Shown here one piece after another: positions 1 through 64,000 of a stretch of 64,000 nt of DNA (within the stretch, counting starts at the first letter, position 1; each line of letters starts with the position of its first letter). The position numbers and the translations under genes are program-made. Source of the DNA: an uncultured Alphaproteobacteria bacterium (GTDB taxonomy: Bacteria; Pseudomonadota; Alphaproteobacteria; RF32; CAG-239); NCBI GenBank assembly GCA_944391515.1, contig CALXTW010000007.1, positions 3,889 through 67,888 on the forward strand. Direction: 5' to 3'. A model generated the notes under the pieces. That model was not told the origin of the DNA and did not search any database. It saw only the letters and a list, made by a program, of their open reading frames with translations.

Positions 1-3000
1 AGGTTGTTCATTCAGCACTTTTTCAGATTTTTCAATATCTTCAATATCTCGAACAATTGTTTTATTTTTACCCGCCGAATTAGAAATCTTACCAATATTT
101 TCTTGAACTTTTTTAGCTTGTTCGGCAGCCTTTACACGAGCTTGATAAGCTTGTTCTTCCAAGCTGACAGACTCTGAAGTATATTCTAACAAACGTTTGA
201 TATTATCATCTAAAATTTTAAGCTCTTTCTCAACTTTTCCTAAAGTAGATTTAACTTCATCCAAAAAGCTTTTTAACTTTTCGGTATCTCGCTCATCTTG
301 TTTGGTTAAATACTCTTTTCCTGTTTTGGAATTAGCTTCATCAATAAATAGCAAGTTGTTTTCAATATCTTGTTTCAACTGATTAACCAATTTATCCGTA
401 TCCAAATTATACTCAGTTTTTATTTTTGCCAAACGCTGAGGAAATTCAGCAAAATCATCTCTATAAGCATTAGCGGTTTCTTTTGAGAGATTATAAGTAT
501 CTCTAATCTTGTTATAAGCATCATTAATCTGAAACTTCAAATCACCAACATAAATTTGAACAATTTGCTTTTTCAAATTACCAACTTCCGTGTCATAAAT
601 ATCATTTCTCTTCGATAACGCCTGAGGTAACGTTTCATCAAATTCTTGAGTTAATCCGAGAGTAAAGATTTCATCAATACCGCTCGAAGTTTTATCTATT
701 TCTCCTTTCAAGGTCTTATATTGATTTTTTGCCTGTTCGCTGACAGCCGCAGGGCTCAACTTATCAAATTCGGCCACTACTTCCAAATCCAACATATTTT
801 TAATTTCTTTAGCACGTTGCTGTTGCAGTTCCATCAATTCTTTTAAGTGATCGATTCGAGCTTGCTCAGCAGCTTTTTTATCAGCCTCAACCTTAGCCCA
901 TTTTGCATCATATGTATCCGTAATCGGTTTAACATCAACTTTTAATTCCGGATTTGCCATATTACCGCTCAATCCAAAACTAAATTGAGGAATTTGCGTT
1001 AATTCAGGTAAAGAGACCTTAAAATCAGCCGACATATCCCAAGTTTCTAAATTGCTTTCATTAGACATATCAATACGTACATTGGGAGATTCAAATTTTG
1101 CCCCTTCAAATACGACTTTTCCCTGATTAAAATTCATACTTGCCTGAAAACGATCAAATACCGTTTCCCCAGTTTGCAAATTGCTTGTAGCAAAATTAAC
1201 CAACCCATCGGAACGATCTCTGGTTTTCAAATCTTCTTGAATTTTTGCAAAATTCCACCCTTTTATCACCGGTCGTTGTACGGACAGATTAACAATTCCC
1301 TTAGTTCCCATAAACATCTCTTCCAAAGAGGATGCCGACATTACAAGCCCTCCGTCCAAATTCATTCGACCTGATGTCAAGCCATACTTTTCACCTCGCC
1401 AATAAATATCAATATTTTGGTCTGAAATTTTAAAATTCAGGTTAAGTTCAGGCTTTTGAGCCAAAACAAGACTTGCATTACCTTCAACTTTTCCATCATT
1501 GAGCATTGCACTAAAATTGCTAATCTCCAACTTATCCTCTTTCAGATTAGCTGAAAATTGAGCATTTTTGAAAGCATATTTATCATGAATCAAATCATCG
1601 ATTACAAACTTTCCAGACAGATTAAATGTCTTGTAAAAATCATAATTCAATCTAGTCTTATCTAACATTGGTTTGCTCAAAAATTGAGCTTGTTTATCAC
1701 TATCCGAGCGCATTACCATAACAGGACTATCTTTTTTAGAATTATTTCCAGCATTATAGAAAAACCGACTTGGCTCAAAACGAGAAATCTTCAAATCCGT
1801 CACAATATTTGGTTTATCACTATTTTTATCTACCCAAATCATACCTTTGATATTATTGGCACCAATAAAAGCATCCGTATCACTTAATTTAAAGATACCA
1901 CCATTTTTAGCCAACTTAGCATTCAAGCTAAAGAGCCCCAAAGCATAACTTTTAGGCTGATAATTAAAATTAAGCACATTTACAAATTTCACAAAATCAG
2001 GAGCCTTAAATTGAATATTACCATCTAAAAAAGCCCCCTTATCATTTTGGCTGACCTGTCCGGTATAAGTCACATCCCAGTTACCCAATTTTGAAACCGT
2101 CTTCATCGCCGCACGATCAAAGCTTCCAGTTACAATACCCTGAGAAGTAAAGTTTTGCAGTTCTTTCAAATTGATATTTGGTTTTGGCAAATCAAACTTT
2201 GTCAAAAAGGCTTCAAAATTTTGCGTGCTGACGTCATACTTCAAATTTTCGACTTTAGGAGCATTACCAAATCCCGAAACTTCTCCCTCAAAAGAAAGTT
2301 TGGCATTTCCGACATTTCCGATATTAAGTTGATTAATTTTCATCACGCCTTGTGAGAGCTTAAAATTCAACATAGTGTTTTCAAAAGGAACATTTTCATA
2401 AATTCCCAAATCCAAACCACCTCTAAAATCAACATCCCAATTATTTAGTTCTGCTAACTTCGAAAAACGATATGTCATCTTTTCTTTAGCGGACTTTTCA
2501 AGATATTCTTCAGGCAAACCTTTAATATAATTATCAAAATTAATACTATCGGAATTAAGAGCCATATAAACCTGCGGACGCTCCCCGCGAATAATTCCTA
2601 CTTCACCGGATACAACGGTTTTATCGAGTGTCAGTTCCAAAGGGGAAATTTTAATATTCTTCAAACTTCCGGCCACGCTGGTTTTTACTTCAGCCCTACG
2701 ATAAGTAGAAGGAGCCACGGGTTGAATCTCATACCCCAACCATGCGGCAAATTTTTGCAAATCATTAGCCGAAAGCTCTGTCTTCAAGTTATATGTGAGC
2801 TTTTCTTCAGATGAAAAGACATCACCGCTCAACTTTAACTTTGTTTCACCGGGCAAAACCCCGCTCAATTCACGAATATCAAAACTGTTTTCAATAAAAT
2901 CTACACTCAAAACAAAATCTTTAATATTTTGCCCATTATAAGTGGTTTTAATAGATTTCAAATCAGCCAAGACGTCAAAATCAAACATTGGTTGATACAC

Positions 3001-4065
3001 ACTTTCTTCTTGACTTTGTTGTTTCAAACCTTTCTTCAACAAAGCCACCCAAGGTGTTAAATCCAAATCTGTCATATTAAATGCGGTTTCGATTTCGCGG
3101 TGTTCAACAGGTCGATTCTCATCAATGATAAATTCGTCTTCAAACAACGGAATTAAAATATTTCCGGCACCGGCAGACTGCCCAAATTTCACCACAATAT
3201 TAGACATACTGATACGAGATTTATTAGTATCGAGTTCTAAAGACAAAGCCAAAGGATAATCCAAATTTTCATCTAAGACTTGGTTTGGCAGGGTTGAATC
3301 AAAAAATTCTTTAAATTTCTGAGATTCAATAATCAAGTTACCGTTCACAGCACTGTTTTTAAGCAAAACAGTACCATCAAATCGCAAATAAGATTGAGAA
3401 GCCGGCTGATTCAACACAAAATTCACCGAAGTTGCAAAACTCTCAGAAAATTGCCCTAAAGAAATAGCAAACCCTTCAGGATTTTTACCCTTAACATAAC
3501 TCCCCTCAATACGATACGGACCAAACACACTCTCTGCAATCACTTCACCATTCAAATTATCCAGATGCGTATCAATACCATGCTTTGTATCTGTAAAATT
3601 GACTTTTGCTTTTTCGATTAATACGCTATCTAAAGAAATTTTAATATCTTCTAAACTTTGTTTTTGAGTTTCGGTTAAAGGGGTTTGCCAATTAAGTTTT
3701 CCATCAGCCTCAACATTAAACCACATTTCCGGTTCAATCAAAGACATCATCACCACTTCAAAATCACCACTCAACAACGGACGCAAAGATAAATTAGCCT
3801 CCAAACTTTTAATAGTTGCCAAAGGCTTATCTTTAATGGTCTGACCTTGATTAAATACTTTAATATTTTTTGCTGTCAGTTTCGGAGAAGGTAACAAATT
3901 AAAACTGACCGGACCGGCAAAAACAACTTTTTTTCCGGTAATATTATTAAATTGCTCAGCTATTTTATCTTTGTGCTGATTCCAGTCGATTGTAGAAATA
4001 TATACGGATACTCCGCCCACGGCTAGAATAATGACAGCCCCAAGAATCAACCAAATTTTCTTCAC
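1..4065 (-). CDS. AsmA-family outer-membrane biogenesis/lipid-transport-like protein, partial (C-terminus beyond the left edge), with a long coiled-coil-like C-terminal region
   Basis: Absent from the ORF track because it has no stop in the window and a GTG start at 4063-4065 preceded by GAGGGGA. My minus-strand translation gives VKKIWLILGAVIILAVGGVSVYISTIDWNQHKDKIAEQFNNITGKKVVFAGPVSFNLLPSPKLTAKNIKVFN..., the typical AsmA N-terminus. I read the frame codon by codon to position 1 (1355 codons) without a stop. The last ~270 codons are K/E/Q/D-rich and heptad-like. Confidence 0.85.
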   Translation of the reverse strand, partial: MKKIWLILGAVIILAVGGVSVYISTIDWNQHKDKIAEQFNNITGKKVVFAGPVSFNLLPSPKLTAKNIKVFNQGQTIKDKPLATIKSLEANLSLRPLLSGDFEVVMMSLIEPEMWFNVEADGKLNWQTPLTETQKQSLEDIKISLDSVLIEKAKVNFTDTKHGIDTHLDNLNGEVIAESVFGPYRIEGSYVKGKNPEGFAISLGQFSESFATSVNFVLNQPASQSYLRFDGTVLLKNSAVNGNLIIESQKFKEFFDSTLPNQVLDENLDYPLALSLELDTNKSRISMSNIVVKFGQSAGAGNILIPLFEDEFIIDENRPVEHREIETAFNMTDLDLTPWVALLKKGLKQQSQEESVYQPMFDFDVLADLKSIKTTYNGQNIKDFVLSVDFIENSFDIRELSGVLPGETKLKLSGDVFSSEEKLTYNLKTELSANDLQKFAAWLGYEIQPVAPSTYRRAEVKTSVAGSLKNIKISPLELTLDKTVVSGEVGIIRGERPQVYMALNSDSINFDNYIKGLPEEYLEKSAKEKMTYRFSKLAELNNWDVDFRGGLDLGIYENVPFENTMLNFKLSQGVMKINQLNIGNVGNAKLSFEGEVSGFGNAPKVENLKYDVSTQNFEAFLTKFDLPKPNINLKELQNFTSQGIVTGSFDRAAMKTVSKLGNWDVTYTGQVSQNDKGAFLDGNIQFKAPDFVKFVNVLNFNYQPKSYALGLFSLNAKLAKNGGIFKLSDTDAFIGANNIKGMIWVDKNSDKPNIVTDLKISRFEPSRFFYNAGNNSKKDSPVMVMRSDSDKQAQFLSKPMLDKTRLNYDFYKTFNLSGKFVIDDLIHDKYAFKNAQFSANLKEDKLEISNFSAMLNDGKVEGNASLVLAQKPELNLNFKISDQNIDIYWRGEKYGLTSGRMNLDGGLVMSASSLEEMFMGTKGIVNLSVQRPVIKGWNFAKIQEDLKTRDRSDGLVNFATSNLQTGETVFDRFQASMNFNQGKVVFEGAKFESPNVRIDMSNESNLETWDMSADFKVSLPELTQIPQFSFGLSGNMANPELKVDVKPITDTYDAKWAKVEADKKAAEQARIDHLKELMELQQQRAKEIKNMLDLEVVAEFDKLSPAAVSEQAKNQYKTLKGEIDKTSSGIDEIFTLGLTQEFDETLPQALSKRNDIYDTEVGNLKKQIVQIYVGDLKFQINDAYNKIRDTYNLSKETANAYRDDFAEFPQRLAKIKTEYNLDTDKLVNQLKQDIENNLLFIDEANSKTGKEYLTKQDERDTEKLKSFLDEVKSTLGKVEKELKILDDNIKRLLEYTSESVSLEEQAYQARVKAAEQAKKVQENIGKISNSAGKNKTIVRDIEDIEKSEKVLNEQP

Positions 4066-4178
4066 GTTTATTCCCCTCGAAAAATGTGAACAGATAAAAT
4101 AATCTTTGCTAAATTTTTATAATATTTGCTATTATACGCACATAATCATTAATAAAACTTTTAAGGAATTTTTGCAAG

Positions 4179-4580
4179 ATGGAAGAACCCAAAGATTTAT
4201 ACCACCAAGCGCGAGAAACAAGGGAACGCGCCTACGCCCCTTATTCTGGTTTCAAAGTCGGCGCAGCTATTTTAAGCACGAGCAAAAAAATTTATACCGG
4301 ATGCAATGTTGAAAACATCTCATATCCCTGCGGCACCTGTGCCGAAGCTGGAGCCATTGCGGCCATGATTGCCGGCGGAGATAAAGAAATACAAGAAATT
4401 TTGATTATTGCCGATAGCTCTCCACTCATTTTGCCTTGCGGTGCTTGCCTACAAAGAATAGCTGAATTTGCCACCCCCGACACACGCATCCATTTAGCAG
4501 ATATGGAAGGCATAAAACAAACGCTTCCATTATCAAAAATTTTCCCTGCCACTTTTACAGCCAAGGAGCTTTTGAAATGA
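4179..4580 (+). CDS. cdd: cytidine deaminase
   Basis: 133 aa with the zinc motifs C(A)E...PCGACLQ and YAPYSGFKVGAA. It overlaps the next gene by ATGA. Confidence 0.93.
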   Translation: MEEPKDLYHQARETRERAYAPYSGFKVGAAILSTSKKIYTGCNVENISYPCGTCAEAGAIAAMIAGGDKEIQEILIIADSSPLILPCGACLQRIAEFATPDTRIHLADMEGIKQTLPLSKIFPATFTAKELLK

Positions 4581-5392
4581 TGCACCAAATCGCCGCCCAA
4601 ATTCGCACTCGCATAGGCAGCTTACACCCGCAAATAGCTCTAATTTTAGGCTCTGGCTTAGGTTCTCTTGCTGATTCGATTCAAGATGCCGTCACAATCA
4701 ATTACACTGACATTAACGGCTTTCCGCGCAGCACCGTCCAGGGTCACGGCGGACGTCTTATTGTCGGACGTCTCGCCGGACAAGAAGTTTTGTGCATGCA
4801 AGGACGCTTTCACTTATATGAAGGCTACCCTCCGCAAATCATTAATACCATTATTAAAGCCTTTCAGCTACTGGGAATAAAAAGTTTAATTGTCACCAAC
4901 GCCGCCGGCTCTTTAAGAAAAAAAATTGCTCCCGGAGATTTGATGCTAATCACCGATCACATCAACTTAAGCGGCACCAATCCATTAATAGGTCCCAATG
5001 ATGAGCGTTTCGGTCCTCGTTTTCCGGGGTTATCTGATGCCTACACGCTTGAATATCAAAAAAAGGCTCTCTCTGTTGCAAAATCCCTAAAAATCAAACT
5101 CAAACAAGGTGTTTATTTGTGGACATTAGGGCCGACCTTTGAAACCAAAGCCGAGATTAAAATGTTTCAAACATTAGGTGCCGACGCTGTTGGAATGTCC
5201 ACCGTTCCTGAAGTAATATGCGCCGTGCATTCGGGAATGAAAGTATTGGGCGTTTCCGTCATTACCAATTACGGAACCGGTCTGCAAAAAATCTCCCCCA
5301 GCCATGAAGAAACTCTGGCCGAAGGAGAAAAAGCCGCCCAAAATTTAAGCCGCTTAATAACTGCCTTCATCAAGGAGATGAATAATGGATGA
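4577..5392 (+). CDS. punA: purine nucleoside phosphorylase (trimeric PNP/PunA family)
   Basis: 271 aa with GSGLG...GFP..TV.GH.G.L..G...G......QGRFH.YEG and MSTVPE motifs. Confidence 0.9.
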   Translation: MMHQIAAQIRTRIGSLHPQIALILGSGLGSLADSIQDAVTINYTDINGFPRSTVQGHGGRLIVGRLAGQEVLCMQGRFHLYEGYPPQIINTIIKAFQLLGIKSLIVTNAAGSLRKKIAPGDLMLITDHINLSGTNPLIGPNDERFGPRFPGLSDAYTLEYQKKALSVAKSLKIKLKQGVYLWTLGPTFETKAEIKMFQTLGADAVGMSTVPEVICAVHSGMKVLGVSVITNYGTGLQKISPSHEETLAEGEKAAQNLSRLITAFIKEMNNG

Positions 5393-6119
5393 TGTTACCG
5401 CTGCCAAAATTTTAATCAGTTGTCTGGACTTAACCTCTCTTGGCGACCATGACAGCGAATATCAAGTAGAGACCCTCTGCGAAAAAGCAGATACCCAATA
5501 CGGAACCGTAGCTGCCGTTTGTATTTGGCCCAAGTTTATTTCTTTAGCCAAACAAAAGCTCAAAGATTCTCCTGTCAAAATTGCCACTGTGGTTAACTTT
5601 CCACAAGGCTCATCTGATTTCAAAAAACTTAAAAACGAAATCACTCAAGCTCTTAAAAGCGGAGCAGATGAAATAGACGCTGTTTTTCCGTATAATGATT
5701 TTTTACAAGGCAATCTAAAGAACTGCGACGAATTTCTCAAAATCACAACAGACTTATGTGGGGAACACACCTCTAAAATAATTTTAGAAACGGGAGCCCT
5801 TAAAACCGCCTCAAAAATTTCACAAGCAACTGAGCTTTGCCTTAAACAAGGCGTTGGCTTCATCAAAACCTCCACCGGAAAAACTGAAATTTCAGCCACT
5901 CCGGAGGCCGCCAATGCTATTTTAGAAACGATAGCCACCTCTCGCCGCAAAGCCGGTTTTAAAGCCAGTGGCGGCATCAAGACCATAGAAGATGCAAAAA
6001 AATATCTGGTTTTAACCCAAACCATTTTAGGCAATCCGTGGATTAATCCCGAAAGATTTCGCATTGGTGCCAGCTCACTACTCGATAATTTAATTCAAAC
6101 CATTAAACAAGGATACTAA
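5385..6119 (+). CDS. deoC: deoxyribose-phosphate aldolase
   Basis: 244 aa, long DeoC type (IKTSTGK Schiff-base lysine region, FKASGGI). It overlaps punA by 8 nt. Confidence 0.9.
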   Translation: MDDVTAAKILISCLDLTSLGDHDSEYQVETLCEKADTQYGTVAAVCIWPKFISLAKQKLKDSPVKIATVVNFPQGSSDFKKLKNEITQALKSGADEIDAVFPYNDFLQGNLKNCDEFLKITTDLCGEHTSKIILETGALKTASKISQATELCLKQGVGFIKTSTGKTEISATPEAANAILETIATSRRKAGFKASGGIKTIEDAKKYLVLTQTILGNPWINPERFRIGASSLLDNLIQTIKQGY

Positions 6120-6120
6120 C

Positions 6121-7431
6121 ATGCTCCCTCAAGAAATCATCCGCCAAAAACGCGATGGCAAAAAGCTCTCTCAATCTGAAATTTCCGAATTTATCCAAGG
6201 AGTAACTGACGGCTCGATTATGGATGCCCAAACTGCAGCTCTCACCATGGCCATATTTTTAAAAGGCATGGATGCAGAAGAAACCGCAGCTCTCACACTT
6301 GCCATGAGAGATTCGGGAGATGTTATGCAATGGCATGGGTTTGATAAACCAATTGTAGATAAGCATTCTTCAGGTGGCGTCGGCGATAAGGTCAGCCTAA
6401 TGTTAGCCCCTTTACTTGCTTGTTGTGATGTTTATGTCCCGATGATTTCCGGTCGTGGCTTGGGTCACACCGGTGGCACATTAGATAAATTTGATTCCAT
6501 TCCCGGCTACCAAACTTCTCCCTCAAATGAAAAATTTCGCCAAACCGTCAAAGAAGTAGGCTGTGCCATCATCGGCCAAACTGGCAATCTGGCACCGGCC
6601 GACAAAAAAATCTATGCCATCCGTGACGTTTGCGGTACGGTTGAATCTGTTGAACTGATAACCGCCTCGATTCTCTCCAAGAAATTAGCTGCCGGATTAG
6701 AATATCTGGTAATGGATTTGAAATGCGGCAACGGTGCTTTTATGAGTAATCTTGAAGATGCCAGAAAATTAGCCCGCTCAATCGTTTCGGTTGCCAATAC
6801 CGCCGGCACCAAAACCTCTGCACTTCTCACCGATATGAATCAAGTTTTGGGTCACACGGTCGGTAATGCCCTAGAAGTTAAAGAAGCTGTTGAATTTTTG
6901 CAAAACAAAAACCCTGACCCGAGATTAGCAGAAATCACTTTAGCACTTTGTGCCGAATTATTGGTCAATACCAAGCAGGCTCAAGACATTTCCTCCGCTC
7001 GAACCAAACTTGAAAAAGCATGGCTTTCCGGCGCCGCACTTGAAAAATTTGCTCAAATGGTTTCATCTCTCGGTGGTCCCAAAGACTTCTGCAACAAATA
7101 CGATTCTTATCTGCCGCAAGCCGCCATCATCAAACCGGTATTTGCCCAAACTACCGGCTATGTTGCTTCAATGCATACCCGTGATATTGGCCTGAGCTTA
7201 ATCAAGCTCAAAGGCGGACGCACCCGCAGTGACCAAAAGTTAGACTTTGCAACCGGCTTTAGCAATTTCTGCCAAATTGGTGATAAGGTCGAGCCAGATA
7301 CGCCTCTGGCTTATATTCATGCCCAAACCCAAGCCGAATGGGAACAAGCAGCAGAAGACATCCAACAAGCAATACGGATAGAAGCGTGCAAGCCCCACCT
7401 TACCCCCGAAATCATAGAGAAAATTTCATAA
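6121..7431 (+). CDS. deoA: thymidine phosphorylase
   Basis: 436 aa with IIRQKRDG..LS..EI..F, DKHSSGGVGDK and GRGLGHTGGTLDK motifs. Confidence 0.95.
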   Translation: MLPQEIIRQKRDGKKLSQSEISEFIQGVTDGSIMDAQTAALTMAIFLKGMDAEETAALTLAMRDSGDVMQWHGFDKPIVDKHSSGGVGDKVSLMLAPLLACCDVYVPMISGRGLGHTGGTLDKFDSIPGYQTSPSNEKFRQTVKEVGCAIIGQTGNLAPADKKIYAIRDVCGTVESVELITASILSKKLAAGLEYLVMDLKCGNGAFMSNLEDARKLARSIVSVANTAGTKTSALLTDMNQVLGHTVGNALEVKEAVEFLQNKNPDPRLAEITLALCAELLVNTKQAQDISSARTKLEKAWLSGAALEKFAQMVSSLGGPKDFCNKYDSYLPQAAIIKPVFAQTTGYVASMHTRDIGLSLIKLKGGRTRSDQKLDFATGFSNFCQIGDKVEPDTPLAYIHAQTQAEWEQAAEDIQQAIRIEACKPHLTPEIIEKIS

Positions 7432-7443
7432 TTTATCTCCCAA

Positions 7444-7469
7444 AGTCCAGCAATCGCTGGACTTTTTTT
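7444..7469 (+). terminator. rho-independent terminator after deoA
   Basis: AGTCCAGC-aatc-GCTGGACT hairpin followed by a T7 run. Confidence 0.8.
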
Positions 7470-7567
7470 AATTTTTCCCAACATCTACAATCATAGTATT
7501 TACAAACAATATTATTTATTATAAATTGCAGTTCCTTAAAACATCAACTAAAAATCGATAACCTGAA

Positions 7568-9166
7568 ATGCAAAATATTTTTCATCCTTCTTCAACCATA
7601 AAATATTGGCTCACCTTATACATTTATATTTTGTTTCCAATTTTAACTCCCCGTCTGATTGAAGGCGATAGTCATATTACCAAACGCATTATCTACAATA
7701 TGATAGCCGCATTAGGAATATGCTTTCCTTTTTCATTATTATCCCAACGTTTTCATAAAGGATTAATGTTGCTCTTTTTGTCTTTTTACCTTTTATCTTG
7801 GATAGAAATATGCCATTTACATTTATTTGACTACAAACTACTTCTTTTTTCCATTCAAATAATTTTAGATTCCAATGTCGCTGAAACAAAAGAATTTATA
7901 TATAACACGTTTGATTCCTATATTTTAAGTATAAGTGTAATCTTCTTATGTACTATTCTATTCTGCTGGTATTACACCTCAAAACTTCATATTACAACAA
8001 AGGCCAAGAATTCTTTCATTTTAATTACCTTGATAGCATTAATATTTTCTATAAATAAGGGCTTCCATTCAACGATTTTCAATCGCTATCAACTTCTTCC
8101 TTATCGATTTATAAACTCAGCTTATAATTACTATAAAGATAAATATGAATTAATAAAACTCCAAGAGGAACACAAAATTCCACATTTTACCAACCTAGAA
8201 TCTTCAAATTCACCAACAAAAAAAGAAACCTATATTGTCATAATTGGCGAATCAGCCGACCGTAACCACCTTGGTTATTACGGCTATAATCGACCAACCA
8301 CACCTTTTAGCAGCCAAGACTTACAGCCTATTGTTTTTAAAAACATTACAACACCACATACATCAACCCTTTTAGCATTAAGGGATGTACTAACCTTTAG
8401 TCACAAAGAACAGGTAAAAGAAGGGATAAGACAAGGCTCCATCATAAATATTTTCAATCAAGCAGGTTTCAAAAGTTTTTGGCTTTCCAATCAATATTCA
8501 CAAGGAAAATATGACAATTTAACCAGCGTCATTGCACACGATTCTTCCGTAACAAACTTTATAAATGATAAAGCCAATTATATTATCCGCAATAACACAG
8601 ATAGCCATTTTGATGAAGCTTTATTACCTGAATTAGATAAAGCACTTCAAGACAACGCCCTCAAAAAAATAATTTTTTTACATTTAGCCGGAAGTCACAC
8701 TCATTATGGTTTTCGCTTTCCAAAATCTTTTGATTTTTTTCAAGAATATAATAAAAATTCTTTTGAAAAAGCATTTGATGATTACGACAACAGTATTCGT
8801 TATACAGACTACGTTTTATCTCAAATTGTCAAAAGGATAAAGAAAAGACAAGAGCAAAGCTTTGTTTTATATTTTAGCGATCATGGAGATGATGTTTCTT
8901 TAGATCCTCAAAGTTGTCATTGTCACACAACAAATCCAAAAAAACAAACACCTCCAATGTATGAAATTCCATTTTTATTATGGGTTAATTCAACCTATCA
9001 AAAAAACAATCCTCAGTTAGTTAAACAAATAAAAAGCTACACCGAGCGCCGATTTATTACTCACCACCTAATTCACTCTTTGCCCACCTTAGCCGGATTG
9101 AGTTTTGATTTACAAGAAAATGATAAAAATCTCTTTTCACCTTCCTTTATCCCTGAAAAAGAGTGA
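7568..9166 (+). CDS. phosphoethanolamine-transferase-family membrane protein (sulfatase/alkaline-phosphatase superfamily, EptB/YhbX-like)
   Basis: 532 aa with a polytopic N-terminus followed by IIGESADRNHLGYYGYNRPTTP, HLAGSH..Y and YFSDHGD motifs. The gene is visibly more AT-rich than its deo neighbours. Confidence 0.8.
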   Translation: MQNIFHPSSTIKYWLTLYIYILFPILTPRLIEGDSHITKRIIYNMIAALGICFPFSLLSQRFHKGLMLLFLSFYLLSWIEICHLHLFDYKLLLFSIQIILDSNVAETKEFIYNTFDSYILSISVIFLCTILFCWYYTSKLHITTKAKNSFILITLIALIFSINKGFHSTIFNRYQLLPYRFINSAYNYYKDKYELIKLQEEHKIPHFTNLESSNSPTKKETYIVIIGESADRNHLGYYGYNRPTTPFSSQDLQPIVFKNITTPHTSTLLALRDVLTFSHKEQVKEGIRQGSIINIFNQAGFKSFWLSNQYSQGKYDNLTSVIAHDSSVTNFINDKANYIIRNNTDSHFDEALLPELDKALQDNALKKIIFLHLAGSHTHYGFRFPKSFDFFQEYNKNSFEKAFDDYDNSIRYTDYVLSQIVKRIKKRQEQSFVLYFSDHGDDVSLDPQSCHCHTTNPKKQTPPMYEIPFLLWVNSTYQKNNPQLVKQIKSYTERRFITHHLIHSLPTLAGLSFDLQENDKNLFSPSFIPEKE

Positions 9167-9169
9167 GGC

Positions 9170-9197
9170 TTGACATCCTCCGTCCAATCTTTATGAT
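9170..9197 (+). promoter_or_regulatory. candidate sigma70-type promoter for deoB
   Basis: TTGACA, a 16-nt spacer, then TATGAT. It is followed by SD AAGGAGG and the ATG at 9221. Confidence 0.4.
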
Positions 9198-9220
9198 AAA
9201 TAACTATCAAGGAGGAAACA

Positions 9221-10414
9221 ATGACCAGAGCTCTTATATTTATGATGGATTCGTTTGGGATAGGCGGCGCCCCTGATGCCAAATCTTTTGGCGATGAGGG
9301 AGCTAACACCTTTGGGCATATTGCTCAAACTTTTCCCCACCTCAATATTCCAAACTTACTCTCGCTTGGGCTAGATAAAGCAGCTTTTGCGGCCTCAAGC
9401 CTCAAAACAGAGCTCAAACCATCGTCTCCGGCTCGCCTCAATCTTCCTTCGGCTTATGGTCACATGAAAGAAATCAGTAAGGACAAAGACACCGTTTCCG
9501 GCCATTGGGAATTAGCAGGCCTTCCCAATCTGCAAGGTTGGGGACATTTCAAACCTGACTATCCGTCTTTTCCGCAAGCCCTGATTGACAACATCTGTCG
9601 TGAGGCAAATTTAAGCGGAATTTTAGGAAACATTGCCGCCTCCGGAACGGTCATTATTCAAGAGCTGGGTGAAGAGCACATCCGTTCAAATCAACCGATA
9701 TGCTACACCTCAGCCGACAGTTGTTTTCAGATTGCCGCTCACGAAAAATATTTCGGGCTTGAAAGATTGTATCAAGTTTGTGAGATAGCCTATAAATATG
9801 TTCAAGCATATCGCATCGGCCGCGTAATCGCACGCCCGTTTATTGGCGAAAGATCTGGTGAATTTACCCGCACCACCAACCGTAAAGACTATGCCGCCCA
9901 ACCTTTTGGGAAAACTTTGCTTGATTGCTTAAAGGAGCAAGGAAAGCACGTCTATGCCATTGGCGCAATTAATGATATTTTTGCCCATCGCGGCATAACC
10001 AACCCCATCCATGCGGCTGAATTACCCCACCTATGGGATGCCACCATCAAAGCCATGCAGGAAGCACCCGAAGACAGCCTGATTTTCACCAATTTTGAAG
10101 ACTTTGATATGCTCTACGGACACCGCCGCAATCCTCAAGGCTACGCTCAGGCATTGGAATATTTTGACTCACGCCTGCCAGATATTTTGCCTCATTTAAG
10201 GGAAAATGACGTATGTTTTATCACCGCTGACCACGGCAATGACCCAACTTTCAAAGGCACGGACCACACGCGCGAGCAAGTACCCATCTTGTGCTTTGGC
10301 AAAAACATTACGCCCCAAGATTTAGGACAAAGAGCAACTTACGCCGACTTAGGACAAACCGTGGCTGATTATTTGCAAATTGCACCGCTTACCTTTGGAA
10401 CAAGTTTCAAATGA
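9221..10414 (+). CDS. deoB: phosphopentomutase
   Basis: 397 aa with MDSFGIGGAPDA, SGHWE and TADHGNDPT motifs. Confidence 0.95.
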   Translation: MTRALIFMMDSFGIGGAPDAKSFGDEGANTFGHIAQTFPHLNIPNLLSLGLDKAAFAASSLKTELKPSSPARLNLPSAYGHMKEISKDKDTVSGHWELAGLPNLQGWGHFKPDYPSFPQALIDNICREANLSGILGNIAASGTVIIQELGEEHIRSNQPICYTSADSCFQIAAHEKYFGLERLYQVCEIAYKYVQAYRIGRVIARPFIGERSGEFTRTTNRKDYAAQPFGKTLLDCLKEQGKHVYAIGAINDIFAHRGITNPIHAAELPHLWDATIKAMQEAPEDSLIFTNFEDFDMLYGHRRNPQGYAQALEYFDSRLPDILPHLRENDVCFITADHGNDPTFKGTDHTREQVPILCFGKNITPQDLGQRATYADLGQTVADYLQIAPLTFGTSFK

Positions 10415-11160
10415 GCTATTTTGCGCCCAACATCCCCGCAAACAAACATTGCTTTTTTGACCGTTTAGGCGGAATTTCGCAAGGTCTTTACGCCAGTCGC
10501 AACACAGCCTTTGCCAGTCAGGATAACAAGCAAAACATTATCTCTAACTTAACGCTCAGTGCCCAACAATTCGGCCTTGACTATGACAACATAGCCCTGC
10601 TTCATGAAGGCATAAGCAATCAAGCGGTTTTTATCTCCAATCCCACGATTTATCAAACCGATGCCGACGGCATGGTTACCAACAAAGCGGGAATTTTGCT
10701 GAGTTTATATACGGCAGATTGCTGTCCGGTTTTGTTTTATGATAAAACCAATCAAGTCATCGGCGCGGCTCACGCCGGTTGGCGCGGAGCGTTGAGCGGA
10801 ATTTTGGAAAACACGCTGGACTTAATGCTTCAACATGGCGCGCAAAAATCCTCTCTCACCGCCGCACTCGGACCTTGCCTGCAAGCCAAATCTTTTGAGT
10901 GCCGACAAGATATGTACTTGCAGTTCATCAACCACAATCAAGCCTTTGCCTCATTTTTCACGCCTAAATCAGATAATGAGCATTTTCAGTTTGATATTGA
11001 GGGTTTCATCATTTCTCGCCTTAAAAATTACGGGCTCACAAACATTTCAGCTTCTCACATCGATACTTATAGCAATGTTGACTATTTCAGCTATCGACGA
11101 AACTGCCACCAAAACTTAATTCATACCCCAAAGACTATCCGACACAGTTATCAACCATAA
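10411..11160 (+). CDS. pgeF: YfiH/PgeF (LACC1/FAMIN-family, DUF152) protein
   Basis: 249 aa with TADC.P, HAGWRG and the C-terminal SYRR region. Its start overlaps the deoB stop (ATGA at 10411-10414). Confidence 0.88.
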   Translation: MSYFAPNIPANKHCFFDRLGGISQGLYASRNTAFASQDNKQNIISNLTLSAQQFGLDYDNIALLHEGISNQAVFISNPTIYQTDADGMVTNKAGILLSLYTADCCPVLFYDKTNQVIGAAHAGWRGALSGILENTLDLMLQHGAQKSSLTAALGPCLQAKSFECRQDMYLQFINHNQAFASFFTPKSDNEHFQFDIEGFIISRLKNYGLTNISASHIDTYSNVDYFSYRRNCHQNLIHTPKTIRHSYQP

Positions 11161-11231
11161 CCCTATAATCTCTTTCTTTTTTGGCAAAAATCGAATAAAT
11201 TAAGCAAAGGTATAACAACAGAGCAAAATAA

Positions 11232-12398
11232 ATGACCCCACTTGGCAAACTGACATTAGCAATTATCGGACTTCGCTTTTTCGGAGCTCTGGGCTTTTTT
11301 TGGGGAATGTTTTTGGGGCATGTTTTAATTGACCGCACCTTAGTCAAAACCTACCTCAAACAAAAGCTCAATCAAATTGATGACAACATCCGTTTAATGT
11401 TGCCCTTTCATCTCTATCGTTACTATAACTATTTGATAGACCAAGTCTTAGGCAAACTCTGGGGAGCTGTTTTAGGTGGCCTCACCTTTGGCTGGATAGG
11501 CGTTGCCGTTTTAGGAGTTATCGGACACTTTTTATTTGACTGTAAACGCTGCAAAAATTGTAAAGAACTCCGCTATGCCTTTGAGGACTTTTGGAACAAA
11601 AACTTAGGCAAAATCGCCGGTGGTCTAATTGGTTTCACGCTCAAAAATAAAGTTCTGTTGTTTATCGGCGTTATCTTAGGCTTTTTCTTCGATTCGTTTA
11701 GACTTGAAGGCGGCTTAAGAAGCAAGTTAAAACTGGGCTCAATCTTAAACTTCTGGTCCAAAGTCAACCCAATCAAACTAGCCCTTCGCTCACAAGAAGC
11801 CAAAGACGTTGCCTTTGTTCAGTCCATGGCCGGTTTAGCCGCCAAAATCTCCAAAGCTGACGGCATTGTCAGTGAAAACGAAATCCGCACCTTCAAAAAA
11901 CTTTTTGCCACCGACCGTAATCCCAAAATCGCCCGTATTTTCAATGATGCCAAGCAAAGCACTCAAGGTTATCAAGCCTACGCCAAGCAATTAAAAATGC
12001 TTTCTCATGACAATCTGGATATGAAAGAAAGCATCATTGAAAACCTGTTCAAAATTGCCATTGTCGATGGCGAGATTTTGCCCGATGAATTAGACATTTT
12101 AGAAGACATTGCCAACATCATCGAGCTTCCGCAAGGCAACTACATCATCATCAAAGACCGTTTTATCTTCAAACCCAGCAACGACACCATCCAAGATTAT
12201 TATGAGGTTTTAGGCGTCTTTTACAATGCCAGCGATAAAGAAATTAAACGCCGTTGGAAAGAACTCATCTATCAATATCATCCTGACCGAGCTCAGGCGC
12301 GCGGTGCCTCACCGCAAGAAATTGAGAACTGCACTTTGAAAATGGCAGAAATCAATAACGCCTACGAACATATTATGAAAAGCCGTCAGGTAGGATAA
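11232..12398 (+). CDS. djlA: DjlA-like membrane co-chaperone (multi-TM N-terminus, TerB-like domain and C-terminal J domain)
   Basis: 388 aa with hydrophobic N-terminal segments, a TerB-like AKADG..SE.E and DG.....E region, and a J domain DYYEVLGV...YHPD. Confidence 0.75.
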   Translation: MTPLGKLTLAIIGLRFFGALGFFWGMFLGHVLIDRTLVKTYLKQKLNQIDDNIRLMLPFHLYRYYNYLIDQVLGKLWGAVLGGLTFGWIGVAVLGVIGHFLFDCKRCKNCKELRYAFEDFWNKNLGKIAGGLIGFTLKNKVLLFIGVILGFFFDSFRLEGGLRSKLKLGSILNFWSKVNPIKLALRSQEAKDVAFVQSMAGLAAKISKADGIVSENEIRTFKKLFATDRNPKIARIFNDAKQSTQGYQAYAKQLKMLSHDNLDMKESIIENLFKIAIVDGEILPDELDILEDIANIIELPQGNYIIIKDRFIFKPSNDTIQDYYEVLGVFYNASDKEIKRRWKELIYQYHPDRAQARGASPQEIENCTLKMAEINNAYEHIMKSRQVG

Positions 12399-12402
12399 AA
12401 AC

Positions 12403-13770
12403 ATGTCACAAACATCGCCTAAAATTGTTCTCTCCACCATTAACGCTCGCTATTCCCATACCTCTTTTGGGTTAAGATACCTCAAAGCCAATCTACATGA
12501 ATTTGAAGAATATTGCGAAATTTGCGAATTTAGCAAAGATTCAACCGTGCCAGAGATTGCCGAAGCTCTCCTCAACAAACAAGCCGACATCATAGGCTTG
12601 AGTTGTTATATTTGGAATATTGAAGACCAGCTCCGCGTTGCCGAAATTATCAAAGCCATTAGCCCGCAAACCATTCTGTTTTTAGGCGGACCTGAAGTTT
12701 CTTATGAATATGATGAATTTTTAAACTATTGCGATTATCTCATCAAAGGCGAAGGCGAATATGCGCTCTACCATTTTGTAAAGAATTGGCAACAAGGGAT
12801 TTTGCCATCACAAAAGGTCTTAGAAGAGCCAATCTGCGACCTCAACACAATCAAAATGCCCTATTATCTCTATTCCGATGAAGATATTGCCCACCGCCTG
12901 ATATATGTTGAGGCCACGCGCGGTTGCCCCTTCACCTGTGAGTTTTGCCTCTCCTCTCTTTCTAAAGGCGTCAGAGAATTTAATTTGGATAATTTCTTAA
13001 AAGAGATGGATACGCTCATCACCCGCGGGGTTAAACAGTTTAAGTTTGTTGACCGCACATTCAACCTCAAATTTGCCAATGTTAAACGCATTCTTGAATT
13101 TTTCAAATCGCACTGGCAAGAAGGCATGATGTTGCACTTTGAGATTTTTCCCGACAAATTAAGCCCCGCCATGTTGGAAGAAATAAAAAACTTTCCCGCA
13201 CATGGTCTGCATTTGGAAGCCGGCGTTCAAAGTTTTTATGAACCCTCGCTCAAGGCGATTTCTCGCCGTCAAGATGAAAAGAAAACTTTAGAGAATTTGC
13301 AATTCATCAGCGAACAAACCGGTGCCGCCGTCCACTCTGATTTGGTGGCGGGCTTACCCTTTTCAACCTTTGCCACTTTTGCGCAAGATTTTGATAAACT
13401 CTTTGCCTCCCACCCTGAGGAATTGCAAATCGGCATTCTCAAACGCCTAAGAGGAGCGCCCATTGACAGGCATTCCCAAACCTCAAAGATGATATATTCC
13501 AAATATCCGCCCTATGAGGTAATGCAAACCGCCACCATGAGCTATAATGAATTGCAACAAATCAAGCGTTTAGCTCGCTATTTTGATATTTTTTATAATG
13601 CCGGCAATTTCCGCGAAGAAACCAAGCCTCTCAAAACTTTTGCTGATTGGCTTGATTTCAGCAATTACATCTGGACAAACTATCACCAAACGCATAAAAT
13701 ATCCTTAAAACGTCAAACCGAAATTCTTAAGGAGTATCTCAATGCTCGAAGAACCACTGCCGCACTATAA
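12403..13770 (+). CDS. B12-binding-domain radical SAM protein (DUF4080-type)
   Basis: 455 aa with an N-terminal cobalamin-binding-like fold and VEATRGCPFTCEFC (CxxxCxxC). Confidence 0.85.
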   Translation: MSQTSPKIVLSTINARYSHTSFGLRYLKANLHEFEEYCEICEFSKDSTVPEIAEALLNKQADIIGLSCYIWNIEDQLRVAEIIKAISPQTILFLGGPEVSYEYDEFLNYCDYLIKGEGEYALYHFVKNWQQGILPSQKVLEEPICDLNTIKMPYYLYSDEDIAHRLIYVEATRGCPFTCEFCLSSLSKGVREFNLDNFLKEMDTLITRGVKQFKFVDRTFNLKFANVKRILEFFKSHWQEGMMLHFEIFPDKLSPAMLEEIKNFPAHGLHLEAGVQSFYEPSLKAISRRQDEKKTLENLQFISEQTGAAVHSDLVAGLPFSTFATFAQDFDKLFASHPEELQIGILKRLRGAPIDRHSQTSKMIYSKYPPYEVMQTATMSYNELQQIKRLARYFDIFYNAGNFREETKPLKTFADWLDFSNYIWTNYHQTHKISLKRQTEILKEYLNARRTTAAL

Positions 13771-14488
13771 TGACCGCAAAACCCCGATTGATATGCTGAT
13801 GTTTCATTGCTCGGCACTCAAGGGGGAAGAAATTCTGCAGATATTGGATAAAACAGAACTAAGCTGTCATTATATCATTGATGAAAAAGGCGAACTCATC
13901 CAAGTGGTTGAAGAAGACAAGCGCGCCTACCACGCAGGCGTTGGTTTTTGGAATGGGATTGACACAGACCTTAACTCTCACTCTATCGGCATTGAAATCT
14001 CTAATTTAAGTATGGGGCAAGAAGACTACAAAGCCAAACAAATCAAAACTTTAGTTGCTCTTTCTAAAGAATTAATTGCCAAATACAACATTCGTCAAGA
14101 CATGATTGTCGGACATTCGGACACAGCGCCCAATCGCAAACCCGACCCAGGCAAAGCCTTCCCCTGGAAAGACTTATCCGCCCAAGGAATTGGCCTATGG
14201 TTTAAGCCATCCCAAGCCAAATTGGTTGAAAATGATGATATTGGCGAACTCTTAGCCTCAATCGGTTATGACACCCGCACCCCTGAAATGGTTTATTGCT
14301 CGGCTTATGCTTTTTGCCGCCGTTTTGCCCCGCAATATGTCAAAATCGATGAGGATATCGCGCACTTAGTTGACCATGTTTTGCCTGATAAATTTGACTT
14401 TATGGATAAAGAAAAATTCATGCAAACCCTCAAAGCGGTTTCTTATAGTTATCAAACCTACCGCCAAGAGCAAAATTTGACGGATTAA
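13742..14488 (+). CDS. N-acetylmuramoyl-L-alanine amidase (Amidase_2, AmpD-like)
   Basis: 248 aa with HYIIDE.G...V.E..RAYHAG, HSIGIE and GHSD..P.RKPDPG motifs. It overlaps the upstream gene by 29 nt. Confidence 0.85.
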   Translation: MLEEPLPHYNDRKTPIDMLMFHCSALKGEEILQILDKTELSCHYIIDEKGELIQVVEEDKRAYHAGVGFWNGIDTDLNSHSIGIEISNLSMGQEDYKAKQIKTLVALSKELIAKYNIRQDMIVGHSDTAPNRKPDPGKAFPWKDLSAQGIGLWFKPSQAKLVENDDIGELLASIGYDTRTPEMVYCSAYAFCRRFAPQYVKIDEDIAHLVDHVLPDKFDFMDKEKFMQTLKAVSYSYQTYRQEQNLTD

Positions 14489-14943
14489 ATACGGCTCAAC
14501 GCATCCAAACAGCCCTGAAGAATATAGGCCGCAGCACCGGCATCAAGTGTTTTTTTGCGCTTAGCCCGTGACAAATCCGCCTCTTTAATCATCACACTTT
14601 CCACGGCCGCAGAAGAGAGCCTTTCATCCCAAAAATAATAAGGCAGATTAATTTCTTGCGCCAAGCGTTGCGCAAATTTTCTGACCTCTTGCGCGGTTTG
14701 CCCTTCTTCACCATTCATCTGTAACGGCAAACCATAGACGATTCCGCCAACTTCCTTTTCTTGAATTATTTTCTTAATCTCAGCTAAATCGGCCTCAATA
14801 TTTCGGCGTTGGATAATCTTATAGGGCGTCGCACTCATCAACAATAAATCAGACACCGCCACGCCTAATCTTTTTGAGCCATAGTCAAAGCCAATTAGTG
14901 CCTTATATTTGGGCAATTTTTCCTTAAATTCTCTTAAATCCAC
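14485..14943 (-). CDS. ruvX: Holliday-junction resolvase-like pre-16S rRNA nuclease RuvX/YqgF
   Basis: 152 aa with IGFDYGSKRLGVAVSD and DERLSS motifs. Confidence 0.92.
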   Translation of the reverse strand: MDLREFKEKLPKYKALIGFDYGSKRLGVAVSDLLLMSATPYKIIQRRNIEADLAEIKKIIQEKEVGGIVYGLPLQMNGEEGQTAQEVRKFAQRLAQEINLPYYFWDERLSSAAVESVMIKEADLSRAKRKKTLDAGAAAYILQGCLDALSRI

Positions 14944-15085
14944 TTATCTCATCTCCCTTAGTTCCGATTAAGTAAGTTTATACAATCAATTATTACAAAA
15001 AACTTAACTCCCCGATAAGAGATTATTAACTCTCTTATACTATTATGAAAAGCAAAATATTTCCCCTTATAAGACGGTGATAAAA

Positions 15086-16390
15086 ATGAAAATAAAATAC
15101 TTATTTGCTTTTATATTAAGCCTCATAGCTCTTCCGGCACGAGCTGAACTGCAAATTGATGTCAACGGCGCCATGCGCGACCCATTACCGATTGCCTTCC
15201 CTGAAATGATTCATGAAGGATTTTTCTTAGGTCAAACCGGCAATAAGATAAGAGACGTCGTCATTGCCGACTTGGAGCGTTCCGGCTTGTTCAGAATTAT
15301 CCCTGAAAACAGCTACATCCAAGAGCTGACCTCGATTAATGAACAGCCCAACTTTGTGGATTGGAAAGCCATTAACGCCCACGCTCTTGTACAAAGTGCC
15401 ATCACGGAAGTTGACAGCAATCATCTGCGCATTGAGTTTCGCTTGTGGGATATTTATGCCCAAAACCAAATGAAAGGACAATCCTTCACCACCACCAAAG
15501 ACAACTGGAGAAGAGTTGCCCACGTCATAGCCGATGCGATTTATGAACGCCTCACCGGTGAACAAGGCTACTTTGACACCCGCATTGTTTATGTTTCGGA
15601 AACAGGCCCCAAAACCAAACGCACCAAACGTCTAGCCATTATGGACCAAGACGGAGAAAGCCATAAATTCTTGACCTCTGGTGCTTCCATGGTTTTGACC
15701 CCTCGTTTCTCACCCAACTTGCAAAAGGTAGCCTATATGTCCTATGCCGGCGACACTCCGCGGGTTTATATTTTGGACATTGAAACCGGCCGTCAAGAGC
15801 TGCTTGGCAACTTCCCCGGCATGACCTTTGCACCGCGCTTTTCACCCGATAGCAAAAAGGTTATCTTGAGCTATGCTTCTCGCGGTAAGAGTGATATTTA
15901 TGAAATGGATTTGGCAACCCGTACCAGCAAACAATTAACCTCCGGCGGTGCGATTAACACCTCTCCGAGTTATTCTCCGGACGGCTCACAAATCGTCTTC
16001 AACTCTGACCGTGGCGGTAATCAACAACTTTATATCATGAATGCCGACGGCAGTGATGTCCACCGTATCAGCTTTGGCTCCGGCCGCTATGCAACACCGG
16101 TTTGGTCTCCGCGTGGCGACTACATTGCCTTTACCAAAATGGCAGGCGGACAATTCTACATCGGCGTTATGTATCCGGACGGCACCGGCGAACGCTTGCT
16201 GGCCAGTGGCTTCTTGGTTGAAGGTCCGACCTGGTCACCGAACGGTCGTGTCTTAATGTACTTCCGTCAGGATAACAGCACTGCTTCTCCGGTCAGATTA
16301 TATTCAATCGACCTCACCGGTTACAACGAGCGAATGATTGTGACCCCTGGCGAAGGCTCCGACCCAGCATGGTCGCCGCTCCTGCCTTAA
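15086..16390 (+). CDS. tolB: Tol-Pal system periplasmic beta-propeller protein TolB
   Basis: Signal peptide, then repeated P.(F/W)SPDG... WD40-like blades. I prefer the ATG at 15086 to the GTG at 15077 used in the track. Confidence 0.93.
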
Positions 16391-16403
16391 ACAAAACAAA
16401 AAA

Positions 16404-16429
16404 CCTTCCCCACAACGGGAAGGTTTTTT
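16404..16429 (+). terminator. rho-independent terminator after tolB; copy 1 of a 43-bp repeat (16393-16435)
   Basis: CCTTCCC-cacaac-GGGAAGG followed by T6. The surrounding 43 bp recur at 17043-17085 with 2 mismatches, both in the loop. Confidence 0.85.
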
Positions 16430-16550
16430 ATTGCCTCTTAATACATTTTTCGCAAATTTTGTATAGACACATCCCTGAAAATGTGCTACTATCCCCAACA
16501 TAAAATTTATAAATATTAAAATTATTATTAACCCCAAAAAATAAAAAGTT

Positions 16551-17030
16551 ATGCTACACACACTTCAGGACGGGGCAGAGTACCCCTACGAGACTTTAAA
16601 ACAGTACTGCGATATGTGGGAAGAGTATGAAATCAGAAAACAAAAAAGAAAAAAGTTTCTGAAAATCTTCTTACTCTGCGCAATGGTGATAGGTGCAATT
16701 GCTCTCATTGTCTATCAATGGGATTGCATTATCAACACCATCAATCAGAACAAAGAAACCATTGCCAGCTACACCGTGCTGGGAACAATGTGCTTACTCG
16801 TGTTCTTTACCGGTTATATAACTGGCAAGGCACAAAAGAAGCTAAAACAAAGAATAACGTTTCTTTTGTGTACAGTGATAGGCGGAATAATTGGTCTCAT
16901 TGCCTATCATTGGGACTGTATTGTCGGAAACACGGAGGTTATTGCCAGCCTTATATTGCTGGCGGTAATGTGCTTCCTTGTATTCTATGCCGGATATACG
17001 AGAGGCATGGAAAAAAGGAAACAAAAATAA
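16551..17030 (+). CDS. small polytopic membrane protein with an internal tandem duplication
   Basis: 159 aa. Residues IGAIALIVYQWDCIINT...LLVFFTGYITGKAQKK repeat as IGGIIGLIAYHWDCIVGN...FLVFYAGYTRGMEKRK. The similarity is also visible at the DNA level. Confidence 0.7.
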   Translation: MLHTLQDGAEYPYETLKQYCDMWEEYEIRKQKRKKFLKIFLLCAMVIGAIALIVYQWDCIINTINQNKETIASYTVLGTMCLLVFFTGYITGKAQKKLKQRITFLLCTVIGGIIGLIAYHWDCIVGNTEVIASLILLAVMCFLVFYAGYTRGMEKRKQK

Positions 17031-17053
17031 TCTCTTTCCCAAAAAACAAAAAA

Positions 17054-17079
17054 CCTTCCCCTCATCGGGAAGGTTTTTT
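17054..17079 (+). terminator. rho-independent terminator; copy 2 of the 43-bp repeat (17043-17085)
   Basis: CCTTCCC-ctcatc-GGGAAGG followed by T6. Confidence 0.85.
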
Positions 17080-17126
17080 ATTGCCAATCAGGTGTTTCTT
17101 TGTTAGCCTGAAAAAAAGGAGCGAAG

Positions 17127-17762
17127 ATGAACAAAATCAAATATTGTATCTGGGACGTTGGCAATGTCATTTACCAATACAGCCTTGAGCCCCTTCACCA
17201 ATGGTGCAAAACTCACACCCAAGACCAAACCCTTTTTGAGGCTAATAAAGGAAAATTTAATTACAATGACTATATGAAAGGCCTCGTGCCTTTCGAGCAA
17301 CTATGCCAACAGCTTTGCGACTTTTATGGCATTTTGTATGATAAAAAATATTGCCCCGAAATCAATAAAGCCTTTCACCAAGGCATTATTGAATATTTTT
17401 CAGAAACCAGAAAAGCGCAAAATTTTCTCTCCTTTCAAGGAATTGAAAACTGCATTTTATCAAACGCCCTCCCCGTTTTGGGCGAAGATGAAAAAATCAA
17501 TCAAATCATCAAACCCCAACACCGTTTTTGCTCTTTTGAACTAGGGCTTCTAAAACCTGACTCCAAAATCTACCAAACCGTAAAAAACAAACTAGATTGC
17601 GAATTTAATGAATTGATTTTTGTTGACGATAAAGCCAAAAACACCTCTGCCGCCGCAATGCTAGGCATCCATACCATAACCTATAAAAGAGAAACTATTC
17701 TCAAAGATATAAAAAATATCCTCTCCCCCTCGTCTCCTCACGCTTTAGGCAAAAGCAGATAA
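17127..17762 (+). CDS. HAD-superfamily hydrolase
   Basis: 211 aa with an N-terminal (C)IWDVGNV (DxD-like) motif and a late FVDD motif. Confidence 0.7.
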   Translation: MNKIKYCIWDVGNVIYQYSLEPLHQWCKTHTQDQTLFEANKGKFNYNDYMKGLVPFEQLCQQLCDFYGILYDKKYCPEINKAFHQGIIEYFSETRKAQNFLSFQGIENCILSNALPVLGEDEKINQIIKPQHRFCSFELGLLKPDSKIYQTVKNKLDCEFNELIFVDDKAKNTSAAAMLGIHTITYKRETILKDIKNILSPSSPHALGKSR

Positions 17763-17834
17763 TCACACTATAAATTTGCAATAAAAAAAGCCCCCACGTC
17801 CAAAGACTGGGAGCTCTCTCTCATAACCAAAACT

Positions 17835-19640
17835 TTATTGGTCGCCGATACGCAAGGCCTCAATAAACGCCGATTGCGGCACTTCAACCTTTCCGAACTG
17901 ACGCATGCGTTGTTTACCTTTTTTCTGCTTATCCAAGAGTTTACGTTTACGGGTTACGTCACCACCATAACATTTTGCCGTCACGTCTTTGCGCAAGGCA
18001 GAAATTGTCTCTCTGGCCACAACTCGTCCACCGATTGCCGCTTGAATCGGAATCTTGAACAAATGTCTCGGAATAAGGTCTTTAAGACGCTCGCAAATTT
18101 GTCGCCCGCGAGATTCGGCTTCGCTTCTGTGGCAAAGAAAAGCTAAGGCATCAACCGCCTCTTCATTAATCAAGATTTGAACCTTCACCAAATCAGATGC
18201 CTGATAACCGATAATCTCATAGTCAAAGCTAGCATATCCGCTGGTAATAGATTTTAAGCGGTCATAAAAATCAAACACAATTTCATTCAAAGGAATTTTA
18301 TAAACCACCATTGCCCGATTACCAACATAAGTTAAGTCTTCTTGCTCACCTCTTCGTTCGGTGCAAAGTTTTAAAACCGAGCCCAAATATTCATCCGGCA
18401 CCATAATAGTTGCTTTCACCCAAGGTTCTTCAATACTGGCAATGGTCGATGGGTCAGGCATATCAGCAGGATTATGCAGCGTAATTTGATTACCATTGCT
18501 CAAGTTGATTTTATAAGCAACTGAAGGCGCGGTTGTAATCAAATCCAAATCAAACTCTCGACCCAAACGCTCCTGAATAATTTCCATATGCAAAAGCCCT
18601 AAGAACCCGCAACGAAAACCAAGTCCCAGTGCAGCGGAATTTTCATTTTGGTAATCAATACTGGCATCATTGAGTTTGAGCTTTGCCAAAGCATCTTTTA
18701 AGTTATCATATTGGCTGCTGTCCACCGGAAAGATAGAGCAGAACACGACAGGAATTGAAGGCTTAAAACCTTTCAACGGTTCCGCACAAGGCAGTTTATT
18801 ATCAGTAATAGTATCACCGATATGGCAATCGCTCACACTTTTAATACTTGCGGTAATAAAACCGACTTCACCAGGGTAAAGTGCATCAACATCTTGCATT
18901 TTAGGGGTAAAGATACCAACTTTATCAATCGAATAAACCGCATTATTAGACATCATTCGGATTTGTTGTTTTTTGCGAATAACGCCATCTTTAATCCGCA
19001 CCAAAATGATAACGCCCAAATAAGAGTCATACCAACTATCAATCAACAACGCCTTAAGAGGTTGAGTTTCATCACCTTGCGGAGCTGGCAGATAATTTAC
19101 AATTCCTTCCAAAACATCTTCCACACCAAGACCGGTTTTGCCCGATGCCTCCACCGCATGAGACGTATCCAAACCAATCACATCTTCAATTTGTTGTTTA
19201 ACTTTTTCCGGATCGGCTGAAGGCAAATCAACTTTATTTAAGACCGGTAAAATCTCATGATTATTATCAATCGCCATATAGACGTTAGCCAAAGTTTGCG
19301 CCTCAACGCCTTGGGTCGCATCCACCACCAAAACAGAACCTTCGCAAGACGAAAGCGAGCGAGACACCTCATAAGAAAAGTCAACGTGTCCCGGAGTATC
19401 AATCAAATTGAGTTGATAAGTGTTCCCGTCATGAGCCTTATAGTTCAGACGCACGGTTTGCGCTTTAATGGTAATACCGCGTTCGCGCTCAATATCCATC
19501 GAGTCGAGAACTTGTTCTTGCATTTCTCTTTTTTGCAAGCCGCCGCAAAATTCAATAATTCTGTCGGCCAGAGTTGACTTTCCGTGGTCAATATGAGCGA
19601 TGATTGCAAAATTTCTGATTAAATCCAAATTTGTTGTCAT
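17835..19640 (-). CDS. lepA: elongation factor 4 (LepA)
   Basis: [27 protein letters not shown]..., [14 protein letters not shown] trimmed the start to the ATG at 19638-19640. The 51-codon upstream extension in the track is not LepA-like and overlaps the divergent gene. Confidence 0.96.
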
Positions 19641-19773
19641 TATTCTTCTTAATCCGTCAAAAAACATTACAATTACTACATAGATAGAGGATAATTTAAT
19701 ATTACGCAATATAATATTGATTAAATCATAAAAAATGCATATACTAAAAACAGATAAACAGCGGGAGGTTGCC

Positions 19774-20211
19774 ATGAGAAAGATGATAGACATAGACTTT
19801 GGATCTTCACGTTATGACGAGTTGGTTGAACTCCGCTACAAGATATTGCTTGAACCGTTAGGCCTCAAATTTTTAGATCACTACCGAGCCAAAGAGGCCA
19901 ATTATCTTCACATTGGCTGTATTGAAAACTTAGATGACAAGCTCATCGGCGGGTTAATCCTAGCCCCTGTCAATGATGAAGAAATTCGCTTAATGCAAGT
20001 CGCTGTTGATACCAAATATCAAGGCGAAGGCATCGGTCGCGAATTGGTAAAATACGCCGAAAAACGAGCCAAAGAAGCAGGTTACAGCAAAATTATCATG
20101 CATGCCATGCTTTCTGTCGTTCACTTTTATGAAAAAATGGGCTACCAACAAGCCGGCGACATTTTTGAAGAAAACGGCATAACTTTCGCCCGTATGGAAA
20201 AATCACTCTAA
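19774..20211 (+). CDS. GNAT-family N-acetyltransferase
   Basis: Q.AV....QG.GIGR.L motif. GGGAGG lies 6 nt upstream of the ATG at 19774. Confidence 0.8.
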
Positions 20212-20249
20212 ACCTCATCGCTCTGTTTTGTCCATTTTGCGAAAATATA

Positions 20250-20277
20250 TTTACATTTCGCATTTTTCTGCTATACT
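20250..20277 (+). promoter_or_regulatory. candidate sigma70-type promoter
   Basis: TTTACA, a 16-nt spacer, then TATACT, upstream of the 20305 ORF. Confidence 0.4.
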
Positions 20278-20304
20278 TCAAGCAATAAATAACTTTATTG
20301 AAGA

Positions 20305-21186
20305 ATGACTATGGCAAACAAGAGCCCTTCAAAGCAACAAATTTTCTCACAAGTAAAACAACTTTGCCTCAAAGGAAAGTTTAAGGACTCACGGTATTTG
20401 ATATGCCAAGCATCAGGTTTGGAAATTAAAGAACCGATGCAAATTTCAAGAGACACCCTCCGCAAAATGACCAAAGACAAAATCCTCCATCAAATGCTGG
20501 ATGTTGAGCAAGCTTTTGTTGCTGTTGCCAAAACCTTCAATCAAGAAAACCCCGAAGAGCACCGTGCTGCGGTGACAGCCCAAGAGCTCAAAAAGATTCT
20601 CCCACTTTTAACACGCACCGAAAAGCTCACAACTTTTTATTGGATAAACAATTGCCATTCATATATGTCAGATGTCGCCCCTCAAGAGCGATTAGAGACT
20701 TTACAAAACATTATCTCTTTGGCTCCTGATAAAACACAAGATGACCTCATCTATAGTTGTGCCAATCAAGTTATTGACCTTGATGTTCCATCATCAGACA
20801 AATACCACACCATAAAAAAGGCCTATCAAAAAACCGATAAAAAGTCTCACACCATTCCACACTTAAAAGATATGCTCGGCAAGAGTGCCCAAAAATATTT
20901 TCAAACACTGCAAAAGCGTTTAGATAATCCGCAACTAGATTATGAGCAACGCCAACAAGCCGCACTTGAAGCCGTACACGTTGCCAACGATTTTAAAACC
21001 TCGGTTTCGCGCAAATGTTATCTCAAAATTGATACCCTAAAAAAACTGCACCACCTGCAAATTCAACACCAAGACAAAGAAGGCATTCATCACACCACAA
21101 CCTTGCTTTGCAAATATTCGCAACAAATCGAAAACATCAAAAACCTGATGGGAACCAACCAAGCTCAAAAAGATTGGTATCGCTAA
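20305..21186 (+). CDS. hypothetical protein (helical, K/Q-rich orphan)
   Basis: 293-aa ORF with its own promoter-like element. I recognise no motif. Confidence 0.6.
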   Translation: MTMANKSPSKQQIFSQVKQLCLKGKFKDSRYLICQASGLEIKEPMQISRDTLRKMTKDKILHQMLDVEQAFVAVAKTFNQENPEEHRAAVTAQELKKILPLLTRTEKLTTFYWINNCHSYMSDVAPQERLETLQNIISLAPDKTQDDLIYSCANQVIDLDVPSSDKYHTIKKAYQKTDKKSHTIPHLKDMLGKSAQKYFQTLQKRLDNPQLDYEQRQQAALEAVHVANDFKTSVSRKCYLKIDTLKKLHHLQIQHQDKEGIHHTTTLLCKYSQQIENIKNLMGTNQAQKDWYR

Positions 21187-21198
21187 GCCAAATAATAT

Positions 21199-21227
21199 TT
21201 GACATTTTTGTCCAAGTACTCTATATC
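21199..21227 (+). promoter_or_regulatory. candidate sigma70-type promoter
   Basis: TTGACA, a 17-nt spacer, then TATATC, 28 nt upstream of the ATG at 21256. Confidence 0.45.
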
Positions 21228-21255
21228 TCAGCCATAACTTTTAATTATTGAGATT

Positions 21256-21600
21256 ATGGATATCAAACGAGAAAAGCAGATAATTTCTGCTATTGCAAAA
21301 GAGTTTACTCAGCAAAACAACACTTTGAAACTCTCCGTCCCAAAAGACGAGATTGAACAAACCGCCATTGACTTGGCCGAAAGCGTATCACTCAGATTAC
21401 TACTCCAAAGCGGAAACAATAATGAAGCCGCCTATCTGGGCCGCCGAAAAATTTGTTTAGCCCTCAAAAAAGAGCTGGGAGGATGTATCAAACGCCGCGG
21501 TATTTATACCATCTGGCTTGGTATCAATAAAGGCAACCGCGCCTTTGAAATTATCAATCAGCATCTTCAGGCTGAAATTGATGTTCAAAAGAAAAAGTAA
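21256..21600 (+). CDS. hypothetical protein
   Basis: 114-aa ORF with no recognised motif. Confidence 0.55.
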   Translation: MDIKREKQIISAIAKEFTQQNNTLKLSVPKDEIEQTAIDLAESVSLRLLLQSGNNNEAAYLGRRKICLALKKELGGCIKRRGIYTIWLGINKGNRAFEIINQHLQAEIDVQKKK

Positions 21601-21655
21601 ATTTATAAGATATCCTCACGTCATTGAGGATATCTTATAATGTTTTACCCAAATA

Positions 21656-23704
21656 TTAATAAATTACGACTGGTCGTACTTTTCCTTTATTTGTTTTATT
21701 TACAGTCAGAAGAGGATAGCTGATATCTTCAACTTTAAAACTCCAGACACTAGAATCGCTATATTCCGTAGATGTCCAACGAAGACCTCTCAAATCTTCT
21801 TTCTTTAACACCTCTAATTGGCTATTTATAAAATGATGCAAATCTGCTATTAGTACAGCTTCTTTTGCACTTGGTACAAACCATTTTCCTTTTTTGCAAA
21901 AATCAGCCTCACAACCTTCCGGTTCAAAATTATTTACATATTGAGCCACCTCAGATGAGGCTTCACATTGCGCGTTTGCTCCTAACAACGCATTTGTATT
22001 TGCTCTTCCATTCTCACCGCAAGTCTCATAATTAGCAGACGAACAATTATCCATATTAGGCATATCACACTGCTTATTAAGCCATTTAAATTGATTTCCC
22101 AAAGAATAGGTTACATCATCTAGTGCGAGAGCCAAATGGTTTTCTTCATCAAAAACAACACCTATTGCTGTTTTACCTGGAATTATTGTTTTAGAAGTAG
22201 AACCATCTCCATACAAAATTGGTAATTTTTTAACTTTAATAATAGTTAGAACACCAAACTCACTTGTTTTAGAATTCGTTAATATGTCCCCTGTTGACAT
22301 ATTTAAAGCAAAAGCATCATTATTATCATATTCTGTGGAGGACCAAACGATACCTGAAAGACCTACAGAAACATAACGAGCCAAACCTGAAGCAGTTGCC
22401 AGAATTTGTTCTTTTAAAGAATAAATCTTTAACAAATCCCTAGTACTAGGCAAAAACCATTTTCCACTAGAACAAACTTCATTATAACAACCACCTCCAT
22501 AAGAGTGATGATAAGCATAATACCGATTAACTGCATCTGCGGCCACAGATGTTGTTCCACAGTGGATACTTGTATCTAACAAAGCATTTGTATTACTTCG
22601 TCCATCAATTCCGCACATTTCTAAATTATCTTTAGTGCAATTTTCCAAATTAGGCACATCACAAGGCTGTTTCAATAAACTCATTTTCGTACTTGCCGCC
22701 CCCATAGCATCATTTATATATGGTTGAGTTAACCCTATCGCTAAACTATTCTCATCATCATAAACAATTGCAACAACCCCACCATTAGTAGCACCTAGAT
22801 TTGGATGATAAGAAATTCTTCCTCTCTCATACAAAACAGGAAGAGGAACCTCTGTAGCGCAATATTTTTGAGAACATTCTTCTAAATCGCACACAGAACC
22901 AGTCGGACAGCTCGAAAGCGTACATTTATTTTCACAAGTTTTGCAGTTATTGTAATATTTAATCCCGTTCATCAGGCAACAGTCACTCGGTGTAACCGGC
23001 CCTAAGTCCGAACAAGTCATATTATAGCCACTTTTGCATTGGCATGAGGTATAATAGGTTACGCCGTTTTGCGTACAACCCGTCCCCACTCCTTGTTGAT
23101 TTTGCCCATCACAGGTTTGATTATAGTTACTCGGGCAAACACATTTGCTGTAATAAGTTACGCCCTCTTCGGTGCAGCCCGTTCCTTCCGGAATTTGTGG
23201 AGAGCTACACCCCGTGACAGGATATAAACTTCTGTCGCAATAACACATAAATTTACCGCCGCAGCTATCTCCGCTGACGGTATTAGGATATGAGCAAGCA
23301 CTCTTATCGTATTTATAACGACTATCGCAACATTTATCAAAATAAGCTGAATTATATGGACATTTTAAGCCGGGAAACAAGCCTGAACCGCAATTGGTCA
23401 GGCTGTAACCGTCTTTTTGGCATTGCTCAATCGTTGGGTCGCCAAAATCTATATTTCCGAAATCTAAATTTTTTCCACCAGTAATAAAAGAAACACTTGC
23501 GGTCTGAAAAGAATTACGATTAGGCAAGCCTAGATATAGGCTTGCCCCAGATAAAGGTTCAAAGGTTTGGTTTTGACAAGTTCTTACGAAGTGTATGTAT
23601 TTAGAGGTTACCGATTGTGACTGTTCATGAACACTATTTTTACTCACACCGCCCAATCCGGTTAGTGCAAGTACGGATAATCCTATCACAAGCTGCTTTC
23701 TCAT
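21656..23704 (-). CDS. secreted cysteine-rich protein with two C-terminal DUF1566-like (Lcl C-terminal-like) domains
   Basis: Signal peptide MRKQLVIGLSVLALTG (GAGG precedes the second ATG at 23704). The Cys-dense N-terminal half has repeats GTGCTEEGVTYYSKCVCPSNYNQTC / GTGCTQNGVTYYTSCQCKSGYNMTC. Two ~190-aa modules follow, ending GKWF(L/V)PS...W(S/T)STEY...VRPV. Confidence 0.8.
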   Translation of the reverse strand: MRKQLVIGLSVLALTGLGGVSKNSVHEQSQSVTSKYIHFVRTCQNQTFEPLSGASLYLGLPNRNSFQTASVSFITGGKNLDFGNIDFGDPTIEQCQKDGYSLTNCGSGLFPGLKCPYNSAYFDKCCDSRYKYDKSACSYPNTVSGDSCGGKFMCYCDRSLYPVTGCSSPQIPEGTGCTEEGVTYYSKCVCPSNYNQTCDGQNQQGVGTGCTQNGVTYYTSCQCKSGYNMTCSDLGPVTPSDCCLMNGIKYYNNCKTCENKCTLSSCPTGSVCDLEECSQKYCATEVPLPVLYERGRISYHPNLGATNGGVVAIVYDDENSLAIGLTQPYINDAMGAASTKMSLLKQPCDVPNLENCTKDNLEMCGIDGRSNTNALLDTSIHCGTTSVAADAVNRYYAYHHSYGGGCYNEVCSSGKWFLPSTRDLLKIYSLKEQILATASGLARYVSVGLSGIVWSSTEYDNNDAFALNMSTGDILTNSKTSEFGVLTIIKVKKLPILYGDGSTSKTIIPGKTAIGVVFDEENHLALALDDVTYSLGNQFKWLNKQCDMPNMDNCSSANYETCGENGRANTNALLGANAQCEASSEVAQYVNNFEPEGCEADFCKKGKWFVPSAKEAVLIADLHHFINSQLEVLKKEDLRGLRWTSTEYSDSSVWSFKVEDISYPLLTVNKTNKGKVRPVVIY

Positions 23705-23812
23705 AATATACCTCATTATAACTGAACCTTATCATGTTATAATTTAGCATAACATTCACTTAATGTCAAATAATTTTAAAATAAAGATTTTATTTTGGCT
23801 AAAGATATTAAA

Positions 23813-23842
23813 ACACAAGCCTCTCTTTCGAGAGGCTTGTGT
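23813..23842 (-). terminator. rho-independent terminator after ettA
   Basis: Perfect 13-bp stem ACACAAGCCTCTC-tttc-GAGAGGCTTGTGT, flanked by an A4 run on one side and a T4 run on the other. Confidence 0.85.
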
Positions 23843-23849
23843 TTTCTAC

Positions 23850-25526
23850 TTAGACCAATTTTTTATATCGAACACGGTGCGGATTGCAAGCCTCATCGCC
23901 AAGGCGGCGACGTTTGTCTTTCTCATATTCTTCAAAGTTACCCTCAAACCAAACGACCTGACTGTCTCCTTCGTATGCCAAAATATGTGTTGCCAAACGA
24001 TCCAAGAACCAACGGTCGTGAGAGGTAACCAAAACACACCCTGGATATTCCATAATACCCTCTTCCAATGAACGTAAGGTATCCACGTCCAAATCATTAG
24101 TCGGCTCGTCAAGCAAAATCACATTTGCACCTTTGCGCAACATTTTTGCCAAGTGCACACGGTTGCGCTCACCACCTGAGAGTTGTCCGACTTTCTTTTG
24201 TTGGTCTCCGCCCTTAAAATTGAATTGACCGACATAAGCCCGTGATGGCATTTGTCTTTTACCAAGTTCTATAATATCCAAACCATCGGAAATTTCCTCC
24301 CAAACGGTTTTGTTTGGATTCAACTCTTCACGAGATTGGTCAACATACCCCAAATCTACGGTTTCACCAATTCTGATTTCACCGCTATCTGGTTTTTCTT
24401 GCCCCGTAATCATGCGAAACAGGGTCGTTTTACCGGCACCGTTCGGTCCGATAATACCGACAATTGCCCCCTTCGGAATCTTGAAAGATAGATTATCAAT
24501 CAGTAATCTGTCGCCATATCCTTTAGAAATACCATTGGCTTCAATCACCAAATCACCCAATCTATCCGTCATTGGAATGGAGATATGAGCCTGAGTAATT
24601 TTTTCTTTTCCGGATTCAGCCAACAACTCTTCATAAGCATTAATACGCGCCTTAGATTTAGCTTGTCTAGCTTTAGGATTTTTGCGAATCCACTCCAACT
24701 CATTAGCTAAAGTTCTCTGGCGACTGGTTTCCTCACGAGATTCTTGTTCCAAACGTTTTTGTTTTTGTTCCAACCAAGAACTATAATTTCCTTCATAAGG
24801 AATACCTTGTCCACGGTCTAATTCCAAAATCCAACCGGTAACATTATCCAAGAAATAGCGGTCGTGCGTAACCATAACCACGGTTCCCGGATATTCTTTC
24901 AAATGTTGTTCCAACCAAGCTACCGATTCGGCATCCAAATGGTTGGTCGGCTCGTCCAAAAGCAACATATCGGGTTTTTGCAAAAGCAAGCGACACAGAG
25001 CCACACGTCTTTTCTCACCACCTGAGAGTTTGGTCACATCAGCATCAGCCGGCGGACAACGCAAAGCATCCATCGCAATTTCAATAGTTCTTTCAAAATC
25101 CCAACCATTACAAGCATCAATTTTTTCTTGAAGTTCGGCTTGTTCATTAATGAGGTTGTTCATTTCCTCATCACTCATCGGTTCGGCAAATTTAGCAGAC
25201 ACTTCTTCAAAGCGCTTGAGCAAATCACGCGTTTCGCCAAGCCCATCCATAATATTTTCCATCACCGTTTTTTTAGGATCGAGTTGTGGTTCTTGCTCCA
25301 AATAACCGACTTTAACGCCTTCAGCCGCCCAAGCTTCACCATTAAACTCTTTATCTTTACCTGCCATAATTTTTAACAAAGTAGATTTACCGGCACCATT
25401 CACACCCAAGACACCTATTTTTGCACCGGGTAAGAAAGAAAGCGTAATCCCCTTAAACAGTTCTTTTCCGCCGGGAAAAACTTTGGTTAAATTCTGCATG
25501 ACAAAAACATATTGATATGCGGCCAT
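23850..25526 (-). CDS. ettA: energy-dependent translational throttle ABC-F ATPase EttA
   Basis: 558 aa with [22 protein letters not shown] and two Walker A ([18 protein letters not shown]) / LSGGE cassettes. Confidence 0.95.
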
Positions 25527-25598
25527 TTGATATGCTCCATTATTTCATAATTTAAGTTAAGTGCGAGTATAAACAAAAAAGTAGAAGTTGCAATCTTT

Positions 25599-26294
25599 TT
25601 AATAAGAGTGCGTAATATGCCCGATAGAACTTTCACCTCTATAGGATGAAGTGCTAGAAGACACATCGCTTTCTGCAGTATAAGTCCCAACTTCTTGCAA
25701 CTCTACACCGGCAAAACCGGCTGGTTCAATGATTGCCGGAGCAGATTGTCCTGAAACATACCCAGGATTAGCCACCGGCGCATTATCTGTTCTAAACTGA
25801 ACAGCCTGAAGAGGAATTTTTTTATTGGCTTGTCGCTGATAAATTTTTTGCGCCACATCACGCCCATTCTCACCCTTATTATATACTAAAGTCGCATCAT
25901 ACGGATTTCTGGGGGTAAAGATTTGACCATCAGGCATTTTAATTGTTCCATCAGCATAAAGAGTCGCCTGAAAAATCGCCTGTCCGTCAAAGCGACGATT
26001 GATTCTATCGCACTCATAAAAACCATCCATTTGCTTAGAAATATAAGCATCAGCCTTAGCGGTATTATAAACATTCATTCCTTCGGCTTGTTGTCTATCC
26101 GATGATGCCTTAGTGATTAAAATCGCCCGCGCCAACATCTCAAAGGTATCAAATTTTGAGGCACCGCAAGCCAACCCCTGCCCCGAGATAAGCCCCAAAG
26201 CGCGAACTTCTTCCAGATAAGGCACTTGAGCTTGAGCCAAAGCCCCAGACGCACATCCTAACCAACAAGCAATACTAAAAATAAATCTCTTCAT
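25599..26294 (-). CDS. secreted hypothetical protein
   Basis: 231 aa with signal peptide MKRFIFSIACWLGCASGALAQA. No recognised domain. Confidence 0.65.
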   Translation of the reverse strand: MKRFIFSIACWLGCASGALAQAQVPYLEEVRALGLISGQGLACGASKFDTFEMLARAILITKASSDRQQAEGMNVYNTAKADAYISKQMDGFYECDRINRRFDGQAIFQATLYADGTIKMPDGQIFTPRNPYDATLVYNKGENGRDVAQKIYQRQANKKIPLQAVQFRTDNAPVANPGYVSGQSAPAIIEPAGFAGVELQEVGTYTAESDVSSSTSSYRGESSIGHITHSY

Positions 26295-26385
26295 CTTTCA
26301 CCTTAAAATATCATTTTGATTATAGAAAAGATTCATCAAAAAGCAAATAAAGACTCACTTTTTTACCAAGTTTCTAAAATTAGAG

Positions 26386-26414
26386 TTGACAAAGTTTAAG
26401 TTTTAGAATATGTT
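26386..26414 (+). promoter_or_regulatory. candidate promoter for rpmJ
   Basis: TTGACA, a 17-nt spacer, then TATGTT. Confidence 0.3.
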
Positions 26415-26445
26415 GCGGGCAAACATATCGCATAAGGAAAGAAAA

Positions 26446-26571
26446 ATGAAAGTTTACAGTTCTTTAAAATCAAAGAAAGTACGCGATAAGGATTGCAAAA
26501 TCGTTCGCCGCAAAGGTCGCGTATATGTCATCAACAAAAAGAACCCGAAGCTCAAAGCTCGCCAAGGTTAA
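26446..26571 (+). CDS. rpmJ: 50S ribosomal protein L36 (alphaproteobacterial Cys-poor type)
   Basis: Not in the track (41 aa). My translation is [41 protein letters not shown], with SD AAGGAAAG upstream. Confidence 0.93.
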
Positions 26572-26601
26572 TTTGACATATTTGATAAATAGTTATTAAA
26601 A

Positions 26602-26629
26602 AACCCGCAGTCTTCAAGCGGGTTTTTTG
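26602..26629 (+). terminator. rho-independent terminator after rpmJ
   Basis: AACCCGC-agtcttcaa-GCGGGTT followed by a T run. Confidence 0.8.
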
Positions 26630-26658
26630 TTATTTCATGTAAGCAAATTTCTTTTCAC

Positions 26659-26687
26659 AAAAAAAAAGCCTCTCTTTTGAGAGGCTT
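26659..26687 (-). terminator. rho-independent terminator after pyk
   Basis: AAGCCTCTC-tttt-GAGAGGCTT, with the T run on the minus strand (plus-strand A run 26659-26667). Confidence 0.8.
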
Positions 26688-26704
26688 TAATTTTTGCATT
26701 TATA

Positions 26705-28135
26705 CTATTTTTCGGGAATATAGACAGTATGCAACATATTGGTACGTCCCTTTTTGCCCAAGGGAAAACCGGCTGTAATAATGATATGTTGTCCGGGCTT
26801 TGCAAAACCGTTTTCTACTGCAATTTTAACGGCAATATCTTCAATTTTATCAAAGCTCTTAAAGCTGTCTTTATTCACAAAACTTTTTGCACCCCAAACG
26901 ATACCCATTCTGCGAGCAACCTCCAAATCCGGAGTAATTGCCAAAATCGGTAAATTTGGTCTTTCTCTTGCGGTCAAGAAAGTTGTCAAACCAGACGAGG
27001 TATAAGTCACAATGGCAGCCACATCTTTCAAAGATGCTGCAATATCGCTTGCGGCATATGTAATTGAATCTGCTTCACCCACGCAACAAGGAGCTTTGCG
27101 AGAAGATTGCATCAAAGAATAGAACAACGGATCATTTTCCACTTGAGAGATGATGTTTTTCATCATTGAAACCGCCTCAACCGGATAATCGCCGGCAGCT
27201 GTTTCGGCCGACAACATAACCGTATCAGCCCCATCATAAACTGCAGTCGCCACATCCGAAACTTCGGCACGTGTCGGAGTCGGGGCTTTAATCATCGATT
27301 CCAACATCTGCGTTGCAATAATCACCGGACGACCATATTTTCTGCAAGCTGATACGATTCTCTTTTGCAAAACAGGAACGGTTTGTATTGGGCATTCCAC
27401 ACCCAAATCACCACGAGCCACCATAATGGCATCAGAGAGTTGAATAATTTCATCTAATTCATCAATAGCGCTTGGTTTTTCAAGTTTTGAAATAATCCAT
27501 GCCTTATCACCGATAATTTTGCGAGCTTCACGCACATCTTCGGCTTGTTGAACGAAAGATAAACTAATCCAATCGACCCCGAGTTTCAAAGCGAACTCAA
27601 TATCTTTTCTATCCTTCTCGGTAATGGCTGAAATCGGCAATTTCACATTAGGCAAATTAACACCTTTGTGGCTTGAAAGCGGTCCGCCGACCACAACTGT
27701 CGTAACGGCATGTTTGGCATCGCATTCATCCACATGCAGACGAATATTACCATCATTGAGCAGCAAATCTTCACCCGGACGAAGTGCTTGAAAAATTTCC
27801 TTATGCGGCAGATTTACTCTTGTTTCATCGCCCAAGGCCTTGTCCAAATCGAGTATAAATTTTTGCCCGGTTTTGAGTTCGATTTTACCATCCTTAAATT
27901 CGCCGACACGCAGTTTTGGCCCCTGCATATCTGCCACAATCGTAATATGAAGATTTTTTTCTTTAGCCAGTTTACGAACGATATTATAGCGTTCTTTATG
28001 TTCATCATGAGTACCATGACTAAAATTAAAACGGAAAGCATCGGCACCGGCATCTATGAGTTGTTCGATTCTTTCTTTTGATGCGGAAGACGGCCCGATA
28101 GTAGCTAAAATTTTAGTACGAGTTTTTTGTGGCAT
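26705..28135 (-). CDS. pyk: pyruvate kinase
   Basis: 476 aa with KILATIGP, MVARGDLGVE and ATQMLESM motifs. Confidence 0.96.
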   Translation of the reverse strand: MPQKTRTKILATIGPSSASKERIEQLIDAGADAFRFNFSHGTHDEHKERYNIVRKLAKEKNLHITIVADMQGPKLRVGEFKDGKIELKTGQKFILDLDKALGDETRVNLPHKEIFQALRPGEDLLLNDGNIRLHVDECDAKHAVTTVVVGGPLSSHKGVNLPNVKLPISAITEKDRKDIEFALKLGVDWISLSFVQQAEDVREARKIIGDKAWIISKLEKPSAIDELDEIIQLSDAIMVARGDLGVECPIQTVPVLQKRIVSACRKYGRPVIIATQMLESMIKAPTPTRAEVSDVATAVYDGADTVMLSAETAAGDYPVEAVSMMKNIISQVENDPLFYSLMQSSRKAPCCVGEADSITYAASDIAASLKDVAAIVTYTSSGLTTFLTARERPNLPILAITPDLEVARRMGIVWGAKSFVNKDSFKSFDKIEDIAVKIAVENGFAKPGQHIIITAGFPLGKKGRTNMLHTVYIPEK

Positions 28136-28312
28136 ATTTTGTGTCCTTATTGTTAAACCATAAATTTGCGACTAATATAGCAAAAAATATATTAACAAGC
28201 TATTTATTTCACAAAGTTGTCAAACAAATTTATTTCTTGTCAAAATATATAGTCTTTGCTAAAGTCAGCACCAATACGCTAAATTTTAATCTACAATTTA
28301 AGGAGAAAGAAA

Positions 28313-28555
28313 ATGACTGAAGTTGGCGGAATTGCTGTTGACAGACTGCGCTCACTGATTGAAAGAATTGAACGCCTTGAAGAAGAGAAAGCCGGCATTG
28401 CCTCAGATATCAGAGATATTTATGCCGAAGCCAAAGGAGCAGGATTCGATGTAAAAATTATGCGCACCATCATCAAATTGCGCAAGATGAATGCCGCCGA
28501 CCGTGACGAACAAGAAATTTTGCTCGACACCTACCGCAAAGCCTTGGATATGTAA
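28313..28555 (+). CDS. gapR: GapR-like nucleoid-associated protein (DUF2312)
   Basis: 80 aa. LRSLIERIERLEEEKAGIASDIRDIYAEAKGAGFDVKIMRTIIKLRK closely matches the Caulobacter GapR core. Confidence 0.85.
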   Translation: MTEVGGIAVDRLRSLIERIERLEEEKAGIASDIRDIYAEAKGAGFDVKIMRTIIKLRKMNAADRDEQEILLDTYRKALDM

Positions 28556-28560
28556 TGAAC

Positions 28561-28592
28561 AAAAAAAAGCTCCTGCAAAGGAGCTTTTTTTT
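28561..28592. terminator. bidirectional terminator between convergent gapR and chrA
   Basis: A8-AGCTCC-tgcaaa-GGAGCT-T8. Confidence 0.75.
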
Positions 28593-29127
28593 AGAGTTTC
28601 AACACGATTCCAACAACCGCTCCGAGGCAAATATAGACTATCGGATGTAGTTTTACATAATGCACCATTACCATAAAAATAAGACCGATTATCGCGCAAG
28701 TCCAATTTGTCACCGCCATTTTTCCAATTGCGATTCCCGCACACAAAATCAAAGCCAACACCGCAGGGCGCACACCGCCCAAAACACTTTGCACACTCTG
28801 TGCCTGTCCAAATTTTCTAAGCAACTTGGCAATGATTACGATGATAATAACCGAAGGCGAAACCAAGCCCAAAGTTGCCGCGATTGAGCCCCAAAATCCG
28901 GCTGTGGTATAGCCGACATAAGTCGCCATATTCACTCCCAACGGTCCGGGAGTAGATTCGGACACGGCAATCATATCGGCCAAATTTTGCGTTGTGAACC
29001 AATCATAACGCGTCGTCAAATCAAACAAAAACGGAACGGTTACCAAACCACCGCCGATGGCAAACAAACCGATTTTGAAAAACTCATAAAACAACAAAAT
29101 ATAAATCATTTTCTTCTGCTCCGCCAA
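28591..29127 (-). CDS. chrA: chromate transporter, short-chain CHR family (second half-size subunit)
   Basis: 178 aa with FFKIGLFAIGGG..T.P and ESTPGP motifs. Confidence 0.85.
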   Translation of the reverse strand: MAEQKKMIYILLFYEFFKIGLFAIGGGLVTVPFLFDLTTRYDWFTTQNLADMIAVSESTPGPLGVNMATYVGYTTAGFWGSIAATLGLVSPSVIIIVIIAKLLRKFGQAQSVQSVLGGVRPAVLALILCAGIAIGKMAVTNWTCAIIGLIFMVMVHYVKLHPIVYICLGAVVGIVLKL

Positions 29128-29645
29128 TACAGCGCCAAACCTAGCACACCTGCCGCTACGACCAACAAAATCGGCGAAAGATTAAAGATAAGCAAACAAC
29201 CTAAAGATACCAAAAAAACGCCCAAAGCAAACTTACCGATAATTGCGGTTTTCCAGAGCTTAAACACCGCTTCGGCAATCAATGCCACGACGACGATTCG
29301 CGCGCCGGCAAAAGCCGATGCCACATATTCATTGGCCATATACAAACTCAAAATATGCGCCAATGCCATAATAATGATAAGCGACGGCATAATAATGCCG
29401 AGTGTTGCCACAATCGCCCCAATAACTCGTTTCATTTTATAACCGATAAAAGTTGCCACATTCACCGAGATAATTCCCGGTGTTGATTGGCCGATACAGT
29501 AATAATCCATCAATTCTTTGTCATCGGTCCAATGTTTTTTTGTCACCAATTCGGCCTGCAATAGCGGAATCATGGCATAGCCGCCGCCAAAGGTAAATAA
29601 ACCGATTTTAAAAAACGTCACAAAGAGTTCAAAAAGTATTTTCAT
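29106..29645 (-). CDS. chrA: chromate transporter, short-chain CHR family (first half-size subunit)
   Basis: 179 aa with FFKIGLFTFGGGYAMIPL and GQSTPG motifs. It overlaps its partner by 22 nt. Confidence 0.85.
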   Translation of the reverse strand: MKILFELFVTFFKIGLFTFGGGYAMIPLLQAELVTKKHWTDDKELMDYYCIGQSTPGIISVNVATFIGYKMKRVIGAIVATLGIIMPSLIIIMALAHILSLYMANEYVASAFAGARIVVVALIAEAVFKLWKTAIIGKFALGVFLVSLGCLLIFNLSPILLVVAAGVLGLALYWRSRRK

Positions 29646-29733
29646 ATCTCAAAAAAATCCGTTGTTAAAACGAGCTAAAGTTACTATATTATTGAAACAA
29701 ACAAAAGATTAAAAATACCAATAGAGGATAACC

Positions 29734-30861
29734 ATGCTGATAGCTATTCCCAAAGAAACTCGCGAGGGCGAAACCCGCGTTGCCGCCACCCCCGACATCA
29801 TCAAAAAATATATTCAACTTGGCTTTGATGTCCACGTCCAATCCGAGGCTGGTCTTGCTTCCGGCTTTAGCGATAAAGCCTATCAAGACGCCGGCGCCAA
29901 AATCACACCCGATATTGCCTCGACCTACAAAGGAGCGCAAATCATCCTCAAAATCTGGGCACCGGACCTCAAAGAACTCTCATCAATAGAAGCCAAGAGT
30001 TTTATCTTCGCCAACTTCCAAGCCTATGATCGCAAAGCCGAAATTCCTACTTTTGCAAGCAAAGGCTTAACCTGCTTTGCGCTGGATTTAATGCCTCGAA
30101 TTTCACGAGCTCAGAGTATGGATATTCTCTCCTCTCAAAGCAATTTAGCCGGCTACAAAGCCGTGCTTGAGGCGCTTAATTATCTTCCTTCAGCCGCCCC
30201 GATGATGATGACCGCCGCCGGCACCATTGCCCCGGCAAAGGCACTAATTTTGGGTGCGGGTGTTGCCGGACTTCAAGCCATTGCCACCGCCAAACGCTTA
30301 GGTGCGGTTGTCTATGCCTCTGATGTCCGCCCGCAAGTCAAAGAGCAAGTTGAATCTTTGGGCGCCAAGTTTGTAGAAGTCAAAACCGATGAAAATTTTG
30401 AAACCTCCGGCGGCTATGCCAAAGAAACCTCTAAAGACTACCAAGAAAAACAACACCTTGCCGTTGCCGAACAATTAACCAAAACCAACTTTGCCATCAC
30501 CACCGCGCTTATCCCCGGCCGTCCGGCACCCCTACTAATCACCAAAGAGATGTTAAAAAATATGCCGGCAGGTTCAGTCATTGTTGATATGGCAACCTCT
30601 CACGGCGGCAATGTTGAAGGTGCACAAGATAACGCCGTCAAAATCATTAACAACGTCACCGTTATCGGCAACTCCAATTTGGCAGCCAAGTTACCGGCTT
30701 CGGCCAGCCCCTTATTTGCCAAAAACATTTTTAATTTTATTGATACTTTTTATGACAAAGCAGAAAAAATCTTAAAACCTGACTTTAATGACCAGCTGAT
30801 ACACTCCACCTGCCTCTGTCATGACAAAAAAGTTATCCACCCAGCATTTATCGGAGCATAA
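29734..30861 (+). CDS. pntAA: NAD(P) transhydrogenase subunit alpha part 1 (dI)
   Basis: 375 aa with [20 protein letters not shown] and the [18 protein letters not shown] Rossmann motif. Confidence 0.95.
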
Positions 30862-30865
30862 AATC

Positions 30866-31156
30866 ATGGATATTTGGACTCTACTCACCATTTTTACCCT
30901 TGCCTGTTTTGTCGGCTACTTTGTTGTCTGGGGGGTTACGCCCGCCCTGCACTCCCCATTGATGAGCGTCTCCAATGCCATTTCCGGCATTGTGATTGTC
31001 GGCGCCCTCATCACGGCCGGTATTTCCGAAATGAACACACCCAAAATTTTAGGCTTAATTGCCGTCTTTTTAGCCGCGATCAACATTTTTGGCGGATTTG
31101 CCGTTTCGCACCGTATGTTACTCATGTTTAAGAAGAAAAAAGCGGAGAAAAAATAA
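30866..31156 (+). CDS. pntAB: NAD(P) transhydrogenase subunit alpha part 2 (membrane dII-a)
   Basis: 96 aa from the ATG at 30866 ([10 protein letters not shown]...), with [16 protein letters not shown]. The track start at 30821 overlaps pntAA. Confidence 0.9.
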
Positions 31157-32520
31157 TGAGCATTTCTTATCTATCCTTTTCTTATCTACAGGCCTCCATC
31201 TTATTAATTTTATCTATTCGAGGCCTTGCTTCTCCCGAAACTGCCCGCAGAGGTAACATCTTGGGCATCATCGGTATGGCTTTAGCCATCCTCATCACAC
31301 TTTATTCGCCTTTAGTCAGCGAATATAAATGGGTATTATTGATGATTGTCCTAGGCGGTATCATCGGCACCATTTCAGCCCTCAAGGTTAAGATGACTTC
31401 TCTTCCGCAAATGATTGCCGCATTTAACGGCTTAGGCGGACTTTCTTCGGTGTTTATTGCCGCAGCCGAAATCATCTCCGGTGCCCAAACTTACCTTGAA
31501 ACATCGCTTGGTATGCTAATAGGTGCGGTTGCTTTTTCAGGCTCACTCATTGCCTTTGCCAAACTCCAAGGGCTTATGCCTGCCAAAGCCATCACCTTCC
31601 CCGGCCAACAATTTCTAAATCTTTTGTTAGCCATAGGCGTTCTTGCCTCGGCCACCTTATTTATCCTCAATGGCAATCCTGATATTTTCTATATTTTAGC
31701 AGGCTTAAGCATCATCTTAGGATTATTGTTGGTATTGCCGATTGGCGGAGCCGATATGCCGGTTGTTATCTCGATTCTCAATGCTTATTCAGGTTGGGCA
31801 GCTGTTGGTATTGGCTTTGCATTGAATAATGTTTTGCTGATAATCATCGGTTCAATCGTCGGCGCCAGCGGTGCGATTTTGTCCTACATTATGGTCAAAG
31901 CCATGAACCGCTCGCTTAAAAATGTGATGCTCGGAGGATTTGGTATTGCCAAAAACAAAACCGCTCAAGCAGATAAGGAAGAAAAAGTAGCCCACAGCGG
32001 TACCCCCGAAGACGCCGCCTTCATTATGGAAAACGCCAATAAAGTCATTATTGTTCCGGGCTATGGTATGGCGGTTGCCCAAGCCCAACATATCTTAAAA
32101 GAAATGGCGGTTGACCTCAAAGAAAAATACGACGTTGAGGTAAAATTTGCCATTCACCCCGTTGCCGGACGTATGCCCGGACACATGAACGTCTTATTGG
32201 CTGAGGCAAATGTGCCTTATGATGATGTTTTTGAAATGGATGACATCAACCGTGAATTTGCCACCGCTGATGTTGCTTACGTCATTGGAGCCAACGATGT
32301 TACCAATCCGCAAGCCAAAACCAACCCCGATTCGCCGATTTATGGTATGCCGATTCTGGAAGTTGAAAAAGCCAAAACCGTATTTTTTGTTAAACGCTCA
32401 CTTGCTACCGGCTATTCAGGCGTTGACAATCCGCTGTTTTACGCCCCCAACACGGTCATGCTTTATGGTGATGCCAAAAAAGTCACCGAAGAAATCGTCC
32501 GTTCACTGGAGAAAAATTAA
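31156..32520 (+). CDS. pntB: NAD(P) transhydrogenase subunit beta
   Basis: 454 aa with IVPGYGMAVAQAQH and HPVAGRMPGHMNVLLAEA motifs. Confidence 0.96.
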   Translation: MSISYLSFSYLQASILLILSIRGLASPETARRGNILGIIGMALAILITLYSPLVSEYKWVLLMIVLGGIIGTISALKVKMTSLPQMIAAFNGLGGLSSVFIAAAEIISGAQTYLETSLGMLIGAVAFSGSLIAFAKLQGLMPAKAITFPGQQFLNLLLAIGVLASATLFILNGNPDIFYILAGLSIILGLLLVLPIGGADMPVVISILNAYSGWAAVGIGFALNNVLLIIIGSIVGASGAILSYIMVKAMNRSLKNVMLGGFGIAKNKTAQADKEEKVAHSGTPEDAAFIMENANKVIIVPGYGMAVAQAQHILKEMAVDLKEKYDVEVKFAIHPVAGRMPGHMNVLLAEANVPYDDVFEMDDINREFATADVAYVIGANDVTNPQAKTNPDSPIYGMPILEVEKAKTVFFVKRSLATGYSGVDNPLFYAPNTVMLYGDAKKVTEEIVRSLEKN

Positions 32521-32563
32521 GCAAAAAATAAGGAGTCCAAAGCTCCTTATTTTTTTTATAACA

Positions 32564-33310
32564 TTAACGAACAATTTTTGTTAAATCAAAAAGGAACGAA
32601 TAACTTTTTTCAAGATCAGCCTCATTGGGATAGGCAAGAACCCGACTTTGTTTGATAATATTACCTCTTGAGTAGTTATACATTGCATCAAAAGACATAC
32701 CAAAATCATTTTCCATATCCAACACTTGTGCAAAAATTTTATTAATCAAACTTTGTCCCAATATTTTATTAATTTTAAATCCTGTTTTTATCAAATAATC
32801 TAACATTTCTTGATAATTTATAACCGACAAATGGAAAGGATCCATACTTTTTCCGGTTTCATCAATCTGTTCACATAAAGAATTTGGAAAAGATAAAAAA
32901 AGTCGCCCATTTACAGGTAAAACATCATAAAATTTTTGAATTTGTTCAAAAGGATTTATCAAATGTTCAATTGTTTCAAAACTTACAATGGTTGATAGAT
33001 TATTTTCTAAAAATCCTAAGTTTTCCTGCAAATCCACTTTTACAAAAGAAAGATTATTTTTAATATATTTAGTCTTAGCAATTGCTAAATAACTATCATT
33101 AATATCACAACCAATCACTTTATAAGCCTTGGATGCCAACAAATCCGCTCCATATCCGGTTGCGCAAGCAATATCTGCAATGCTATCCCTATTTGTTATA
33201 TGGTCTAACGCATAAAGATAGCGTCCACAATGTTCTAATTTCATAAAGAAATTTTGAATTTTTTCATCAAAGGGATCACAATATTCCGACGTTAAATAGT
33301 TACTGTTCAT
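32564..33310 (-). CDS. class I SAM-dependent methyltransferase
   Basis: IADIACATGYG (motif I) and F.TIEH. I prefer the ATG at 33310, 3 nt after the upstream stop. The track uses a TTG at 33370. Confidence 0.8.
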   Translation of the reverse strand: MNSNYLTSEYCDPFDEKIQNFFMKLEHCGRYLYALDHITNRDSIADIACATGYGADLLASKAYKVIGCDINDSYLAIAKTKYIKNNLSFVKVDLQENLGFLENNLSTIVSFETIEHLINPFEQIQKFYDVLPVNGRLFLSFPNSLCEQIDETGKSMDPFHLSVINYQEMLDYLIKTGFKINKILGQSLINKIFAQVLDMENDFGMSFDAMYNYSRGNIIKQSRVLAYPNEADLEKSYSFLFDLTKIVR

Positions 33311-33312
33311 AT

Positions 33313-33870
33313 TTACAACATCAATAAAAGTGCTATTGCCAACACGGCATAGAGCAACAATCCTCTCCAATACATTCCCGCCACTCTAAAATCTGCACCC
33401 GAAGGTATGGCATTTTCAATAATGATTGTTTGCAACAAAACATATAACACATAGTTCAAAAACGTCGGCGTCATCAATGGCAAAGCATAGCGATTAATAT
33501 AAAAAGCAATCGGCAACAAGAGCAACGGGGCCATCGCCGAAGGCACGGCGTTATAAAACGTAATATTGCTGAAACCAACGCTTCCCATTACATAAGCCCC
33601 TTCTAAATTTCTTTTGGGAAAAATGGTAAAATTCACCGGTCTGGCATTAAGGATTGAACCGACCAAGTAGTGCATCAGCTCATGCAAAAAGGTCCCCGGA
33701 ATATTCACCAAAGCACTCATCCACATACTGGAATAAGTCGCATATTTCACCCGCATTAAGATAATCACCAACAAAATCAGATAAAACCGATTATCAAAAA
33801 AACTCCGCAAAAATTCCGGACTGTTAAAAAAAGCATAAATATTATAAAGCACTTGCCACAAAACGTTCAT
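33313..33870 (-). CDS. polytopic membrane protein with an HExxH motif (putative membrane zincin, DUF3267-like)
   Basis: 185 aa with FLHELMHYLVG between TM segments. Confidence 0.65.
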   Translation of the reverse strand: MNVLWQVLYNIYAFFNSPEFLRSFFDNRFYLILLVIILMRVKYATYSSMWMSALVNIPGTFLHELMHYLVGSILNARPVNFTIFPKRNLEGAYVMGSVGFSNITFYNAVPSAMAPLLLLPIAFYINRYALPLMTPTFLNYVLYVLLQTIIIENAIPSGADFRVAGMYWRGLLLYAVLAIALLLML

Positions 33871-33873
33871 TTT

Positions 33874-34470
33874 CTAGGCCCTCAACACGGTCAAACCCGC
33901 CAAATACGTATTCAAAAGCAGTTTGCACAAACTCTTCTTATTAATGCGGCTGAAATTATCCAAAGCATTGGTGGTCAAAAAAGAGCTGAGTGAAAACAAA
34001 GTCAGCCACAAAACCTGCCTTGCCAACTGGCGTTCTTTGACTTTCAAATTTCTATACACATCGTCAAACGCACCTTCCCAAACTTTTGTGACCATCACCA
34101 ATTTTCTTAAATAGAGTTTCGGCAGCTTTCCATATTCGGCATGAAGGTGAAAATTATAAAGCAAAAACCACAAATTTCTGTTAGCCGAGACAAAATTCAC
34201 AAACGCATCCAAATAGCGGTTAAGCATTTGGTATGAGCTTTCCCCTTTAGGGGTTTTGAGCATAAAGCGCAACAATTCGTCTAAGGTCTGCTTGTTTTGT
34301 TCTAAGACAAAATTATCCATCGTTCCGAATTGATTATAAATCGTTCCGACCGAATATTCCGAAGCCTCGGCCAGCTTTCTTGCGGTTAAATAATCGGCAC
34401 CTTTAAGTTTAACCAACTCTCGCCCTTTAGCGATAAGAGTTTTGCGAATATTGTCTTTTATAAATGTCAT
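33874..34470 (-). CDS. TetR/AcrR-family transcriptional regulator
   Basis: 198 aa with an N-terminal HTH (LTARKLAEASEYSVGTIYNQF). Confidence 0.88.
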   Translation of the reverse strand: MTFIKDNIRKTLIAKGRELVKLKGADYLTARKLAEASEYSVGTIYNQFGTMDNFVLEQNKQTLDELLRFMLKTPKGESSYQMLNRYLDAFVNFVSANRNLWFLLYNFHLHAEYGKLPKLYLRKLVMVTKVWEGAFDDVYRNLKVKERQLARQVLWLTLFSLSSFLTTNALDNFSRINKKSLCKLLLNTYLAGLTVLRA

Positions 34471-34571
34471 CTTATATTTTATATTAACCTAAAATTTGTA
34501 AATTAACATTATACTAGAACAAAAATGAACACCGTTCAATTTTTTTCTTAAAAATCAACAAGGATAAAATC

Positions 34572-35420
34572 ATGAACAATAAATTTTGCGTAATTGGATT
34601 AGCAACAGTTCTTATTGGTATTGGAGCTCATAAACTCTCTGCCCAAAATGCCACAACAAATTTTTATGATACGATGCTGATATCTGACGAAATAAAAACC
34701 GAAGAAAACGCTGAATCCGCTAAAGATTCCGCCAGTCAATTACTCAATTCTAGACCTCAAGAAATCAAGGTTGAATCTCCACTGTTACGTTCCCACCAAA
34801 GAAAAATCAGGCAAAATGCAAAATCTCCCGCTCCCAAAACACTAGAAGGAAAAAATCCCGCACCTTTTGGCTTGTCATGGGGAGCAAGTTACGATGAAGT
34901 AAAAAATGAAGGCGTCATATTAAATTCGATTGAACAAAAAGACTACATCAATAACTTTTCAGCCACTCATTTACCCAAGAACATAAACCTGTTTCGTGAA
35001 ATTGTCTTAACTTTTGGCATAGAAAATGAGCTATGGAGAATAATTGCCTATGGTAACTTTTTAGATGATACCCCTTCAGCCGAAAAAGTACTTTCGCTTT
35101 ACAATCAATATTACAAATTGCTCGAAAAGAAATACGGTAATGCCCAACAATTTTATACCCCCAATGTAATTAATGTTGACCAACCTCTAGGTAACGGCAA
35201 AACCGAAACCATTCAACAAGAACAAGCCATTGGCAATCCGAATTTCTTAAAAGAGCTCCAAAACGGACAAGCCTTTTTATATGCCACTTTTGAGAATGGC
35301 CAAGTTGGTGCGGCATTAAGTGTCAACGTTGACGGACAAGGCAAAAGTTACATTACAATTGAATACAAAAATCTAACCATAATGAAAGCCAGAGAGCAAC
35401 AGGCTCTGGATGTACTCTAA
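34572..35420 (+). CDS. secreted hypothetical protein
   Basis: 282 aa with signal peptide MNNKFCVIGLATVLIGIGAHKLSA. No recognised domain. Confidence 0.65.
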   Translation: MNNKFCVIGLATVLIGIGAHKLSAQNATTNFYDTMLISDEIKTEENAESAKDSASQLLNSRPQEIKVESPLLRSHQRKIRQNAKSPAPKTLEGKNPAPFGLSWGASYDEVKNEGVILNSIEQKDYINNFSATHLPKNINLFREIVLTFGIENELWRIIAYGNFLDDTPSAEKVLSLYNQYYKLLEKKYGNAQQFYTPNVINVDQPLGNGKTETIQQEQAIGNPNFLKELQNGQAFLYATFENGQVGAALSVNVDGQGKSYITIEYKNLTIMKAREQQALDVL

Positions 35421-35438
35421 AACAATAAGGATAAACAC

Positions 35439-36806
35439 ATGACTAAAAAAAGTTTCTGCGGAATTTCAGGCAGCGGTATGAGCGCTTTAGCTCAAGTATT
35501 GTTACATCTTGGATATGAGGTTCAAGGTAGTGATCGCAGTTTTGACCAAGGCAAAGACCAAGAAAACAAAAAAGCCCTTGAAAACTTAGGCATCAAAATT
35601 TATCCGCAAGATGGTTCCGCCATTACCTCAGATGTTGAAACCTTATATGTTTCCACCGCTGTTGAAGATTCTATTTCCGATGTCAAAGCGGCTCTGGAAA
35701 AAAATATTCCCATCAAAAAGCGCTCTGACTTGCTGGCCGAAATCTTTCATAACTATCCCAAGAACATAGCCGTCGGCGGCACCAGCGGCAAAACCACCGT
35801 CACCGCCATGATTGGCTTTATATTGGATAAATTAGGCTTAAATCCCTGCGTTATTAATGGTGGTCTAATGCTCAACTATGCTGACCGTCCGGGAATTCCC
35901 AACATTATTTATAATCCTGGAGAAACATGCGTTATTGAGGCCGATGAAAGCGATGGTTCGATTGAAAAATACCATCCCTTTGTCGCCGTCATTAACAATA
36001 TTTCCATCGACCATAAAACGATTCCCGAATTGCAAAAACTCTTTTCCGACTTTGCAAATCGCGCTCGTGGCGGCGTTGTTGTCAATGCCGATTGTCAGGT
36101 CTGTGCAGATATAAAAAGCGCCAATGTTCGTACGGTAAAATTTTCTCTCACTGATAAGAGTGCTGATTTTTATGCTTCTGACATCAAAGCTCTTCCACAT
36201 GGTACGCAATATCGTTTTTGCGACCAAACCTTTACCCTAAAATTAATTGGTAACTTCAATGTCGCCAATGCCCTCTCAGCCATTGCCGCTTGCTCATTTT
36301 TGGGCGTTGATAAATTGCAAGCCGCCAAAGCCTTGGAAGAATTTTTAGGAACCCATCGCCGTCTTGAAGTCATTGGCACACATAATGACATCATGGTAAT
36401 TGATGACTTTGCTCACAATCCCGATAAAGTCAAAGCTTCTGTCTCTGCCCTTAAGAATTATCCGGGACGCTTGATTTTTATGTTCCAACCACACGGCTTT
36501 TCTCCCATGCGCATGATGGGCAAACAAATCATTGATGAATTTTGCACCCAAATGAGCGATGAAGATATTCTGCTTATGCCTGAGATTTATTTTGCCGGTG
36601 GCACCGTCACAAGAGACATATCTTCGCTTGACTTAATAAAACACGCTCAAAATCAGGGTAAACAAGCCCACTATTTCGCCACCCGTGATGAAGCTAAACA
36701 ATTTATTCTCTCCCATGCCCGTCCTCATGACCGCATTGTTATCATGGGCGCAAGAGACAACTCTCTGCCTGACTTTTGCAAAACGATTTTAGAGGAACTA
36801 AAATAA
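35439..36806 (+). CDS. mpl: Mur ligase of the MurC/Mpl family (probable murein-peptide recycling ligase)
   Basis: 455 aa with GISGSGMSALA and GGTSGKTT (P-loop). It lies outside any dcw cluster and its stop overlaps the ldcA start (TAATG). Confidence 0.7.
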   Translation: MTKKSFCGISGSGMSALAQVLLHLGYEVQGSDRSFDQGKDQENKKALENLGIKIYPQDGSAITSDVETLYVSTAVEDSISDVKAALEKNIPIKKRSDLLAEIFHNYPKNIAVGGTSGKTTVTAMIGFILDKLGLNPCVINGGLMLNYADRPGIPNIIYNPGETCVIEADESDGSIEKYHPFVAVINNISIDHKTIPELQKLFSDFANRARGGVVVNADCQVCADIKSANVRTVKFSLTDKSADFYASDIKALPHGTQYRFCDQTFTLKLIGNFNVANALSAIAACSFLGVDKLQAAKALEEFLGTHRRLEVIGTHNDIMVIDDFAHNPDKVKASVSALKNYPGRLIFMFQPHGFSPMRMMGKQIIDEFCTQMSDEDILLMPEIYFAGGTVTRDISSLDLIKHAQNQGKQAHYFATRDEAKQFILSHARPHDRIVIMGARDNSLPDFCKTILEELK

Positions 36807-37750
36807 TGTTTAAGCTCAATCCCGGCGACAAGATAGGTATCATCACACCGTCTAACTTTCTAGACTTTCAAACACCGCTTGACCCGGAACTAAAAAAATC
36901 ACTCGCAAAAAATCGCGGCATAAACCCCAAAGATGCGGCACAATTAGCTATTGAATATCTCAGGAGCTTAGGCTTACAAGTGGTCATCGGAGCACACGTC
37001 TATGACAAATTTCGCCACATGGGCGGCACTCCGCAAAACCGAGCTGAAGATTTAAACAACTTTATTCGAGATAAAGAAATCAAAGCCATTTTTTGCTCCA
37101 CGGGCGGCGCCGGCGCACAATATATGTTGCCATATATTGACTATGAAACATTACGCCACAATCCCAAACCGATTTTTGGAATTAGCGATGCTTCTACTTT
37201 GCAAATTGCCATGCAAAGCTTAAGCAATAATCCGGGCTATAATGGTTTTTCTTTGGCATATGATTTTCGATATGGCAAAATCCGGCCTCAAGCCGCAATC
37301 GATTTACCTGACATATTTTCGGGCAATTATCACTCCATCCAAGGAGGCGAAACCGTTCATTCGGGCATTGCCGAAGGTATATTGGTCGGAGGCTGTTTGA
37401 GCATGCTTCGCAACCTTACCGGAACACCATATTTTCCTGACTTAACCGATAAAATTCTTCTCATCGAAGATATTGGTGAACGCACTTACCGTATAGATTC
37501 CATGCTGCGCCAAATTCGCCAACAACCCAATTTTGAACGCCTAAAAGGAATTGTTTTCGGAGGATTTAACGAATGTATTATTCGCTATGAGGAAGATAAC
37601 ACAATTGACCAAATCATTGACTATTTCTGTGAAGATTTAAAAATGCCCGTTATCAAACATTTCCCTTGGGGACACTTTGAGGAAAGAAGAATAGTTCCAC
37701 TAGGAATTCTTGGTTGTCTTGACGCCGATACTTGCACTTTGAGCTTCTAA
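36806..37750 (+). CDS. ldcA: LD-carboxypeptidase (peptidase S66, LdcA-like)
   Basis: GIITPS, CSTGGAGA, the GISDAS nucleophile elbow and a GH late in the protein. Start taken at the ATG at 36806. Confidence 0.85.
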   Translation: MFKLNPGDKIGIITPSNFLDFQTPLDPELKKSLAKNRGINPKDAAQLAIEYLRSLGLQVVIGAHVYDKFRHMGGTPQNRAEDLNNFIRDKEIKAIFCSTGGAGAQYMLPYIDYETLRHNPKPIFGISDASTLQIAMQSLSNNPGYNGFSLAYDFRYGKIRPQAAIDLPDIFSGNYHSIQGGETVHSGIAEGILVGGCLSMLRNLTGTPYFPDLTDKILLIEDIGERTYRIDSMLRQIRQQPNFERLKGIVFGGFNECIIRYEEDNTIDQIIDYFCEDLKMPVIKHFPWGHFEERRIVPLGILGCLDADTCTLSF

Positions 37751-38418
37751 AAGAGCCAATTGTTCAAATACTGCCAGTTTTTATCCATCAGCCAGAACAC
37801 CAATTTTTTGTACTGAGCAACACCTTCCCATTGTTTGCTGTTAAAAGCGAGCAAACAGCCCACAATCCATAAATTGGCTCCAGGCAAAAACATCCAACAA
37901 AACTTGGCTGAAACTTTGGCAAAATCGGTTTGCTTTTCATTAATTTGCGAAGCAACCGCATCCAAATGATACGCCCCCAAATACCCAATCACGGCATTTA
38001 TCAATAACGCAGGCACATAAGGCTCTAAAAAAGGAATAAATAACATTGCAAAGAAAGCAAACAAAGGAAAGAAATAAGGAGCAACTACGATTAACCAATT
38101 ACCTTCACCCTCAAAGCTCATTGCACCACCTGATTGGTCTTCAGCCAATTTAATACTTTTCACCTTATGAAAAGTCAGCAAAGCAAAAAAGGCGTGCGTC
38201 AACTCATGAGCCAAAATTTGCATATTTGCCTTCAACGAAGCATCCGACATACCTTTAGAGACAAAATACGCAAAGAAACCGCCAAACATTGCAAAATATT
38301 TGAGTTGCATAAACTTAAACCAAGCCAAAGACTGGAATAACGCCGGTATTGACACCAACATAAATAAAGCCGCCGGCCATTTTAAAACTTCTATAATTTG
38401 ATTAATCAGCTTTTGCAT
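37747..38418 (-). CDS. polytopic membrane protein with an HExxH motif (peptidase M50B-like)
   Basis: LAHELTHAFFALLTFH between TM segments. Start taken at the ATG at 38418, preceded by AAAGGAG. Confidence 0.65.
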   Translation of the reverse strand: MQKLINQIIEVLKWPAALFMLVSIPALFQSLAWFKFMQLKYFAMFGGFFAYFVSKGMSDASLKANMQILAHELTHAFFALLTFHKVKSIKLAEDQSGGAMSFEGEGNWLIVVAPYFFPLFAFFAMLFIPFLEPYVPALLINAVIGYLGAYHLDAVASQINEKQTDFAKVSAKFCWMFLPGANLWIVGCLLAFNSKQWEGVAQYKKLVFWLMDKNWQYLNNWLF

Positions 38419-38564
38419 TTTCACTCCTTTCACATAGTAAAAGGCATAACTCAAAATTATGCAAGAATGAATATCAAGTTGAACACACCTCAGAACATAA
38501 GTCTTGTAAATCACTTATTTTGAGGTAATATAAGAGCAAGAAATAAAATTAAAAGGAAACTGCA

Positions 38565-38864
38565 ATGGATAATAAAGACTTTGAAACCTTTGACTTTTTA
38601 ATTAACGATGAAGATGAAGTCATGCTCCTTTTGTATCAACGTGAAGGCGAACCGGAAAATCCGCATATCGAAATAGATTTTGAAGAAAAAGCTGCCTTAT
38701 TATATCGCAACGACAACGACATTATAGAGTTAAGCGATATTAGCGATGATGTGCTAGATAGCCTACAAGACGCGGATAAACTTTTAGTGTGCGAACTCTC
38801 CCGAACAGAAAATGAAGAAGAGGAAGAAATCACTCACGCCTATGAAGCAGAAATTCGCGATTAA
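38565..38864 (+). CDS. small highly acidic hypothetical protein
   Basis: 99 aa, D/E-rich, with no recognised motif. Confidence 0.55.
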   Translation: MDNKDFETFDFLINDEDEVMLLLYQREGEPENPHIEIDFEEKAALLYRNDNDIIELSDISDDVLDSLQDADKLLVCELSRTENEEEEEITHAYEAEIRD

Positions 38865-38878
38865 TATATTTACCGAAC

Positions 38879-38912
38879 AAAAAAAAGAGTTCCTTGGGGA
38901 ACTCTTTTTTTT
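38879..38912. terminator. bidirectional terminator between convergent genes
   Basis: A-run, AAGAGTTCC-ttgg-GGAACTCTT, then a T8 run. Confidence 0.8.
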
Positions 38913-38913
38913 G

Positions 38914-40230
38914 CTACTTAATCTTAAAAATTGTTTTCTTCGGTTGTGCTGCTAAAAGTCTCTGAATATAGCGCCCTTGATAAAGATTAATTCCAAGCGA
39001 ATTTCCGATATCCACCGCATTAGGATCATCCACGCGACACAAAATCATCTTTGCTCTTTCTGCTCTGTTCACATAGTCTGTAAAATGAGTATCTTCTTTT
39101 ATCATATCCATAAAAGACGGATGCCAAATAATTTTCAGCAAATCGCCATCTAATTGCTCACGATCAATATATTTCAGTTTATCAACGGTAATACCATCAA
39201 TACAAATTTTATACCCTCGATATTGCGCAAAAGTTTTAGCCAAAATAAAAGCCTTGATATCATTTAAAATATCTACCAGTTGCAATTCCAACACAATAGT
39301 GGAACGCATAGACGGATTGATATTATCATCAAAAGCCAAAAAGTCATCTGAAAGAATGGTTGATACATTCAAATTCAAACTAAAATTACTGTTTAGCGAA
39401 CCATCATCGTGTTGACCGACACTTGCCAAAACACGTTTATCCAAAGTTTCAGTAAGGTGTAAAAACAACCATGGATTTGCTGTCAAATCCACATCAGGAA
39501 GTAATGTATCTCTTAAATCGGCAATAGACACAAACACCTCATCAAAAATCATTTGCGGAGGTGATTTTCCGATAACGGCACAAACTGACTGCCTACGGAT
39601 GAGGCTGGCAAAATCGGCCATTAGCAATGCCTTTTGTACTTTAGCCAACATATTAGGCGTCAATTCTCGTCTTAACTTACGAGAGGCATTCATCGCCGGA
39701 GAAGTATTTTGAGGATTTGCTCGTCCTCCTGCGGAGGGCGAAAAATTTTGATTTTGAGAAAGACTATCCATCACATTTCTGATAACAGATTTAAACTCTC
39801 CTTTTTCTGTTGCCAAATCAAAAAATTTCACAAATCCGGCTTGTTCTAAATCAAAAGCATTTGCCAAAAAAGGATCATCGTGAAAAATAAAACGAACCTT
39901 TATAAGACAAGCCTGTATTTCTTCACTTGCTTTTTTATTAAAGAAAACAACCATATCTTCATTAGGTAGACCAAAAATTTCGCCACCATTTTTCTGCGTA
40001 ACATTTTCAAAAGTTTCTATCAGATTTTGCCTTTGCAGTGATTTAAGCTTGGCACTTTTTAATTTACTTATATACACATATAAAGCCCGAAACTGATGAC
40101 TATTAGCATCAATTTTAGAAAGATAATCTAAAATTAAAGTATCACGTTTCAAATTACTAGTTGGCTCGGAGGGTTGAGCTTTAACCTTTTCCGGCAATTT
40201 AGGTGCACTTTTACTACCAAACAAAAACAT
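38914..40230 (-). CDS. degenerate GGDEF-like / degenerate EAL-like protein (paralogue 1)
   Basis: 438 aa with AGGAGG upstream. The N-terminal half resembles a GGDEF fold with PNEDMVVFF in place of GGDEF. The C-terminal half is EAL-like (RRQSV...DEVF, NLNVS, VLELQ, ICIDG, LLKI, YQGRY) but lacks most catalytic acidic residues. Confidence 0.65.
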   Translation of the reverse strand: MFLFGSKSAPKLPEKVKAQPSEPTSNLKRDTLILDYLSKIDANSHQFRALYVYISKLKSAKLKSLQRQNLIETFENVTQKNGGEIFGLPNEDMVVFFNKKASEEIQACLIKVRFIFHDDPFLANAFDLEQAGFVKFFDLATEKGEFKSVIRNVMDSLSQNQNFSPSAGGRANPQNTSPAMNASRKLRRELTPNMLAKVQKALLMADFASLIRRQSVCAVIGKSPPQMIFDEVFVSIADLRDTLLPDVDLTANPWLFLHLTETLDKRVLASVGQHDDGSLNSNFSLNLNVSTILSDDFLAFDDNINPSMRSTIVLELQLVDILNDIKAFILAKTFAQYRGYKICIDGITVDKLKYIDREQLDGDLLKIIWHPSFMDMIKEDTHFTDYVNRAERAKMILCRVDDPNAVDIGNSLGINLYQGRYIQRLLAAQPKKTIFKIK

Positions 40231-40240
40231 GCTTCCCCTC

Positions 40241-41521
40241 CTACAACATATCTTCCAAAATCTCTGGTTGAGAGCAAGCCGCCTTCATCAAAGCAGACAA
40301 AGATTTTCTCCTCTTCAAACATTGTTGAGCTGAACACTTAGCCGCATCAGGACATTTCCCACGAATGACCGCTGTTTCAATACTATCCATAAACGGACCT
40401 TGAAAAGCCGTAATTCCATGAGAAATTCCCCACTTTAAGGCTGCTTGAGAATCACATTTTGCCAAAATAAAATTCTCTTTTCCGAGAGTATCAATAACTT
40501 CCTTATATTTCGGATTAAAGGGTTCAAATTCGAGCAAAGGTTCCCAAAAGAGCTTAACCATATCTGGTTTAAGATTTTTCAAATTAAGCATTTTCAGAGC
40601 AGCCGGTTGCACTTCATCCAACACAATTTTATGACCGCCTTGATTGAGAATTTCTTTTGCTTCAAAATACAATGGCAAATTATTAAACACATCCATCAAC
40701 TGGACTTCAACCAATACCTTTTGCTCTGGTTTCAAAAAATTTCTAGCAAAATCAATAAACTCCCGAGAAAACACCGAAGACAAATTAAGATTAAGGCTGA
40801 TTTGCTTCGGCCAATTTTTCAATGCTGCAGAAAAAAACGAGGCTAAAGTTTTTTTATCCAATGTTTGCGTCATATATAAAAACAACCAATGATTTGCCAC
40901 CAAATCCAAGTTTTTATCAAATTGCAAACTCAAATCTTTAACAGCAATAAAAAACTCTTGAAACAAGATTTCAAATTGGTTCGCACCTTTAATTTTAATA
41001 ACACTCTGACGTTTAACCAATTCCGCTATATCTATTTCATCTAATTCAGCAATAACCCCATCAATTTCATTAGCTTCAATCGGACGTTTTTGAGGCAAAA
41101 GCAAAGCTTCATTTTGCACATCGCTTTCAAACATTTCCTCAACATATTTGTAGAAAGCCACAAAATTTGCAGGGAATTCAAATACCGTTGCAAATTGACT
41201 ACAATCCTGTCCATGCAAAACAGGATCTGCAGACAAACCTTGACGCAACTTTGTAACAGCTTCATCAACGGTATCTTGAGTAATATTTTTACCCAAAATC
41301 ACAAAATCGCCGTTAGACATGATGTAGAAGTAGCCACGAGCATTACCGACCACACTGTCAAAAAGTTTACCCAGAATTTTTACAAATTCAGGATGTCTGT
41401 GTTTAGGTTTCAACTTAGAAATACTAACATAGAGTACAGCATAGCCATACGAATTTTTAGAAATTCGATCTAAGGCGTCTAATAAATATCTTTCAGCTTT
41501 ACTACTTTGTTGCCTGCTCAT
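40241..41521 (-). CDS. degenerate GGDEF-like / degenerate EAL-like protein (paralogue 2)
   Basis: Clear paralogue of the previous gene (YAVLYVSISKLK..., SNGDFVILG in place of GGDEF; KRQSV, NLNLS, LVEVQ, KIVLDE, MVKLFW, FQGPF). The ATG at 41521 is preferred. A TTG at 41578 would overlap the kinase stop. Confidence 0.65.
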   Translation of the reverse strand: MSRQQSSKAERYLLDALDRISKNSYGYAVLYVSISKLKPKHRHPEFVKILGKLFDSVVGNARGYFYIMSNGDFVILGKNITQDTVDEAVTKLRQGLSADPVLHGQDCSQFATVFEFPANFVAFYKYVEEMFESDVQNEALLLPQKRPIEANEIDGVIAELDEIDIAELVKRQSVIKIKGANQFEILFQEFFIAVKDLSLQFDKNLDLVANHWLFLYMTQTLDKKTLASFFSAALKNWPKQISLNLNLSSVFSREFIDFARNFLKPEQKVLVEVQLMDVFNNLPLYFEAKEILNQGGHKIVLDEVQPAALKMLNLKNLKPDMVKLFWEPLLEFEPFNPKYKEVIDTLGKENFILAKCDSQAALKWGISHGITAFQGPFMDSIETAVIRGKCPDAAKCSAQQCLKRRKSLSALMKAACSQPEILEDML

Positions 41522-41574
41522 TTTGTTTTTACCCCACAAACTATTTTCAGTTATAAACTCCGAATAATATTTTA

Positions 41575-42666
41575 TCAAGAGTCATACTGTTTTGCTAACA
41601 ACTGAGATATTAAATCTTTCAACTCGGCAATATTATATGGTTTTTCTAAAAACAATGCATTTGGTGGAAGTTTCACACTTGTTTTTCCACTTAAAATAAT
41701 GGCTTTCAAACGAGAATTAATCAACAATAATTCTTGATAAAGAGCATCACCATTCATATTAGGCATCATCATATCTGTAATCAACAAATCAATATCAGGA
41801 TTTTCTTTCATAATATGAAGTGCCGCATAAGGAGTTTCCGCTAAAAAACAAACCCTGTCATCTTGTTTAATCAATTCTTCCAACAACGCACGTTGCATTG
41901 CATCATCATCAACAACTAAAATTTTGGCTTTTTTCTCAAAATAATCCACCAGCGGAAAATATATTGAAAAACAACTTCCCTTCCCTTCAATACTTTCAAC
42001 CGCTAAAGAGGCTTGATATTTTTTCAAGATTTTACAAACCGAAATCAACCCTAGCCCAATCCCTTGAGTAAAAGAGCTCACAAAAGGTCTAAAGATTTTT
42101 TTGAATAACTTCGGAGCAATTCCTACACCTTTATCTTGAATCCGTAGAGCCACGCATTTGCCTTTTTTACCCTTGATAACACAGTGTGACAATTGCTGAG
42201 GCGTCACCTCTGTTTCTTTGAGAGTTACATTAATTTTTCCACCCTCAGGCATAGCTCGACAAGCATTTTGTAATAAGTTATCTAAGAGCCGCTTCAGTTC
42301 CGATTTATCACCGCAAATCAGCATCTGTTTTTCAGGCACTTCGACTTCCACTTCTATATTTTCTGTAATAATTGCTTGCCATTCATCAATTGTAGATAAC
42401 ACCATATCTCTAATACAAATGAGTGAACATTGAGTTTTTTGCGACACAAGAATATCTTTAACTTGCAGACACGCTCTCTGCAAAACACCAATGACCAAAT
42501 CATTATTATGTTTACTTTTCTGCTCTGAAACGATTAAAGAATAAAGAATTGTCAGAGTATTTTTCAAGTCATGCAATTGTACTTCAATCAATCGTTTTTT
42601 CTTTTTTAATAAAACGATAATTCCCAATTCAACCAAAACCATTCCAAGCAAAAGAATATCGAGCAT
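41575..42666 (-). CDS. membrane-anchored hybrid sensor histidine kinase with a C-terminal receiver domain
   Basis: 363 aa with one N-terminal TM, H-box LHDLKNTL, N-box LLDNLLQNACRAM, G-boxes QDKGVGI and GIGLGL, then the receiver ILVVDDD...DLLITDMMMP...K. Confidence 0.85.
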   Translation of the reverse strand: MLDILLLGMVLVELGIIVLLKKKKRLIEVQLHDLKNTLTILYSLIVSEQKSKHNNDLVIGVLQRACLQVKDILVSQKTQCSLICIRDMVLSTIDEWQAIITENIEVEVEVPEKQMLICGDKSELKRLLDNLLQNACRAMPEGGKINVTLKETEVTPQQLSHCVIKGKKGKCVALRIQDKGVGIAPKLFKKIFRPFVSSFTQGIGLGLISVCKILKKYQASLAVESIEGKGSCFSIYFPLVDYFEKKAKILVVDDDAMQRALLEELIKQDDRVCFLAETPYAALHIMKENPDIDLLITDMMMPNMNGDALYQELLLINSRLKAIILSGKTSVKLPPNALFLEKPYNIAELKDLISQLLAKQYDS

Positions 42667-42813
42667 TCTATTATCCCCTTTAATTCAGTATTAATTTTGC
42701 CACATATCAAGTTAAAGAGGTGTTAAATTGCTTTTAAGAAGACTAAAAAATAATTGCAATTTTACCATCAACAATTATAATTCTTATAGATTTTAACCAA
42801 GAGGACGCAAGAT

Positions 42814-44262
42814 ATGTTAACCCCTAAGAATAACCTTTTTCCTATCCGCAACGACATTTTAGCTCGCGTTGCCAAAAGTTTTTTCAACAATCGTTTTGCT
42901 GAAATTGATTCTGTTCCAAGTGAAGTTTTTCCAGACGGTTCACAATGCTATCATCATGATATTACCAATGACCGTAACATTGTTCGCCAAATCTGCATGG
43001 CTATTTTAGGTTTTTGTCCCGAAGATGAAGATGGTAAAAATATATCTCTTTCTGAATATGCTCAAAGAGCATTAAAACGAGAGAAATTAGAACCAAGTAA
43101 AATCTCCGTCATCAACTCCGCTTGCATGGCTTGCCGCAAAGAACGCTACATCGTAAGTGACTTGTGCCGTTCGTGCATTGCCCGTCCCTGCCAAGTAAAC
43201 TGCCCCAAAAAAGCCATCAGCTTTGTTGATGGCAAAGCATTCATCGACCAAGATGCTTGCATCAAATGCGGACGTTGCCACGATGTTTGTCCATATTCAG
43301 CCATCATCAAGAATGTTATTCCTTGTGAAGATGCTTGCCCAGTTGGAGCCATTTCTAAAGACGCTGAAGGCAAAGAACATATCGACACTGAAAAATGTAT
43401 TTCTTGCGGTAAATGCCTAAAATCTTGCCCATTCGGAGCCATTGTTGAACGCTCTCAAATGGTTGATGTTCTCAAAACCATGCTTGATACAGATAAAAAA
43501 GTCATTGCCATGGTTGCTCCGGCAATTGTCGGCCAATTTGGCGGAACAGTGAATAATTTGGTTGGAGCTCTCAAAGCTCTTGGTTTTGACGATGTCATAG
43601 AAGTTGCGGTTGGTGCCGACATCACCACCCAAAAAGAAGCCGCGGAATTCGTTGAGCGCATGGAAGAAGGTAAAAACTTTATGACCACTTCTTGCTGTCC
43701 GGCATATTTCCGTGCAGCTCAAATTCATATTCCTGAGATTAAAGATTTTGTCTCTTCAACCAAAACTCCGATGTACTACACGGCAGAACTTATCAAGAAA
43801 GAACACCCTGATTGTGCGGCTGTTTTTGTTGGTCCATGCTTTGCCAAAAGAGTTGAAGCCGAAACCGACCCCAATGTTGACTATGTTCTGACATTTGAAG
43901 AATTAAATGCTATGTTCATTGGAGCCGGAATCGATGTTGCCACCGCACCTATGGCTGAATTCAGCAAACTCTCCTGCGCCCAAGGTCGCGGCTTTCCATT
44001 AACCGGAGGAGTTGCCGGAGCCGTTGCATCTTTGGTAGAAGGCAAGACAGAAATCCGTCCTGAAAAGATTGATGGATTGAGCACAGAAAACATCAAACTC
44101 TTAAAACGTTACGCCACCAAAGGCTGCGAAAACAATATGCTTGAAGTCATGTGCTGCCCAGGCGGTTGTATTGCAGGACCTGGCTGTATCGCCATGGCAA
44201 ACAAAGCTACCATTCAAATCAAGAACTACACCGCTCAAGGTGAAGATTTGAAAAACAAATAA
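42814..44262 (+). CDS. [FeFe]-hydrogenase catalytic-subunit-like protein (monomeric type with N-terminal ferredoxin-like clusters)
   Basis: 482 aa with two CxxCxxCxxxCP motifs (CIKCGRCHDVCP, CISCGKCLKSCP) plus extra Cys. H-cluster signatures are TTSCCPAY, GPCFAKRVE and EVMCCPGGCIAGPG. Confidence 0.85.
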   Translation: MLTPKNNLFPIRNDILARVAKSFFNNRFAEIDSVPSEVFPDGSQCYHHDITNDRNIVRQICMAILGFCPEDEDGKNISLSEYAQRALKREKLEPSKISVINSACMACRKERYIVSDLCRSCIARPCQVNCPKKAISFVDGKAFIDQDACIKCGRCHDVCPYSAIIKNVIPCEDACPVGAISKDAEGKEHIDTEKCISCGKCLKSCPFGAIVERSQMVDVLKTMLDTDKKVIAMVAPAIVGQFGGTVNNLVGALKALGFDDVIEVAVGADITTQKEAAEFVERMEEGKNFMTTSCCPAYFRAAQIHIPEIKDFVSSTKTPMYYTAELIKKEHPDCAAVFVGPCFAKRVEAETDPNVDYVLTFEELNAMFIGAGIDVATAPMAEFSKLSCAQGRGFPLTGGVAGAVASLVEGKTEIRPEKIDGLSTENIKLLKRYATKGCENNMLEVMCCPGGCIAGPGCIAMANKATIQIKNYTAQGEDLKNK

Positions 44263-44263
44263 G

Positions 44264-44301
44264 AAAAAAACGGGATGACATATTATCATCCCGTTTTTTT
44301 T
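44264..44301. terminator. bidirectional terminator
   Basis: A-run, ACGGGATGA-cat...-TCATCCCGT, then a T8 run. Confidence 0.8.
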
Positions 44302-44307
44302 CATACT

Positions 44308-45828
44308 TTAGTCCACATTAAGAGCGTTTAACATTTCCACCACTTGAGAAGTGTAGGATTGTTTTTCTCCCCAGTTTGTAAAGCCAAAATTTTTACCTTT
44401 AGCCCAAACTTTCATCGGAGAATCTACAGATTCATATCCAGCCAACAGATGAATCAATTTGGCAATTTCCGAAGCTGTCGCCTCACACCAAAATCCATCC
44501 AAAACTTTTTCCCATTTTTTCCAAGAAATATAGTTGCAATCCTCTTCCAAGAAACTCTCCAGCACTTCCATTTGCTCATCAAAAATTTGCTCGGCATAAT
44601 CATTGAATTTCTCAAGTACCGGATAAGTTGCTATCAATTTTTTGAGTTTTAATGCAAACCACAAAGGCATTGCCTGAAAATAGCTGATATCTCCGGCCGC
44701 AAAACTTGCTGTCTTACAACAAAGCTCAAGCCATTTTTCTTCGCGTGGTGAAAAGACGCCTCGTTTCAGATAAGCATCAATATGTTCCCACTTGTCCAAT
44801 TTCAATGATTCACGGTCAATGATATGCAAACGTTCGCAAGTTTCCTCTCGCCAAGCCTCTGCAATCAGCTCTAACAAATCCAGAACTAACCTTCGATTAT
44901 CGCTGACTTTTTGTTGTACTTCAGCAAGCAAGGACAACATTTTAGCACAAGTTTCTTCGTTAGCGATTCGACTTGATAACCCCGCTATCAAATCATTTTC
45001 TCTGGCGGCATCTACAAAATCATCCAAATACGTCTCAACCAAAGCAAGTCTATCACCAATTTTGAAAGAAGGTGTATCCAAAACCTCCGACACTACTTTA
45101 CAAACTGCTGGCGACGACTTTTTCAGAGACAATATTCGCAATACTTTTTGCACCCCTTGCAAATGAAATTGTTGTTCTTCAGAGGTTAATTTCATCGGTT
45201 GTTGCCGAAAGAAGTACAGAAAATTAACATAATCAGCACAAACATCGACTGGCCTTTGCAACCGAGTCAGCCACAAATAAAGAACATCCATAGATTTCAA
45301 AGCTATCCAATACTCATCTTCGTGATACTCTTGATAAATATCCCACAGCTCTTTAACTGAAGCATCTCTCAGATTTGTTTGCTTTTTCAAAAGCTGTTCT
45401 AACACATCCAACAAAACCGGATATTGATAAGCATATTCGCTCAAAATATTCAGGAATTTGTCATTAATTGATGTATTGTGCAACAAAGACTGAACACAAG
45501 CCTTTTTACGTTCTTCATTTGCCTGTTCCTGACAATAAACTGCAGCAACAAACAAACCATACATTTTACCCGCACAATTGAGAATGTTTTTCTTAAAGCC
45601 TTCCCAACAATCATGTTTGGAATAATAAGTCAAAAACGCCTCAAACAAATGACAAGCCCATGAAGGAAACCAATCATCTACCGGAAATTTCTCTCCTTTG
45701 AGAAGGTGGTGAATCATAAAAATGAAAGCTTTTTCTTCCAATTCTTCTCTTTGAGAGTAACGGCAATTAAGCTTTTTTGCCAAACTCATCGCGTCATTAA
45801 AGACGCTTAATGCAGATTTCTTTTCCAT
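44308..45828 (-). CDS. hypothetical protein (large all-helical orphan)
   Basis: 506-aa ORF with a promoter-like TTGACA upstream and a terminator downstream. No recognised motif. Confidence 0.65.
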   Translation of the reverse strand: MEKKSALSVFNDAMSLAKKLNCRYSQREELEEKAFIFMIHHLLKGEKFPVDDWFPSWACHLFEAFLTYYSKHDCWEGFKKNILNCAGKMYGLFVAAVYCQEQANEERKKACVQSLLHNTSINDKFLNILSEYAYQYPVLLDVLEQLLKKQTNLRDASVKELWDIYQEYHEDEYWIALKSMDVLYLWLTRLQRPVDVCADYVNFLYFFRQQPMKLTSEEQQFHLQGVQKVLRILSLKKSSPAVCKVVSEVLDTPSFKIGDRLALVETYLDDFVDAARENDLIAGLSSRIANEETCAKMLSLLAEVQQKVSDNRRLVLDLLELIAEAWREETCERLHIIDRESLKLDKWEHIDAYLKRGVFSPREEKWLELCCKTASFAAGDISYFQAMPLWFALKLKKLIATYPVLEKFNDYAEQIFDEQMEVLESFLEEDCNYISWKKWEKVLDGFWCEATASEIAKLIHLLAGYESVDSPMKVWAKGKNFGFTNWGEKQSYTSQVVEMLNALNVD

Positions 45829-45934
45829 ATTTAGAATAATTTAAAAGTGAATAAAATAATAAAAATATGCTTTTATCAATAAGTCACATTGCCCATTTTG
45901 TCAAGAAAAAGGCGGAACCAAAGTTCCGCCTTTT

Positions 45935-46711
45935 TTACTCAAGATGATAATCTTTTAAATTCCATCCTTTTCGCAACAGAAGTTGCTTATTGCTTTCAGA
46001 TAAATAAGGTCTTGCATCAAAAGCAAAACCTTGCGTATCAAGGCGCTGAATAACCTTTTCCCGTAAGAGATTTGCACCCAACCAAGCCTCAATCAAACCT
46101 GTTGAGCCACAGCTAATTAACTCCTGAGCTTCATCTTCATCCAAAACCATTTTATTAAGCAACAAAATGACTTCATTTACACCTAAGAGAAAAACATTTT
46201 TCTCCCAAATCATCATTCTGAAATTTCCCAACATATCCAACCAGACATCTGTCGGACAATGAATCTGCGGCGGATAAAAAGACGCCTCTAAAGACAAATT
46301 AAGCTGCATTACAGACTTTCTTAAAAACAACATTGAAGTCTGTAATTTGATAGAGGTATGTTCAACCAAAAAAATAAAATCTTTCTTCTCTAACCCCAAA
46401 CCCTTGACCTTCTCATCAATCAACTTTTCAAGCTTGAGCTTTTTGACTTTTTTCTCAGAAAGTTTTAACACATCTCTAACTTGGGAAGCATAATCATAAT
46501 AAAGCAAATAGCGCTTAACTGTTTTTGCATTCCCGCAATCGAGTAACTTTCTCCATAAGTCATCGGGTAACCATCTCACTCTAAAGACTTGCCTAAGCTT
46601 AAAGAATTGACGTTTTTCAATCAGGTCGGCACACATTTGTGTACTGATTTGGCGCTTGTATAGACACCTCCAAAAGCATACTTCTTGCTTCAAATTTTCT
46701 AATAATTTCAT
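45935..46711 (-). CDS. hypothetical protein
   Basis: 258-aa ORF. Its stop is immediately followed by the terminator GGCGGAAC-tttg-GTTCCGCC plus a T run (minus strand). Confidence 0.6.
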   Translation of the reverse strand: MKLLENLKQEVCFWRCLYKRQISTQMCADLIEKRQFFKLRQVFRVRWLPDDLWRKLLDCGNAKTVKRYLLYYDYASQVRDVLKLSEKKVKKLKLEKLIDEKVKGLGLEKKDFIFLVEHTSIKLQTSMLFLRKSVMQLNLSLEASFYPPQIHCPTDVWLDMLGNFRMMIWEKNVFLLGVNEVILLLNKMVLDEDEAQELISCGSTGLIEAWLGANLLREKVIQRLDTQGFAFDARPYLSESNKQLLLRKGWNLKDYHLE

Positions 46712-46867
46712 CTTCCAAAAAATTTAAATTACACAATAAGAATTAATCACTCACAAAATAAAGTCTTTTATGTATCATGTCAAACATTTTCTCTATTTTG
46801 TCTATTGATTCTCTCAAAATATTATGTTACAAAAACTGCAATAACTTTATTTTTAATTTTATATATT

Positions 46868-47746
46868 ATGAAACGAAAAAACCTTACGGTCACTGTCACT
46901 CATGTAGGACACCCGTACCCAGAATTCCAAGGAGGTAAAACACCTCAAATTTCCATTGCTGTTTTAGCAGAAAACAATTATTTCTGTTTTCCGGCCTCTC
47001 CCCTAAGCATGCTTATCCAAAAGGGAGATACAATAACCGTCACCCCTGCGGGAGAGCTCAAAAAGGTCAATAATTTAGAGATTAACGCGCTCGTTAACCT
47101 TTCAGAATTCGACGGAACAATAGACAGAGTATCCCACCCTTTGTGGTTAAAAAATCCACATACAAACTTTAACAGCTTATATGTGGTCATCATGACACAA
47201 GGAAACATTTTTCCGGTAAAAGCCAATTGGAATACCTTGCTTCTCAGAAGTGGCGACAATATTACATTGGAGCTCGACAACTATGAAATCCTCAAATTCA
47301 AAAACAAAACTCTAAAATTTGAGTTCAATGCCACCTCCAAACAAGCAATATCACTAAAAGGAAAAATCAAACGCGCAACATTTCCCTTAATGTGGCCCAA
47401 CCACCAAGGAATCATGGGATTAAAATCATTAGTGTTAATGGAAGACCTAAAATTCAAAATTCTTCCTGCAACACCGGAATCAATGTTTTTGGAAGATGGC
47501 GACAGGGTAGAAATTAGTGATAAGAGTATAAAGAATGCACGCATTCCGCAAATTCGTTTTCTTGACAGTGCCTTGCCGGAATATTACGAGGTAAAATACA
47601 TCGGACATCCATTTCCGACCTTGTTTTCCAATGGGCAAAAATCTCTGGGGCGTTTTCTTATAACCCCAAACAATGAGCTCTATCTCGTTCCAGCAACTGA
47701 GACAAATATGCTCACCCAACCGGGAGACAAGATTATTAATTTTTAA
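46868..47746 (+). CDS. hypothetical protein made of four tandem ~75-aa repeats
   Basis: Start taken at the ATG at 46868 (MKRKNLTV...). The repeats begin VTHVGHPYPEF..., IDRVSHPLWLK..., IKRATFPLMWP... and VKYIGHPFPTL..., and each ends in a (P)GD.I motif. Confidence 0.65.
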   Translation: MKRKNLTVTVTHVGHPYPEFQGGKTPQISIAVLAENNYFCFPASPLSMLIQKGDTITVTPAGELKKVNNLEINALVNLSEFDGTIDRVSHPLWLKNPHTNFNSLYVVIMTQGNIFPVKANWNTLLLRSGDNITLELDNYEILKFKNKTLKFEFNATSKQAISLKGKIKRATFPLMWPNHQGIMGLKSLVLMEDLKFKILPATPESMFLEDGDRVEISDKSIKNARIPQIRFLDSALPEYYEVKYIGHPFPTLFSNGQKSLGRFLITPNNELYLVPATETNMLTQPGDKIINF

Positions 47747-47790
47747 GTAAATCCAAAAGAATGATTTAAGTGTTCACTATCTTTAATCAC

Positions 47791-47820
47791 AAAAAAAGGA
47801 GCCAATTGGCTCCTTTTTTT
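47791..47820. terminator. bidirectional terminator (end of rplQ and of the repeat-protein gene)
   Basis: A7, AAGGAGCC-aatt-GGCTCCTT, then a T run. Confidence 0.8.
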
Positions 47821-47839
47821 AATACTTCAAGCTCAAAAA

Positions 47840-48289
47840 CTATTTGGCTTCGCTTTCAGCTTTTTCAGCAGCTTCAATAGCAGCTTTTTCAGCAGCAACG
47901 CGAGCTTTATCAGCAGCACCTTTAGCGTTTACATCACGATCAACCAATTCAATGATAGCCATCGGAGCAGCATCGCCATAACGAATACCAGCTTTCAAAA
48001 CGCGGGTATAACCACCGTTACGAGATTTATAGCGTTCAGCCAAAGTAGAGAAAAGCTTAGAAACAACAGTTTCGTCACGCAAGAAAGCCAAAGCCAAACG
48101 ACGAGAATTTAAATCACCTTTTTTAGCATAGGTAATCATGTTGTCAGCAAAAGTTCTCAAAGCTTTAGCACGCGGCAAAGTAATATTGATTTGCTCATGG
48201 GTCAACAAAGCATTTGTTAAGTTAGAGAACAAAGCTCTTCTTTGACTTCTGGTCATATTCAATTTTTTTTGTTTCATTCCATGTCTCAT
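47840..48289 (-). CDS. rplQ: 50S ribosomal protein L17
   Basis: [24 protein letters not shown]..., starting at the ATG at 48289 after AGGAAG, with an A/E/K-rich C-terminal tail. Confidence 0.95.
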
Positions 48290-48479
48290 GACAACTTCCT
48301 TTCTTTTCTCTGTGCTTTGCAAGGCAAAGCGTATAAAACACAAGTCTCCGCCACGGATACGTCTTGCGCACATGCACGGAAACACCTTAATTCGAGGAGT
48401 CTTTTATCATACAATATTTTGAAAAGCAAGCAAAATTTAACAAAAAAAAGAAGGTCTTTCAACCTTCTCTTTACACAAA

Positions 48480-49196
48480 TCATAATTTTACAAACAGATG
48501 TGTTGGACAATTATCACCAATTGTACCATATCTGTTTTTAGCCGACAATTGCCAAACCACATAGGGGGCGTGAGCCGCCACGGGCGCAACCATCCAACTA
48601 AAAAGATCTGAAACCGTTGGAGCATCAACTGCTTTCAGCAATTCATCAATCTCGTTGAAATGCTGCTCCATTAGTTTGGAATCTTCTCTTGTCAGGAACT
48701 CTAACTTTAACTCCTTAGCCTTCCTAATTACTTCTTTAGGCATCGCCGGGATCCAACACACTCCAGCAAAAATTAGATTTTGCGAAAGTGCAATGCCACG
48801 ATATCGACCGGATTTTTCAACTATCAGATAGGGATAGTCTCTTTCCGTATCATTCACCAAATCCTTAAGATTATCGACACCTATTCCGTTTGGCACTTCC
48901 AAATGATTAATATTTTCAGAAACACGACAAATCGGAAATTTAATTGTAAACAAATGCTTTCTTAAGACATCCAACACTTGTTGATCGTGGTCTTTATAAG
49001 GAGCATAGCCTCTTGGCACAAAATCCTGAAAAGCTTCGTAGACTTTTTTCCAATTAGCTTTTTCTGCCCACTTCTGCCATTCTTCTACCGACTGATTACG
49101 CAATGGCATAACACCAGCCTTACTTGTCTTTTTTCCAAACATAATTATAAAAATTAAATTAACAAATAATAAAAAATTTATTCTCGTATATCTCAT
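48480..49196 (-). CDS. hypothetical membrane-anchored protein
   Basis: ORF with N-terminal hydrophobic anchor MRYTRINFLLFVNLIFIIMF. The ATG at 49196 is preferred to the track TTG at 49205. Confidence 0.55.
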   Translation of the reverse strand: MRYTRINFLLFVNLIFIIMFGKKTSKAGVMPLRNQSVEEWQKWAEKANWKKVYEAFQDFVPRGYAPYKDHDQQVLDVLRKHLFTIKFPICRVSENINHLEVPNGIGVDNLKDLVNDTERDYPYLIVEKSGRYRGIALSQNLIFAGVCWIPAMPKEVIRKAKELKLEFLTREDSKLMEQHFNEIDELLKAVDAPTVSDLFSWMVAPVAAHAPYVVWQLSAKNRYGTIGDNCPTHLFVKL

Positions 49197-49213
49197 TTTA
49201 GACAAAAAAGCAA

Positions 49214-49243
49214 CAAAAAAATGAGTCAGATTTTACTGACTCA
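49214..49243 (-). terminator. rho-independent terminator after the 49260-49952 gene
   Basis: TGAGTCAG-atttta-CTGACTCA, with the T run on the minus strand. Confidence 0.7.
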
Positions 49244-49259
49244 CTTTTCCTCCCAAAAA

Positions 49260-49952
49260 TCAAAACTCTCTCCAAAAAACCGGACGCACAAAACCACCGA
49301 CACGAGCCTTAAGAAATACTTGTTTTTGAGCATCCGCAAGACGTACCAGAACTGCACTTGTTTCATCTGCTTCATTCGAACTCCAATACAAACCTGATAA
49401 GCTCACCAAATCTAGTTCTTTCAAGGCCTTATTAATCCGTTCTTTATTGTCTGAAATTTTAATCAATTCATAGGTTGACGGCAAAAAAGCCTCACCAGCA
49501 TTCAGTCCATTTTGAGCAAAATCATAACACCACTCTGCAGCTTCCGCTTTCAAACGACGCTCTTTGGTTTCCGCTAAAATATTCTGCGTAGCTATAGCTC
49601 CGTCTAATTCTTTCTGATTGAGTTTCACCCTCAAAGCGGATGTTGACCAAGGCAAACGTTTTTCCTCCAAACAAACGGCTAAAAAACGCTTTCCCTCTAC
49701 ATACACAATTATACCTTTGACGACTTTATCATCTCTGATGTCAAAAGAAAAAGTGTTATCCTCATAACAGAACATTCCCGAGCAAGGCAATTTCTCTTGA
49801 TGAGTTTCATCATCATTGTTTTGTCCTACTTGAGAAAAAGCCACTTTGTTATCAGTTTTGACTTTAGTTTCAAAATAGCGAAAAACTTCCTGAGGAGAAA
49901 GCCCTAGTCTTTGGGCATACTTAAATAACTTTACAAATTTTTCTTGTTCCAT
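49260..49952 (-). CDS. DUF1566-like (Lcl C-terminal-like) protein, cytoplasmic-type paralogue
   Basis: 230 aa with GMFCYEDNTFS, LPWS, GEAFLPSTYEL, YWSSNE and a VRPVFW end. Homologous to 55990-56538 and to the C-terminal modules of 21656-23704. Confidence 0.75.
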   Translation of the reverse strand: MEQEKFVKLFKYAQRLGLSPQEVFRYFETKVKTDNKVAFSQVGQNNDDETHQEKLPCSGMFCYEDNTFSFDIRDDKVVKGIIVYVEGKRFLAVCLEEKRLPWSTSALRVKLNQKELDGAIATQNILAETKERRLKAEAAEWCYDFAQNGLNAGEAFLPSTYELIKISDNKERINKALKELDLVSLSGLYWSSNEADETSAVLVRLADAQKQVFLKARVGGFVRPVFWREF

Positions 49953-50283
49953 AAACTAAATAATTAAAGGGTTAATAATATAATTATGATGCATAAGTAT
50001 TATAAAAACTTCAATTTGTAAACCATAAAAACACACTTCGCAAAAGAACCAATGAGCAAACCATGCTTACGACAGGTAACACAGAGAGCAACGCAAAGAT
50101 ATGGCACTTCTGTCTTGGTTACTCTAGAGATTTTCTGTAATAATAGATATCCTCGAGTAAACTTGAGGTTCTAAATCAGCTACAAACCAACGGTTTGAGC
50201 ACGCTAAAGGCGGGGAGCGGTGTTGTTCCAACACCTCGTCATTCAGCCCCGATTAAACTCGGTGTTTTCTATAAGGCTAATAA

Positions 50284-50318
50284 TAAAAAAGCCTTCAAGC
50301 TAATGCTCAAAGGCTTTT
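50284..50318 (-). terminator. rho-independent terminator after rpoA (hairpin could also terminate plus-strand transcription)
   Basis: AAAAGCCTT...AAGGCTTTT stem with A/T runs on both sides, 20 nt downstream of the rpoA stop. Confidence 0.75.
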
Positions 50319-50337
50319 GTAATTTTCAAACTTTCAA

Positions 50338-51348
50338 TTAGAAGTGCTCATCACAACGTTTGATAAGTTCTTCAATGTTTTCAGGCGGCCAACCCGGAGT
50401 ATCCATACCCAAATGAATACCCATCTTAGCCAAAACTTCCTTAATTTCATTCAAAGACTTACGACCGAAGTTCGGAGTACGCAACATTTCAGCTTCAGTT
50501 TTTTGAACCAAATCACCGATATAGATAATATTGTCGTTCTTCAAGCAGTTAGCAGAACGAACTGACAATTCAAGTTCTTCAACCTTCTTCAAGAGATTAC
50601 GATTGAACGGTAATTCTTCTTTTTCAGCTTCAACTTCAGCTTCCGGTTCATCAAAGTTAATGAACGGTTTGAGTTGGTCTTGCAAAATGCGAGCTGCAAA
50701 GGCAACAGCATCTTCAGGAGAAACGACACCGTTAGTATCAACAATCATTGTCAACTTATCATAGTCAGTAACTTGACCGACACGAGTATTTTCAACTTTG
50801 TAAGATACTTTTTTAACCGGAGAATAAATTGCATCAACAGCAATAACACCGATAGGAGCATCGGCAGACTTATTCATGCTAGCCGGAACATAACCTTTAC
50901 CGGTATTAACTGTTAATTCCATATTGATTTTTGCACCGGCATCCAGATTGCAAATAACCAAGTCAGGATTTTTAATTTCAACATCATGACCGGCATCAAT
51001 CATAGCTGCGGTAACCTGACAAGGTCCTTCAGCTTTCAACGTCATGGTTTTAGAACCTTCGCTGTGAACAGCAACGGCCAAACATTTAACGTTGAGAACG
51101 ATATCAGTAACATCTTCTCTGACACCCGGGATAACCGAAAATTCATGCAAAACACCGTTAATTTTGATAGCGGTGACTGCGCCGCCTTGTAAAGAAGAAA
51201 GCAAAACTCTTCTCAAAGCGTTACCTAAAGTTAAACCAAAACCTCTTTCCAAAGGTTCGACCACGATTTTGGCTCTGTTTCCGCCTTCGCTGGGCACAAC
51301 TTCCAAATTCGTTGGTTTAATAAGTTCTTGCCAATTTTTTTGAATCAC
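50338..51348 (-). CDS. rpoA: DNA-directed RNA polymerase subunit alpha
   Basis: 336 aa with an N-terminal domain ([14 protein letters not shown]) and a C-terminal domain (LELSVRS.NCL). Confidence 0.97.
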
Positions 51349-51444
51349 TGGTATGTCCTCTTTATTTAGTGCATATGCAAATTTACAAAAATCAAAAGAG
51401 GGCGAGGCTGTCTAAAAAGCAGCCTCTCCATCTCTAACCTAAAA

Positions 51445-51837
51445 CTAAACGCGACGTCTCTTTCTCAAACGGCATCCGTTGTGAGGAATCGGAGTAACAT
51501 CACGAATTGTAGTGATAGTAAAACCGATAACCTGCAAAGCTCTGATAGCGGATTCACGACCAGAACCAGGACCTTTAACTTCAACTTCCAAGGTTTTCAT
51601 ACCATGTTCTTGAGCTTTTTTACCAGCTTCTTCAGCGGCAACTTGAGCGGCATAAGGAGTCGATTTACGAGAACCTTTGAAGCCTTGAGCGCCAGAAGTT
51701 GACCAAGCTACGGTATTACCTTGAGCGTCTGTAATTGTTACTCTAGTATTGTTGAAAGTAGAATTCACATGGGCTACGCCGGCAGTGATATTCTTCTTTT
51801 CTTTTTTCTTAACACGTTGTGTTACTGCTTTTGCCAT
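51445..51837 (-). CDS. rpsK: 30S ribosomal protein S11
   Basis: 130 aa with [17 protein letters not shown] motif. Confidence 0.97.
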
Positions 51838-51847
51838 GGGAACCTAC

Positions 51848-52216
51848 CTATTTCTTCTTATTCGCAATAGTTTTACGTTTACCTTTACGGGTACGAGCAT
51901 TTTGTTTTGTGCTCTGACCACGAACCGGCAAACCTTTACGATGTCTCAAACCTCTGTAGCAACCGAGGTCCATCAATCTTTTAATGTTAACACCGACATC
52001 ACGGCGTAATTCGCCTTCAACGACATAAGAACTGTCAATAACTTCACGAACCTTAGCAATTTCTTCCTCGCTCAACTCTTGAACGCGGCGATTGCAGTCG
52101 ACACCTGATTTTGCACAAATATCTTGAGCAGTTTTTCTTCCGATACCAAAAATATAAGTTAAAGCTACTTCAATTTTCTTGGCAGTTGGAATGTTTACAC
52201 CAGCTATACGAGCCAA
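51848..52216 (-). CDS. rpsM: 30S ribosomal protein S13
   Basis: 122 aa starting [10 protein letters not shown]. Confidence 0.97.
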
Positions 52217-52364
52217 ATTAACTCTCCATATATTTAATTATTACCACATTTAAAAAGTTGATCACCACTTTTCAAAATTAAGCCGGATTATAGGCTATAA
52301 TTCGATTGTGTCAACCACCCTTTTACAAAAAAATGCATTTTTTTGCAAAAAATACAAAACTTTA

Positions 52365-53036
52365 TTATGCAACAGCCAATAAATCGTCCACCTTTTTGGA
52401 AGTTGCCTCGATTGTACCCGTTCCATCCACACAGCGGAGCAACCCTTTTTTCTCAAAATAAGGGATTGTCGGATAAGTCAAAGCGCGATAATTGACGAGT
52501 CGATTCTGTACGGTTGAACGATTATCATCAACCCTACGATAAAAATCCGTTCCGCCACAAACATCACAAACCCCGTAAACCTTTGGTTTTTGGAATTTAT
52601 CATGATATCCGGCACCGCAAGTCATGCAAGAATAACGGCCTAAAATTCGTTCCATAATAATTTCATCAGGAACTTGAATCTCAATCACGGCATCCAGCTT
52701 AATCCCTTTCTTGGAGAGCATTTCCTCCAAAACTTCGGCCTGAGGCAAAGTTCTTGGAAAGCCATCCAAAATAAAGCCGTTTTTGCAATCATCTTGGTCG
52801 ATTCGCTCAGAGAGCATTTTGATAATCATCTCATCAGGAACCAAATTTCCGCCATCAATCAACTCTTTGATTTCTAGTCCCAAAGGTGTACCTTTAGCAG
52901 CCTCTGCACGAAGCATCTCACCAGTTGAAAGGTGTGCAATAGCGATTTTTTCTTTCAGGATTCTCGCTTGTGTACCTTTACCGCAGCCGGGAGCTCCGGT
53001 AAAAACAATATGCAAACCCAAACCGTTAGCGTTCAT
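52365..53036 (-). CDS. adk: adenylate kinase (Cys4 zinc-lid type)
   Basis: GAPGCGKGTQ P-loop; lid C..C...C..C. Confidence 0.95.
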   Translation of the reverse strand: MNANGLGLHIVFTGAPGCGKGTQARILKEKIAIAHLSTGEMLRAEAAKGTPLGLEIKELIDGGNLVPDEMIIKMLSERIDQDDCKNGFILDGFPRTLPQAEVLEEMLSKKGIKLDAVIEIQVPDEIIMERILGRYSCMTCGAGYHDKFQKPKVYGVCDVCGGTDFYRRVDDNRSTVQNRLVNYRALTYPTIPYFEKKGLLRCVDGTGTIEATSKKVDDLLAVA

Positions 53037-54388
53037 TATCTTCTCTTCCCTCTGTTAGCAAGAGCGGCTTTTTTGATTAAACCTTCATATTGATAAGCAA
53101 TCAAATGAGATTGAAGCTGACCAACAAAATCCATGGTAACTTGAACCACGATGAGCAAAGTTGTACCACCCAAAACGAACGGAACAGATAATTTACTGAT
53201 GAGGATTTCAGGCAAAATACACAAAGCCGTAAGATAAGCAGCACCCAAAACAGTCAAACGAGTGATAACATAATCCAAATAGTCAGCAGTATTTTTACCC
53301 GGGCGAATACCGGCAATAAAGCCACCATGTTTCTTCAAGTTTTCTGCTGTTTCTTCAGGGTTAAACACAACTGCTGTATAGAAGAAAGCAAAGAAAATAA
53401 TCAAAGCGGCATACAAGCTCAAATACAAAGGTTGACCATGCCCCAACAACTGGCTGAGTGTTTGTACCCAAGACGGACCATTTTCAGCTGAGAAATTAGC
53501 GATAGTAATCGGCAACAACAACAATGAGCTGGCAAAAATCGGCGGAATAACACCTGTCGGGTTAATTTTGAGCGGCAAGTGGGAATTTTCGCTAGCCATC
53601 ATTCTGGCACCCATTTGGCGTTTTGGATATTGGATGGTGATTTTGCGTTGAGCTCTTTCAACCAAAACAATCACATAAATCAAAGCCAAAACCATAACCA
53701 TCAACATTGCAATGACGCCCAAAGACATAGAGCCAACACGACCCAATTCAAAAGTTTGCGCCAAAGCACTCGGAATATTAGCAATAATACCGACAGTAAT
53801 GATTAAGGATGAGCCATTTCCGACACCTCTAGAGGTAATTTGGTCGCCAAGCCAAACAATAAACATTGTTCCACCCACGAGAGAAACCACGGTTGTAAAC
53901 TTAAAGACAAAACCAGGGTTAACCACGGCCGAAACACCGGCACTACCGGTCATTCCTTCCAAACCGACAGCAATACCGTAACCTTGAATAATCGTAATCA
54001 AAACAGTCAACATTTTGGTATAATGGGTCATTCTGCGATGACCGGCTTCACCATCTTTTTTCAAAGCAGCCAAAGACGGTATAACAGATTGTCCCAATTG
54101 CAAAATGATTGATGCCGAGATATAAGGCATAATGTTCAAAGCAAAGATGGTCATACGTTCCAAAGCACCACCGGCAAACATATTAAACATACCCAAGATG
54201 CCGTTGGAGTTACGTGCAAAAATATCCGACAAGATATGAGGATCAATTCCCGGCAACGGAATAAACGTTCCCAAACGGAACACCACCAAAGCCAACACCG
54301 TAAACCAAAGTCTTTTTTTCAATTCGGTAGCTTTGCTAAAAGCCGACACATCCATATTTGCGGCCATTTTTTCTGCCAATGATACCAT
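53036..54388 (-). CDS. secY: preprotein translocase subunit SecY
   Basis: 450 aa, 10-TM profile, with GIDP and the NIMPYISASII plug region. Confidence 0.96.
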   Translation of the reverse strand: MVSLAEKMAANMDVSAFSKATELKKRLWFTVLALVVFRLGTFIPLPGIDPHILSDIFARNSNGILGMFNMFAGGALERMTIFALNIMPYISASIILQLGQSVIPSLAALKKDGEAGHRRMTHYTKMLTVLITIIQGYGIAVGLEGMTGSAGVSAVVNPGFVFKFTTVVSLVGGTMFIVWLGDQITSRGVGNGSSLIITVGIIANIPSALAQTFELGRVGSMSLGVIAMLMVMVLALIYVIVLVERAQRKITIQYPKRQMGARMMASENSHLPLKINPTGVIPPIFASSLLLLPITIANFSAENGPSWVQTLSQLLGHGQPLYLSLYAALIIFFAFFYTAVVFNPEETAENLKKHGGFIAGIRPGKNTADYLDYVITRLTVLGAAYLTALCILPEILISKLSVPFVLGGTTLLIVVQVTMDFVGQLQSHLIAYQYEGLIKKAALANRGKRR

Positions 54389-54658
54389 TTTTACTTCCTT
54401 ATTATTTAATAAACTGAGATGATGAGGAATACACTTCCTCCATTATGCTAAGATATTAATACACTAAAAAATTTTTAATTCAACTAAATTATCCAGCAGT
54501 TGCACAGTTTCCCTCAAAAAAAGCACCTTTATCTTTAATTTTGGAAAAGATACAATTTTTACCCTCATACATACGCCTAAATAACTCTTTACATCTCAAA
54601 CAAATTACCTTATAAGCATTGCACAACTTTTATTATTAATGTTAAATAATTTGACTTT

Positions 54659-55186
54659 ATGGAAAAAAGAACAAAAAAATTGAACTATCAGCTTCTCCAT
54701 GTGTATCAGACCAACAGTCCAATACTTTGCACTGAAGCAAACTTCAAACGCTTGTTTAAAGAGTCTTACGCGCAAGCAATCATCCACTTTTCGATTGACT
54801 TGCAAGAAATGTTTGGGTTAGATCCTCTGTTTAATCAACCTGAAAAACAAGCCGAGCAAAAAGCCAAAATAAAGGCTCTGTTCTGCTCTTGCTTTAAGGA
54901 ATTTCTGGACGAACAAGATCTTTTCCGTGAAACTTTAAAATATCTCATCTCCGGAACTGTAATGGCTTATAATTTTGCTTATGGTTTCAAACTCTATTCA
55001 CTCTTCAAAAAAGATGAACGCTTGGAGCTGGAGGGTAAGCGACTTTTCATTTCCAGAATAGAGTCCAACCTCCTTTCTCAGCACTATGAGAAAAACCCAT
55101 TACAAAAAACTCTGGATGACGAAGGAACACAAAGTCTTGAACAAGCTCTGCAAACAAAGCTGTCACACTACAAAATCTTTGCTTAA
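54659..55186 (+). CDS. hypothetical protein (opposite strand to the ribosomal operon)
   Basis: 175-aa ORF closed by a strong terminator. No recognised motif. Confidence 0.55.
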   Translation: MEKRTKKLNYQLLHVYQTNSPILCTEANFKRLFKESYAQAIIHFSIDLQEMFGLDPLFNQPEKQAEQKAKIKALFCSCFKEFLDEQDLFRETLKYLISGTVMAYNFAYGFKLYSLFKKDERLELEGKRLFISRIESNLLSQHYEKNPLQKTLDDEGTQSLEQALQTKLSHYKIFA

Positions 55187-55190
55187 ACAC

Positions 55191-55226
55191 AAAAAAGAGT
55201 GGTTTGTTTTTTCAAACCACTCTTTT
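55191..55226. terminator. bidirectional terminator
   Basis: Perfect 12-bp stem AAGAGTGGTTTG-tttttt-CAAACCACTCTT with A/T runs on both sides. Confidence 0.85.
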
Positions 55227-55246
55227 GCATTTTTGGAGAATCTGCA

Positions 55247-55492
55247 TTAGTAGCCTCGGCTACGTTTTCTTAAGGCGTATACCCCTAAACATCCCAGAGC
55301 CAACGTCGCAAACGCACCTCCTACAAAGAAGATATTTGCCGCCAGTTCCATATTGTTTTTTACTCCGGCAATCCAAAATGCAACAATTGCCACTTCTGAG
55401 ATTGTCACAAAGGCCCAGAAGATTTTTTCCAACTTTTCCATGTTTTTTTTAATTTTATGAGGCTCTACCATATTTTTAGACGGCCTTACCAC
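55247..55492 (-). CDS. small two-TM membrane protein
   Basis: 81-aa ORF (alternative ATG at 55441) with two hydrophobic helices and a basic C-terminus. Confidence 0.5.
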   Translation of the reverse strand: MVRPSKNMVEPHKIKKNMEKLEKIFWAFVTISEVAIVAFWIAGVKNNMELAANIFFVGGAFATLALGCLGVYALRKRSRGY

Positions 55493-55502
55493 AATTGTCT
55501 AA

Positions 55503-55540
55503 ATAAAAAAAAGAGCCTGGACTTTTCAATCCAAACTCTT
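55503..55540 (-). terminator. rho-independent terminator; copy 1 of a 34-nt repeat (55507-55540)
   Basis: On the minus-strand RNA, AAGAGUUUGGA pairs fully with UCCAGGCUCUU (two G-U pairs) and is followed by a U run. On the plus strand the same positions are A-C mismatches. Confidence 0.75.
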
Positions 55541-55550
55541 TCCATTCAAA

Positions 55551-55808
55551 CTAAAACTCATCCCCCAAAAAAAGACGAGGAAAAGATTTTGGCTCTGAAG
55601 ACCAAAAACGTCTTCTAGCTTTTTCTCTTTCAACCTCCTCGGCGGCAAGAATTTGCTCCCTTGTAATGGGGGTATACAAACCGTGTCCATCAGGGAAAAC
55701 TTGTGCAATTACTCCCTTCAACTCCTTGCCATTTTCTAATTCTTTTGAGAATGTTCCATCTTGATAAAGATACATTCCTACTTCCGGCTGATTTTTTTTT
55801 GTTTCCAT
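55551..55808 (-). CDS. collapsed DUF1566-like paralogue (possible pseudogene)
   Basis: 85 aa. It keeps the family N-terminus (GMYLYQDGTFSKEL..GKELKGVIAQV) and a C-terminal FWSSE trace, but lacks the ~100-aa core. Confidence 0.45.
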   Translation of the reverse strand: METKKNQPEVGMYLYQDGTFSKELENGKELKGVIAQVFPDGHGLYTPITREQILAAEEVEREKARRRFWSSEPKSFPRLFLGDEF

Positions 55809-55945
55809 AATTTTTAATTTTATGAGGCATCTATCCTAACTTGTATAGAACGAAACCTCGGGTTAATAAATTCATAATTCTTATTTCTCTGAAATGTAAT
55901 ATACCACACTTTTAACCCTCGCACAAGCGTTTTTTGTCCATATTT

Positions 55946-55980
55946 CAAAAAAGAGTCTGGACTTTTCAATCCAAACTCTT
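55946..55980 (-). terminator. rho-independent terminator; copy 2 of the 34-nt repeat (55947-55980)
   Basis: Identical to 55507-55540 at 33 of 34 positions, immediately downstream of the 55990 stop. Confidence 0.75.
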
Positions 55981-55989
55981 TTATTCTAA

Positions 55990-56538
55990 CTAAAAAGCGA
56001 CCCAGAAAACCGGTCGAACATGGCGCAAAGCGGTTTTATCTTCATACCAAGCATGCCCATTATACATTCGTACTTTCCACACTTCTCCAAAATTACATTC
56101 TCGAGATGACCAATGCCATCCGTCCATCTCGGGCATTTTCAAGCACTTCAAGGCACGATTAATAGTAAAATAATGCTCACTTAATTTTTGTAATTCATCA
56201 TCAAAAGGTAAAAAAGCCTCTCCTTTATTAACCCCATCTTGATGATACTCCACACACCATAAAGCCGCTTCAGATAAAGAATCTGAATTTTGCATGGCTT
56301 TCAAAATTTTCTCGGTGGCTGCTTTCCCATTCCGAACCAACCGAATATCAAAGACCATCAAGCCACTACTGGACCATGGCAATTTTTTCTCATGCAAACA
56401 AACCACCAGAGCCCGATGTGCTTCAACATACCCTACAATACCGCTAACAGTTTTTCCTGTCACTAATTCTTCAGAAAATGTTCGGTCCTCATAACAAAAC
56501 ATCCCCGGTTTCACTCTAAAGTTCTTTTCCATAATCAA
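55990..56538 (-). CDS. DUF1566-like (Lcl C-terminal-like) protein, cytoplasmic-type paralogue
   Basis: 182 aa with GMFCYEDRTFS, LPWSSS, GEAFLPFDDEL, WHWSSRE and a VRPVFW end. Confidence 0.75.
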   Translation of the reverse strand: MIMEKNFRVKPGMFCYEDRTFSEELVTGKTVSGIVGYVEAHRALVVCLHEKKLPWSSSGLMVFDIRLVRNGKAATEKILKAMQNSDSLSEAALWCVEYHQDGVNKGEAFLPFDDELQKLSEHYFTINRALKCLKMPEMDGWHWSSRECNFGEVWKVRMYNGHAWYEDKTALRHVRPVFWVAF

Positions 56539-56596
56539 TAATTTTAGAATAATAAATATTTTAAGAGTCCTATATCATATTTTGTCACCATTGCAA

Positions 56597-56628
56597 CAAA
56601 AAAACCTCTCCCATGAGGAGAGGTTTTT
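56597..56628 (-). terminator. rho-independent terminator directly after rplO
   Basis: AAAACCTCTCC-catga-GGAGAGGTTTT, with the T run on the minus strand, 20 nt after the rplO stop. Confidence 0.8.
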
Positions 56629-56647
56629 ATTTCTAAGCTCTTGTCGA

Positions 56648-57106
56648 TTAAGCTTCGATAAGGGTAACTTTACCACCTGCTTTTTCAACAGCGGCAATAG
56701 CAGCCTTAGAAGCAGAATTAACAGAAACGTTAACTTTGCTGGTGATAGCACCGCGAGCCAACAAACGAACACCGTCCAAGCTCTTGGTAACGATACCGGC
56801 ACTCATCAAAGAAGCCAAATCGATAGCATCGGCAGACAATTTTCCGGCATCAACAGCTTTTTGAATAGTATCCAAGTTAACAACTGCGAATTCTTTAGCA
56901 AACGGATTTTTGAAACCACGTTTCGGCAAACGACGATAAATCGGCATTTGACCACCTTCAAAACCGTGTACGGCAACACCTGAACGAGACTTTTGACCTT
57001 TTTGGCCACGTCCGCAAGTTTTACCTTTGCCGCTTCCGATACCGCGACCAACGCGAATACGGCGGGAGGTAGCACCTTCGTTGTCTTTTAATTCATTAAG
57101 TTTCAT
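56648..57106 (-). CDS. rplO: 50S ribosomal protein L15
   Basis: [12 protein letters not shown]...GRG.GSGKGKT.GRG.KGQ. The ATG at 57106 with AAGGTG 6 nt upstream is preferred to the track GTG at 57115. Confidence 0.96.
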
Positions 57107-57235
57107 TTTTTTCACCTTAATCTACATCTGTGGTTTTGATAAGGAGGTGTGCTGCGCCGTTAATTTTTTTCGCCGTGTACAAATAGCTACACAAGAACAA
57201 AAATTAACCAGCATGACACCCCCTTTGCAAAACCC

Positions 57236-57418
57236 TTATTCCTCAACTTTTACCAAGTGGGGAATTTTATTAATCATTCCACGGATAGAAGGAGTATCTT
57301 CTAACTCAACGGTTTTACCCATTTTGTTCAAGCCCAAACCTTTTAAGGTAGCGCCTTGAGCTTTAGGACGTCCGATAGGACTTCCAATTTGAGTAACTTT
57401 AATAGTTTTCTTAGCCAT
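57236..57418 (-). CDS. rpmD: 50S ribosomal protein L30
   Basis: 60 aa with [11 protein letters not shown]...TL.GLGL motif. Confidence 0.95.
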
Positions 57419-57421
57419 TGA

Positions 57422-57988
57422 TTATGCCTCCTCTTTTTCCAATTTAGCATTAGCTGTATTTTCGCGGCGGCTAACGATATCTCCGACTTTCTTACCGCGT
57501 TTAGCAGCAATCATGCGAGGAGAATTGATAGCTTCCAAAGCGTTGAAAGTAGCTTTAATCATATTGTAAGGGTTGTTAGAGCCCAATGATTTAGCAACAA
57601 CGTCTTGAACACCTAATACTTCAAAGATAGCACGCATCGGGCCACCGGCAATAACACCGGTACCGGCAGGAGCAGTTCTCAAAACAACCTTACCGGCGCC
57701 GAAACGACCAGCAACGTCATGATGCAGAGTTCTGCCTTCTCTTAACGGGATGCGAACCATATTCTTTTTGGCTTCATTGGTAGCTTTGGTAATAGCGTCA
57801 GGAACTTCAGTAGCTTTACCGGAACCATAACCAACACGACCTTTTTGGTCACCAACGACAACGACAGCGGCGAAAGACATATTACGTCCGCCTTTAACGG
57901 TCTTGGCAACGCGATTGATATGAACTAATTTTTCAACTAATTCATCTTTCTTTTCGACTTTATTGCGACGATCTGCAGTTTGTGCCAT
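57422..57988 (-). CDS. rpsE: 30S ribosomal protein S5
   Basis: 188 aa with [12 protein letters not shown] motif. Confidence 0.97.
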
Positions 57989-57999
57989 TTCCTAAACTC

Positions 58000-58362
58000 C
58001 TAGAATTTCAAACCAGCGGCGCGAGCAGCGTCTGCCAGAGCTTTAACACGACCATGATAGATGTAGCCGCCTCTATCGAATACGACTTCACTAACACCGG
58101 ATTTAGCAGCTCTTTCAGCGATAACTTTGCCGATATAGCTGGCTGCTTCAACTGTAGATGATTTTTTAATGTTCTCACGAACTTCTTTATCCAAGGTGGA
58201 AGCAGAAACGACAGTAGAACCTTTTACGTCATCAATGATTTGCGCATAGATATGCTTACCACTGCGGAATACAGACAATCTTAATTTGCCGTTAGCAGCG
58301 TTTTTCAAAGCTGTTCTAATGCGAGCTTTTCTTTTTTGAAATAATTCTCTTGGCGTATTCAT
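58000..58362 (-). CDS. rplR: 50S ribosomal protein L18
   Basis: 120 aa with RLSVFRS.KHIYAQ and [15 protein letters not shown] motifs. Confidence 0.97.
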
Positions 58363-58373
58363 CTAATTAATCC

Positions 58374-58913
58374 TTATTTCTTCTTACCTTCTTTACGACG
58401 GACATATTCGCCTGTGTATTTAACGCCTTTACCTTTGTAAGGTTCAGGTTTTCTGTATTTGCGAATTTCCGCGGCAATTTGACCAACTAGCTGTTTATCA
58501 GCACCAGAGACAGTAATTTGGGTTGGGCTCGGGCAAGCCAAAGTAATTTCTTTCGGAGCCTCAAAATTAACATCATGAGAGAATCCCAAAGACAAAACAA
58601 CCTTGTGGCTGCCTTCAACGCGTGCTTTATAACCAACACCGATGAGTTCCAACTCTTTTTTAAAGCCTTCGCTTACACCTTTAACCATGGTGTTAATTTG
58701 GGCTCTGGTTGTTCCCCACAAAGTTCTGGCTTGTTTGCTGTCAGACAAAGGAGAAACTACAACTTTGTTGTCTTCCAATTTAGCTACAACGTGACCATCG
58801 TCATAAGTGTAGCTGAGTTCACCTAATTTACCTTTAGCAGTAACAACATTATTGTTAATGGTAACGGTAACACCATTAGGGACGATAACAGGATATTTTC
58901 CTACTCTAGACAT
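58374..58913 (-). CDS. rplF: 50S ribosomal protein L6
   Basis: 179 aa starting MSRVGK.P. Confidence 0.97.
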   Translation of the reverse strand: MSRVGKYPVIVPNGVTVTINNNVVTAKGKLGELSYTYDDGHVVAKLEDNKVVVSPLSDSKQARTLWGTTRAQINTMVKGVSEGFKKELELIGVGYKARVEGSHKVVLSLGFSHDVNFEAPKEITLACPSPTQITVSGADKQLVGQIAAEIRKYRKPEPYKGKGVKYTGEYVRRKEGKKK

Positions 58914-58925
58914 CCATTTTCTCCC

Positions 58926-59324
58926 CTAGAATACTTGACAAAGAATTTCACCGCCAACGTTGGCTTTTCTGGCTTCATGATCACTCATAACACCGCTTGG
59001 GGTAGAGATGATAGAAATACCAAGCCCGTTGTAAACTCTCGGCAAATCTTTAACGCTAGAATAAACGCGACGACCCGGAGTAGAAACACGGTAAATTTCA
59101 GTTATTACTGAAGTACCTTCATGATACTTCAATTTAATACGAAGTTCATCGATACCCGGTTTAACATTGACTCTTTCAAAACCTTCAATGTAACCTTCTC
59201 TTTTCAGAACTTCCAAAACATTTTCACGCAAGCGAGAGGCCGGTGATACAACTTCACTCTTCTTCGCTCTTTGTGCGTTTCTAATGCGTGTGAGCATATC
59301 GCCCAAAGTATCAGACATAGACAT
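58926..59324 (-). CDS. rpsH: 30S ribosomal protein S8
   Basis: 132 aa with [13 protein letters not shown] motif. Confidence 0.97.
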
Positions 59325-59336
59325 GACTGTAACCTC

Positions 59337-59642
59337 CTACCAGCTTGATTTTACTAAACCAGGAATCTCACCGAAGCTAGCCATATCTCTTAATTCGACA
59401 CGGCTTACACCGAACTTCCTGTAATAACTACGAGAACGACCCGTCAGCTTGCAACGGTTTCTGATTCTGTTTTTAGCTGAGTTGCGAGGCAGTTCTGCCA
59501 ATTTTAAAGTCGCTTGGAATCTTTCTTCCGGAGAAGCATTTTTATCCATAACGATATCTTTGAGTTTTTGACGGCGGTTATTAAACTTTTGAGCCATCTT
59601 AACTCTTTTCAAGTTTCTGTAAACTGAACTTGTTTTTGCCAT
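59337..59642 (-). CDS. rpsN: 30S ribosomal protein S14 (long, non-zinc form)
   Basis: 101 aa with an RNRC..TGR and LVKSSW end. Confidence 0.96.
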
Positions 59643-59656
59643 AGTAAAATCTCCGC

Positions 59657-60196
59657 TTATTTCTTGATAGGCATGTTAAAACCATCGAGAAGCATTTTAG
59701 CTTCTTCGTCGGTTCTAGCCGATGTACAAATCACGATATCCATACCGCGAACATTTTCAACTTTTTCATAGTTGATTTCCGGAAAGATGATTTGTTCTTT
59801 GATACCGAAAGCGAAGTTGCCTCGACCATCAAAGTTTTTGCCGGAAATACCGTGAAAGTCTCTGATGCGCGGCAATGCCATATTAACCAGTCTTTCAAGG
59901 AATTCATACATTCTGTCAGAACGCAGAGTAACCTTGCAGCCAATCGGCATATCTTCTCTCAATTTGAAAGTAGCGATAGACTTACGGGCTTTGGTGACTA
60001 CCGGTTTTTGACCGGCAATCAAAGCCATTTCTTCTACAGCGTTATTCAATTTTTTCTTGTCTGTAACGGCGTCACCGACACCCATGTTCAAGACAATTTT
60101 CGTCAACTTTGGAATCTCGTGTGGGTTCTTGTAACCGAATTTTTCCACCAGAGATTTCTTTATGACGTCATTATACAATTTTTCAAAGTTTGTCAT
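59657..60196 (-). CDS. rplE: 50S ribosomal protein L5
   Basis: 179 aa with the typical L5 motifs. Confidence 0.97.
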
Positions 60197-60206
60197 AAAA
60201 TTTCTC

Positions 60207-60530
60207 CTATTTCTTCTCGATTACTTCACCGGATTTACGAGCAAAGCGGACTTTGTTTCCGTTTACTTCTTTGTAACCAACTTTGCTGGCTTTACCTGAT
60301 TTCGGGTCAACGATAGCAACGTTGGAAACATTGATCGGGGCTTCTTTGGTGATAATGCCGCCCGGGGTAGTTTGGCTGGGTTTGGTGTGTCTTTTAACCA
60401 AGTTAACACCTTGAACAACCACTTTACCTTCGCTAGGCATAGCTTTAACAACTTCACCAGTTTTACCTTTGTCATCACCAGCGATGACAATGACCTGATC
60501 ACCTTTTTTGATTTTCATTTTAAGGCTCAT
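60207..60530 (-). CDS. rplX: 50S ribosomal protein L24
   Basis: [19 protein letters not shown] motif. An alternative start lies at 60518. Confidence 0.95.
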
Positions 60531-60898
60531 TACAATACCTCCGGTGCCAATGAAATTATTTTCATAAATTTCTTCGCACGCAATTCTCTGGTAACAGGGC
60601 CAAAGATACGAGTACCGATTGGCTCACCGTCTTTATTGATGAGAACTGCAGCATTATTATCAAAGCGGATAACGGAACCGTCTTTGCGTCTAATGTCGCT
60701 TGCTGTGCGAACGATTACAGCTTTGCATACGTCGCCTTTTTTAACGCGTCCTTTCGGTAAAGCGTCTTTAATAGAAACGACGATAACATCACCCACAGAA
60801 GCATGCATTCTCTTGGAGCCTCCAAGAACCTTAATGCACTGCACCTGACGTGCTCCTGAATTATCTGCAACATCCAGGTTGGTTTGCATCTGTATCAT
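60530..60898 (-). CDS. rplN: 50S ribosomal protein L14
   Basis: 122 aa starting MIQMQT.L.VADNSGA. Confidence 0.98.
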
Positions 60899-60916
60899 TG
60901 TTTTACTTCCTTTTCT

Positions 60917-61153
60917 CTAGGCGTTATCACTGACAACAGTCCAAGTCTTGGTTTTAGAATAAGGTCTAGATTCTTCAATCTTAACGATATCACCAACTTT
61001 GAACTGATTATTTTCATCATGAGCAGCAAATTTTTTGCTTCTCTTAACGAACTTCTTATAAACAGGGTGCATAACCTGACGCTCTACGCTGACCACGACA
61101 GTTTTATCCTGTTTATCACTAACAACAACACCTTGAAGAATTCTTTTAGGCAT
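60917..61153 (-). CDS. rpsQ: 30S ribosomal protein S17
   Basis: 78 aa with the typical S17 motifs. Confidence 0.96.
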
Positions 61154-61164
61154 ATCTTTTTCTC

Positions 61165-61362
61165 CTAATTATTCTTCTTGCGCTCAGCGAGGAGCGTGTT
61201 GATTTTTGCTATTTCACGACGGACACTTCTTATTACAGCAGTATTTTGTAATTGTCCAGTAGATTGTTGTATTCTTAAGTTAAATTGTTCTTTTTTCTTT
61301 TCGAGCAATTTAGCTTCCAACTCATCTGATGACATAGCACGAAGATCTTTAATTTTTAACAT
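61165..61362 (-). CDS. rpmC: 50S ribosomal protein L29
   Basis: 65 aa with L..EL..LRFQ-like motif. Confidence 0.95.
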
Positions 61363-61790
61363 TATGCTTCTCCCTTATCAGAGTTCAAGCGTTTAATAAA
61401 CTTGGTCTTGATCGGCAGTTTAGCAGCACCGAGAGCAAATGCACCACGTGCGGTTTCCTCATCAATACCTTCACATTCGAACAAAATACGACCTGGGTGA
61501 ACCCTAGCGCACCAGTATTCAACAGAACCTTTACCTTTACCCATACGGACTTCAGCAGGTTTATCAGATACCGGAACATCCGGGAAAATACGAATCCAGA
61601 GTCTACCGGCTCTTTTCATCTCACGAGTAATCGCACGACGAGCAGCCTCAATTTGGCGAGCTGTAATACGATCTGGAGACAGAGCTTTCAGACCGAAGGA
61701 ACCGAAACTCAATTCGGTACCGCCTTTAGCATTACCGTGAATACGGCCTTTATGCTGCTTGCGGAACTTTAATCTTTTTGGACTTAACAT
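61362..61790 (-). CDS. rplP: 50S ribosomal protein L16
   Basis: [17 protein letters not shown]-terminus. A short extra C-terminal tail brings it to 142 aa. Confidence 0.97.
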
Positions 61791-61802
61791 ATCTTTTTAC
61801 CT

Positions 61803-62471
61803 TTACTTCTGCTCGGCTAATTTCTTGTCTTGCGCCATCGGATCGTGAGCCATAATTTCGCCTTTGTAGATCCAAACTTTAACGCCGCAAGCGCCATAAG
61901 TTGTGTGAGCGGTAGAGGTTGCGTAATCAATATCGGCACGCAAAGTGTGCAGAGGAACGCGACCCTCACGGTAATATTCGGTACGAGCGATTTCAGCGCC
62001 GCCTAAACGACCTGAGCAGCTAACCTTAATACCTTCAGCACCCAAACGCAAAGCAGATTGCATAACTCTCTTCATTGCGCGACGGAAAGCAACACGTCTT
62101 TCCAATTGTTGCGCAACGGAGTCGGCAACCAACTGAGCATCGAGTTCAGGTTTTCTGACTTCCAGAATATTCAATTGAACTTCAGAATCAGTCATCTTTT
62201 GGATTTCTTTTCTCAAAAGTTCAATATCTTGACCTTTTTTGCCGATAACGACACCCGGTCTTGCAGAGTGAATAGTAACTCTAGCTTTTTTAGCAGGACG
62301 TTCAATAACGATTCTGCTGATACCGGCTTGAGCCAATTTCTTCTTCAAGAACTCTTTAATTTTCAAATCTTCGTGGAGGTAATCAGTGAACTTATCATCT
62401 GCATACCAACGAGAGTCCCAAGTGCGGTTAACACCTAAACGAAGACCTGTAGGATTTACTTTTTGTCCCAT
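61803..62471 (-). CDS. rpsC: 30S ribosomal protein S3
   Basis: [13 protein letters not shown] from the ATG at 62471. The track start at 62498 overlaps rplV. Confidence 0.97.
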
Positions 62472-62475
62472 TAAC

Positions 62476-62850
62476 TTACTCCCCACGCTCTGTAACAACG
62501 ATAGTCAGGTTAGAGAAAGGTTTCAAAACTCTTGCTCCGCGACCACGACCACGTGCGTGCATACGTTTCATTACTAAACCTTTACCGACATAAGCTTCAC
62601 TAACATAAAGTTTGTCGATATTTAATTGGTGGTTGTTTTCAGCATTGGCGATTGCAGATTGCAATACAGCCAAAGCGGCTTTTGCGATTCTCTTCTTAGA
62701 GAAGCTCAACTCAGCAACAGCCTTCTCAACATGCAAACCACGAATTGATTGAGCGACCAGATTGAGCTTGCGAGGGCTGGTGCGGAGAGAATTGCAAACG
62801 GCCATAGCCTGATTTGCAGCAACTCTTCTTTCATTATTAGACTTTGCCAT
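62476..62850 (-). CDS. rplV: 50S ribosomal protein L22
   Basis: 124 aa with the typical L22 motifs. Confidence 0.96.
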
Positions 62851-62852
62851 AA

Positions 62853-63131
62853 TTAACCTCTCTTAGCCTTTTTGTCAGCTGCGTGCCCGTAGAATGTACG
62901 AGTCGGAGCGAACTCACCAAATTTGTGGCCGACCATATCCTCTGTAACCAAAACAGGGATAAACTTGTGACCATTGTGAACACCGAATGTTAAACCAACG
63001 AATTGTGGCAACATGGTGGAGCGACGAGACCAAATTTTAATAACTTCATTACGGCCCGAAGCTCTTGCTTTATCAGCTTTCTTCAGAAGATAGCCATCAA
63101 CAAACGGCCCTTTCCATACGGAACGTGTCAT
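62853..63131 (-). CDS. rpsS: 30S ribosomal protein S19
   Basis: 92 aa starting [12 protein letters not shown]. Confidence 0.98.
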
Positions 63132-63143
63132 TAGCGTTTCTCC

Positions 63144-63980
63144 CTATTTCTTTTTGTTTTCATGACGAGATCTCATAATGTATTGATCCGTCTTTTTGTT
63201 AGAACGAGTTTTAGCACCCTTGGTCGGTTTACCCCAAGCAGATACCGGATGACGACCACCAGAAGTACGGCCTTCACCACCACCATGCGGGTGATCAACC
63301 GGGTTCATGGCAACACCGCGAGATTGCGGTCTAATACCAAGCCAACGAGTACGTCCGGCTTTACCCAAAGATGCGTTCTGGTTATCCGGGTTCGAAACAG
63401 CGCCGACCGTAGCCAAGCATTCTTCACGAACGATACGGAGTTCACCTGAACTCAGTTTCAATTGTGCGTAACCGGCGTCTTTACCGACAACTTGAGCATA
63501 GCAACCAGCAGAACGAACCAATTGTCCGCCTTTTCCGGCTTTGAGCTCAATATTGTGAATAATAGTACCAACCGGCATATTCTTCAAAGGCATAGCATTA
63601 CCCGGCTTAATATCAGCTTTTTCAGCTGAAATGATTTTATCGCCGGCTTTTAATCTTTGAGGAGCGAGGATATAGGCCTTTTCGCCGTCTTCATAGCTAA
63701 CCAAAGCGATGAAAGCCGAACGATTCGGGTCATATTCAATTCTCTCAACTGTTGCCTCAGCATCGAATTTATTACGTTTGAAGTCGATGAGACGAAGTTT
63801 GCGTTTGTGTCCGCCACCGATTCTACGACTTGTAACGTGTCCGAAATTATCGCGCCCACCGGTCTTAGTAAGACCAATTGTCAAAGACTTCTCAGGAGCA
63901 CCTTTATACAGTTCGCTTCTATCAACGATAACGAGCTGACGCAGTCCTGGAGAAGTGGGCTTATATGTTTTTAAAGCCAT
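63144..63980 (-). CDS. rplB: 50S ribosomal protein L2
   Basis: 278 aa with [14 protein letters not shown] motif. Confidence 0.98.
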
Positions 63981-63983
63981 GTC

Positions 63984-64000
63984 CTAAATTCCTGTTGTAA
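63984..64000 (-). CDS. rplW: 50S ribosomal protein L23, last few codons only (partial)
   Basis: Minus-strand reading ...ACA ACA GGA ATT TAG (TTGI*) ends 3 nt before the rplB start. The call rests mainly on conserved gene order. Confidence 0.4.

Follow-up and report, generated by a model that had tools for sequence, protein, structure and literature searches.

If two adjacent genes encode proteins that resemble c-di-GMP enzymes, do their products act on the signal or only bind it? To judge from their residues, the two paralogues considered here, p2 and p3, probably only bind it. They are the second and third of three co-directional minus-strand open reading frames, HK, p2 and p3 in order of transcription (table 1), mapped within a 64-kb window, the whole stretch of DNA analysed, from a gut alphaproteobacterium. 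As the first-pass annotation had proposed, the three form an operon of a histidine kinase and two paralogues; it is closed by one terminator. The gap of 10 nt between p2 and p3 had also been given correctly; that between HK and p2 is 50 nt, not 53. A Shine–Dalgarno-like purine run precedes each start. p2 could alternatively begin at a TTG at 41578 (445 aa), but its orthologues measure 425–428 aa, as does the 427-aa ATG form. The terminator hairpin ends both the operon and a convergent 99-aa ORF; none of 200 shuffled sequences folded as stably, and a simple terminator scan missed it because its U-run pairs with its A-run. At the other end, the divergent intergenic region presumably serves as promoter in both directions. 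It is so assigned by position only, because the promoter-like matches within it (42694–42665 on the minus strand, 42754–42781 on the plus strand) do not exceed the count in shuffled sequences. The operon is AT-rich relative to its neighbours, as had been noticed (GC 35.2% versus 39.9% for the window, among the lowest 2% of same-size windows). This AT-richness does not point to a foreign origin: the locus is syntenic in 80 related genomes.

Table 1. Features of the HK–p2–p3 locus, with positions in the window, strand and basis of assignment.
Feature	Position	Strand	Basis or remark
HK, hybrid histidine kinase	41575..42666	-	363 aa; Pfam and ORF map
HK transmembrane segment, residues 1-21	42604-42666	-	single N-terminal hydrophobic segment
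HK phospho-acceptor His32 in HDLKN	42571-42573	-	~10 residues past the transmembrane segment
HK HATPase_c, residues 119-239	41950-42312	-	Pfam 69.1 bits, model positions 1-109/111
HK receiver, residues 249-351	41614-41922	-	Pfam Response_reg 56.2 bits
p2, upstream paralogue	40241..41524	-	427 aa from ATG
p2 SNGDF, residues 70-74	41303..41317	-	beta2-beta3 hairpin of model; hhalign register to E. coli GGDEF domains
p2 Cys391-x5-Cys397-x4-Cys402-x14-Cys417	40274..40354	-	putative metal or Fe-S/redox site, from sequence
p3, downstream paralogue	38914..40230	-	438 aa
p3 GGDEF-like domain, residues 28-160	39751-40149	-	
p3 PNEDM, residues 89-93	39952..39966	-	GGDEF position by hhalign register
p3 EAL-like domain, residues 190-430	38941-39663	-	
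Bidirectional intrinsic terminator, hairpin with flanking A-run and U-run	38876..38915	-	RNA fold -22.3 kcal/mol, z -7.27
Divergent intergenic region, 147 bp, HK operon (-) / [FeFe]-hydrogenase gene (+)	42667..42813	.	ORF map and sequence
[FeFe]-hydrogenase-like gene	42814..44262	+	Pfam Fe_hyd_lg_C 208 bits and Fer4 domains

What kind of proteins are p2 and p3? They are paralogues, as had been claimed (27% identity over ~400 residues, E 2e-44), and their AF2 models have pLDDT 92 (p2) and 85 (p3). Foldseek places the two models on tandem GGDEF–EAL modules, those of LapD, PA0861, MorA, PA0575 and DosP being the best matches (E 3e-11 to 1e-9); p2 reaches 5e-11 against such modules, and p3 matches best the LapD module (6pwk) at 2.8e-11 over ~440 aligned columns. 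These full-length alignments are ~1000-fold better than the EAL-only matches to YahA, FimX, MorA, PA3825, RbdA and YkuI (E 1e-8 to 1e-5). The structural match of the EAL part is moderate, with a target-normalised TM-score (TMt) of 0.55–0.63 and an rmsd of ~5 Å. With hhalign we obtained a score of 28.2 against six E. coli GGDEF domains (P 3e-4; shuffled controls 8.6–14.7) and of 37.3 against EAL (P 8.5e-5; shuffled controls 11–16); shuffled, reversed and cross-domain controls were all beaten, with the motifs in correct register. The topology of the models is that of the GGDEF palm (β-α-β-β-α-β, with the signature on the β2–β3 hairpin), and models and hhalign agree on the TIM-like barrel of EAL. 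By predicted structure and profile comparison, both proteins are GGDEF-like in their N-terminal half and EAL-like in their C-terminal half, the architecture that the first-pass annotation had read from the sequence. In p2 the two domains span residues ~25–142 and ~150–376 and are followed by the four-cysteine tail; the C-terminal tail of p3 is basic and lacks the cysteine motif.

The Pfam comparison that had been recommended as a check gives a divided answer. The EAL model (PF00563) scores 25.6 bits with p2 and 24.1 bits with p3, both below the gathering score of 31.3, and the GGDEF model (PF00990) matches none of 106 family members at E ≤ 0.1, p2 and p3 included. Since 98 of the 106 do match Pfam EAL at that threshold (best E 2.4e-13), the EAL homology is real but divergent.

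What is left of the two active sites? In the GGDEF-like half the signature is replaced by SNGDF and PNEDM, which fall, as had been said, exactly at the GGDEF position in the profile–profile alignment. The Asn and Asp of SNGDF are 94–99% conserved in the family; in the p3 type, Asn90 is conserved at 85% and Asp92 at 99%. The metal-binding DxD of strand β1 has become x-x-Ser in both proteins, and no RxxD I-site lies five residues upstream of SNGDF or PNEDM. With the GG(D/E)EF motif, the β1 Asp and the I-site of a diguanylate cyclase all lacking, the cyclase site is, on these residues, gone.

For the EAL-like half we located the functional residues by alignment to E. coli PdeL, PdeH, PdeR and DosP, and determined their conservation in 506 family members, 234 of p2 type and 272 of p3 type (p3 numbering). 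Gln214, Glu231, Asn286/288, Glu315, Asp345, Lys366 and Gln418–Gly419 are 97–100% conserved in both types. These include the ligands of the first metal (Glu231, Asn286/288, Glu315, Asp345) and the catalytic Lys366, so the earlier statement that most metal-binding acidic positions are substituted does not hold. What is lost is the Arg of ExLxR (Ser or Ala at position 235), the second Asp (Gly346), the base Glu of EGVE (Cys or Ala398) and loop 6 with its DFGTGYS motif, features that belong to active EAL domains; in addition, the Glu of the ‘AE..G’ helix is Asn, and the EAL tripeptide reads E-x-F (EVF or EFF). Within the former EGVE motif a basic residue is fixed at 399 (Arg 91% or Lys/Arg 98%) and Asp401 is present in 76–87%. 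With six of the ten classic essential residues kept, the pocket is only half degenerate. A published rule predicts that EAL domains missing the EGVE base are inactive phosphodiesterases (PMC12900916), and under this rule no phosphodiesterase activity is therefore predicted for p2 or p3.

Which characterised protein do they resemble? By its residues TipF of Caulobacter crescentus, likewise alphaproteobacterial, is a closer analogue than LapD or FimX. In TipF, EAL reads ESF and DD reads D-K; the protein binds c-di-GMP with a KD of 0.4 uM in a manner requiring E211, D331 and K352, tolerates R215L and E396A, and has hydrolysed none of the ligand by 24 h (PMC3792480). Going by this published description, the residues that TipF requires (the EAL Glu, the first Asp and the Lys) are those invariant in p2 and p3, and the ones it can dispense with (the ExLxR Arg and the base Glu) are those they have lost. 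The sequence pattern (E-x-F, second Asp replaced by Lys in TipF and by Gly in the pair, Glu, Asp and Lys kept) would fit binding of c-di-GMP without hydrolysis. Unlike p2 and p3, TipF itself retains Arg215 and Glu396; it has two transmembrane segments and a coiled coil where they have the GGDEF-like domain, and it is a single gene without a cysteine tail, in contrast to tandem genes of which p2 carries four cysteines.

LapD (P. fluorescens, V. cholerae), whose whole-length structure matches p3 best, is also a non-catalytic receptor in which both the GGDEF and the EAL domain are degenerate. It binds c-di-GMP through the ExLxR Arg that p2 and p3 lack and acts on the LapG protease. Its transmembrane, periplasmic, HAMP and S-helix parts have no counterpart in p2 and p3, which begin ~25 residues before the GGDEF-like domain and have no hydrophobic segment or extra domain; nor was a protease partner found in the window. 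LapD is not known to retain the metal ligands that the p2/p3 family keeps. In FimX (P. aeruginosa, Xanthomonas), too, GGDEF and EAL are both degenerate; its EAL domain is among the best EAL-only matches (4foj, TMt 0.63), and it binds c-di-GMP without appreciable hydrolysis. It keeps four of the ten essential EAL residues, Arg included (PMC3527489), against six without the Arg, here Ser or Ala, in the p2/p3 family. FimX further includes REC and PAS domains and works with a PilZ partner; Pfam finds neither domain in p2 or p3, which lack N-terminal sensor domains, and the window holds no PilZ motif. The earlier assignment to receptors of the LapD/FimX type survives in part: the proteins are receptor-like, with cyclase site and EAL base lost, but the distinguishing features of LapD and FimX are absent and the pocket is better preserved. 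The canonical GGDEF–EAL enzymes (PA0861/RbdA, MorA, PA0575, DosP and E. coli PdeR), which share the domain order and folds and include the best Foldseek matches of p2, differ in that their GGDEF and/or EAL signatures are intact and that loop 6 and N-terminal sensor domains are present. Pfam recognises them easily, while it detects EAL in the p2/p3 family mostly below threshold.

How might such a pair work? From residues, models and the analogy with TipF we tentatively favour a two-subunit, non-hydrolysing nucleotide receptor, a reading that we consider quite possible rather than probable. p2 and p3 would be subunits of a stand-alone pseudo-enzyme in which a GGDEF-like domain without a cyclase site is fused to an EAL-like domain that still has one of the metal sites, along with the catalytic Lys and the Gln–Gly that stacks on the base. 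Most likely c-di-GMP or a close nucleotide would be bound with a divalent cation and left unhydrolysed, as in TipF, and the signal relayed as conformation or binding partners change. Made together and in fixed order, the subunits probably form a hetero-oligomer through their EAL-like domains, to which p2 may add a metal or redox centre. Against this reading stands the loss of the ExLxR Arg, which contacts c-di-GMP in LapD and FimX, and of the ‘AE..G’ Glu. So does the gene content of the 64-kb window, which gives no sign that the host makes c-di-GMP: it holds no riboswitch, and motif scan and Pfam searches of the larger ORFs found no other GGDEF, EAL, HD-GYP or PilZ gene in it, in agreement with the earlier remark that the window has no active cyclase or phosphodiesterase.

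The near-perfect retention of the metal site could, on sequence grounds, mean residual or altered catalysis instead; known pure receptors such as FimX have lost the metal ligands. The pair might then form an unusual subclass of EAL proteins with hydrolytic activity, in which one metal (Glu-Asn-Glu-Asp) together with Lys366, Arg/Lys399 and Asp401 cleaves c-di-GMP or another phosphodiester. Near-complete conservation of these ligands and of the Lys in both paralogues, the basic residue and Asp fixed in the former EGVE, and a constraint as strong as that on metabolic enzymes (dN/dS 0.02–0.08) all speak for hydrolysis, and the number of metals in EAL domains is itself debated, the YkuI and FimX structures showing one (PMC3527489). 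We nevertheless consider it unlikely: base Glu, second Asp, loop 6 and ExLxR Arg are all missing, the rule cited above (PMC12900916) calls such domains inactive, and TipF, with the same pattern, does not hydrolyse its ligand (PMC3792480). On the other hand, the pair might not bind a ligand at all, but serve as scaffolds or adaptors like YdiV, BluF and CsrD, through protein–protein or protein–RNA contacts, with the polar residues kept for stability of the fold. The sole NCBIfam match of the pair is indeed CsrD, a very weak one (E 0.007–0.05), and the loss of the Arg and of the substrate-binding Glu, like the lack of c-di-GMP genes nearby, would fit. But fold stability alone hardly explains why metal- and phosphate-contacting residues are near-invariant in paralogues at 27% identity, and the truly ligand-blind EAL-like proteins, YdiV and CsrD, have lost the residues that the pair keeps. 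Such a scaffold we hold to be improbable.

Is the kinase part of the device? HK has the single transmembrane segment, minimal sensor region, H box with ATPase core and fused receiver ascribed to it in the first-pass annotation. His box, HATPase_c and a C-terminal receiver with a readable DD...D...K pattern make it a hybrid histidine kinase, although the Pfam HisKA model gives no match. It has no input domain, His32 following almost directly on the membrane segment. From that segment onward it aligns to residues 287–686 of a 686-aa orthologue with a periplasmic SBP_bac_3 domain, which orthologues of 668–728 aa carry between two transmembrane segments. Related loci contain such long forms, short forms, or no kinase at all. 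Among 80 related gut loci the kinase occurs in 45, at the same position and with lengths of 305–728 aa; in ~35 it is missing and the pair is kept, as it is in Magnetospirillum, Terasakiella and marine Rhodospirillaceae. The H box is missing from some copies, and dN/dS is 0.18–0.23, ~10 times that of p2. Rather than belonging to the core, the kinase is an accessory, specific to the lineage and decaying.

The pair behaves otherwise. In each of the 79 related gut loci that include upstream sequence, p3 is directly preceded by p2, often with p2 stop and p3 start overlapping, and the order recurs in Magnetospirillum gryphiswaldense, Terasakiella and others. dN/dS (0.016–0.064 for p2, 0.063–0.084 for p3) is as low as that of the neighbouring hydrogenase. 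The family, present in Magnetospirillum and other Rhodospirillales, is large (~1,700 clusters at 50% identity), unstudied and mostly missed by standard annotation; its p2 and p3 types are about equally frequent (234:272). In some lineages a p3-type gene occurs alone, which means that a heterodimer is not required. The conserved unit, across Rhodospirillales-like Alphaproteobacteria, is the two-gene pair and not the trio, whose co-occurrence in related genomes had been proposed as a check. A dedicated two-component pathway, with the HK receiver docking on or controlling p2 and p3 as a FimX-like REC, GGDEF and EAL assembly (the latter two degenerate) split over several polypeptides, would make the kinase a core part; the kinase-free loci, the variable or lost sensor, the copies without an H box and the relaxed constraint tell against it. 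The tight co-directional arrangement with one terminator, the constant position in 45 loci, the absence of any other response regulator or Hpt from the window in Pfam scans, and the kinase/regulator pairs that adjoin lone members of the family in Minwuia and in a Stellaceae MAG speak for this pathway, which we consider rather unlikely. Under the receptor reading, the kinase would be an optional, lineage-specific input or partner, here co-transcribed with the pair and membrane-anchored, having lost the periplasmic solute-binding sensor of its relatives.

What role might the cysteine tail of p2 play? None of the four cysteines varies among 20 distant p2-type sequences, the motif is carried by the 234 of 506 family members that make up the p2 type, and the last four 10-residue blocks of p2 are modelled by AF2 at pLDDT 91–97. 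The invariant tail had not been mentioned in the earlier annotation. One could imagine an ancient, so far overlooked two-subunit signalling device of Rhodospirillales-like Alphaproteobacteria in which the cysteines, as a metal or Fe-S centre, link the state of redox, iron or H2 to the single-metal EAL-like pocket, which would bind a non-canonical nucleotide, or hydrolyse it with Arg/Lys in place of the second metal, and so control the divergent [FeFe] hydrogenase in gut lineages; we think this very unlikely. The hydrogenase gene lies divergently upstream of p2–p3, with or without HK, in 77 of 80 loci. Within the gut lineage it is thus oriented as a conserved neighbour, and its membership in the p2/p3 system is, from gene order, a possibility. 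This neighbour, too, is an addition to what had been noted before.

What fold do p2 and p3, the upstream and downstream paralogues of the three-gene operon, adopt? The two are 27% identical across about 400 residues (E 2e-44). In Pfam searches both reach the EAL model only below threshold (24–26 bits; the cut-off is 31.3) and do not match the GGDEF model. When p2, p3 and the family profile were searched by sequence against the PDB, no EAL or GGDEF structure came up. The assignment succeeded only by structure-based and profile–profile comparison. The AlphaFold2 models are confident (pLDDT 85 for p3, 92 for p2), and Foldseek aligns both with GGDEF–EAL tandem modules over some 420–445 columns (E 3e-11 to 1e-9), among them LapD of V. 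cholerae and P. fluorescens, PA0861, MorA, PA0575 and DosP. EAL-only structures rank next (E 1e-8 to 1e-5, target-normalised TM-score 0.55–0.63). As an independent test, a 506-sequence family alignment was compared by hhalign with GGDEF and EAL proteins of E. coli K-12. The N-terminal domain scored 28.2 (P 3e-4) against six GGDEF domains, the controls giving 8.6–14.7 (20 column-shuffled alignments), 10.0 (reversed alignment) and 12.3 (against EAL); the C-terminal domain scored 37.3 (P 8.5e-5) against four EAL domains, with shuffles at 11–16. This comparison with its controls took the place of a shallow query against a three-sequence EAL alignment, in which the probability was 0.2% and the N-terminal part was misaligned. 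Pfam EAL is matched by 98 of 106 family members (best E 2.4e-13), Pfam GGDEF by none of the 106. We conclude from the Foldseek placement, the hhalign scores above controls and the Pfam EAL matches that the GGDEF-like plus EAL-like architecture is supported.

How much of the two active sites is left? The SNGDF and PNEDM motifs sit on the beta2–beta3 hairpin in exact register with GGDEF. Across the family alignment the signature is (S/P)-N-x-D-(F/M), its Asn and Asp near-invariant; the metal-binding Asp pair of beta1 is replaced, the domain has no RxxD I-site, and cyclase activity is not expected from its sequence. The EAL residues were mapped by alignment to PdeL, PdeH, PdeR and DosP (p3 numbering). 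The Gln of QP corresponds to Gln214, E-A-L-x-R to Glu231-Val-Phe-Val-Ser235, E-L-T-E to Glu315-Leu-Gln-Leu, D-D to Asp345-Gly346, the catalytic Lys to Lys366, E-G-V-E to Cys398-Arg399-Val400-Asp401, and Q-G to Gln418-Gly419. The metal-binding Asn is Asn286 or Asn288, the register being ambiguous: hmmsearch and hhalign place it two residues apart. Among 506 full-length members, Gln214, Glu231, Asn286, Asn288, Glu315, Asp345, Lys366, Gln418 and Gly419 are 97–100% conserved in both paralogue types, and Asp363 is conserved at 96–98%. In the same set the Arg of ExLxR is systematically replaced by Ser or Ala, the second Asp by Gly and others, and the catalytic-base Glu by Cys, Ala or Ser; loop 6 is also replaced. 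In both paralogues the former EGVE motif contains a conserved Cys (AKCD in p2, CRVD in p3). About six of the ten residues that we take to be the classic essential EAL set of Tchigvintsev are kept. FimX keeps four of ten (PMC3527489). By a published rule, a missing EGVE base is diagnostic of an inactive phosphodiesterase (PMC12900916).

The closest precedent for this pocket, by analogy, appears to be TipF, a degenerate EAL-domain c-di-GMP receptor of Caulobacter. TipF has ESF in place of EAL and Asp-Lys in place of Asp-Asp, went 24 h without hydrolysis, and tolerates R215L and E396A (PMC3792480). The residues that TipF requires are the invariant ones of the family, and those that it can spare are the ones that the family has lost. 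The observations of the first-pass annotation largely stand. In its interpretation, the fold and, as far as sequence can tell, the likely non-catalytic role were right; it overstated the EAL degeneracy, and its LapD/FimX analogy gives way to TipF.

How widespread is the family? When 1.84 billion representatives were searched with the family profile, 1,724 clusters matched at E<=1e-3 (some 1,700, counted at 50% identity), 700 of them at E<=1e-30; nearly all are 400–465 aa long and share the full-length architecture. The profile did not reach canonical EAL proteins among these representatives, which argues that the family is, judged by sequence, a distinct, divergent clade. The window belongs to a gut alphaproteobacterium not yet cultured; MAGs labelled uncultured Alphaproteobacteria, Candidatus Scatocola or ‘uncultured Azospirillum’ are its nearest genomes. 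Taxa with named members include Magnetospirillum gryphiswaldense, Paramagnetospirillum, Phaeospirillum, Terasakiella, Minwuia and Stellaceae, besides numerous Rhodospirillales MAGs. Most of these proteins are annotated ‘hypothetical protein’, others ‘EAL domain-containing protein’, and most lack a precomputed Pfam match. There are two types in near 1:1 proportion (234 p2-type to 272 p3-type). Family-wide, only the p2 type carries an invariant C-terminal C-x5-7-C-x4-C-x12-14-C motif, the Cys4 tail; the p3 type has a basic tail. No known motif matched the Cys4 tail, which may be a Zn or Fe–S/redox site.

In every one of the 79 related gut loci that include upstream sequence, p2 directly precedes p3, and the two genes often overlap. 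Pairs in this order also occur in M. gryphiswaldense (within 448018–465346 of CP027527.1), in Terasakiella, on a 2.17-Mb JGI scaffold and in one further metagenomic lineage. A marine Rhodospirillaceae locus carries a tandem pair in which neither member has the Cys tail, and three lineages possess only one gene, of the p3 type. Measured against the closest loci, p2 has a dN/dS of 0.016–0.064 and p3 one of 0.063–0.084; the adjacent hydrogenase-like gene gives 0.025–0.048. Constraint on the pair is very strong.

Does the hybrid histidine kinase that heads the operon belong to the same unit? In the window, the kinase comprises a single TM (residues 1–21), His32 in HDLKN, a complete HATPase_c and a receiver domain. 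From the TM onward it aligns with an orthologue of 686 aa, over that protein's last 400 residues; the orthologue also possesses a periplasmic SBP_bac_3 domain between two TMs. This SBP-sensor form (668–728 aa) occurs in 19 of 80 gut loci; 17 have kinases of 394–454 aa, most with one TM, five the near-sensorless window type (359–380 aa), and four a 305–327-aa form lacking the H box in three. In about 35 of the 80 the kinase is absent and the hydrogenase gene directly adjoins p2. Kinase dN/dS is 0.18–0.23: purifying selection persists, yet the value is some tenfold that of p2. Outside the gut lineage no kinase stands at that position beside the pair; two single-gene loci adjoin unrelated kinase/regulator pairs. 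Given these variable forms, the faster evolution and the absence outside the gut lineage, the ‘minimal’ kinase is what remains, without its sensor, of a partner that is accessory and lineage-specific; it does not define the system, and the trio once taken as the unit reduces to the pair. From SBP form to absence, the length series shows with unusual clarity how a sensor kinase is lost step by step.

What, then, might the pair do? The likeliest reading, and quite possibly the right one, is that p2 and p3 form a two-subunit, non-hydrolysing receptor of c-di-GMP or a related nucleotide. Each TipF-like pocket would bind the nucleotide and one divalent cation without hydrolysis, and the putative hetero-oligomer would pass the signal on by changing its conformation or its partners. 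Regulation or interaction would fall to the GGDEF-like domains; the Cys4 tail of p2 would contribute a metal or redox element, and the kinase would serve as an optional input or partner.

The retained Asp345 and Lys366 could also suit an unconventional one-metal hydrolase; with the second Asp and the catalytic base both replaced, we think this improbable. The loss of the ExLxR Arg would sit easily with a ligand-blind scaffold of the YdiV or CsrD kind, an unlikely role for a pocket so nearly invariant. A dedicated kinase-to-p2/p3 pathway, compatible with a non-hydrolysing receptor, has the co-directional gene order in its favour and the many kinase-free loci against it; we regard it as rather doubtful.

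Degenerate GGDEF–EAL receptors are an already known kind, of which this family is a so far uncharacterised variant, attractive as an orphan family open to testing rather than as a conceptual surprise. Unusual are its stand-alone form without a sensor domain, tandem paralogues that look obligate, a half-intact TipF-like pocket, a Cys4 tail on one subunit only, and its being largely Pfam-invisible, widespread and highly constrained. Censuses of c-di-GMP proteins depend on Pfam GGDEF, EAL and PilZ matches, and the family would escape them, present as it is in cultured Magnetospirillum and abundant gut Alphaproteobacteria and constrained like a core metabolic enzyme. The pocket keeps exactly the residues on which c-di-GMP binding by TipF depends, and this provides a widespread orphan family with a hypothesis that is concrete and can be tested. 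Paired subunits, an invariant Cys4 tail and stepwise kinase-sensor loss make a tractable case of pseudo-enzyme and input evolution; experiments are feasible because the genetically tractable M. gryphiswaldense carries the pair.

Features of the operon and its surroundings (window positions unless a locus is named)
Feature	Coordinates	Strand	Detail
Kinase	41575–42666	−	363 aa
p2	40241–41524	−	427 aa counted from ATG; orthologues (425–428 aa) agree
p2 Cys4 tail	40274–40354	−	C-x5-C-x4-C-x14-C; Cys391, Cys397, Cys402, Cys417 (p2 residues 391–417)
p3	38914–40230	−	438 aa
Terminator hairpin, flanking A- and U-runs	38876–38915		operon end; −22.3 kcal/mol, z −7.3 (RNA folding)
Acidic ORF	38565–38864	+	99 aa
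[FeFe]-hydrogenase-like gene	42814–44262	+	Fe_hyd_lg_C 208 bits; two ferredoxin-type clusters
ORF without Pfam family	44308–45828	−	506 aa
ORF without Pfam family	45935–46711	−	258 aa
ORF without Pfam family	46805–47746	+	313 aa
Lcl_C protein	21656–23716	−	686 aa
Metallophos + hldE neighbourhoods	L088 7118–7879, L091 4424–5209, L094 5115–5786 and neighbours		

The ORF map and sequence place the three operon genes co-directionally, with gaps of 50 nt (kinase/p2) and 10 nt (p2/p3) and a Shine–Dalgarno-like purine-rich run before each start. The bidirectional terminator, overlooked by a simple scan and detected by folding, is common to the operon and a convergent, strongly acidic ORF, which adjoins the pair syntenically in about 30 of 80 gut loci and matched neither Pfam nor PADLOC. 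The reported AT-richness is real yet modest (35.2% GC against 39.9% for the window, among the lowest 2% of same-size windows); horizontal transfer as its source is rejected because synteny is conserved in 80 genomes. A defence system was rejected, PADLOC giving no match. Elsewhere in the 64-kb window there is no c-di-GMP-related gene, no response regulator and no Hpt, and the window matched no Rfam riboswitch or other RNA family; its remainder is housekeeping functions and a ribosomal-protein cluster.

A 147-bp divergent intergenic region separates the operon from the [FeFe]-hydrogenase-like gene, in which TSCCP, PCxxK and MCCPGGC motifs are seen by eye. That gene lies divergently upstream in 77 of 80 gut loci, kinase present or not, with a second copy in several; in Magnetospirillum and other Rhodospirillales it is not adjacent to the pair. 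This adjacency may have been inherited as synteny, or it may reflect a regulatory connection to p2 with its Cys4 tail. In Magnetospirillum, Terasakiella and the marine Rhodospirillaceae MAG, a Metallophos phosphoesterase gene and hldE (ADP-heptose synthase) divergently precede the pair; hldE also follows a lone family member in a Stellaceae MAG. This neighbourhood is recurrent. The three ORFs between the hydrogenase gene and rplQ look like lineage-specific genes without assigned function: all are found in the gut loci L004–L007 and L009, and L008 has the 258-aa one only. The Lcl_C protein, whose sole Pfam match is a weak one to that Legionella collagen-like C-terminal domain, may be a surface or adhesin-like protein of this gut commensal.

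Follow-up and report, generated by a model that had tools for sequence, protein, structure and literature searches.

Assembly of the H-cluster of [FeFe]-hydrogenases is considered to require three maturases, HydE, HydF, and HydG. In the characterized pathway, HydE dimerizes the synthon made by HydG, and HydF acts as the scaffold (PMC11736057). Whether maturation can proceed in an alternative way is an acknowledged question for archaea, Giardia, Entamoeba, and Mastigamoeba (PMC11216029). In the gut, a group B hydrogenase of Bacteroides and other bacteria has been described by Welsh et al. (Nat Microbiol 2025, PMC12578642), and hydrogenases of gut Rhodospirillales were reported in 2016 by Degli Esposti et al., who emphasized the complete maturase sets of these genomes (PMC4967309). 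The hydA gene described here belongs to the same kind of gut alphaproteobacterium. The enzyme itself is ordinary; what is new is that maturases have been lost while hydA has been kept.

The gene lies in a 64,000-nucleotide stretch of DNA (the window) on contig C7 of a metagenome-assembled genome (MAG), here called G000, which comprises 44 contigs and 1.67 Mb. It occupies positions 42814..44262 of the forward strand, encodes 482 residues, and is apparently monocistronic. An earlier sequence-only reading had taken the product for the catalytic subunit of a monomeric group B [FeFe]-hydrogenase, and both parts of that assignment hold. The NCBIfam model for this type, TIGR04105, which that reading had proposed as a check, matches residues 6-460 with 520.4 bits, above its curated threshold of 450, whereas the group A model TIGR02512 reaches 160.5 bits, below its cutoff of 406. 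Pfam model PF02906 (Fe_hyd_lg_C) matches residues 228-456 with 208 bits. An N-terminal extension of approximately residues 1-95 (42814..43098, +), predicted by the structural model to form a four-helix domain (H8-26, H31-38, H50-64, and H79-88), falls within the TIGR04105 profile. The extra cysteines noticed there earlier are indeed present as C45, C61, and C68 but are conserved in 0 of 9 non-alphaproteobacterial sequences, that is, not beyond the alphaproteobacterial clade. Ferredoxin-type 4Fe-4S domains of the Fer4 family follow at residues 104-215, N-terminal to the H-domain; the accessory iron-sulfur region proper (residues 104-205; 43123..43428, +) contains 16 cysteines that are invariant across 26 aligned sequences, enough for four [4Fe-4S]-type sites.

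The H-cluster motifs of these enzymes carry four cysteine ligands and a proton-relay cysteine. All three motifs are complete in the H-cluster domain of HydA (residues 228-457; 43495..44184, +): L1, TSCCP, starts at residue 292 (43687-43701, +); L2, GPCFAKRVE, at residue 340 (43831-43857, +); and L3, EVMCCPGGCIAGPG, which includes EVMCCPGGC, at residue 444 (44143-44184, +). Residues C294, C295, C342, C448, and C452 are invariant in the same 26-sequence alignment. An AlphaFold model (pLDDT 83, pTM 0.82) retrieves only [FeFe]-hydrogenases as its top PDB matches, superposing on the solved structures with 3.3-3.8 Å over ≈355-380 aligned columns, and on 1hfe_L with an RMSD of 3.7 Å over 355 aligned columns and a target-normalized TM score of 0.64.

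Homologues of the Nar1/NARF type, which have no H-cluster, have lost the residues specific to its motifs. In HydA these residues are all kept, and the protein is unaltered at all 121 columns that do not vary among 28 maturase-complete homologues, so it does not fit a Nar1/NARF-like identity. We likewise found no match to PF04060 or to a PAS domain that would mark a sensory group C (HydS-type) protein, and HydA ends ≈25 residues past L3. The protein is thus neither of the two things, a Nar1-like or a sensory protein without H-cluster ligands, that the sequence-only reading had named as grounds for withdrawing its assignment. Judged by profiles, motifs, and model, the window gene encodes a true [FeFe]-hydrogenase of group B and of the ferredoxin-dependent type.

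The same reading described such enzymes as uncommon in Alphaproteobacteria, which is not so for this lineage: in a survey of 151 genomes of this gut alphaproteobacterial family, each at least 95% complete, group B HydA occurs in 133. It had also raised horizontal transfer as a matter for phylogeny. The alphaproteobacterial HydA sequences form a monophyletic clade with 100/100 support and have their own L3 variant, MCCxGGC; the closest non-alphaproteobacterial homologues recovered (Bacillota, Olsenella) are ≈38-41% identical. Recent transfer is not indicated, because of this clade, the near-universal presence in the family, and the 2016 publication for gut Rhodospirillales, and the genome-like GC content of the gene also speaks against it. 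Within this family of small-genome gut Alphaproteobacteria, then, hydA is on phylogenetic grounds vertically inherited. The G000 genome encodes pyruvate:ferredoxin oxidoreductase (PFOR; 1808 bits, C4:62610-66137) and contains no [NiFe] large subunit, so that by gene content HydA is its sole hydrogenase. In whole lineages, hydA has disappeared along with every maturase, as in all five genomes of genus g31; therefore, complete loss occurs too.

Upstream, hydA is separated from a divergent gene by the 147-nt spacer noted earlier (42667..42813), the ORF of that gene ending at 42666. The neighbor encodes a 363-residue hybrid sensor kinase with HATPase_c and receiver (REC) domains (41575..42666, −), followed by two paralogous proteins of 438 and 445 residues (38914..41578, −) whose EAL matches, 24.1 and 25.5 bits, are below the cutoff of 31.3. 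What had been read as a hybrid-kinase/degenerate GGDEF-EAL operon therefore stands as to the kinase and a sub-threshold EAL pair, but no GGDEF domain was detected in it. A σ70-like promoter candidate for hydA (TTGCAA-16-TATAAT, 42754-42781) is a consensus match only and has no statistical weight, with five promoter-like sites found versus 4.7 expected in shuffled sequences. Downstream, a hairpin with a 17-bp stem and A-/T-run flanks (44264..44300) is a likely bidirectional terminator for hydA and a convergent 506-residue orphan gene.

The EAL-like pair lies within ≈4 kb of hydA in several genera. In other genera of the family, genes for a HydS-like putative sensory hydrogenase (in L047, for example, 593 residues with Fer4, Fe_hyd_lg_C, and the PF04060 Fe-S motif) and a SpoIIE/PP2C phosphatase stand between this pair and the group B hydA, directly upstream of the latter. 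Neither gene was found in the window. In the subgroup of G000, G013, and G012, that module has been lost and a hybrid histidine kinase occupies its place beside the EAL-like pair. The idea of a regulatory connection between hydA and the kinase operon draws on this HydS-like/PP2C context, but the kinase is missing from the hydA-adjoining position in several other congeners, and the link is only weakly supported. Nor was a shared operator found in the upstream regions of hydA and hydG; an inverted repeat that precedes hydG is absent from the region before hydA.

As reported before, no hydE, hydF, or hydG lies inside the window, but the phrase "without maturases nearby" understated the situation. 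A genome-wide search places hydG on contig C6, its product scoring 477.6 bits (cutoff 312) and containing the CX3CX2C and CX2CX22C motifs. Neither HydE nor HydF was found in the whole G000 genome, whether by HMM search or by tblastn using proteins of the nearest relative, and the assembly has no fragment of either gene. Of the canonical HydA, HydE, HydF, and HydG system, HydG is thus the only maturase left, and the earlier suggestion that a complete genome without any maturase would point to a nonfunctional or non-hydrogenase role applies in part, to hydE and hydF. A role for HydG as the thiamine tyrosine lyase ThiH was ruled out because ThiG is absent.

Comparison with G003, G013, and G007 locates both losses. 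At C6:66070-66083, ≈1.2 kb containing hydF has been reduced to ≈13 bp, and at C21:29328-29347, ≈1.1 kb containing hydE has been reduced to ≈19 bp; the flanks of both deletions are collinear inside single contigs. An identical hydF junction is present in three more assemblies from other samples (L126, L127, and L132), of which L126 and L127 form one clone with G000, and hydF is kept in six related strains. The exact junction had no matches in JGI metagenome contigs, a collection that probably does not include this gut species. The hydE deletion is seen in one assembly, that of G000 itself; a search of independent assemblies through the Fur-family neighbor led to a representative on a 521-bp contig without context. 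For L132, the second hydF-less strain, hydA was not recovered, L17 yielding only near-identical clones and S11 other species. In the G000 species, precise deletions have removed hydE and hydF, and hydG remains.

Such losses recur across the family. HydE and HydF are both absent from 7 of the 133 genomes with group B HydA, where ≈1.1 would be expected if the absences were independent, and in four further HydA-positive genomes HydF is only fragmentary or sub-threshold. In total, 11 HydA-positive genomes are without HydE and an intact HydF, roughly tenfold more than chance would give, and eight of these also lack HydG; hydG is present in two other lineages without HydE and HydF, G045 and G078. 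Synteny verification of absences covers G000, G145, and G157, and the others rest on the survey search. For hydG in G002, the check found the flanking regions of G001 essentially missing from the G002 assembly. Compared with G140, the sister pair G145/G157 shares deletions of hydG and hydE and has a truncated hydF. Every maturase-deficient HydA keeps the three H-cluster motifs, and breaks in family-invariant columns are not more frequent in these proteins (mean 1.1) than in maturase-complete ones (mean 0.8). Between G145 and G157, hydA has a dN/dS of 0.067 at a dS of 0.667, so relatives with an older maturase loss, by this measure, also keep hydA under purifying selection. Therefore, hydA decay does not generally follow maturase loss in this family.

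The genes retained in G000 are similarly constrained. Between G000 and L132, both hydF-less, hydG differs at 40 nucleotides, 35 of them synonymous-type versus five amino-acid differences (dN/dS 0.038; 0.04-0.06 for neighboring genes), and contains no frameshifts or stops in four assemblies. For hydA, the dN/dS between G000 and G013 is 0.037, and maturase-complete pairs range from 0.024 to 0.048. On these ratios, hydA and hydG of G000 are intact, with no sign of relaxed selection. Around the hydF junction, divergence is ≈1.7%, where the region as a whole averages 4.4%; recombination has made the locus a mosaic, and the population recombines with hydF-positive strains. Because the G000 deletions are fairly recent and such recombination has occurred, the low dN/dS may be partly inherited from maturase-complete backgrounds. 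Parsimony polarization of G000-specific substitutions had low power, with synonymous sites near saturation.

One doubt about these observations is that hydE and hydF were never lost, and that relocated or foreign copies sit on unbinned contigs. A 44-contig MAG of 1.67 Mb, in a genus whose closed genomes span 1.55-2.04 Mb, leaves some room for this, as do completeness scores that leave accessory regions uncovered. The ancestral copies, however, are deleted inside contigs, with no fragment elsewhere in the assembly and with the same hydF junction in three other assemblies; the co-absence of two unlinked genes recurs far above chance in genomes at least 95% complete, and the loss is synteny-verified in G145 and G157. 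We therefore consider an assembly or binning artifact very improbable. If the loss is real, deletion of hydE and hydF may simply have ended H2 production, leaving hydA and hydG as relics that have not yet acquired disabling mutations, their conservation reflecting the short time since the loss and recombination with maturase-complete strains. The low divergence of the junction region between the two hydF-less lineages, the mosaic structure of the locus, and the clonality of G000, L126, and L127 all fit such early decay, and the subgroup already lacks two things that its relatives carry, the HydS-like/PP2C module and the ≈590-residue second hydrogenase-like genes, and other lineages of the family have lost hydA with all maturases. 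Opposed to it are the excess of synonymous-type changes in an uninterrupted hydG, the unaltered invariant columns of HydA, and the much older loss in G145/G157, where hydA is still constrained. On balance, we think decay unlikely.

About as unlikely, in our estimation, is that HydA now has a role for which no [2Fe] subcluster is required, such as electron transfer through its multiple [4Fe-4S] clusters or sensing, in parallel to Nar1/NARF, with hydG kept for some other reason. This would account for the eight HydA-positive genomes that lack HydE, HydG, and an intact HydF and yet keep hydA under purifying selection, and for the invariance of the five cluster-binding sites. It is harder to reconcile with the strong constraint on hydG in G000, where a ThiH-like HydG would have no partner, and with its presence in G045 and G078, or with the invariance in all maturase-deficient lineages of residues specific to the H-cluster (the proton-relay cysteine of TSCCP, the lysine and glutamate of PCxAKxxE, and the bridging cysteine). 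The argument from these pocket residues is weak, unchanged residues being expected also by chance at the observed divergence.

We tentatively favor, while rating it somewhat short of probable, the explanation that HydA still functions and that its H-cluster is most likely assembled noncanonically, without HydE and HydF. HydA would then re-oxidize ferredoxin reduced by PFOR, giving off H2, and its [2Fe] subcluster would be built by a route independent of HydE and HydF. In the G000 species this route would still use the Fe(CO)2(CN) synthon made by HydG, and in some sister lineages none of the three maturases would be needed. Candidate routes include substitute enzymes, self-assembly on HydA, and import of a precursor supplied by the community. 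We identified no HydE/HydF substitute in G000; CN/CO machinery of the HypCDEF type was ruled out, HypD being absent. The broader proposition, that a bacterial group B [FeFe]-hydrogenase is matured in vivo where HydE and HydF are missing, and in sister lineages where all three are, strikes us as rather doubtful on the genomic evidence. Such a route would be undescribed, and one option is that an iron-carbonyl-cyanide precursor could be scavenged from neighboring gut bacteria.

The family offers natural bacterial deletion mutants beside maturase-complete sister strains that differ from them by 3-6%, and the evolutionary evidence indicates that hydA is still needed after the loss. If this is true, close pairs with and without maturases provide a setting in which to find the alternative route. 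Annotation-based estimates of gut H2 production that count hydA alone may include enzymes of uncertain maturation. Should hydA turn out to be a relic in decay, what remains is an ordinary group B hydrogenase from a lineage already known for one.

Among known systems, the group B enzyme of Welsh et al. (PMC12578642) belongs to the same TIGR04105 family as the window HydA; both combine an N-terminal region, ferredoxin-like clusters, and an H-domain in a monomeric-type gene, and both those gut fermenters and G000 encode PFOR, so the expected flow is from PFOR through ferredoxin and HydA to H2. The present system differs from theirs in the distance to its nearest non-alphaproteobacterial homologues, in its L3 variant, and in the deletion of two of three maturases. 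The human-gut Rhodospirillales MAGs of 2016 (for example, Azospirillum sp. CAG:239 and CAG:260 and Acetobacter sp. CAG:267; PMC4967309) represent the same kind of organism with the same enzyme set, but the G000 species and ≈8% of the surveyed HydA-positive family members lack HydE and HydF. Greening et al. (Cell 2024, PMC11216029) describe [FeFe]-hydrogenases in archaea, Giardia, and Entamoeba, which have no maturases, and in Mastigamoeba, which has a partial set; Rhodospirillum rubrum has a HydA without maturases. As here, the catalytic subunits in these systems have intact H-cluster motifs and pose the same question of an alternative route. Unlike in those systems, the loss here is datable and shows directly as deletions when maturase-complete sister strains of 94-97% nucleotide identity are compared, and purifying selection after it is measurable.

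The hydA gene (42814..44262, plus strand) encodes a 482-residue protein that contains all three H-cluster signatures, TSCCP at residue 292, GPCFAKRVE at residue 340, and EVMCCPGGCIAGPG at residue 444, and a PF02906 H-domain (residues 228–456, 208 bits) preceded by ferredoxin-type 4Fe-4S domains (Pfam), confirming the sequence-only reading of an [FeFe]-hydrogenase catalytic subunit. Its proposed group B rather than group A type likewise holds: NCBIfam assigned HydA to TIGR04105, "monomeric [FeFe] hydrogenase" (520.4 bits, cutoff 450), whereas group A models scored far under their cutoffs. Because the TIGR04105 alignment spans residues 6–460, the N-terminal extension belongs to the family profile. 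An AlphaFold model built from 33 homologues (pLDDT 83, pTM 0.82) predicts a four-helix N-terminal domain, and the PDB matches listed for it are solved [FeFe]-hydrogenases throughout. The 16 cysteines at residues 104–205 and the five H-cluster cysteines are unchanged in 26 of 26 homologues; the extra cysteines ascribed to the extension (C45, C61, and C68) are present but are not conserved beyond the alphaproteobacterial clade.

A promoter-like site occupies 42754-42781, ahead of hydA, which appears to be monocistronic; past its end, a hairpin (44264-44300; 17-bp stem) is shared with a convergent 506-residue orphan gene. As first described, a 147-nt spacer separates hydA from the divergent hybrid kinase gene, whose ORF ends at 42666. 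The divergent genes encode this kinase (HATPase_c and REC) and two paralogues (38914..41578, minus strand) with EAL matches under the Pfam cutoff; Pfam detected no GGDEF domain in them. In several genera, the EAL-like pair lies at most ~4 kb from hydA across two genes, a SpoIIE/PP2C phosphatase and a 593-residue hydrogenase-like protein (Fer4, Fe_hyd_lg_C, and a PF04060 Fe-S motif; for example L047:2744-5705, from another genus) whose architecture resembles putative sensory HydS-type hydrogenases. Both intervening genes have been lost in the window's subgroup, and in some congeners the pair faces hydA directly, with the kinase missing. The linkage of the pair and the HydS-like and PP2C genes of other genera lend some comparative support to an H2- or redox-linked regulatory neighborhood as the probable ancestral state. 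The regulatory connection originally suggested therefore fares better for the neighborhood than for the kinase, which is a subgroup-specific replacement and whose control of hydA is hypothetical. Downstream, 44308-47746 holds three genes without a Pfam match (506 and 258 residues, minus strand; 313 residues, plus strand) that keep their positions genus-wide with only 26–52% identity in more distant congeners. At 48480-49952, two minus-strand ORFs of 241 and 230 residues without a recognized domain separate rpoA (50338-51348) from rplQ/L17 (47840-48385), which adjoin each other in the congeneric species examined.

We searched 151 genomes of the same family, each at least 95% complete, with models for HydA and the maturases HydE, HydF, and HydG, and 133 passed the TIGR04105 cutoff; [FeFe]-hydrogenases had been called uncommon in Alphaproteobacteria, but this one is not unusual for its lineage. 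The closest HydA relatives (52–97% identity) come from gut MAGs of human, roe deer, and rabbit hosts, on contigs whose titles read "Alphaproteobacteria bacterium", and the best 120 matches in a large protein collection (61–96% identity) belong without exception to the same clade. A maximum-likelihood tree gives this clade 100/100 support, with long branches to Bacillota and Actinomycetota sequences, and points to vertical inheritance, with no indication of recent horizontal transfer. The nearest non-alphaproteobacterial homologues recovered, from Bacillota and Olsenella, are 38–41% identical, and the hydA region matches the genomic GC content of ~39%. Hydrogenases and maturases were published for human-gut Rhodospirillales MAGs in 2016 (PMC4967309), and a 2025 study established group B enzymes as the gut's principal H2 producers linked to ferredoxin and PFOR (PMC12578642). 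Because of the monophyly, the family-wide occurrence, and these publications, we consider hydA an ordinary, vertically inherited trait of the lineage. A second group B type under the same genus label has TSCCA and is ~45% identical to the window's TSCCP type; it forms a separate long branch (contigs L155, L156, L159, and L015; genomes G001, G008, G009, and G002), and the genomes that carry it also have ~590-residue hydrogenase-like genes and mostly a high-scoring HydG class.

No maturase gene had been seen in the window; in the rest of its genome (G000, where the window is C7:3889-67888; 1.67 Mb, 44 contigs, completeness 100%, contamination 0.9%), hydG is present and hydE and hydF are absent. 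HydG is encoded on a different contig from hydA (C6:66173-67594; 477.6 bits, cutoff 312), has radical-SAM CX3CX2C and C-terminal CX2CX22C motifs, and falls in a widespread subtype annotated HydG by sources. In whole-genome profile searches, the HydE model matched only HydG itself (78 bits) and the HydF model only GTPase domains of housekeeping GTPases, and tblastn queries taken from the nearest species (G013 HydE and HydF) found nothing further in G000. Against TIGR03955, HydG proteins of the family form at least three score classes (~850–955, ~720–790 in genus g11, and ~476–523 bits); the G000 protein belongs to the last, which directly adjoins hydF in the genomes compared and has 65–70% identical homologues, annotated HydG, in several phyla, Cloacimonadota among them. 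Immediately 5' of G000 hydG (C6:66083-66172) is an 11-bp inverted repeat, TTATAAGTTAT ... ATAACTTATAA, whose half-sites are rare genome-wide (2 and 5 copies) and absent upstream of hydA.

Both genes were lost by deletion. In the congeners G003, G013, and G007, hydF lies directly 5' of this hydG type; in G000, the ~1.2-kb locus is reduced to ~13 bp (C6:66070-66083) on a single contig, with flanks collinear with congeners at 84–94% identity and an apparent relic of the final ~15 nt of hydF at the junction. hydE, located between MATE and SulP transporter genes in congeners, is replaced by ~19 bp (C21:29328-29347), a deletion seen in the G000 assembly alone. Using an identical FlbT protein encoded 4 kb downstream, we retrieved ten contigs from independent samples; six retain hydF, and three (L126, L127, and L132) have ThiF-family and HydG genes in succession, no hydF, and a junction identical to that of G000. 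This shared junction shows that the hydF deletion exists as a genuine variant in circulation among strains of the population. L126 and L127, from two other metagenome assemblies and apparently different sampling projects, are the same clone as G000, identical across 9.6 kb (C6:62585-72200), which indicates that one clone of the hydF-less strain has spread among hosts.

Maturase loss with hydA retained recurs across the 133 HydA-B-positive genomes. HydE, HydF, and HydG are all missing from G047, G053, G105, and G129; what remains is a sub-cutoff HydF paralogue in G110 and G126, a 236-residue C-terminal HydF fragment in G145 and G157, and HydG in G000, G045, and G078. HydF alone is missing from G023, G093, G109, and G160, HydE alone from G101, HydG alone from G002, G015, G046, and G065, and HydE plus HydG from G071. 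HydE and HydF are strictly co-absent in 7 of 133 genomes (~1.1 expected under independence), a descriptive figure because the genomes are related; in G013, hydE and hydF sit on separate contigs. Complete loss occurs too, hydA and all three maturases having gone from 11 of 151 genomes, including 5 of 5 in genus g31. In genus g8, a second HydF-like paralogue (~250–296 bits, cutoff 325) adjoins canonical hydF (G020:C11:30338-31486 and 29062-30222, respectively), and this type is the sole HydF-like gene remaining in G110 and G126.

All genomes compared are MAGs, and losses were synteny-verified in G000, G145, and G157. With the hydF junction repeated in other assemblies, it is very unlikely that G000 has hydE and hydF hidden on unbinned DNA. 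In the mutually closest relatives G145 and G157, compared with G140, just 451 and 545 bp stand opposite hydG and 90 and 102 bp opposite hydE, and of hydF the C-terminal half is left, mid-contig in every case. Because both share these deletions, the losses are older than their split, and hydA is under clear purifying selection between them (dS 0.667, dN/dS 0.067). Their HydF remnant (G157:C12:34924-35583 and G145:C34:33800-34459), the C-terminal dimerization and cluster-binding half without the GTPase domain, is conserved despite hydE/hydG loss; it may represent either a relic or a scaffold reduced to a minimum. Relaxation is not detectable in G000 by pairwise dN/dS (NG86), for which synonymous sites are near saturation in several comparisons. 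hydG differs from that of L132, also without hydF, by 40 nt and 5 residues (dN 0.0045, dS 0.120, dN/dS 0.038), the same constraint as in neighboring alr, tatD, HAD, and ABC genes (0.04–0.06); hydA against G013 gives 0.037 (maturase-complete pairs, 0.024–0.048), with few, conservative G000-specific replacements and none in motifs. Recombination has made the hydF/hydG locus a mosaic (mean divergence 4.4%, minimum ~1.7% near the junction), and L126/L127 belong to the G000 clone, so the deletion is younger than the full hydG divergence, recombination complicates its dating, and the hydG signal may be partly inherited from hydF-positive backgrounds. Early decay of the hydrogenase pathway would accommodate such a young deletion and the genomes emptied of all four genes; the selection on hydA in G145 and G157 speaks against it, and we consider it a live but less likely alternative. 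HydA probably remains useful after maturase loss.

All three motifs are kept in every maturase-deficient HydA, and these proteins break 0–5 (mean 1.1) of the columns invariant in 28 maturase-complete sequences, no more often than the complete ones in a leave-one-out control (0–6, mean 0.8); G000 HydA breaks none. A role independent of the H-cluster would account for retention where every maturase is gone; this residue conservation speaks weakly against it, and it is a live alternative about as likely as early decay. G000 encodes PFOR (pyruvate:ferredoxin oxidoreductase; 1808 bits) and no [NiFe]-hydrogenase, and HydA is therefore its sole hydrogenase, with the usual electron source available. 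Because hydG is still constrained and all H-cluster residues are kept, we tentatively favor, at somewhat less than even confidence, a reading in which HydA would continue to produce H2 after hydE/hydF loss through a non-canonically assembled H-cluster. A ThiH-like reason for hydG retention and a HypCDEF-type substitute for the maturases were ruled out, as G000 lacks ThiG and HypD. Searches with PF01597 of G000 and of 19 family- or order-level genomes, maturase-complete ones among them, did not find the glycine-cleavage H-protein, which has been implicated in dithiomethylamine bridge synthesis (PMC11736057); most of the larger alphaproteobacterial genomes in this class do have the protein.

A limited literature search found no dated, synteny-proven bacterial maturase deletions beside maturase-complete sister strains, no cross-genus recurrence, and no measured purifying selection on hydA after loss. 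Maturase-less HydA is known in archaea and some protists (PMC11216029) and has been noted for Rhodospirillum rubrum (PMC4967309), and G000 HydA itself is a member of a known, characterized enzyme class already reported in this lineage.

Follow-up and report, generated by a model that had tools for sequence, protein, structure and literature searches.

What separates rplO from secY in this genome, and why is the separation tolerated? To our knowledge, the rplO|secY and rpoA|rplQ junctions are normally intra-operonic, and these adjacencies rank among the most conserved known. In the window analyzed here, a stretch of 64,000 nucleotides from an uncultured alphaproteobacterium, the ORF map places 2,259 nt (54389-56647) between rplO, which encodes ribosomal protein L15 and comes last among the ribosomal protein genes of the spc unit (56648-57115, minus strand), and secY (53036-54388, minus strand), which is followed downstream by adk (52365-53036). 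An initial annotation had noticed this split, and the ORF map supports it.

Results

Anatomy of the gap

The gap contains four ORFs and three hairpin terminators. All four ORFs are found at the coordinates initially proposed, except that the starts of ORF1 and ORF3 likely lie further in. ORF1 (55990-56532, minus strand) more likely begins at the ATG at 56532, the start annotated in three other assemblies, and then encodes 180 aa. ORF2 (55551-55808, minus strand) encodes 85 aa. ORF3 (55247-55441, minus strand) encodes a small protein that is predicted to have two transmembrane helices; its most likely start is the ATG at 55441, which gives 64 aa, since homologs are called there and an ORF2-type leader precedes it. 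ORF4 (54659-55186, plus strand) encodes an all-helical orphan of 175 aa and diverges from secY. Between ORF3 and ORF4, which are convergent and share it, lies a bidirectional intrinsic terminator (55193-55226, both strands). This terminator had been described with a 12-bp stem; it is present, but its perfect stem is 14 bp long (55193-55206/55213-55226), with T-runs on both strands.

A chimeric contig could have linked rplO to secY via unrelated DNA, given that the source of the window is a metagenome-type genome and that some of the ORFs are orphans. Independent assemblies already refute such an artifact, and we put its chance at practically nil. The junction of rplO with ORF1 recurs in L002, L003, and L010, and that of ORF4 with secY in L001, L010, L090, and L092, all independent metagenome assemblies, which excludes a chimera. 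Separate assemblies of different runs, from ENA and Logan (L001 to L003), show the identical layout, the same gene order is found in L010, a strain ~96 to 98% identical from another project, and at least eight further contigs hold partial versions. Selection on the cargo also argues against an artifact: ORF1 (dN/dS of 0.18 versus L010), ORF3 (0.15), and ORF4 (0.15) are real genes under purifying selection.

A probable transcriptional boundary in relatives with and without cargo

We compared rplO-secY synteny across a clade of 28 loci, each covering up to 13 kb around secY. Identity in secY is 78% or higher throughout and 80% or more in 27 of the loci. They come from gut alphaproteobacteria, namely, Candidatus Scatocola and MAGs related to it that are labeled "uncultured Azospirillum." The two genes are 110 to 280 nt apart in 7 of the 28 loci (empty slots) and 973 to 4,752 nt apart in 10, and another 6 have no rplO within at least 5.5 kb upstream of secY (unlinked). 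In more distant alphaproteobacteria, 50 loci yielded both genes, at a distance of 46 to 517 nt, so the gap in the window lies far outside that range. The rplO gene itself is 99% identical in L010 and, apart from L084 (42%), 53 to 94% identical in the remaining loci that yielded it. Elsewhere in S10-spc, the spacings between genes that lie fully within the window and were resolved by the filtered ORF map, a count that leaves out the unresolved rplX-rpmC region (about 60197-61361), are 2 to 14 nt or slight overlaps; the 120 nt between rpmD and rplO are the sole exception.

Hairpin and repeat scans place a strong intrinsic terminator behind rplO (56597-56628, minus strand), as had been noted; its 12-nt arms (56600-56611 and 56617-56628) pair perfectly, and a T-run comes next. 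Nearly every clade relative has a comparable terminator behind rplO, whether its gap is short or long. Ahead of secY, conservation points to a promoter-like element (54456-54483, minus strand), which consists of a putative −35 box TTGAAT (54478-54483), a 16-nt spacer, and a putative −10 box TATTAA (54456-54461) with TG ahead of it. A generic promoter scan missed this element, whose −10 box has no final T. It is kept in 23 of 25 clade loci whatever lies upstream, adjacent rplO included. At the 5′ end of the presumed secY leader is a G+C-rich stem-loop of 4 to 8 bp (54424-54440, minus strand), found at the same offset from the −10 box in about 24 of 25 loci; the stem sequences differ, and alignment-based covariation is weak. 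Rfam 15 gave no matches at the gathering score in the 64-kb window, and below threshold it gave terminator hairpins only.

Four relatives (L019, L022, L023, and L026) are informative here. Their rplO and secY genes are only 175 to 280 nt apart, yet an intrinsic terminator follows rplO, and TTGAAT-N16-TATTAA, with TG ahead of the −10 box, and the 5′ hairpin precede secY. Because the terminator and the promoter-like element exist in empty-slot relatives, the transcriptional split between rplO and secY is, by sequence comparison, older than the cargo. The split came first, and insertion was therefore tolerated. In the initial annotation, a cassette had cut the operon apart and left secY in need of a new promoter; this does not fit relatives that have the boundary while the genes are adjacent. 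A secY promoter is indeed needed in the 270-nt spacer, but it would not be new, as its counterpart is already in place in short-gap relatives. We infer the efficiency of the terminator, the activity of the promoter, and the transcription start site of secY from their sequence and conservation.

Composition and likely exchange of the cargo

Cargos differ between genomes. The slot has about ten different ones, among them an ankyrin-repeat protein, an HTH_3 regulator, a NUDIX protein with a peptidase S51, a methyltransferase, and unknowns. Whether ORF1 and ORF2 are present, missing, or replaced depends on the strain. Loci L092 to L095 read rplO-ORF3-ORF4-secY, without a DUF1566-like gene; L096 has a full-length, 215-aa member of the ORF1 family in place of ORF1 and ORF2; and L011 and L018 combine ORF3 with different partners. 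Since strain types differ in their combinations of ORFs, the cargo is composite, and the proposal that the four ORFs form one module fails: they do not travel together.

ORF3 is the most widely retained occupant of the slot and has homologs in all ORF4-bearing contigs. At the same junction, the amino acid identity of its homologs is 77% in L010, 61% in L011, and 47% in L018; domain and family searches gave no matches for it. Its presence at the junction in several diverged genomes is not predicted by a purely neutral slot and would allow for some functional tie to secY. ORF4 deserves the name of orphan that it had been given. It forms 13 clusters, each at least 70% identical, and is convergent with ORF3 wherever the contig covers the neighboring DNA, and a set of 1.84 billion proteins contains no more than 8 representative clusters of it. 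Its AF2 model (pLDDT 74.5) has no fold match in the PDB, and no DNA-binding domain is recognizable. One distant homolog (38% identity), in L103, is divergent from the rpsF-rpsR-rplI operon; another, in L102, has an unrelated gene context.

ORF2 was thought to be a collapsed paralog of ORF1, and the family profile confirms an internally deleted copy: ORF2 aligns to profile positions 37 to 73, and its alleles in L010 and L091 additionally match C-terminal positions ~199 to 213. It may be a decaying remnant; its dN/dS is 0.32, a value from only 9 differences. A putative promoter, TTGTGC-N17-TATATT with TG upstream (55898-55926, minus strand), precedes it. This is the native upstream region of the ORF3 type, which stands before ORF3 itself in L092, where ORF1 and ORF2 are missing, and in L096. 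The 18-nt leader GCCTCATAAAATTAAAAA occurs as an exact direct repeat upstream of ORF2 (55811-55828, minus strand) and of ORF3 (55446-55463, minus strand). Behind ORF2, hairpin and repeat scans detect the terminator T2 (55507-55541, minus strand), whose 35 nt are 97% identical to T1, the terminator hairpin behind ORF1 (55947-55981, minus strand). Flanking direct repeats had been reported as absent; none surround the whole 2.2 kb, but these two pairs bracket the ORF2 unit.

The cargo and its flanks have diverged to different degrees. Compared with L010, the upstream ribosomal protein genes are 98 to 100% identical and the downstream secY-adk-rpsM-rpsK-rpoA genes 92.5 to 100%; the cargo is mostly 78 to 94% identical, with an ORF2 block at 99.5%. 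In the cargo, the corresponding dS is 0.97 (ORF3) and 0.61 (ORF4); in the flanks it is 0.03 (rplO), 0.08 (secY), and 0.20 (adk). Strains without ORF1 and ORF2 have a 3′ end of rplO that is 99 to 100% identical and an ORF4 that is only 73 to 74% identical. This pattern fits an exchange of cargo by homologous recombination in the conserved flanks. Both the arrival of the genes and their tolerance had been called unexplained; the older split accounts for tolerance, and such recombination would suit arrival. Relaxed constraint could contribute part of the raised cargo divergence, yet dS is raised and not dN alone.

A second broken junction

The rpoA|rplQ junction is also broken in this window, which the earlier reading did not mention. 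Between rpoA (50338-51348) and rplQ (47840-48289), tblastn and the family profile find a full-length, 230-aa paralog of ORF1 (49260-49952, minus strand). It is 44% identical to ORF1 (tblastn E = 1.7e-39) and matches the family profile at E = 2.5e-96; its Lcl_C score of 14.5 bits is below the threshold of 34.9. Adjoining it, upstream of rplQ, the ORF map shows a 241-aa orphan (48480-49205, minus strand) with no matches in family searches. An ortholog of the paralog is present downstream of rpoA in L090. The distance from rpoA to rplQ is 220 to 2,981 nt in the clade loci with both genes found (in the remaining ones rplQ was not found downstream, and several end too early to judge) and 14 to 176 nt elsewhere.

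ORF1 and its family

ORF1 had been labeled DUF1566-like. Alone, it scores under the gathering threshold of Pfam PF07603 (Lcl_C) (17.6 bits against 34.9; E = 0.005), but family and fold agree on the assignment. Lcl_C matches occur in 54 of 66 family members (E ≤ 0.01; best, 1.8e-9). The family profile matches a Lcl_C-positive, 686-aa protein of the same window (21656-23716; 36.9 bits, which passes the threshold) at E = 3e-24 and the Lcl-CTD sequence of 8q4e at E = 0.003; it also matches 4eps. With an AF2 model of ORF1 (pLDDT 95.2), Foldseek returned 8q4e_A (E = 8.7e-6, probability 1.00) and 4eps (E = 4.5e-6, TM 0.73, probability 1.00), followed by many snake-venom C-type-lectin-like chains. The best whole-length structural match is to phage tail-fiber proteins (TM 0.85, E = 5e-15; rmsd of 2.7 to 2.9 Å over 187 to 189 columns), and ORF1 also matches a PHROG, phrog_4245 (E = 2e-6). 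ORF1 is thus an N-terminally shortened, stand-alone member of the C-type-lectin-like DUF1566/Lcl_C group; full-length members of its family bear an extra N-terminal segment of ~35 aa, which is probably helical. The family is an uncharacterized subfamily of more than 166 clusters in gut alphaproteobacteria. The models suggest that it combines a beta-sandwich with a C-type-lectin-like (DUF1566/Lcl_C) binding module, as also seen at the tips of phage tail fibers and Bacteroides fimbriae, and that the biochemical role of ORF1 would be the binding of a ligand, either glycan or receptor.

DUF1566 in Lcl has a C-type-lectin-like fold and forms a trimer that binds GAG; Legionella Lcl is trimeric and is secreted via the type II system (PMC11162425). 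ORF1 shares this fold with Legionella Lcl-CTD (8Q4E) and with the Bacteroides ovatus fimbrial protein BACOVA_04982 (4EPS), as well as the motifs (F/W)LPS..EL, YWSS, and a terminal VRPV. Its family differs from these proteins in being short (180 to 250 aa) and stand-alone, with no collagen stalk or fimbrial shaft. ORF1 and its relatives have no collagen repeats, and no N-terminal signal peptide is evident in them by inspection, which sets ORF1 apart from an Lcl-type adhesin. Indeed, the lack of an evident signal peptide fits poorly with an adhesin role for the family. The distal, receptor-binding domains of DUF1566-bearing tail fibers of gut phages resemble ORF1 in fold and likewise have no evident signal peptide. 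However, the phage proteins are 400 to 1,400 aa long with shaft and attachment domains, whereas the relatives of ORF1 are chromosomal and multicopy, have putative promoters of their own, and are not beside phage structural genes.

Family members also share what lies upstream. The promoter-like element and leader of ORF1 (56547-56596, minus strand) comprise TTGCAA (56591-56596), TGnTATAGG (56569-56577), and the leader motif TTTATTATTC (56547-56556). When 18 members from about ten genomes or sites are aligned, most show the same order: a T-run, TTGCAA, ~16 nt, a −10-like element, TATTATTAAT, ~15 to 20 nt, and ATG. In related genomes, members form variable arrays of one to five paralogs, and they sit directly behind the terminators of tuf, ppdK, carD, rpoA, and rplO. 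This preference for the 3′ side of highly expressed genes is seen at these five distinct sites only and could instead reflect gene density and strand bias.

Discussion

We consider it probable that rplO|secY is a lineage-specific operon boundary turned gene-turnover hotspot, not the scar of a recent cut by a mobile cassette. In the ancestor of the clade, the spc unit would already have been closed by an intrinsic terminator after rplO, and a separate promoter and a structured 5′ leader would already have served secY-adk. DNA landing between the terminator and the promoter would leave both units undisturbed. The highly conserved flanks would be good anchors for homologous recombination, and the slot could therefore gain, lose, and swap cargo; rpoA|rplQ would take on cargo in the same way. 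The present cargo would have two parts: an older, more stable pair, ORF3 and ORF4 (helical, probably cytoplasmic), and a self-contained unit of promoter, AU-rich leader, CDS, and terminator that is present twice. Of the two copies, the ORF1 copy would have lost the N-terminal helical segment of full-length members, and the ORF2 copy would have been internally deleted. What the analysis shows is the anatomy, the variation in synteny, the fold, the upstream features that family members have in common, and the action of purifying selection on three of the ORFs (ORF1, ORF3, and ORF4).

That a discrete mobile cassette, whether integron-like, MITE-like, or phage-derived, recently cut an intact spc operon, so that secY had to evolve a new promoter, seems unlikely to us. 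The DUF1566-like genes do look mobile in some ways, being self-contained units with a conserved upstream architecture that occupy several chromosomal sites and form tandem arrays; the exact 18-nt repeat and the 35-nt hairpin repeat (97%) bracket one such unit, and the fold of ORF1 is nearest to phage tail-fiber tips, with the phrog_4245 match in the same direction. But empty-slot relatives already have the terminator and the secY promoter-like element, so that the split came first, and the four ORFs do not move together. Around the 2.2 kb, neither an integrase or transposase nor a tRNA or attachment-like terminal repeat is present, and other phage genes are absent nearby. For the four-gene unit as a whole, the cassette is largely refuted. 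Domain searches of the ORFs found no recombinase or transposase, and the tRNA scan found no tRNAs in the window, in line with the initial claim that transposase, integrase, and tRNA are absent.

Could the cargo instead be functionally tied to its neighbors? ORF3, ORF4, or both might cooperate with SecY or translation genes or regulate them; conceivable roles are that of a Sec accessory or monitoring substrate for ORF3 and control of the divergent secY promoter for ORF4. ORF3 homologs do stay at rplO|secY in L011 and in the diverged L018 (47%), ORF4 is always divergent from secY, with the 270-nt control region in common, and the ORF4 homolog in L103 is likewise divergent from a ribosomal operon, rpsF-rpsR-rplI. 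We nonetheless find this rather improbable, because most clade members are without ORF3 and ORF4, empty-slot ones included, the bidirectional terminator insulates ORF3 from secY, ORF4 has neither a recognizable DNA-binding domain nor a fold match, and its homolog in L102 lies in an unrelated context. Hotspots often carry defense genes, and an islet of defense or toxin-antitoxin genes, with ORF3 as a hydrophobic toxin, ORF4 as its partner, and ORF1 as a decoy receptor-binding protein, would suit the shortness and two predicted transmembrane helices of ORF3, the similarity of ORF1 to phage receptor-binding tips, and the high allelic diversity. We regard it as very unlikely: PADLOC-DB 2.0 gave no match for any of the four ORFs or for the two in the rpoA|rplQ slot, convergent genes with separate promoters are atypical of toxin-antitoxin pairs, and L011 and L018 have ORF3 without ORF4.

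The boundary-turned-hotspot reading has precedents. New genes tend to enter at operon edges, and many hotspots have no mobile elements and show recombination in flanking core genes (PMC5635113). As in the hotspots of Oliveira, Touchon, Cury, and Rocha (2017; PMC5635113), accessory genes vary here within a fixed core-gene interval, and the cargo lies at an operon edge with no recognizable mobile element; the sharp contrast of cargo and flanks in identity and dS may reflect homologous recombination in the flanks as well. The slot differs from those hotspots in lying inside the S10-spc-alpha cluster, at normally intra-operonic junctions, and in having been opened, it seems, only via the lineage's own terminator and promoter. 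In published work on insertions into the ribosomal cluster, these are similarly small and multigene, with parts of the operon later disconnected in some descendants, and the range seen here (empty slot, filled slot, unlinked secY) matches that pattern. Unlike the present case, those described in detail are mostly between operons, in Gammaproteobacteria and Bacilli; one, nrdHEF, is inside the rpoBC operon, and secY lies outside spc in a single species of that work, Bacillus selenitireducens. In the present case, repeated turnover at rplO|secY and rpoA|rplQ extends over a whole gut clade of alphaproteobacteria.

The ORF1 family invites a more speculative reading, which we doubt: its members would be co-regulated, self-propagating single-gene units that colonize terminator-proximal sites, and their products signal-peptide-free receptor-binding subunits. 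If so, each unit would carry, besides the promoter common to the family, a terminator and an AU-rich TATTATTAAT leader; the targets (tuf, rplO, rpoA, ppdK, and carD) would be the most highly expressed operons, and even the ribosomal supercluster would be pried open. The products could then serve as swappable tips for a GTA-, tailocin-, or fiber-like apparatus or as host-glycan binders.

The rplO-secY interval is interrupted by four genes

The S10-spc-alpha cluster is a textbook case of rearrangement-resistant gene order. In the window this ribosomal gene cluster lies on the minus strand, and in the filtered ORF map, where the rplX-rpmC stretch (about 60197-61361) is unresolved, the genes from rplB to rplO are separated by 2 to 14 nt or overlap slightly, except for 120 nt between rpmD and rplO. 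rplO (56648-57115, minus strand in the ORF map) is followed by a terminator on the same strand (56597-56628), in which a T-run comes after a perfect 12-bp hairpin. secY starts at 54388, 2,259 nt beyond rplO. The initial annotation had noticed this split and the four ORFs that fill it, and we find the same arrangement with refined starts for two genes. ORF1 (minus strand) likely begins at the ATG at 56532, as annotated in other assemblies, and encodes 180 aa; ORF3 (minus strand) likely begins at the ATG at 55441 and encodes 64 aa. Minus-strand hairpins that are 97% identical to each other follow ORF1 (55947-55981) and ORF2 (55507-55541). ORF3 shares a 14-bp bidirectional terminator (55193-55226) with ORF4, which lies on the opposite strand. 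The 18-nt sequence GCCTCATAAAATTAAAAA forms an exact direct repeat, with one copy upstream of ORF2 (55811-55828) and one upstream of ORF3 (55446-55463), and the pair brackets ORF2 and its terminator as a unit. Together with the 97%-identical 35-nt hairpin repeat, it marks a duplication or recombination junction around the ORF2 unit. These noncoding repeats are far more conserved than the two coding regions that accompany them.

The arrangement is real. Three assemblies from other runs, one from ENA (L001) and two from Logan (L002 and L003), show the identical layout. The gene order is unchanged in L010, a strain that comes from another project and is about 96-98% identical; additional contigs hold partial versions. 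Recurrence in independent assemblies rules out a chimera. Between the window and L010, dN/dS is 0.18 for ORF1, 0.15 for ORF3, and 0.15 for ORF4, so these are real protein-coding genes. The value for ORF2, 0.32, rests on nine differences only.

We found no tRNA gene across the window and no Rfam family at gathering score; at E <= 1, Rfam returned hairpin look-alikes only, and known RNA elements were set aside. Domain-family searches found no mobility or defense domains in the interval ORFs. PADLOC and NCBIfam gave zero matches for any slot ORF, and Pfam gave sub-threshold matches only. PHROGs returned weak matches of unknown function, for ORF1 and its paralogue (phrog_4245) and, marginally, for a 241-aa ORF discussed below (phrog_21159, E = 0.056).

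The operon was probably split before the cargo arrived

By SecY, the nearest genomes are MAGs recovered from the guts of chickens, ruminants, humans, and other hosts, including Candidatus Scatocola faecipullorum (97%) and entries labeled "uncultured Azospirillum sp.," "Alphaproteobacteria," or "Rhodospirillales." We measured the rplO-secY distance in 80 loci. Among distant alphaproteobacteria (SecY identity of 73% or less) with both genes located, it is 46-517 nt (50 loci). Within the clade (78% or more), the genes are adjacent in 7 loci (110-280 nt) and separated by a filled slot in 10 (973-4,752 nt). In six more they are unlinked, rplO being absent from at least 5.5 kb upstream of secY, and in four the shorter available sequence upstream of secY carries genes other than rplO; the upstream sequence of one locus, L020, is too short to inform. 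At unlinked loci, secY is preceded by rpsD, by pilin-like genes with nusG before them, by a lon-like gene, or by others. Three SecY sequences 81-86% identical to that of the window come from MAGs titled Lactobacillus sp., Lactobacillaceae, and Bacteroidaceae (L025, L030, and L036), titles that probably reflect mis-binning or mislabeling.

The cargo of filled slots is unrelated from one genome to another: an ankyrin-repeat protein, an HTH_3 regulator, a NUDIX protein with a peptidase S51, a methyltransferase, and in some slots several large proteins without a family match. Such variety is the pattern of a gene-turnover hotspot and not of a single insertion. In one clade locus, L012, the slot is occupied by a 771-aa protein consisting almost wholly of ankyrin repeats (3030-5345). 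Ankyrin repeats are a eukaryote-like domain type, often tied in other bacteria to host interaction.

The initial annotation proposed that a cassette severed the operon and forced a new promoter on secY. The adjacent-gene relatives argue otherwise. In L019, L022, L023, and L026, where rplO and secY are neighbors, a canonical intrinsic terminator already follows rplO, and secY is preceded by the same promoter-like element as in the window. The transcriptional division of spc into one unit ending in rplO and another comprising secY-adk is thus probably ancestral to the clade and older than the cargo. The promoter-like element (window 54456-54483, minus strand) consists of TTGAAT or TTGCAA, a 16-17-nt A+T-rich spacer, and TGTATTAA, and it is kept in 23 of 25 clade loci whatever the upstream content. 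At a fixed offset from it lies a short G+C-rich leader hairpin (window 54424-54440, minus strand), then a GTTTTAAA-like sequence and an AAGGA ribosome-binding site. Element and hairpin are present before secY in 23 to 24 of the 25 clade loci (L010-L037 and the window position). The stem sequences differ among genomes, and per-sequence folds are consistent with the hairpin; a MAFFT/RNAalifold alignment gave weak covariation, with only 3, mostly invariant, G-C pairs, and the leader has no Rfam match. It may be an mRNA-stabilizing or regulatory 5' stem-loop. From sequence and phylogenetic conservation, we infer promoter and terminator activity at the rplO-secY junction.

A second break at rpoA-rplQ

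Adjacency of rpoA and rplQ is normally universal. In the window, about 2,050 nt separate rpoA (50338-51348) from rplQ (47840-48289). Within this gap are a terminator, a 385-nt noncoding spacer, and two genes that each have a terminator: a 230-aa ORF1 paralogue (49260-49952) and a 241-aa orphan (48480-49205). A promoter-like element precedes rplQ. Where both genes were located, they lie 220-2,981 nt apart in the clade, versus 14-176 nt elsewhere in alphaproteobacteria; at the other clade loci no rplQ turned up downstream, but several of these contigs are too short for a verdict. The spacer that follows the rpoA terminator (49953-50337) has a higher G+C content than the sequence around it and matches no Rfam family. 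A structured RNA there is not supported by folding (z-score of -0.87), and the spacer is possibly a decayed gene remnant. Downstream of rplQ, a run of ORFs of 506, 258, and 313 aa (44308-47746), the latter two without a Pfam match, may be more lineage-specific cargo adjoining the ribosomal cluster.

Insertions into ribosomal clusters have precedents. Those detailed in PMC8046335 are mostly between operons, with one, nrdHEF, inside the rpoBC operon, and in that survey of Gammaproteobacteria and Bacilli secY lies outside spc in one species only. A known kind of hotspot contains no mobile element and lies between core genes that recombine, and new genes integrate at operon edges as a general rule (PMC5635113). 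The rplO-secY slot agrees with this rule. What is unusual is the location of the slots, at two normally intraoperonic junctions of the ribosomal cluster, and their recurrence across a gut clade; their occupation by a lectin-like, fibre-tip-like gene family is also unusual. Our literature search found no prior description of an rplO-secY split in gut Alphaproteobacteria, an absence that is not proof of novelty. Two internal junctions serving as recurrent swap slots show what relaxes the constraint on gene order: apparently, a terminator together with a promoter inside the operon, which turns the junction into an operon edge. The clade is therefore a natural system for asking why cotranscription of rplO-secY and rpoA-rplQ is otherwise maintained. 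Where rplO-secY adjacency is taken for granted, synteny-based annotation and bin-quality checks will misjudge these gut alphaproteobacteria.

Cargo is composite and mosaic

Related strains carry different combinations at the rplO-secY junction. Type A (the window, L001-L003, and L010) reads rplO-ORF1-ORF2-ORF3-ORF4-secY, and type B (L092-L095) reads rplO-ORF3-ORF4-secY. In type C (L096), rplO is followed by a 215-aa full-length ORF1-family member and then ORF3-ORF4; type D (L011) has rplO-ORF3, an 83-aa ORF, and secY; and type E (L018) has rplO, an ORF3-like gene, a 675-aa ORF, and secY. These combinations do not bear out the initial annotation's idea that the four ORFs form one module. They identify ORF3 as the oldest resident of the slot, usually accompanied, within the species group, by a convergent ORF4. 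As type B shows, the stretch ahead of ORF2 in the window (55809-55989) is natively the upstream region of ORF3; it contains a conserved TTGTGN-N17-TATATT element with an upstream TG (55898-55926, minus strand). The ORF2 unit, with its 18-nt repeats on either side, was therefore interposed by duplication or recombination.

Comparison of the window with L010 revealed a mosaic. Nucleotide identity is 98-100% in the ribosomal protein genes upstream of the slot and 92.5-100% downstream, in secY-adk-rpsM-rpsK-rpoA. From mid-ORF1 through ORF4 it is 78-94%, except for the ORF2 block at 99.5%. dS is 0.97 for ORF3 and 0.61 for ORF4, compared with 0.03 for rplO, 0.08 for secY, and 0.20 for adk. L092-L094 lack ORF1 and ORF2; compared with the window, the 3' end of their rplO is 99-100% identical, and their ORF4 only 73-74%. 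This mosaicism matches what exchange produces: cargo swapped by homologous recombination in the conserved flanks would be expected to leave such a pattern, and the same mechanism has been proposed for many hotspots that lack mobile elements (PMC5635113). The 3' half of ORF1 diverges faster between strains, and we considered a diversity-generating retroelement acting on its C-type-lectin fold. We dropped this explanation, finding no template repeat of the variable region within the interval.

ORF1 belongs to an amplifying family with its own putative control region

The initial annotation called ORF1 DUF1566-like. ORF1 itself scores 17.6 bits against Lcl_C, below the Pfam threshold of 34.9, and 54 of 66 of its relatives do match, which upholds the assignment; the profile of the ORF1 family also detects Lcl-CTD and BACOVA_04982 by sequence. 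The family has more than 166 protein clusters, mostly of 210-250 aa. Full-length members begin with a segment of about 35 aa, MEKKEKLE.L...LGLS..EV..Y, which is probably helical, followed by a linker, a PGMF.Y.D beta-region, and a C-terminal region with DUF1566 motifs. ORF1 lacks the N-terminal segment. ORF2, described earlier as a collapsed paralogue, is indeed a collapsed copy of a family gene: it retains only positions about 37-73 of the family profile, to which the L010 and L091 alleles add about 199-213, the C-terminal end.

The AlphaFold2 model of ORF1 (pLDDT of 95.2, pTM of 0.90) resembles the Bacteroides fimbrial protein 4EPS (TM of 0.73), Lcl-CTD (8Q4E), and C-type-lectin-like domains. 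The match that spans the whole model is to distal domains of tail-fibre proteins from gut phages (TM of 0.85, E = 5e-15). In Lcl, the DUF1566 domain is a trimeric glycosaminoglycan-binding head (PMC11162425). From the fold matches and this precedent, we therefore infer that ORF1 could be a ligand- or receptor-binding module. By inspection, no N-terminal signal peptide is evident in ORF1. Elsewhere in the window, a 686-aa protein (21656-23716, minus strand) appears by inspection to start with a signal sequence; it also has a Cys-rich repeat region and, at the C-terminus, a pair of Lcl_C/DUF1566 domains that score above threshold (Pfam, 36.9 bits). This protein represents the domain in its classical, exported form; forms that show no evident signal peptide are encoded in the same genome.

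Family genes occupy several other sites. Between tuf and dxs there is one copy in L101, three in L107, and four in L099. In these genomes tuf is followed by tandem family genes and then dxs, not by the S10 operon; tuf-dxs is therefore a further slot with variable copy number, where str is not linked to S10. In L004, three profile-positive paralogues follow tuf in a 5-gene array running to the contig end, and in L100 two lie between ppdK and pal in an array of 6-7 genes. Single copies are found at carD-apaG (L105) and at rpoA-rplQ (the window and L090). Paralogues within one array are 64-81% identical, pointing to recent tandem duplication. We also looked for a second paralogue family among the 241-aa ORF and the non-family ORFs of the arrays and found no similarity.

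Most of 18 aligned members, from about ten genomes or sites (including L004, L099, L100, L101, L105, L107, and L108), have a common upstream architecture: a T-run, often that of the preceding terminator, TTGCAA, about 16 nt, a -10-like element, and near-invariant TATTATTAAT, then about 15-20 nt to the ATG without a Shine-Dalgarno sequence. The ORF1 copy lies at 56547-56596 on the minus strand. Family genes thus have their own control region and do not require read-through from the upstream operon. The idea that they are hitchhikers, transcribed by read-through from strong upstream promoters, is weakened by the intrinsic terminator that precedes the family gene at every site and by the genes' own conserved promoter-like element. 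The family behaves as self-contained, amplifying units. Judging from the conserved upstream sequence, its genes are probably coregulated, and the common control region suggests that they either form a regulon under one regulator or initiate translation in an unusual way. In this poorly known, uncultured gut lineage, the uncharacterized, copy-number-variable family of lectin-like "fibre tip" proteins, with its shared control region, can be considered a candidate player in interactions with the host or with phages.

ORF3 and ORF4

By inspection, ORF3 (64 aa) is predicted to form a hairpin of two transmembrane helices, and domain-family searches gave it no family match. The ORF4 model is all-helical (pLDDT of 74.5), with no meaningful match to folds in the PDB (best E = 2.3). 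A search of 1.84 billion proteins yielded only eight representative clusters for ORF4. One relative lies in an unrelated context. Another, 38% identical (L103, 1558-2133), is divergent from an rpsF-rpsR-rplI operon, just as ORF4 is divergent from secY. The parallel could be coincidental, or it could hint at a regulator that acts on highly expressed operons.
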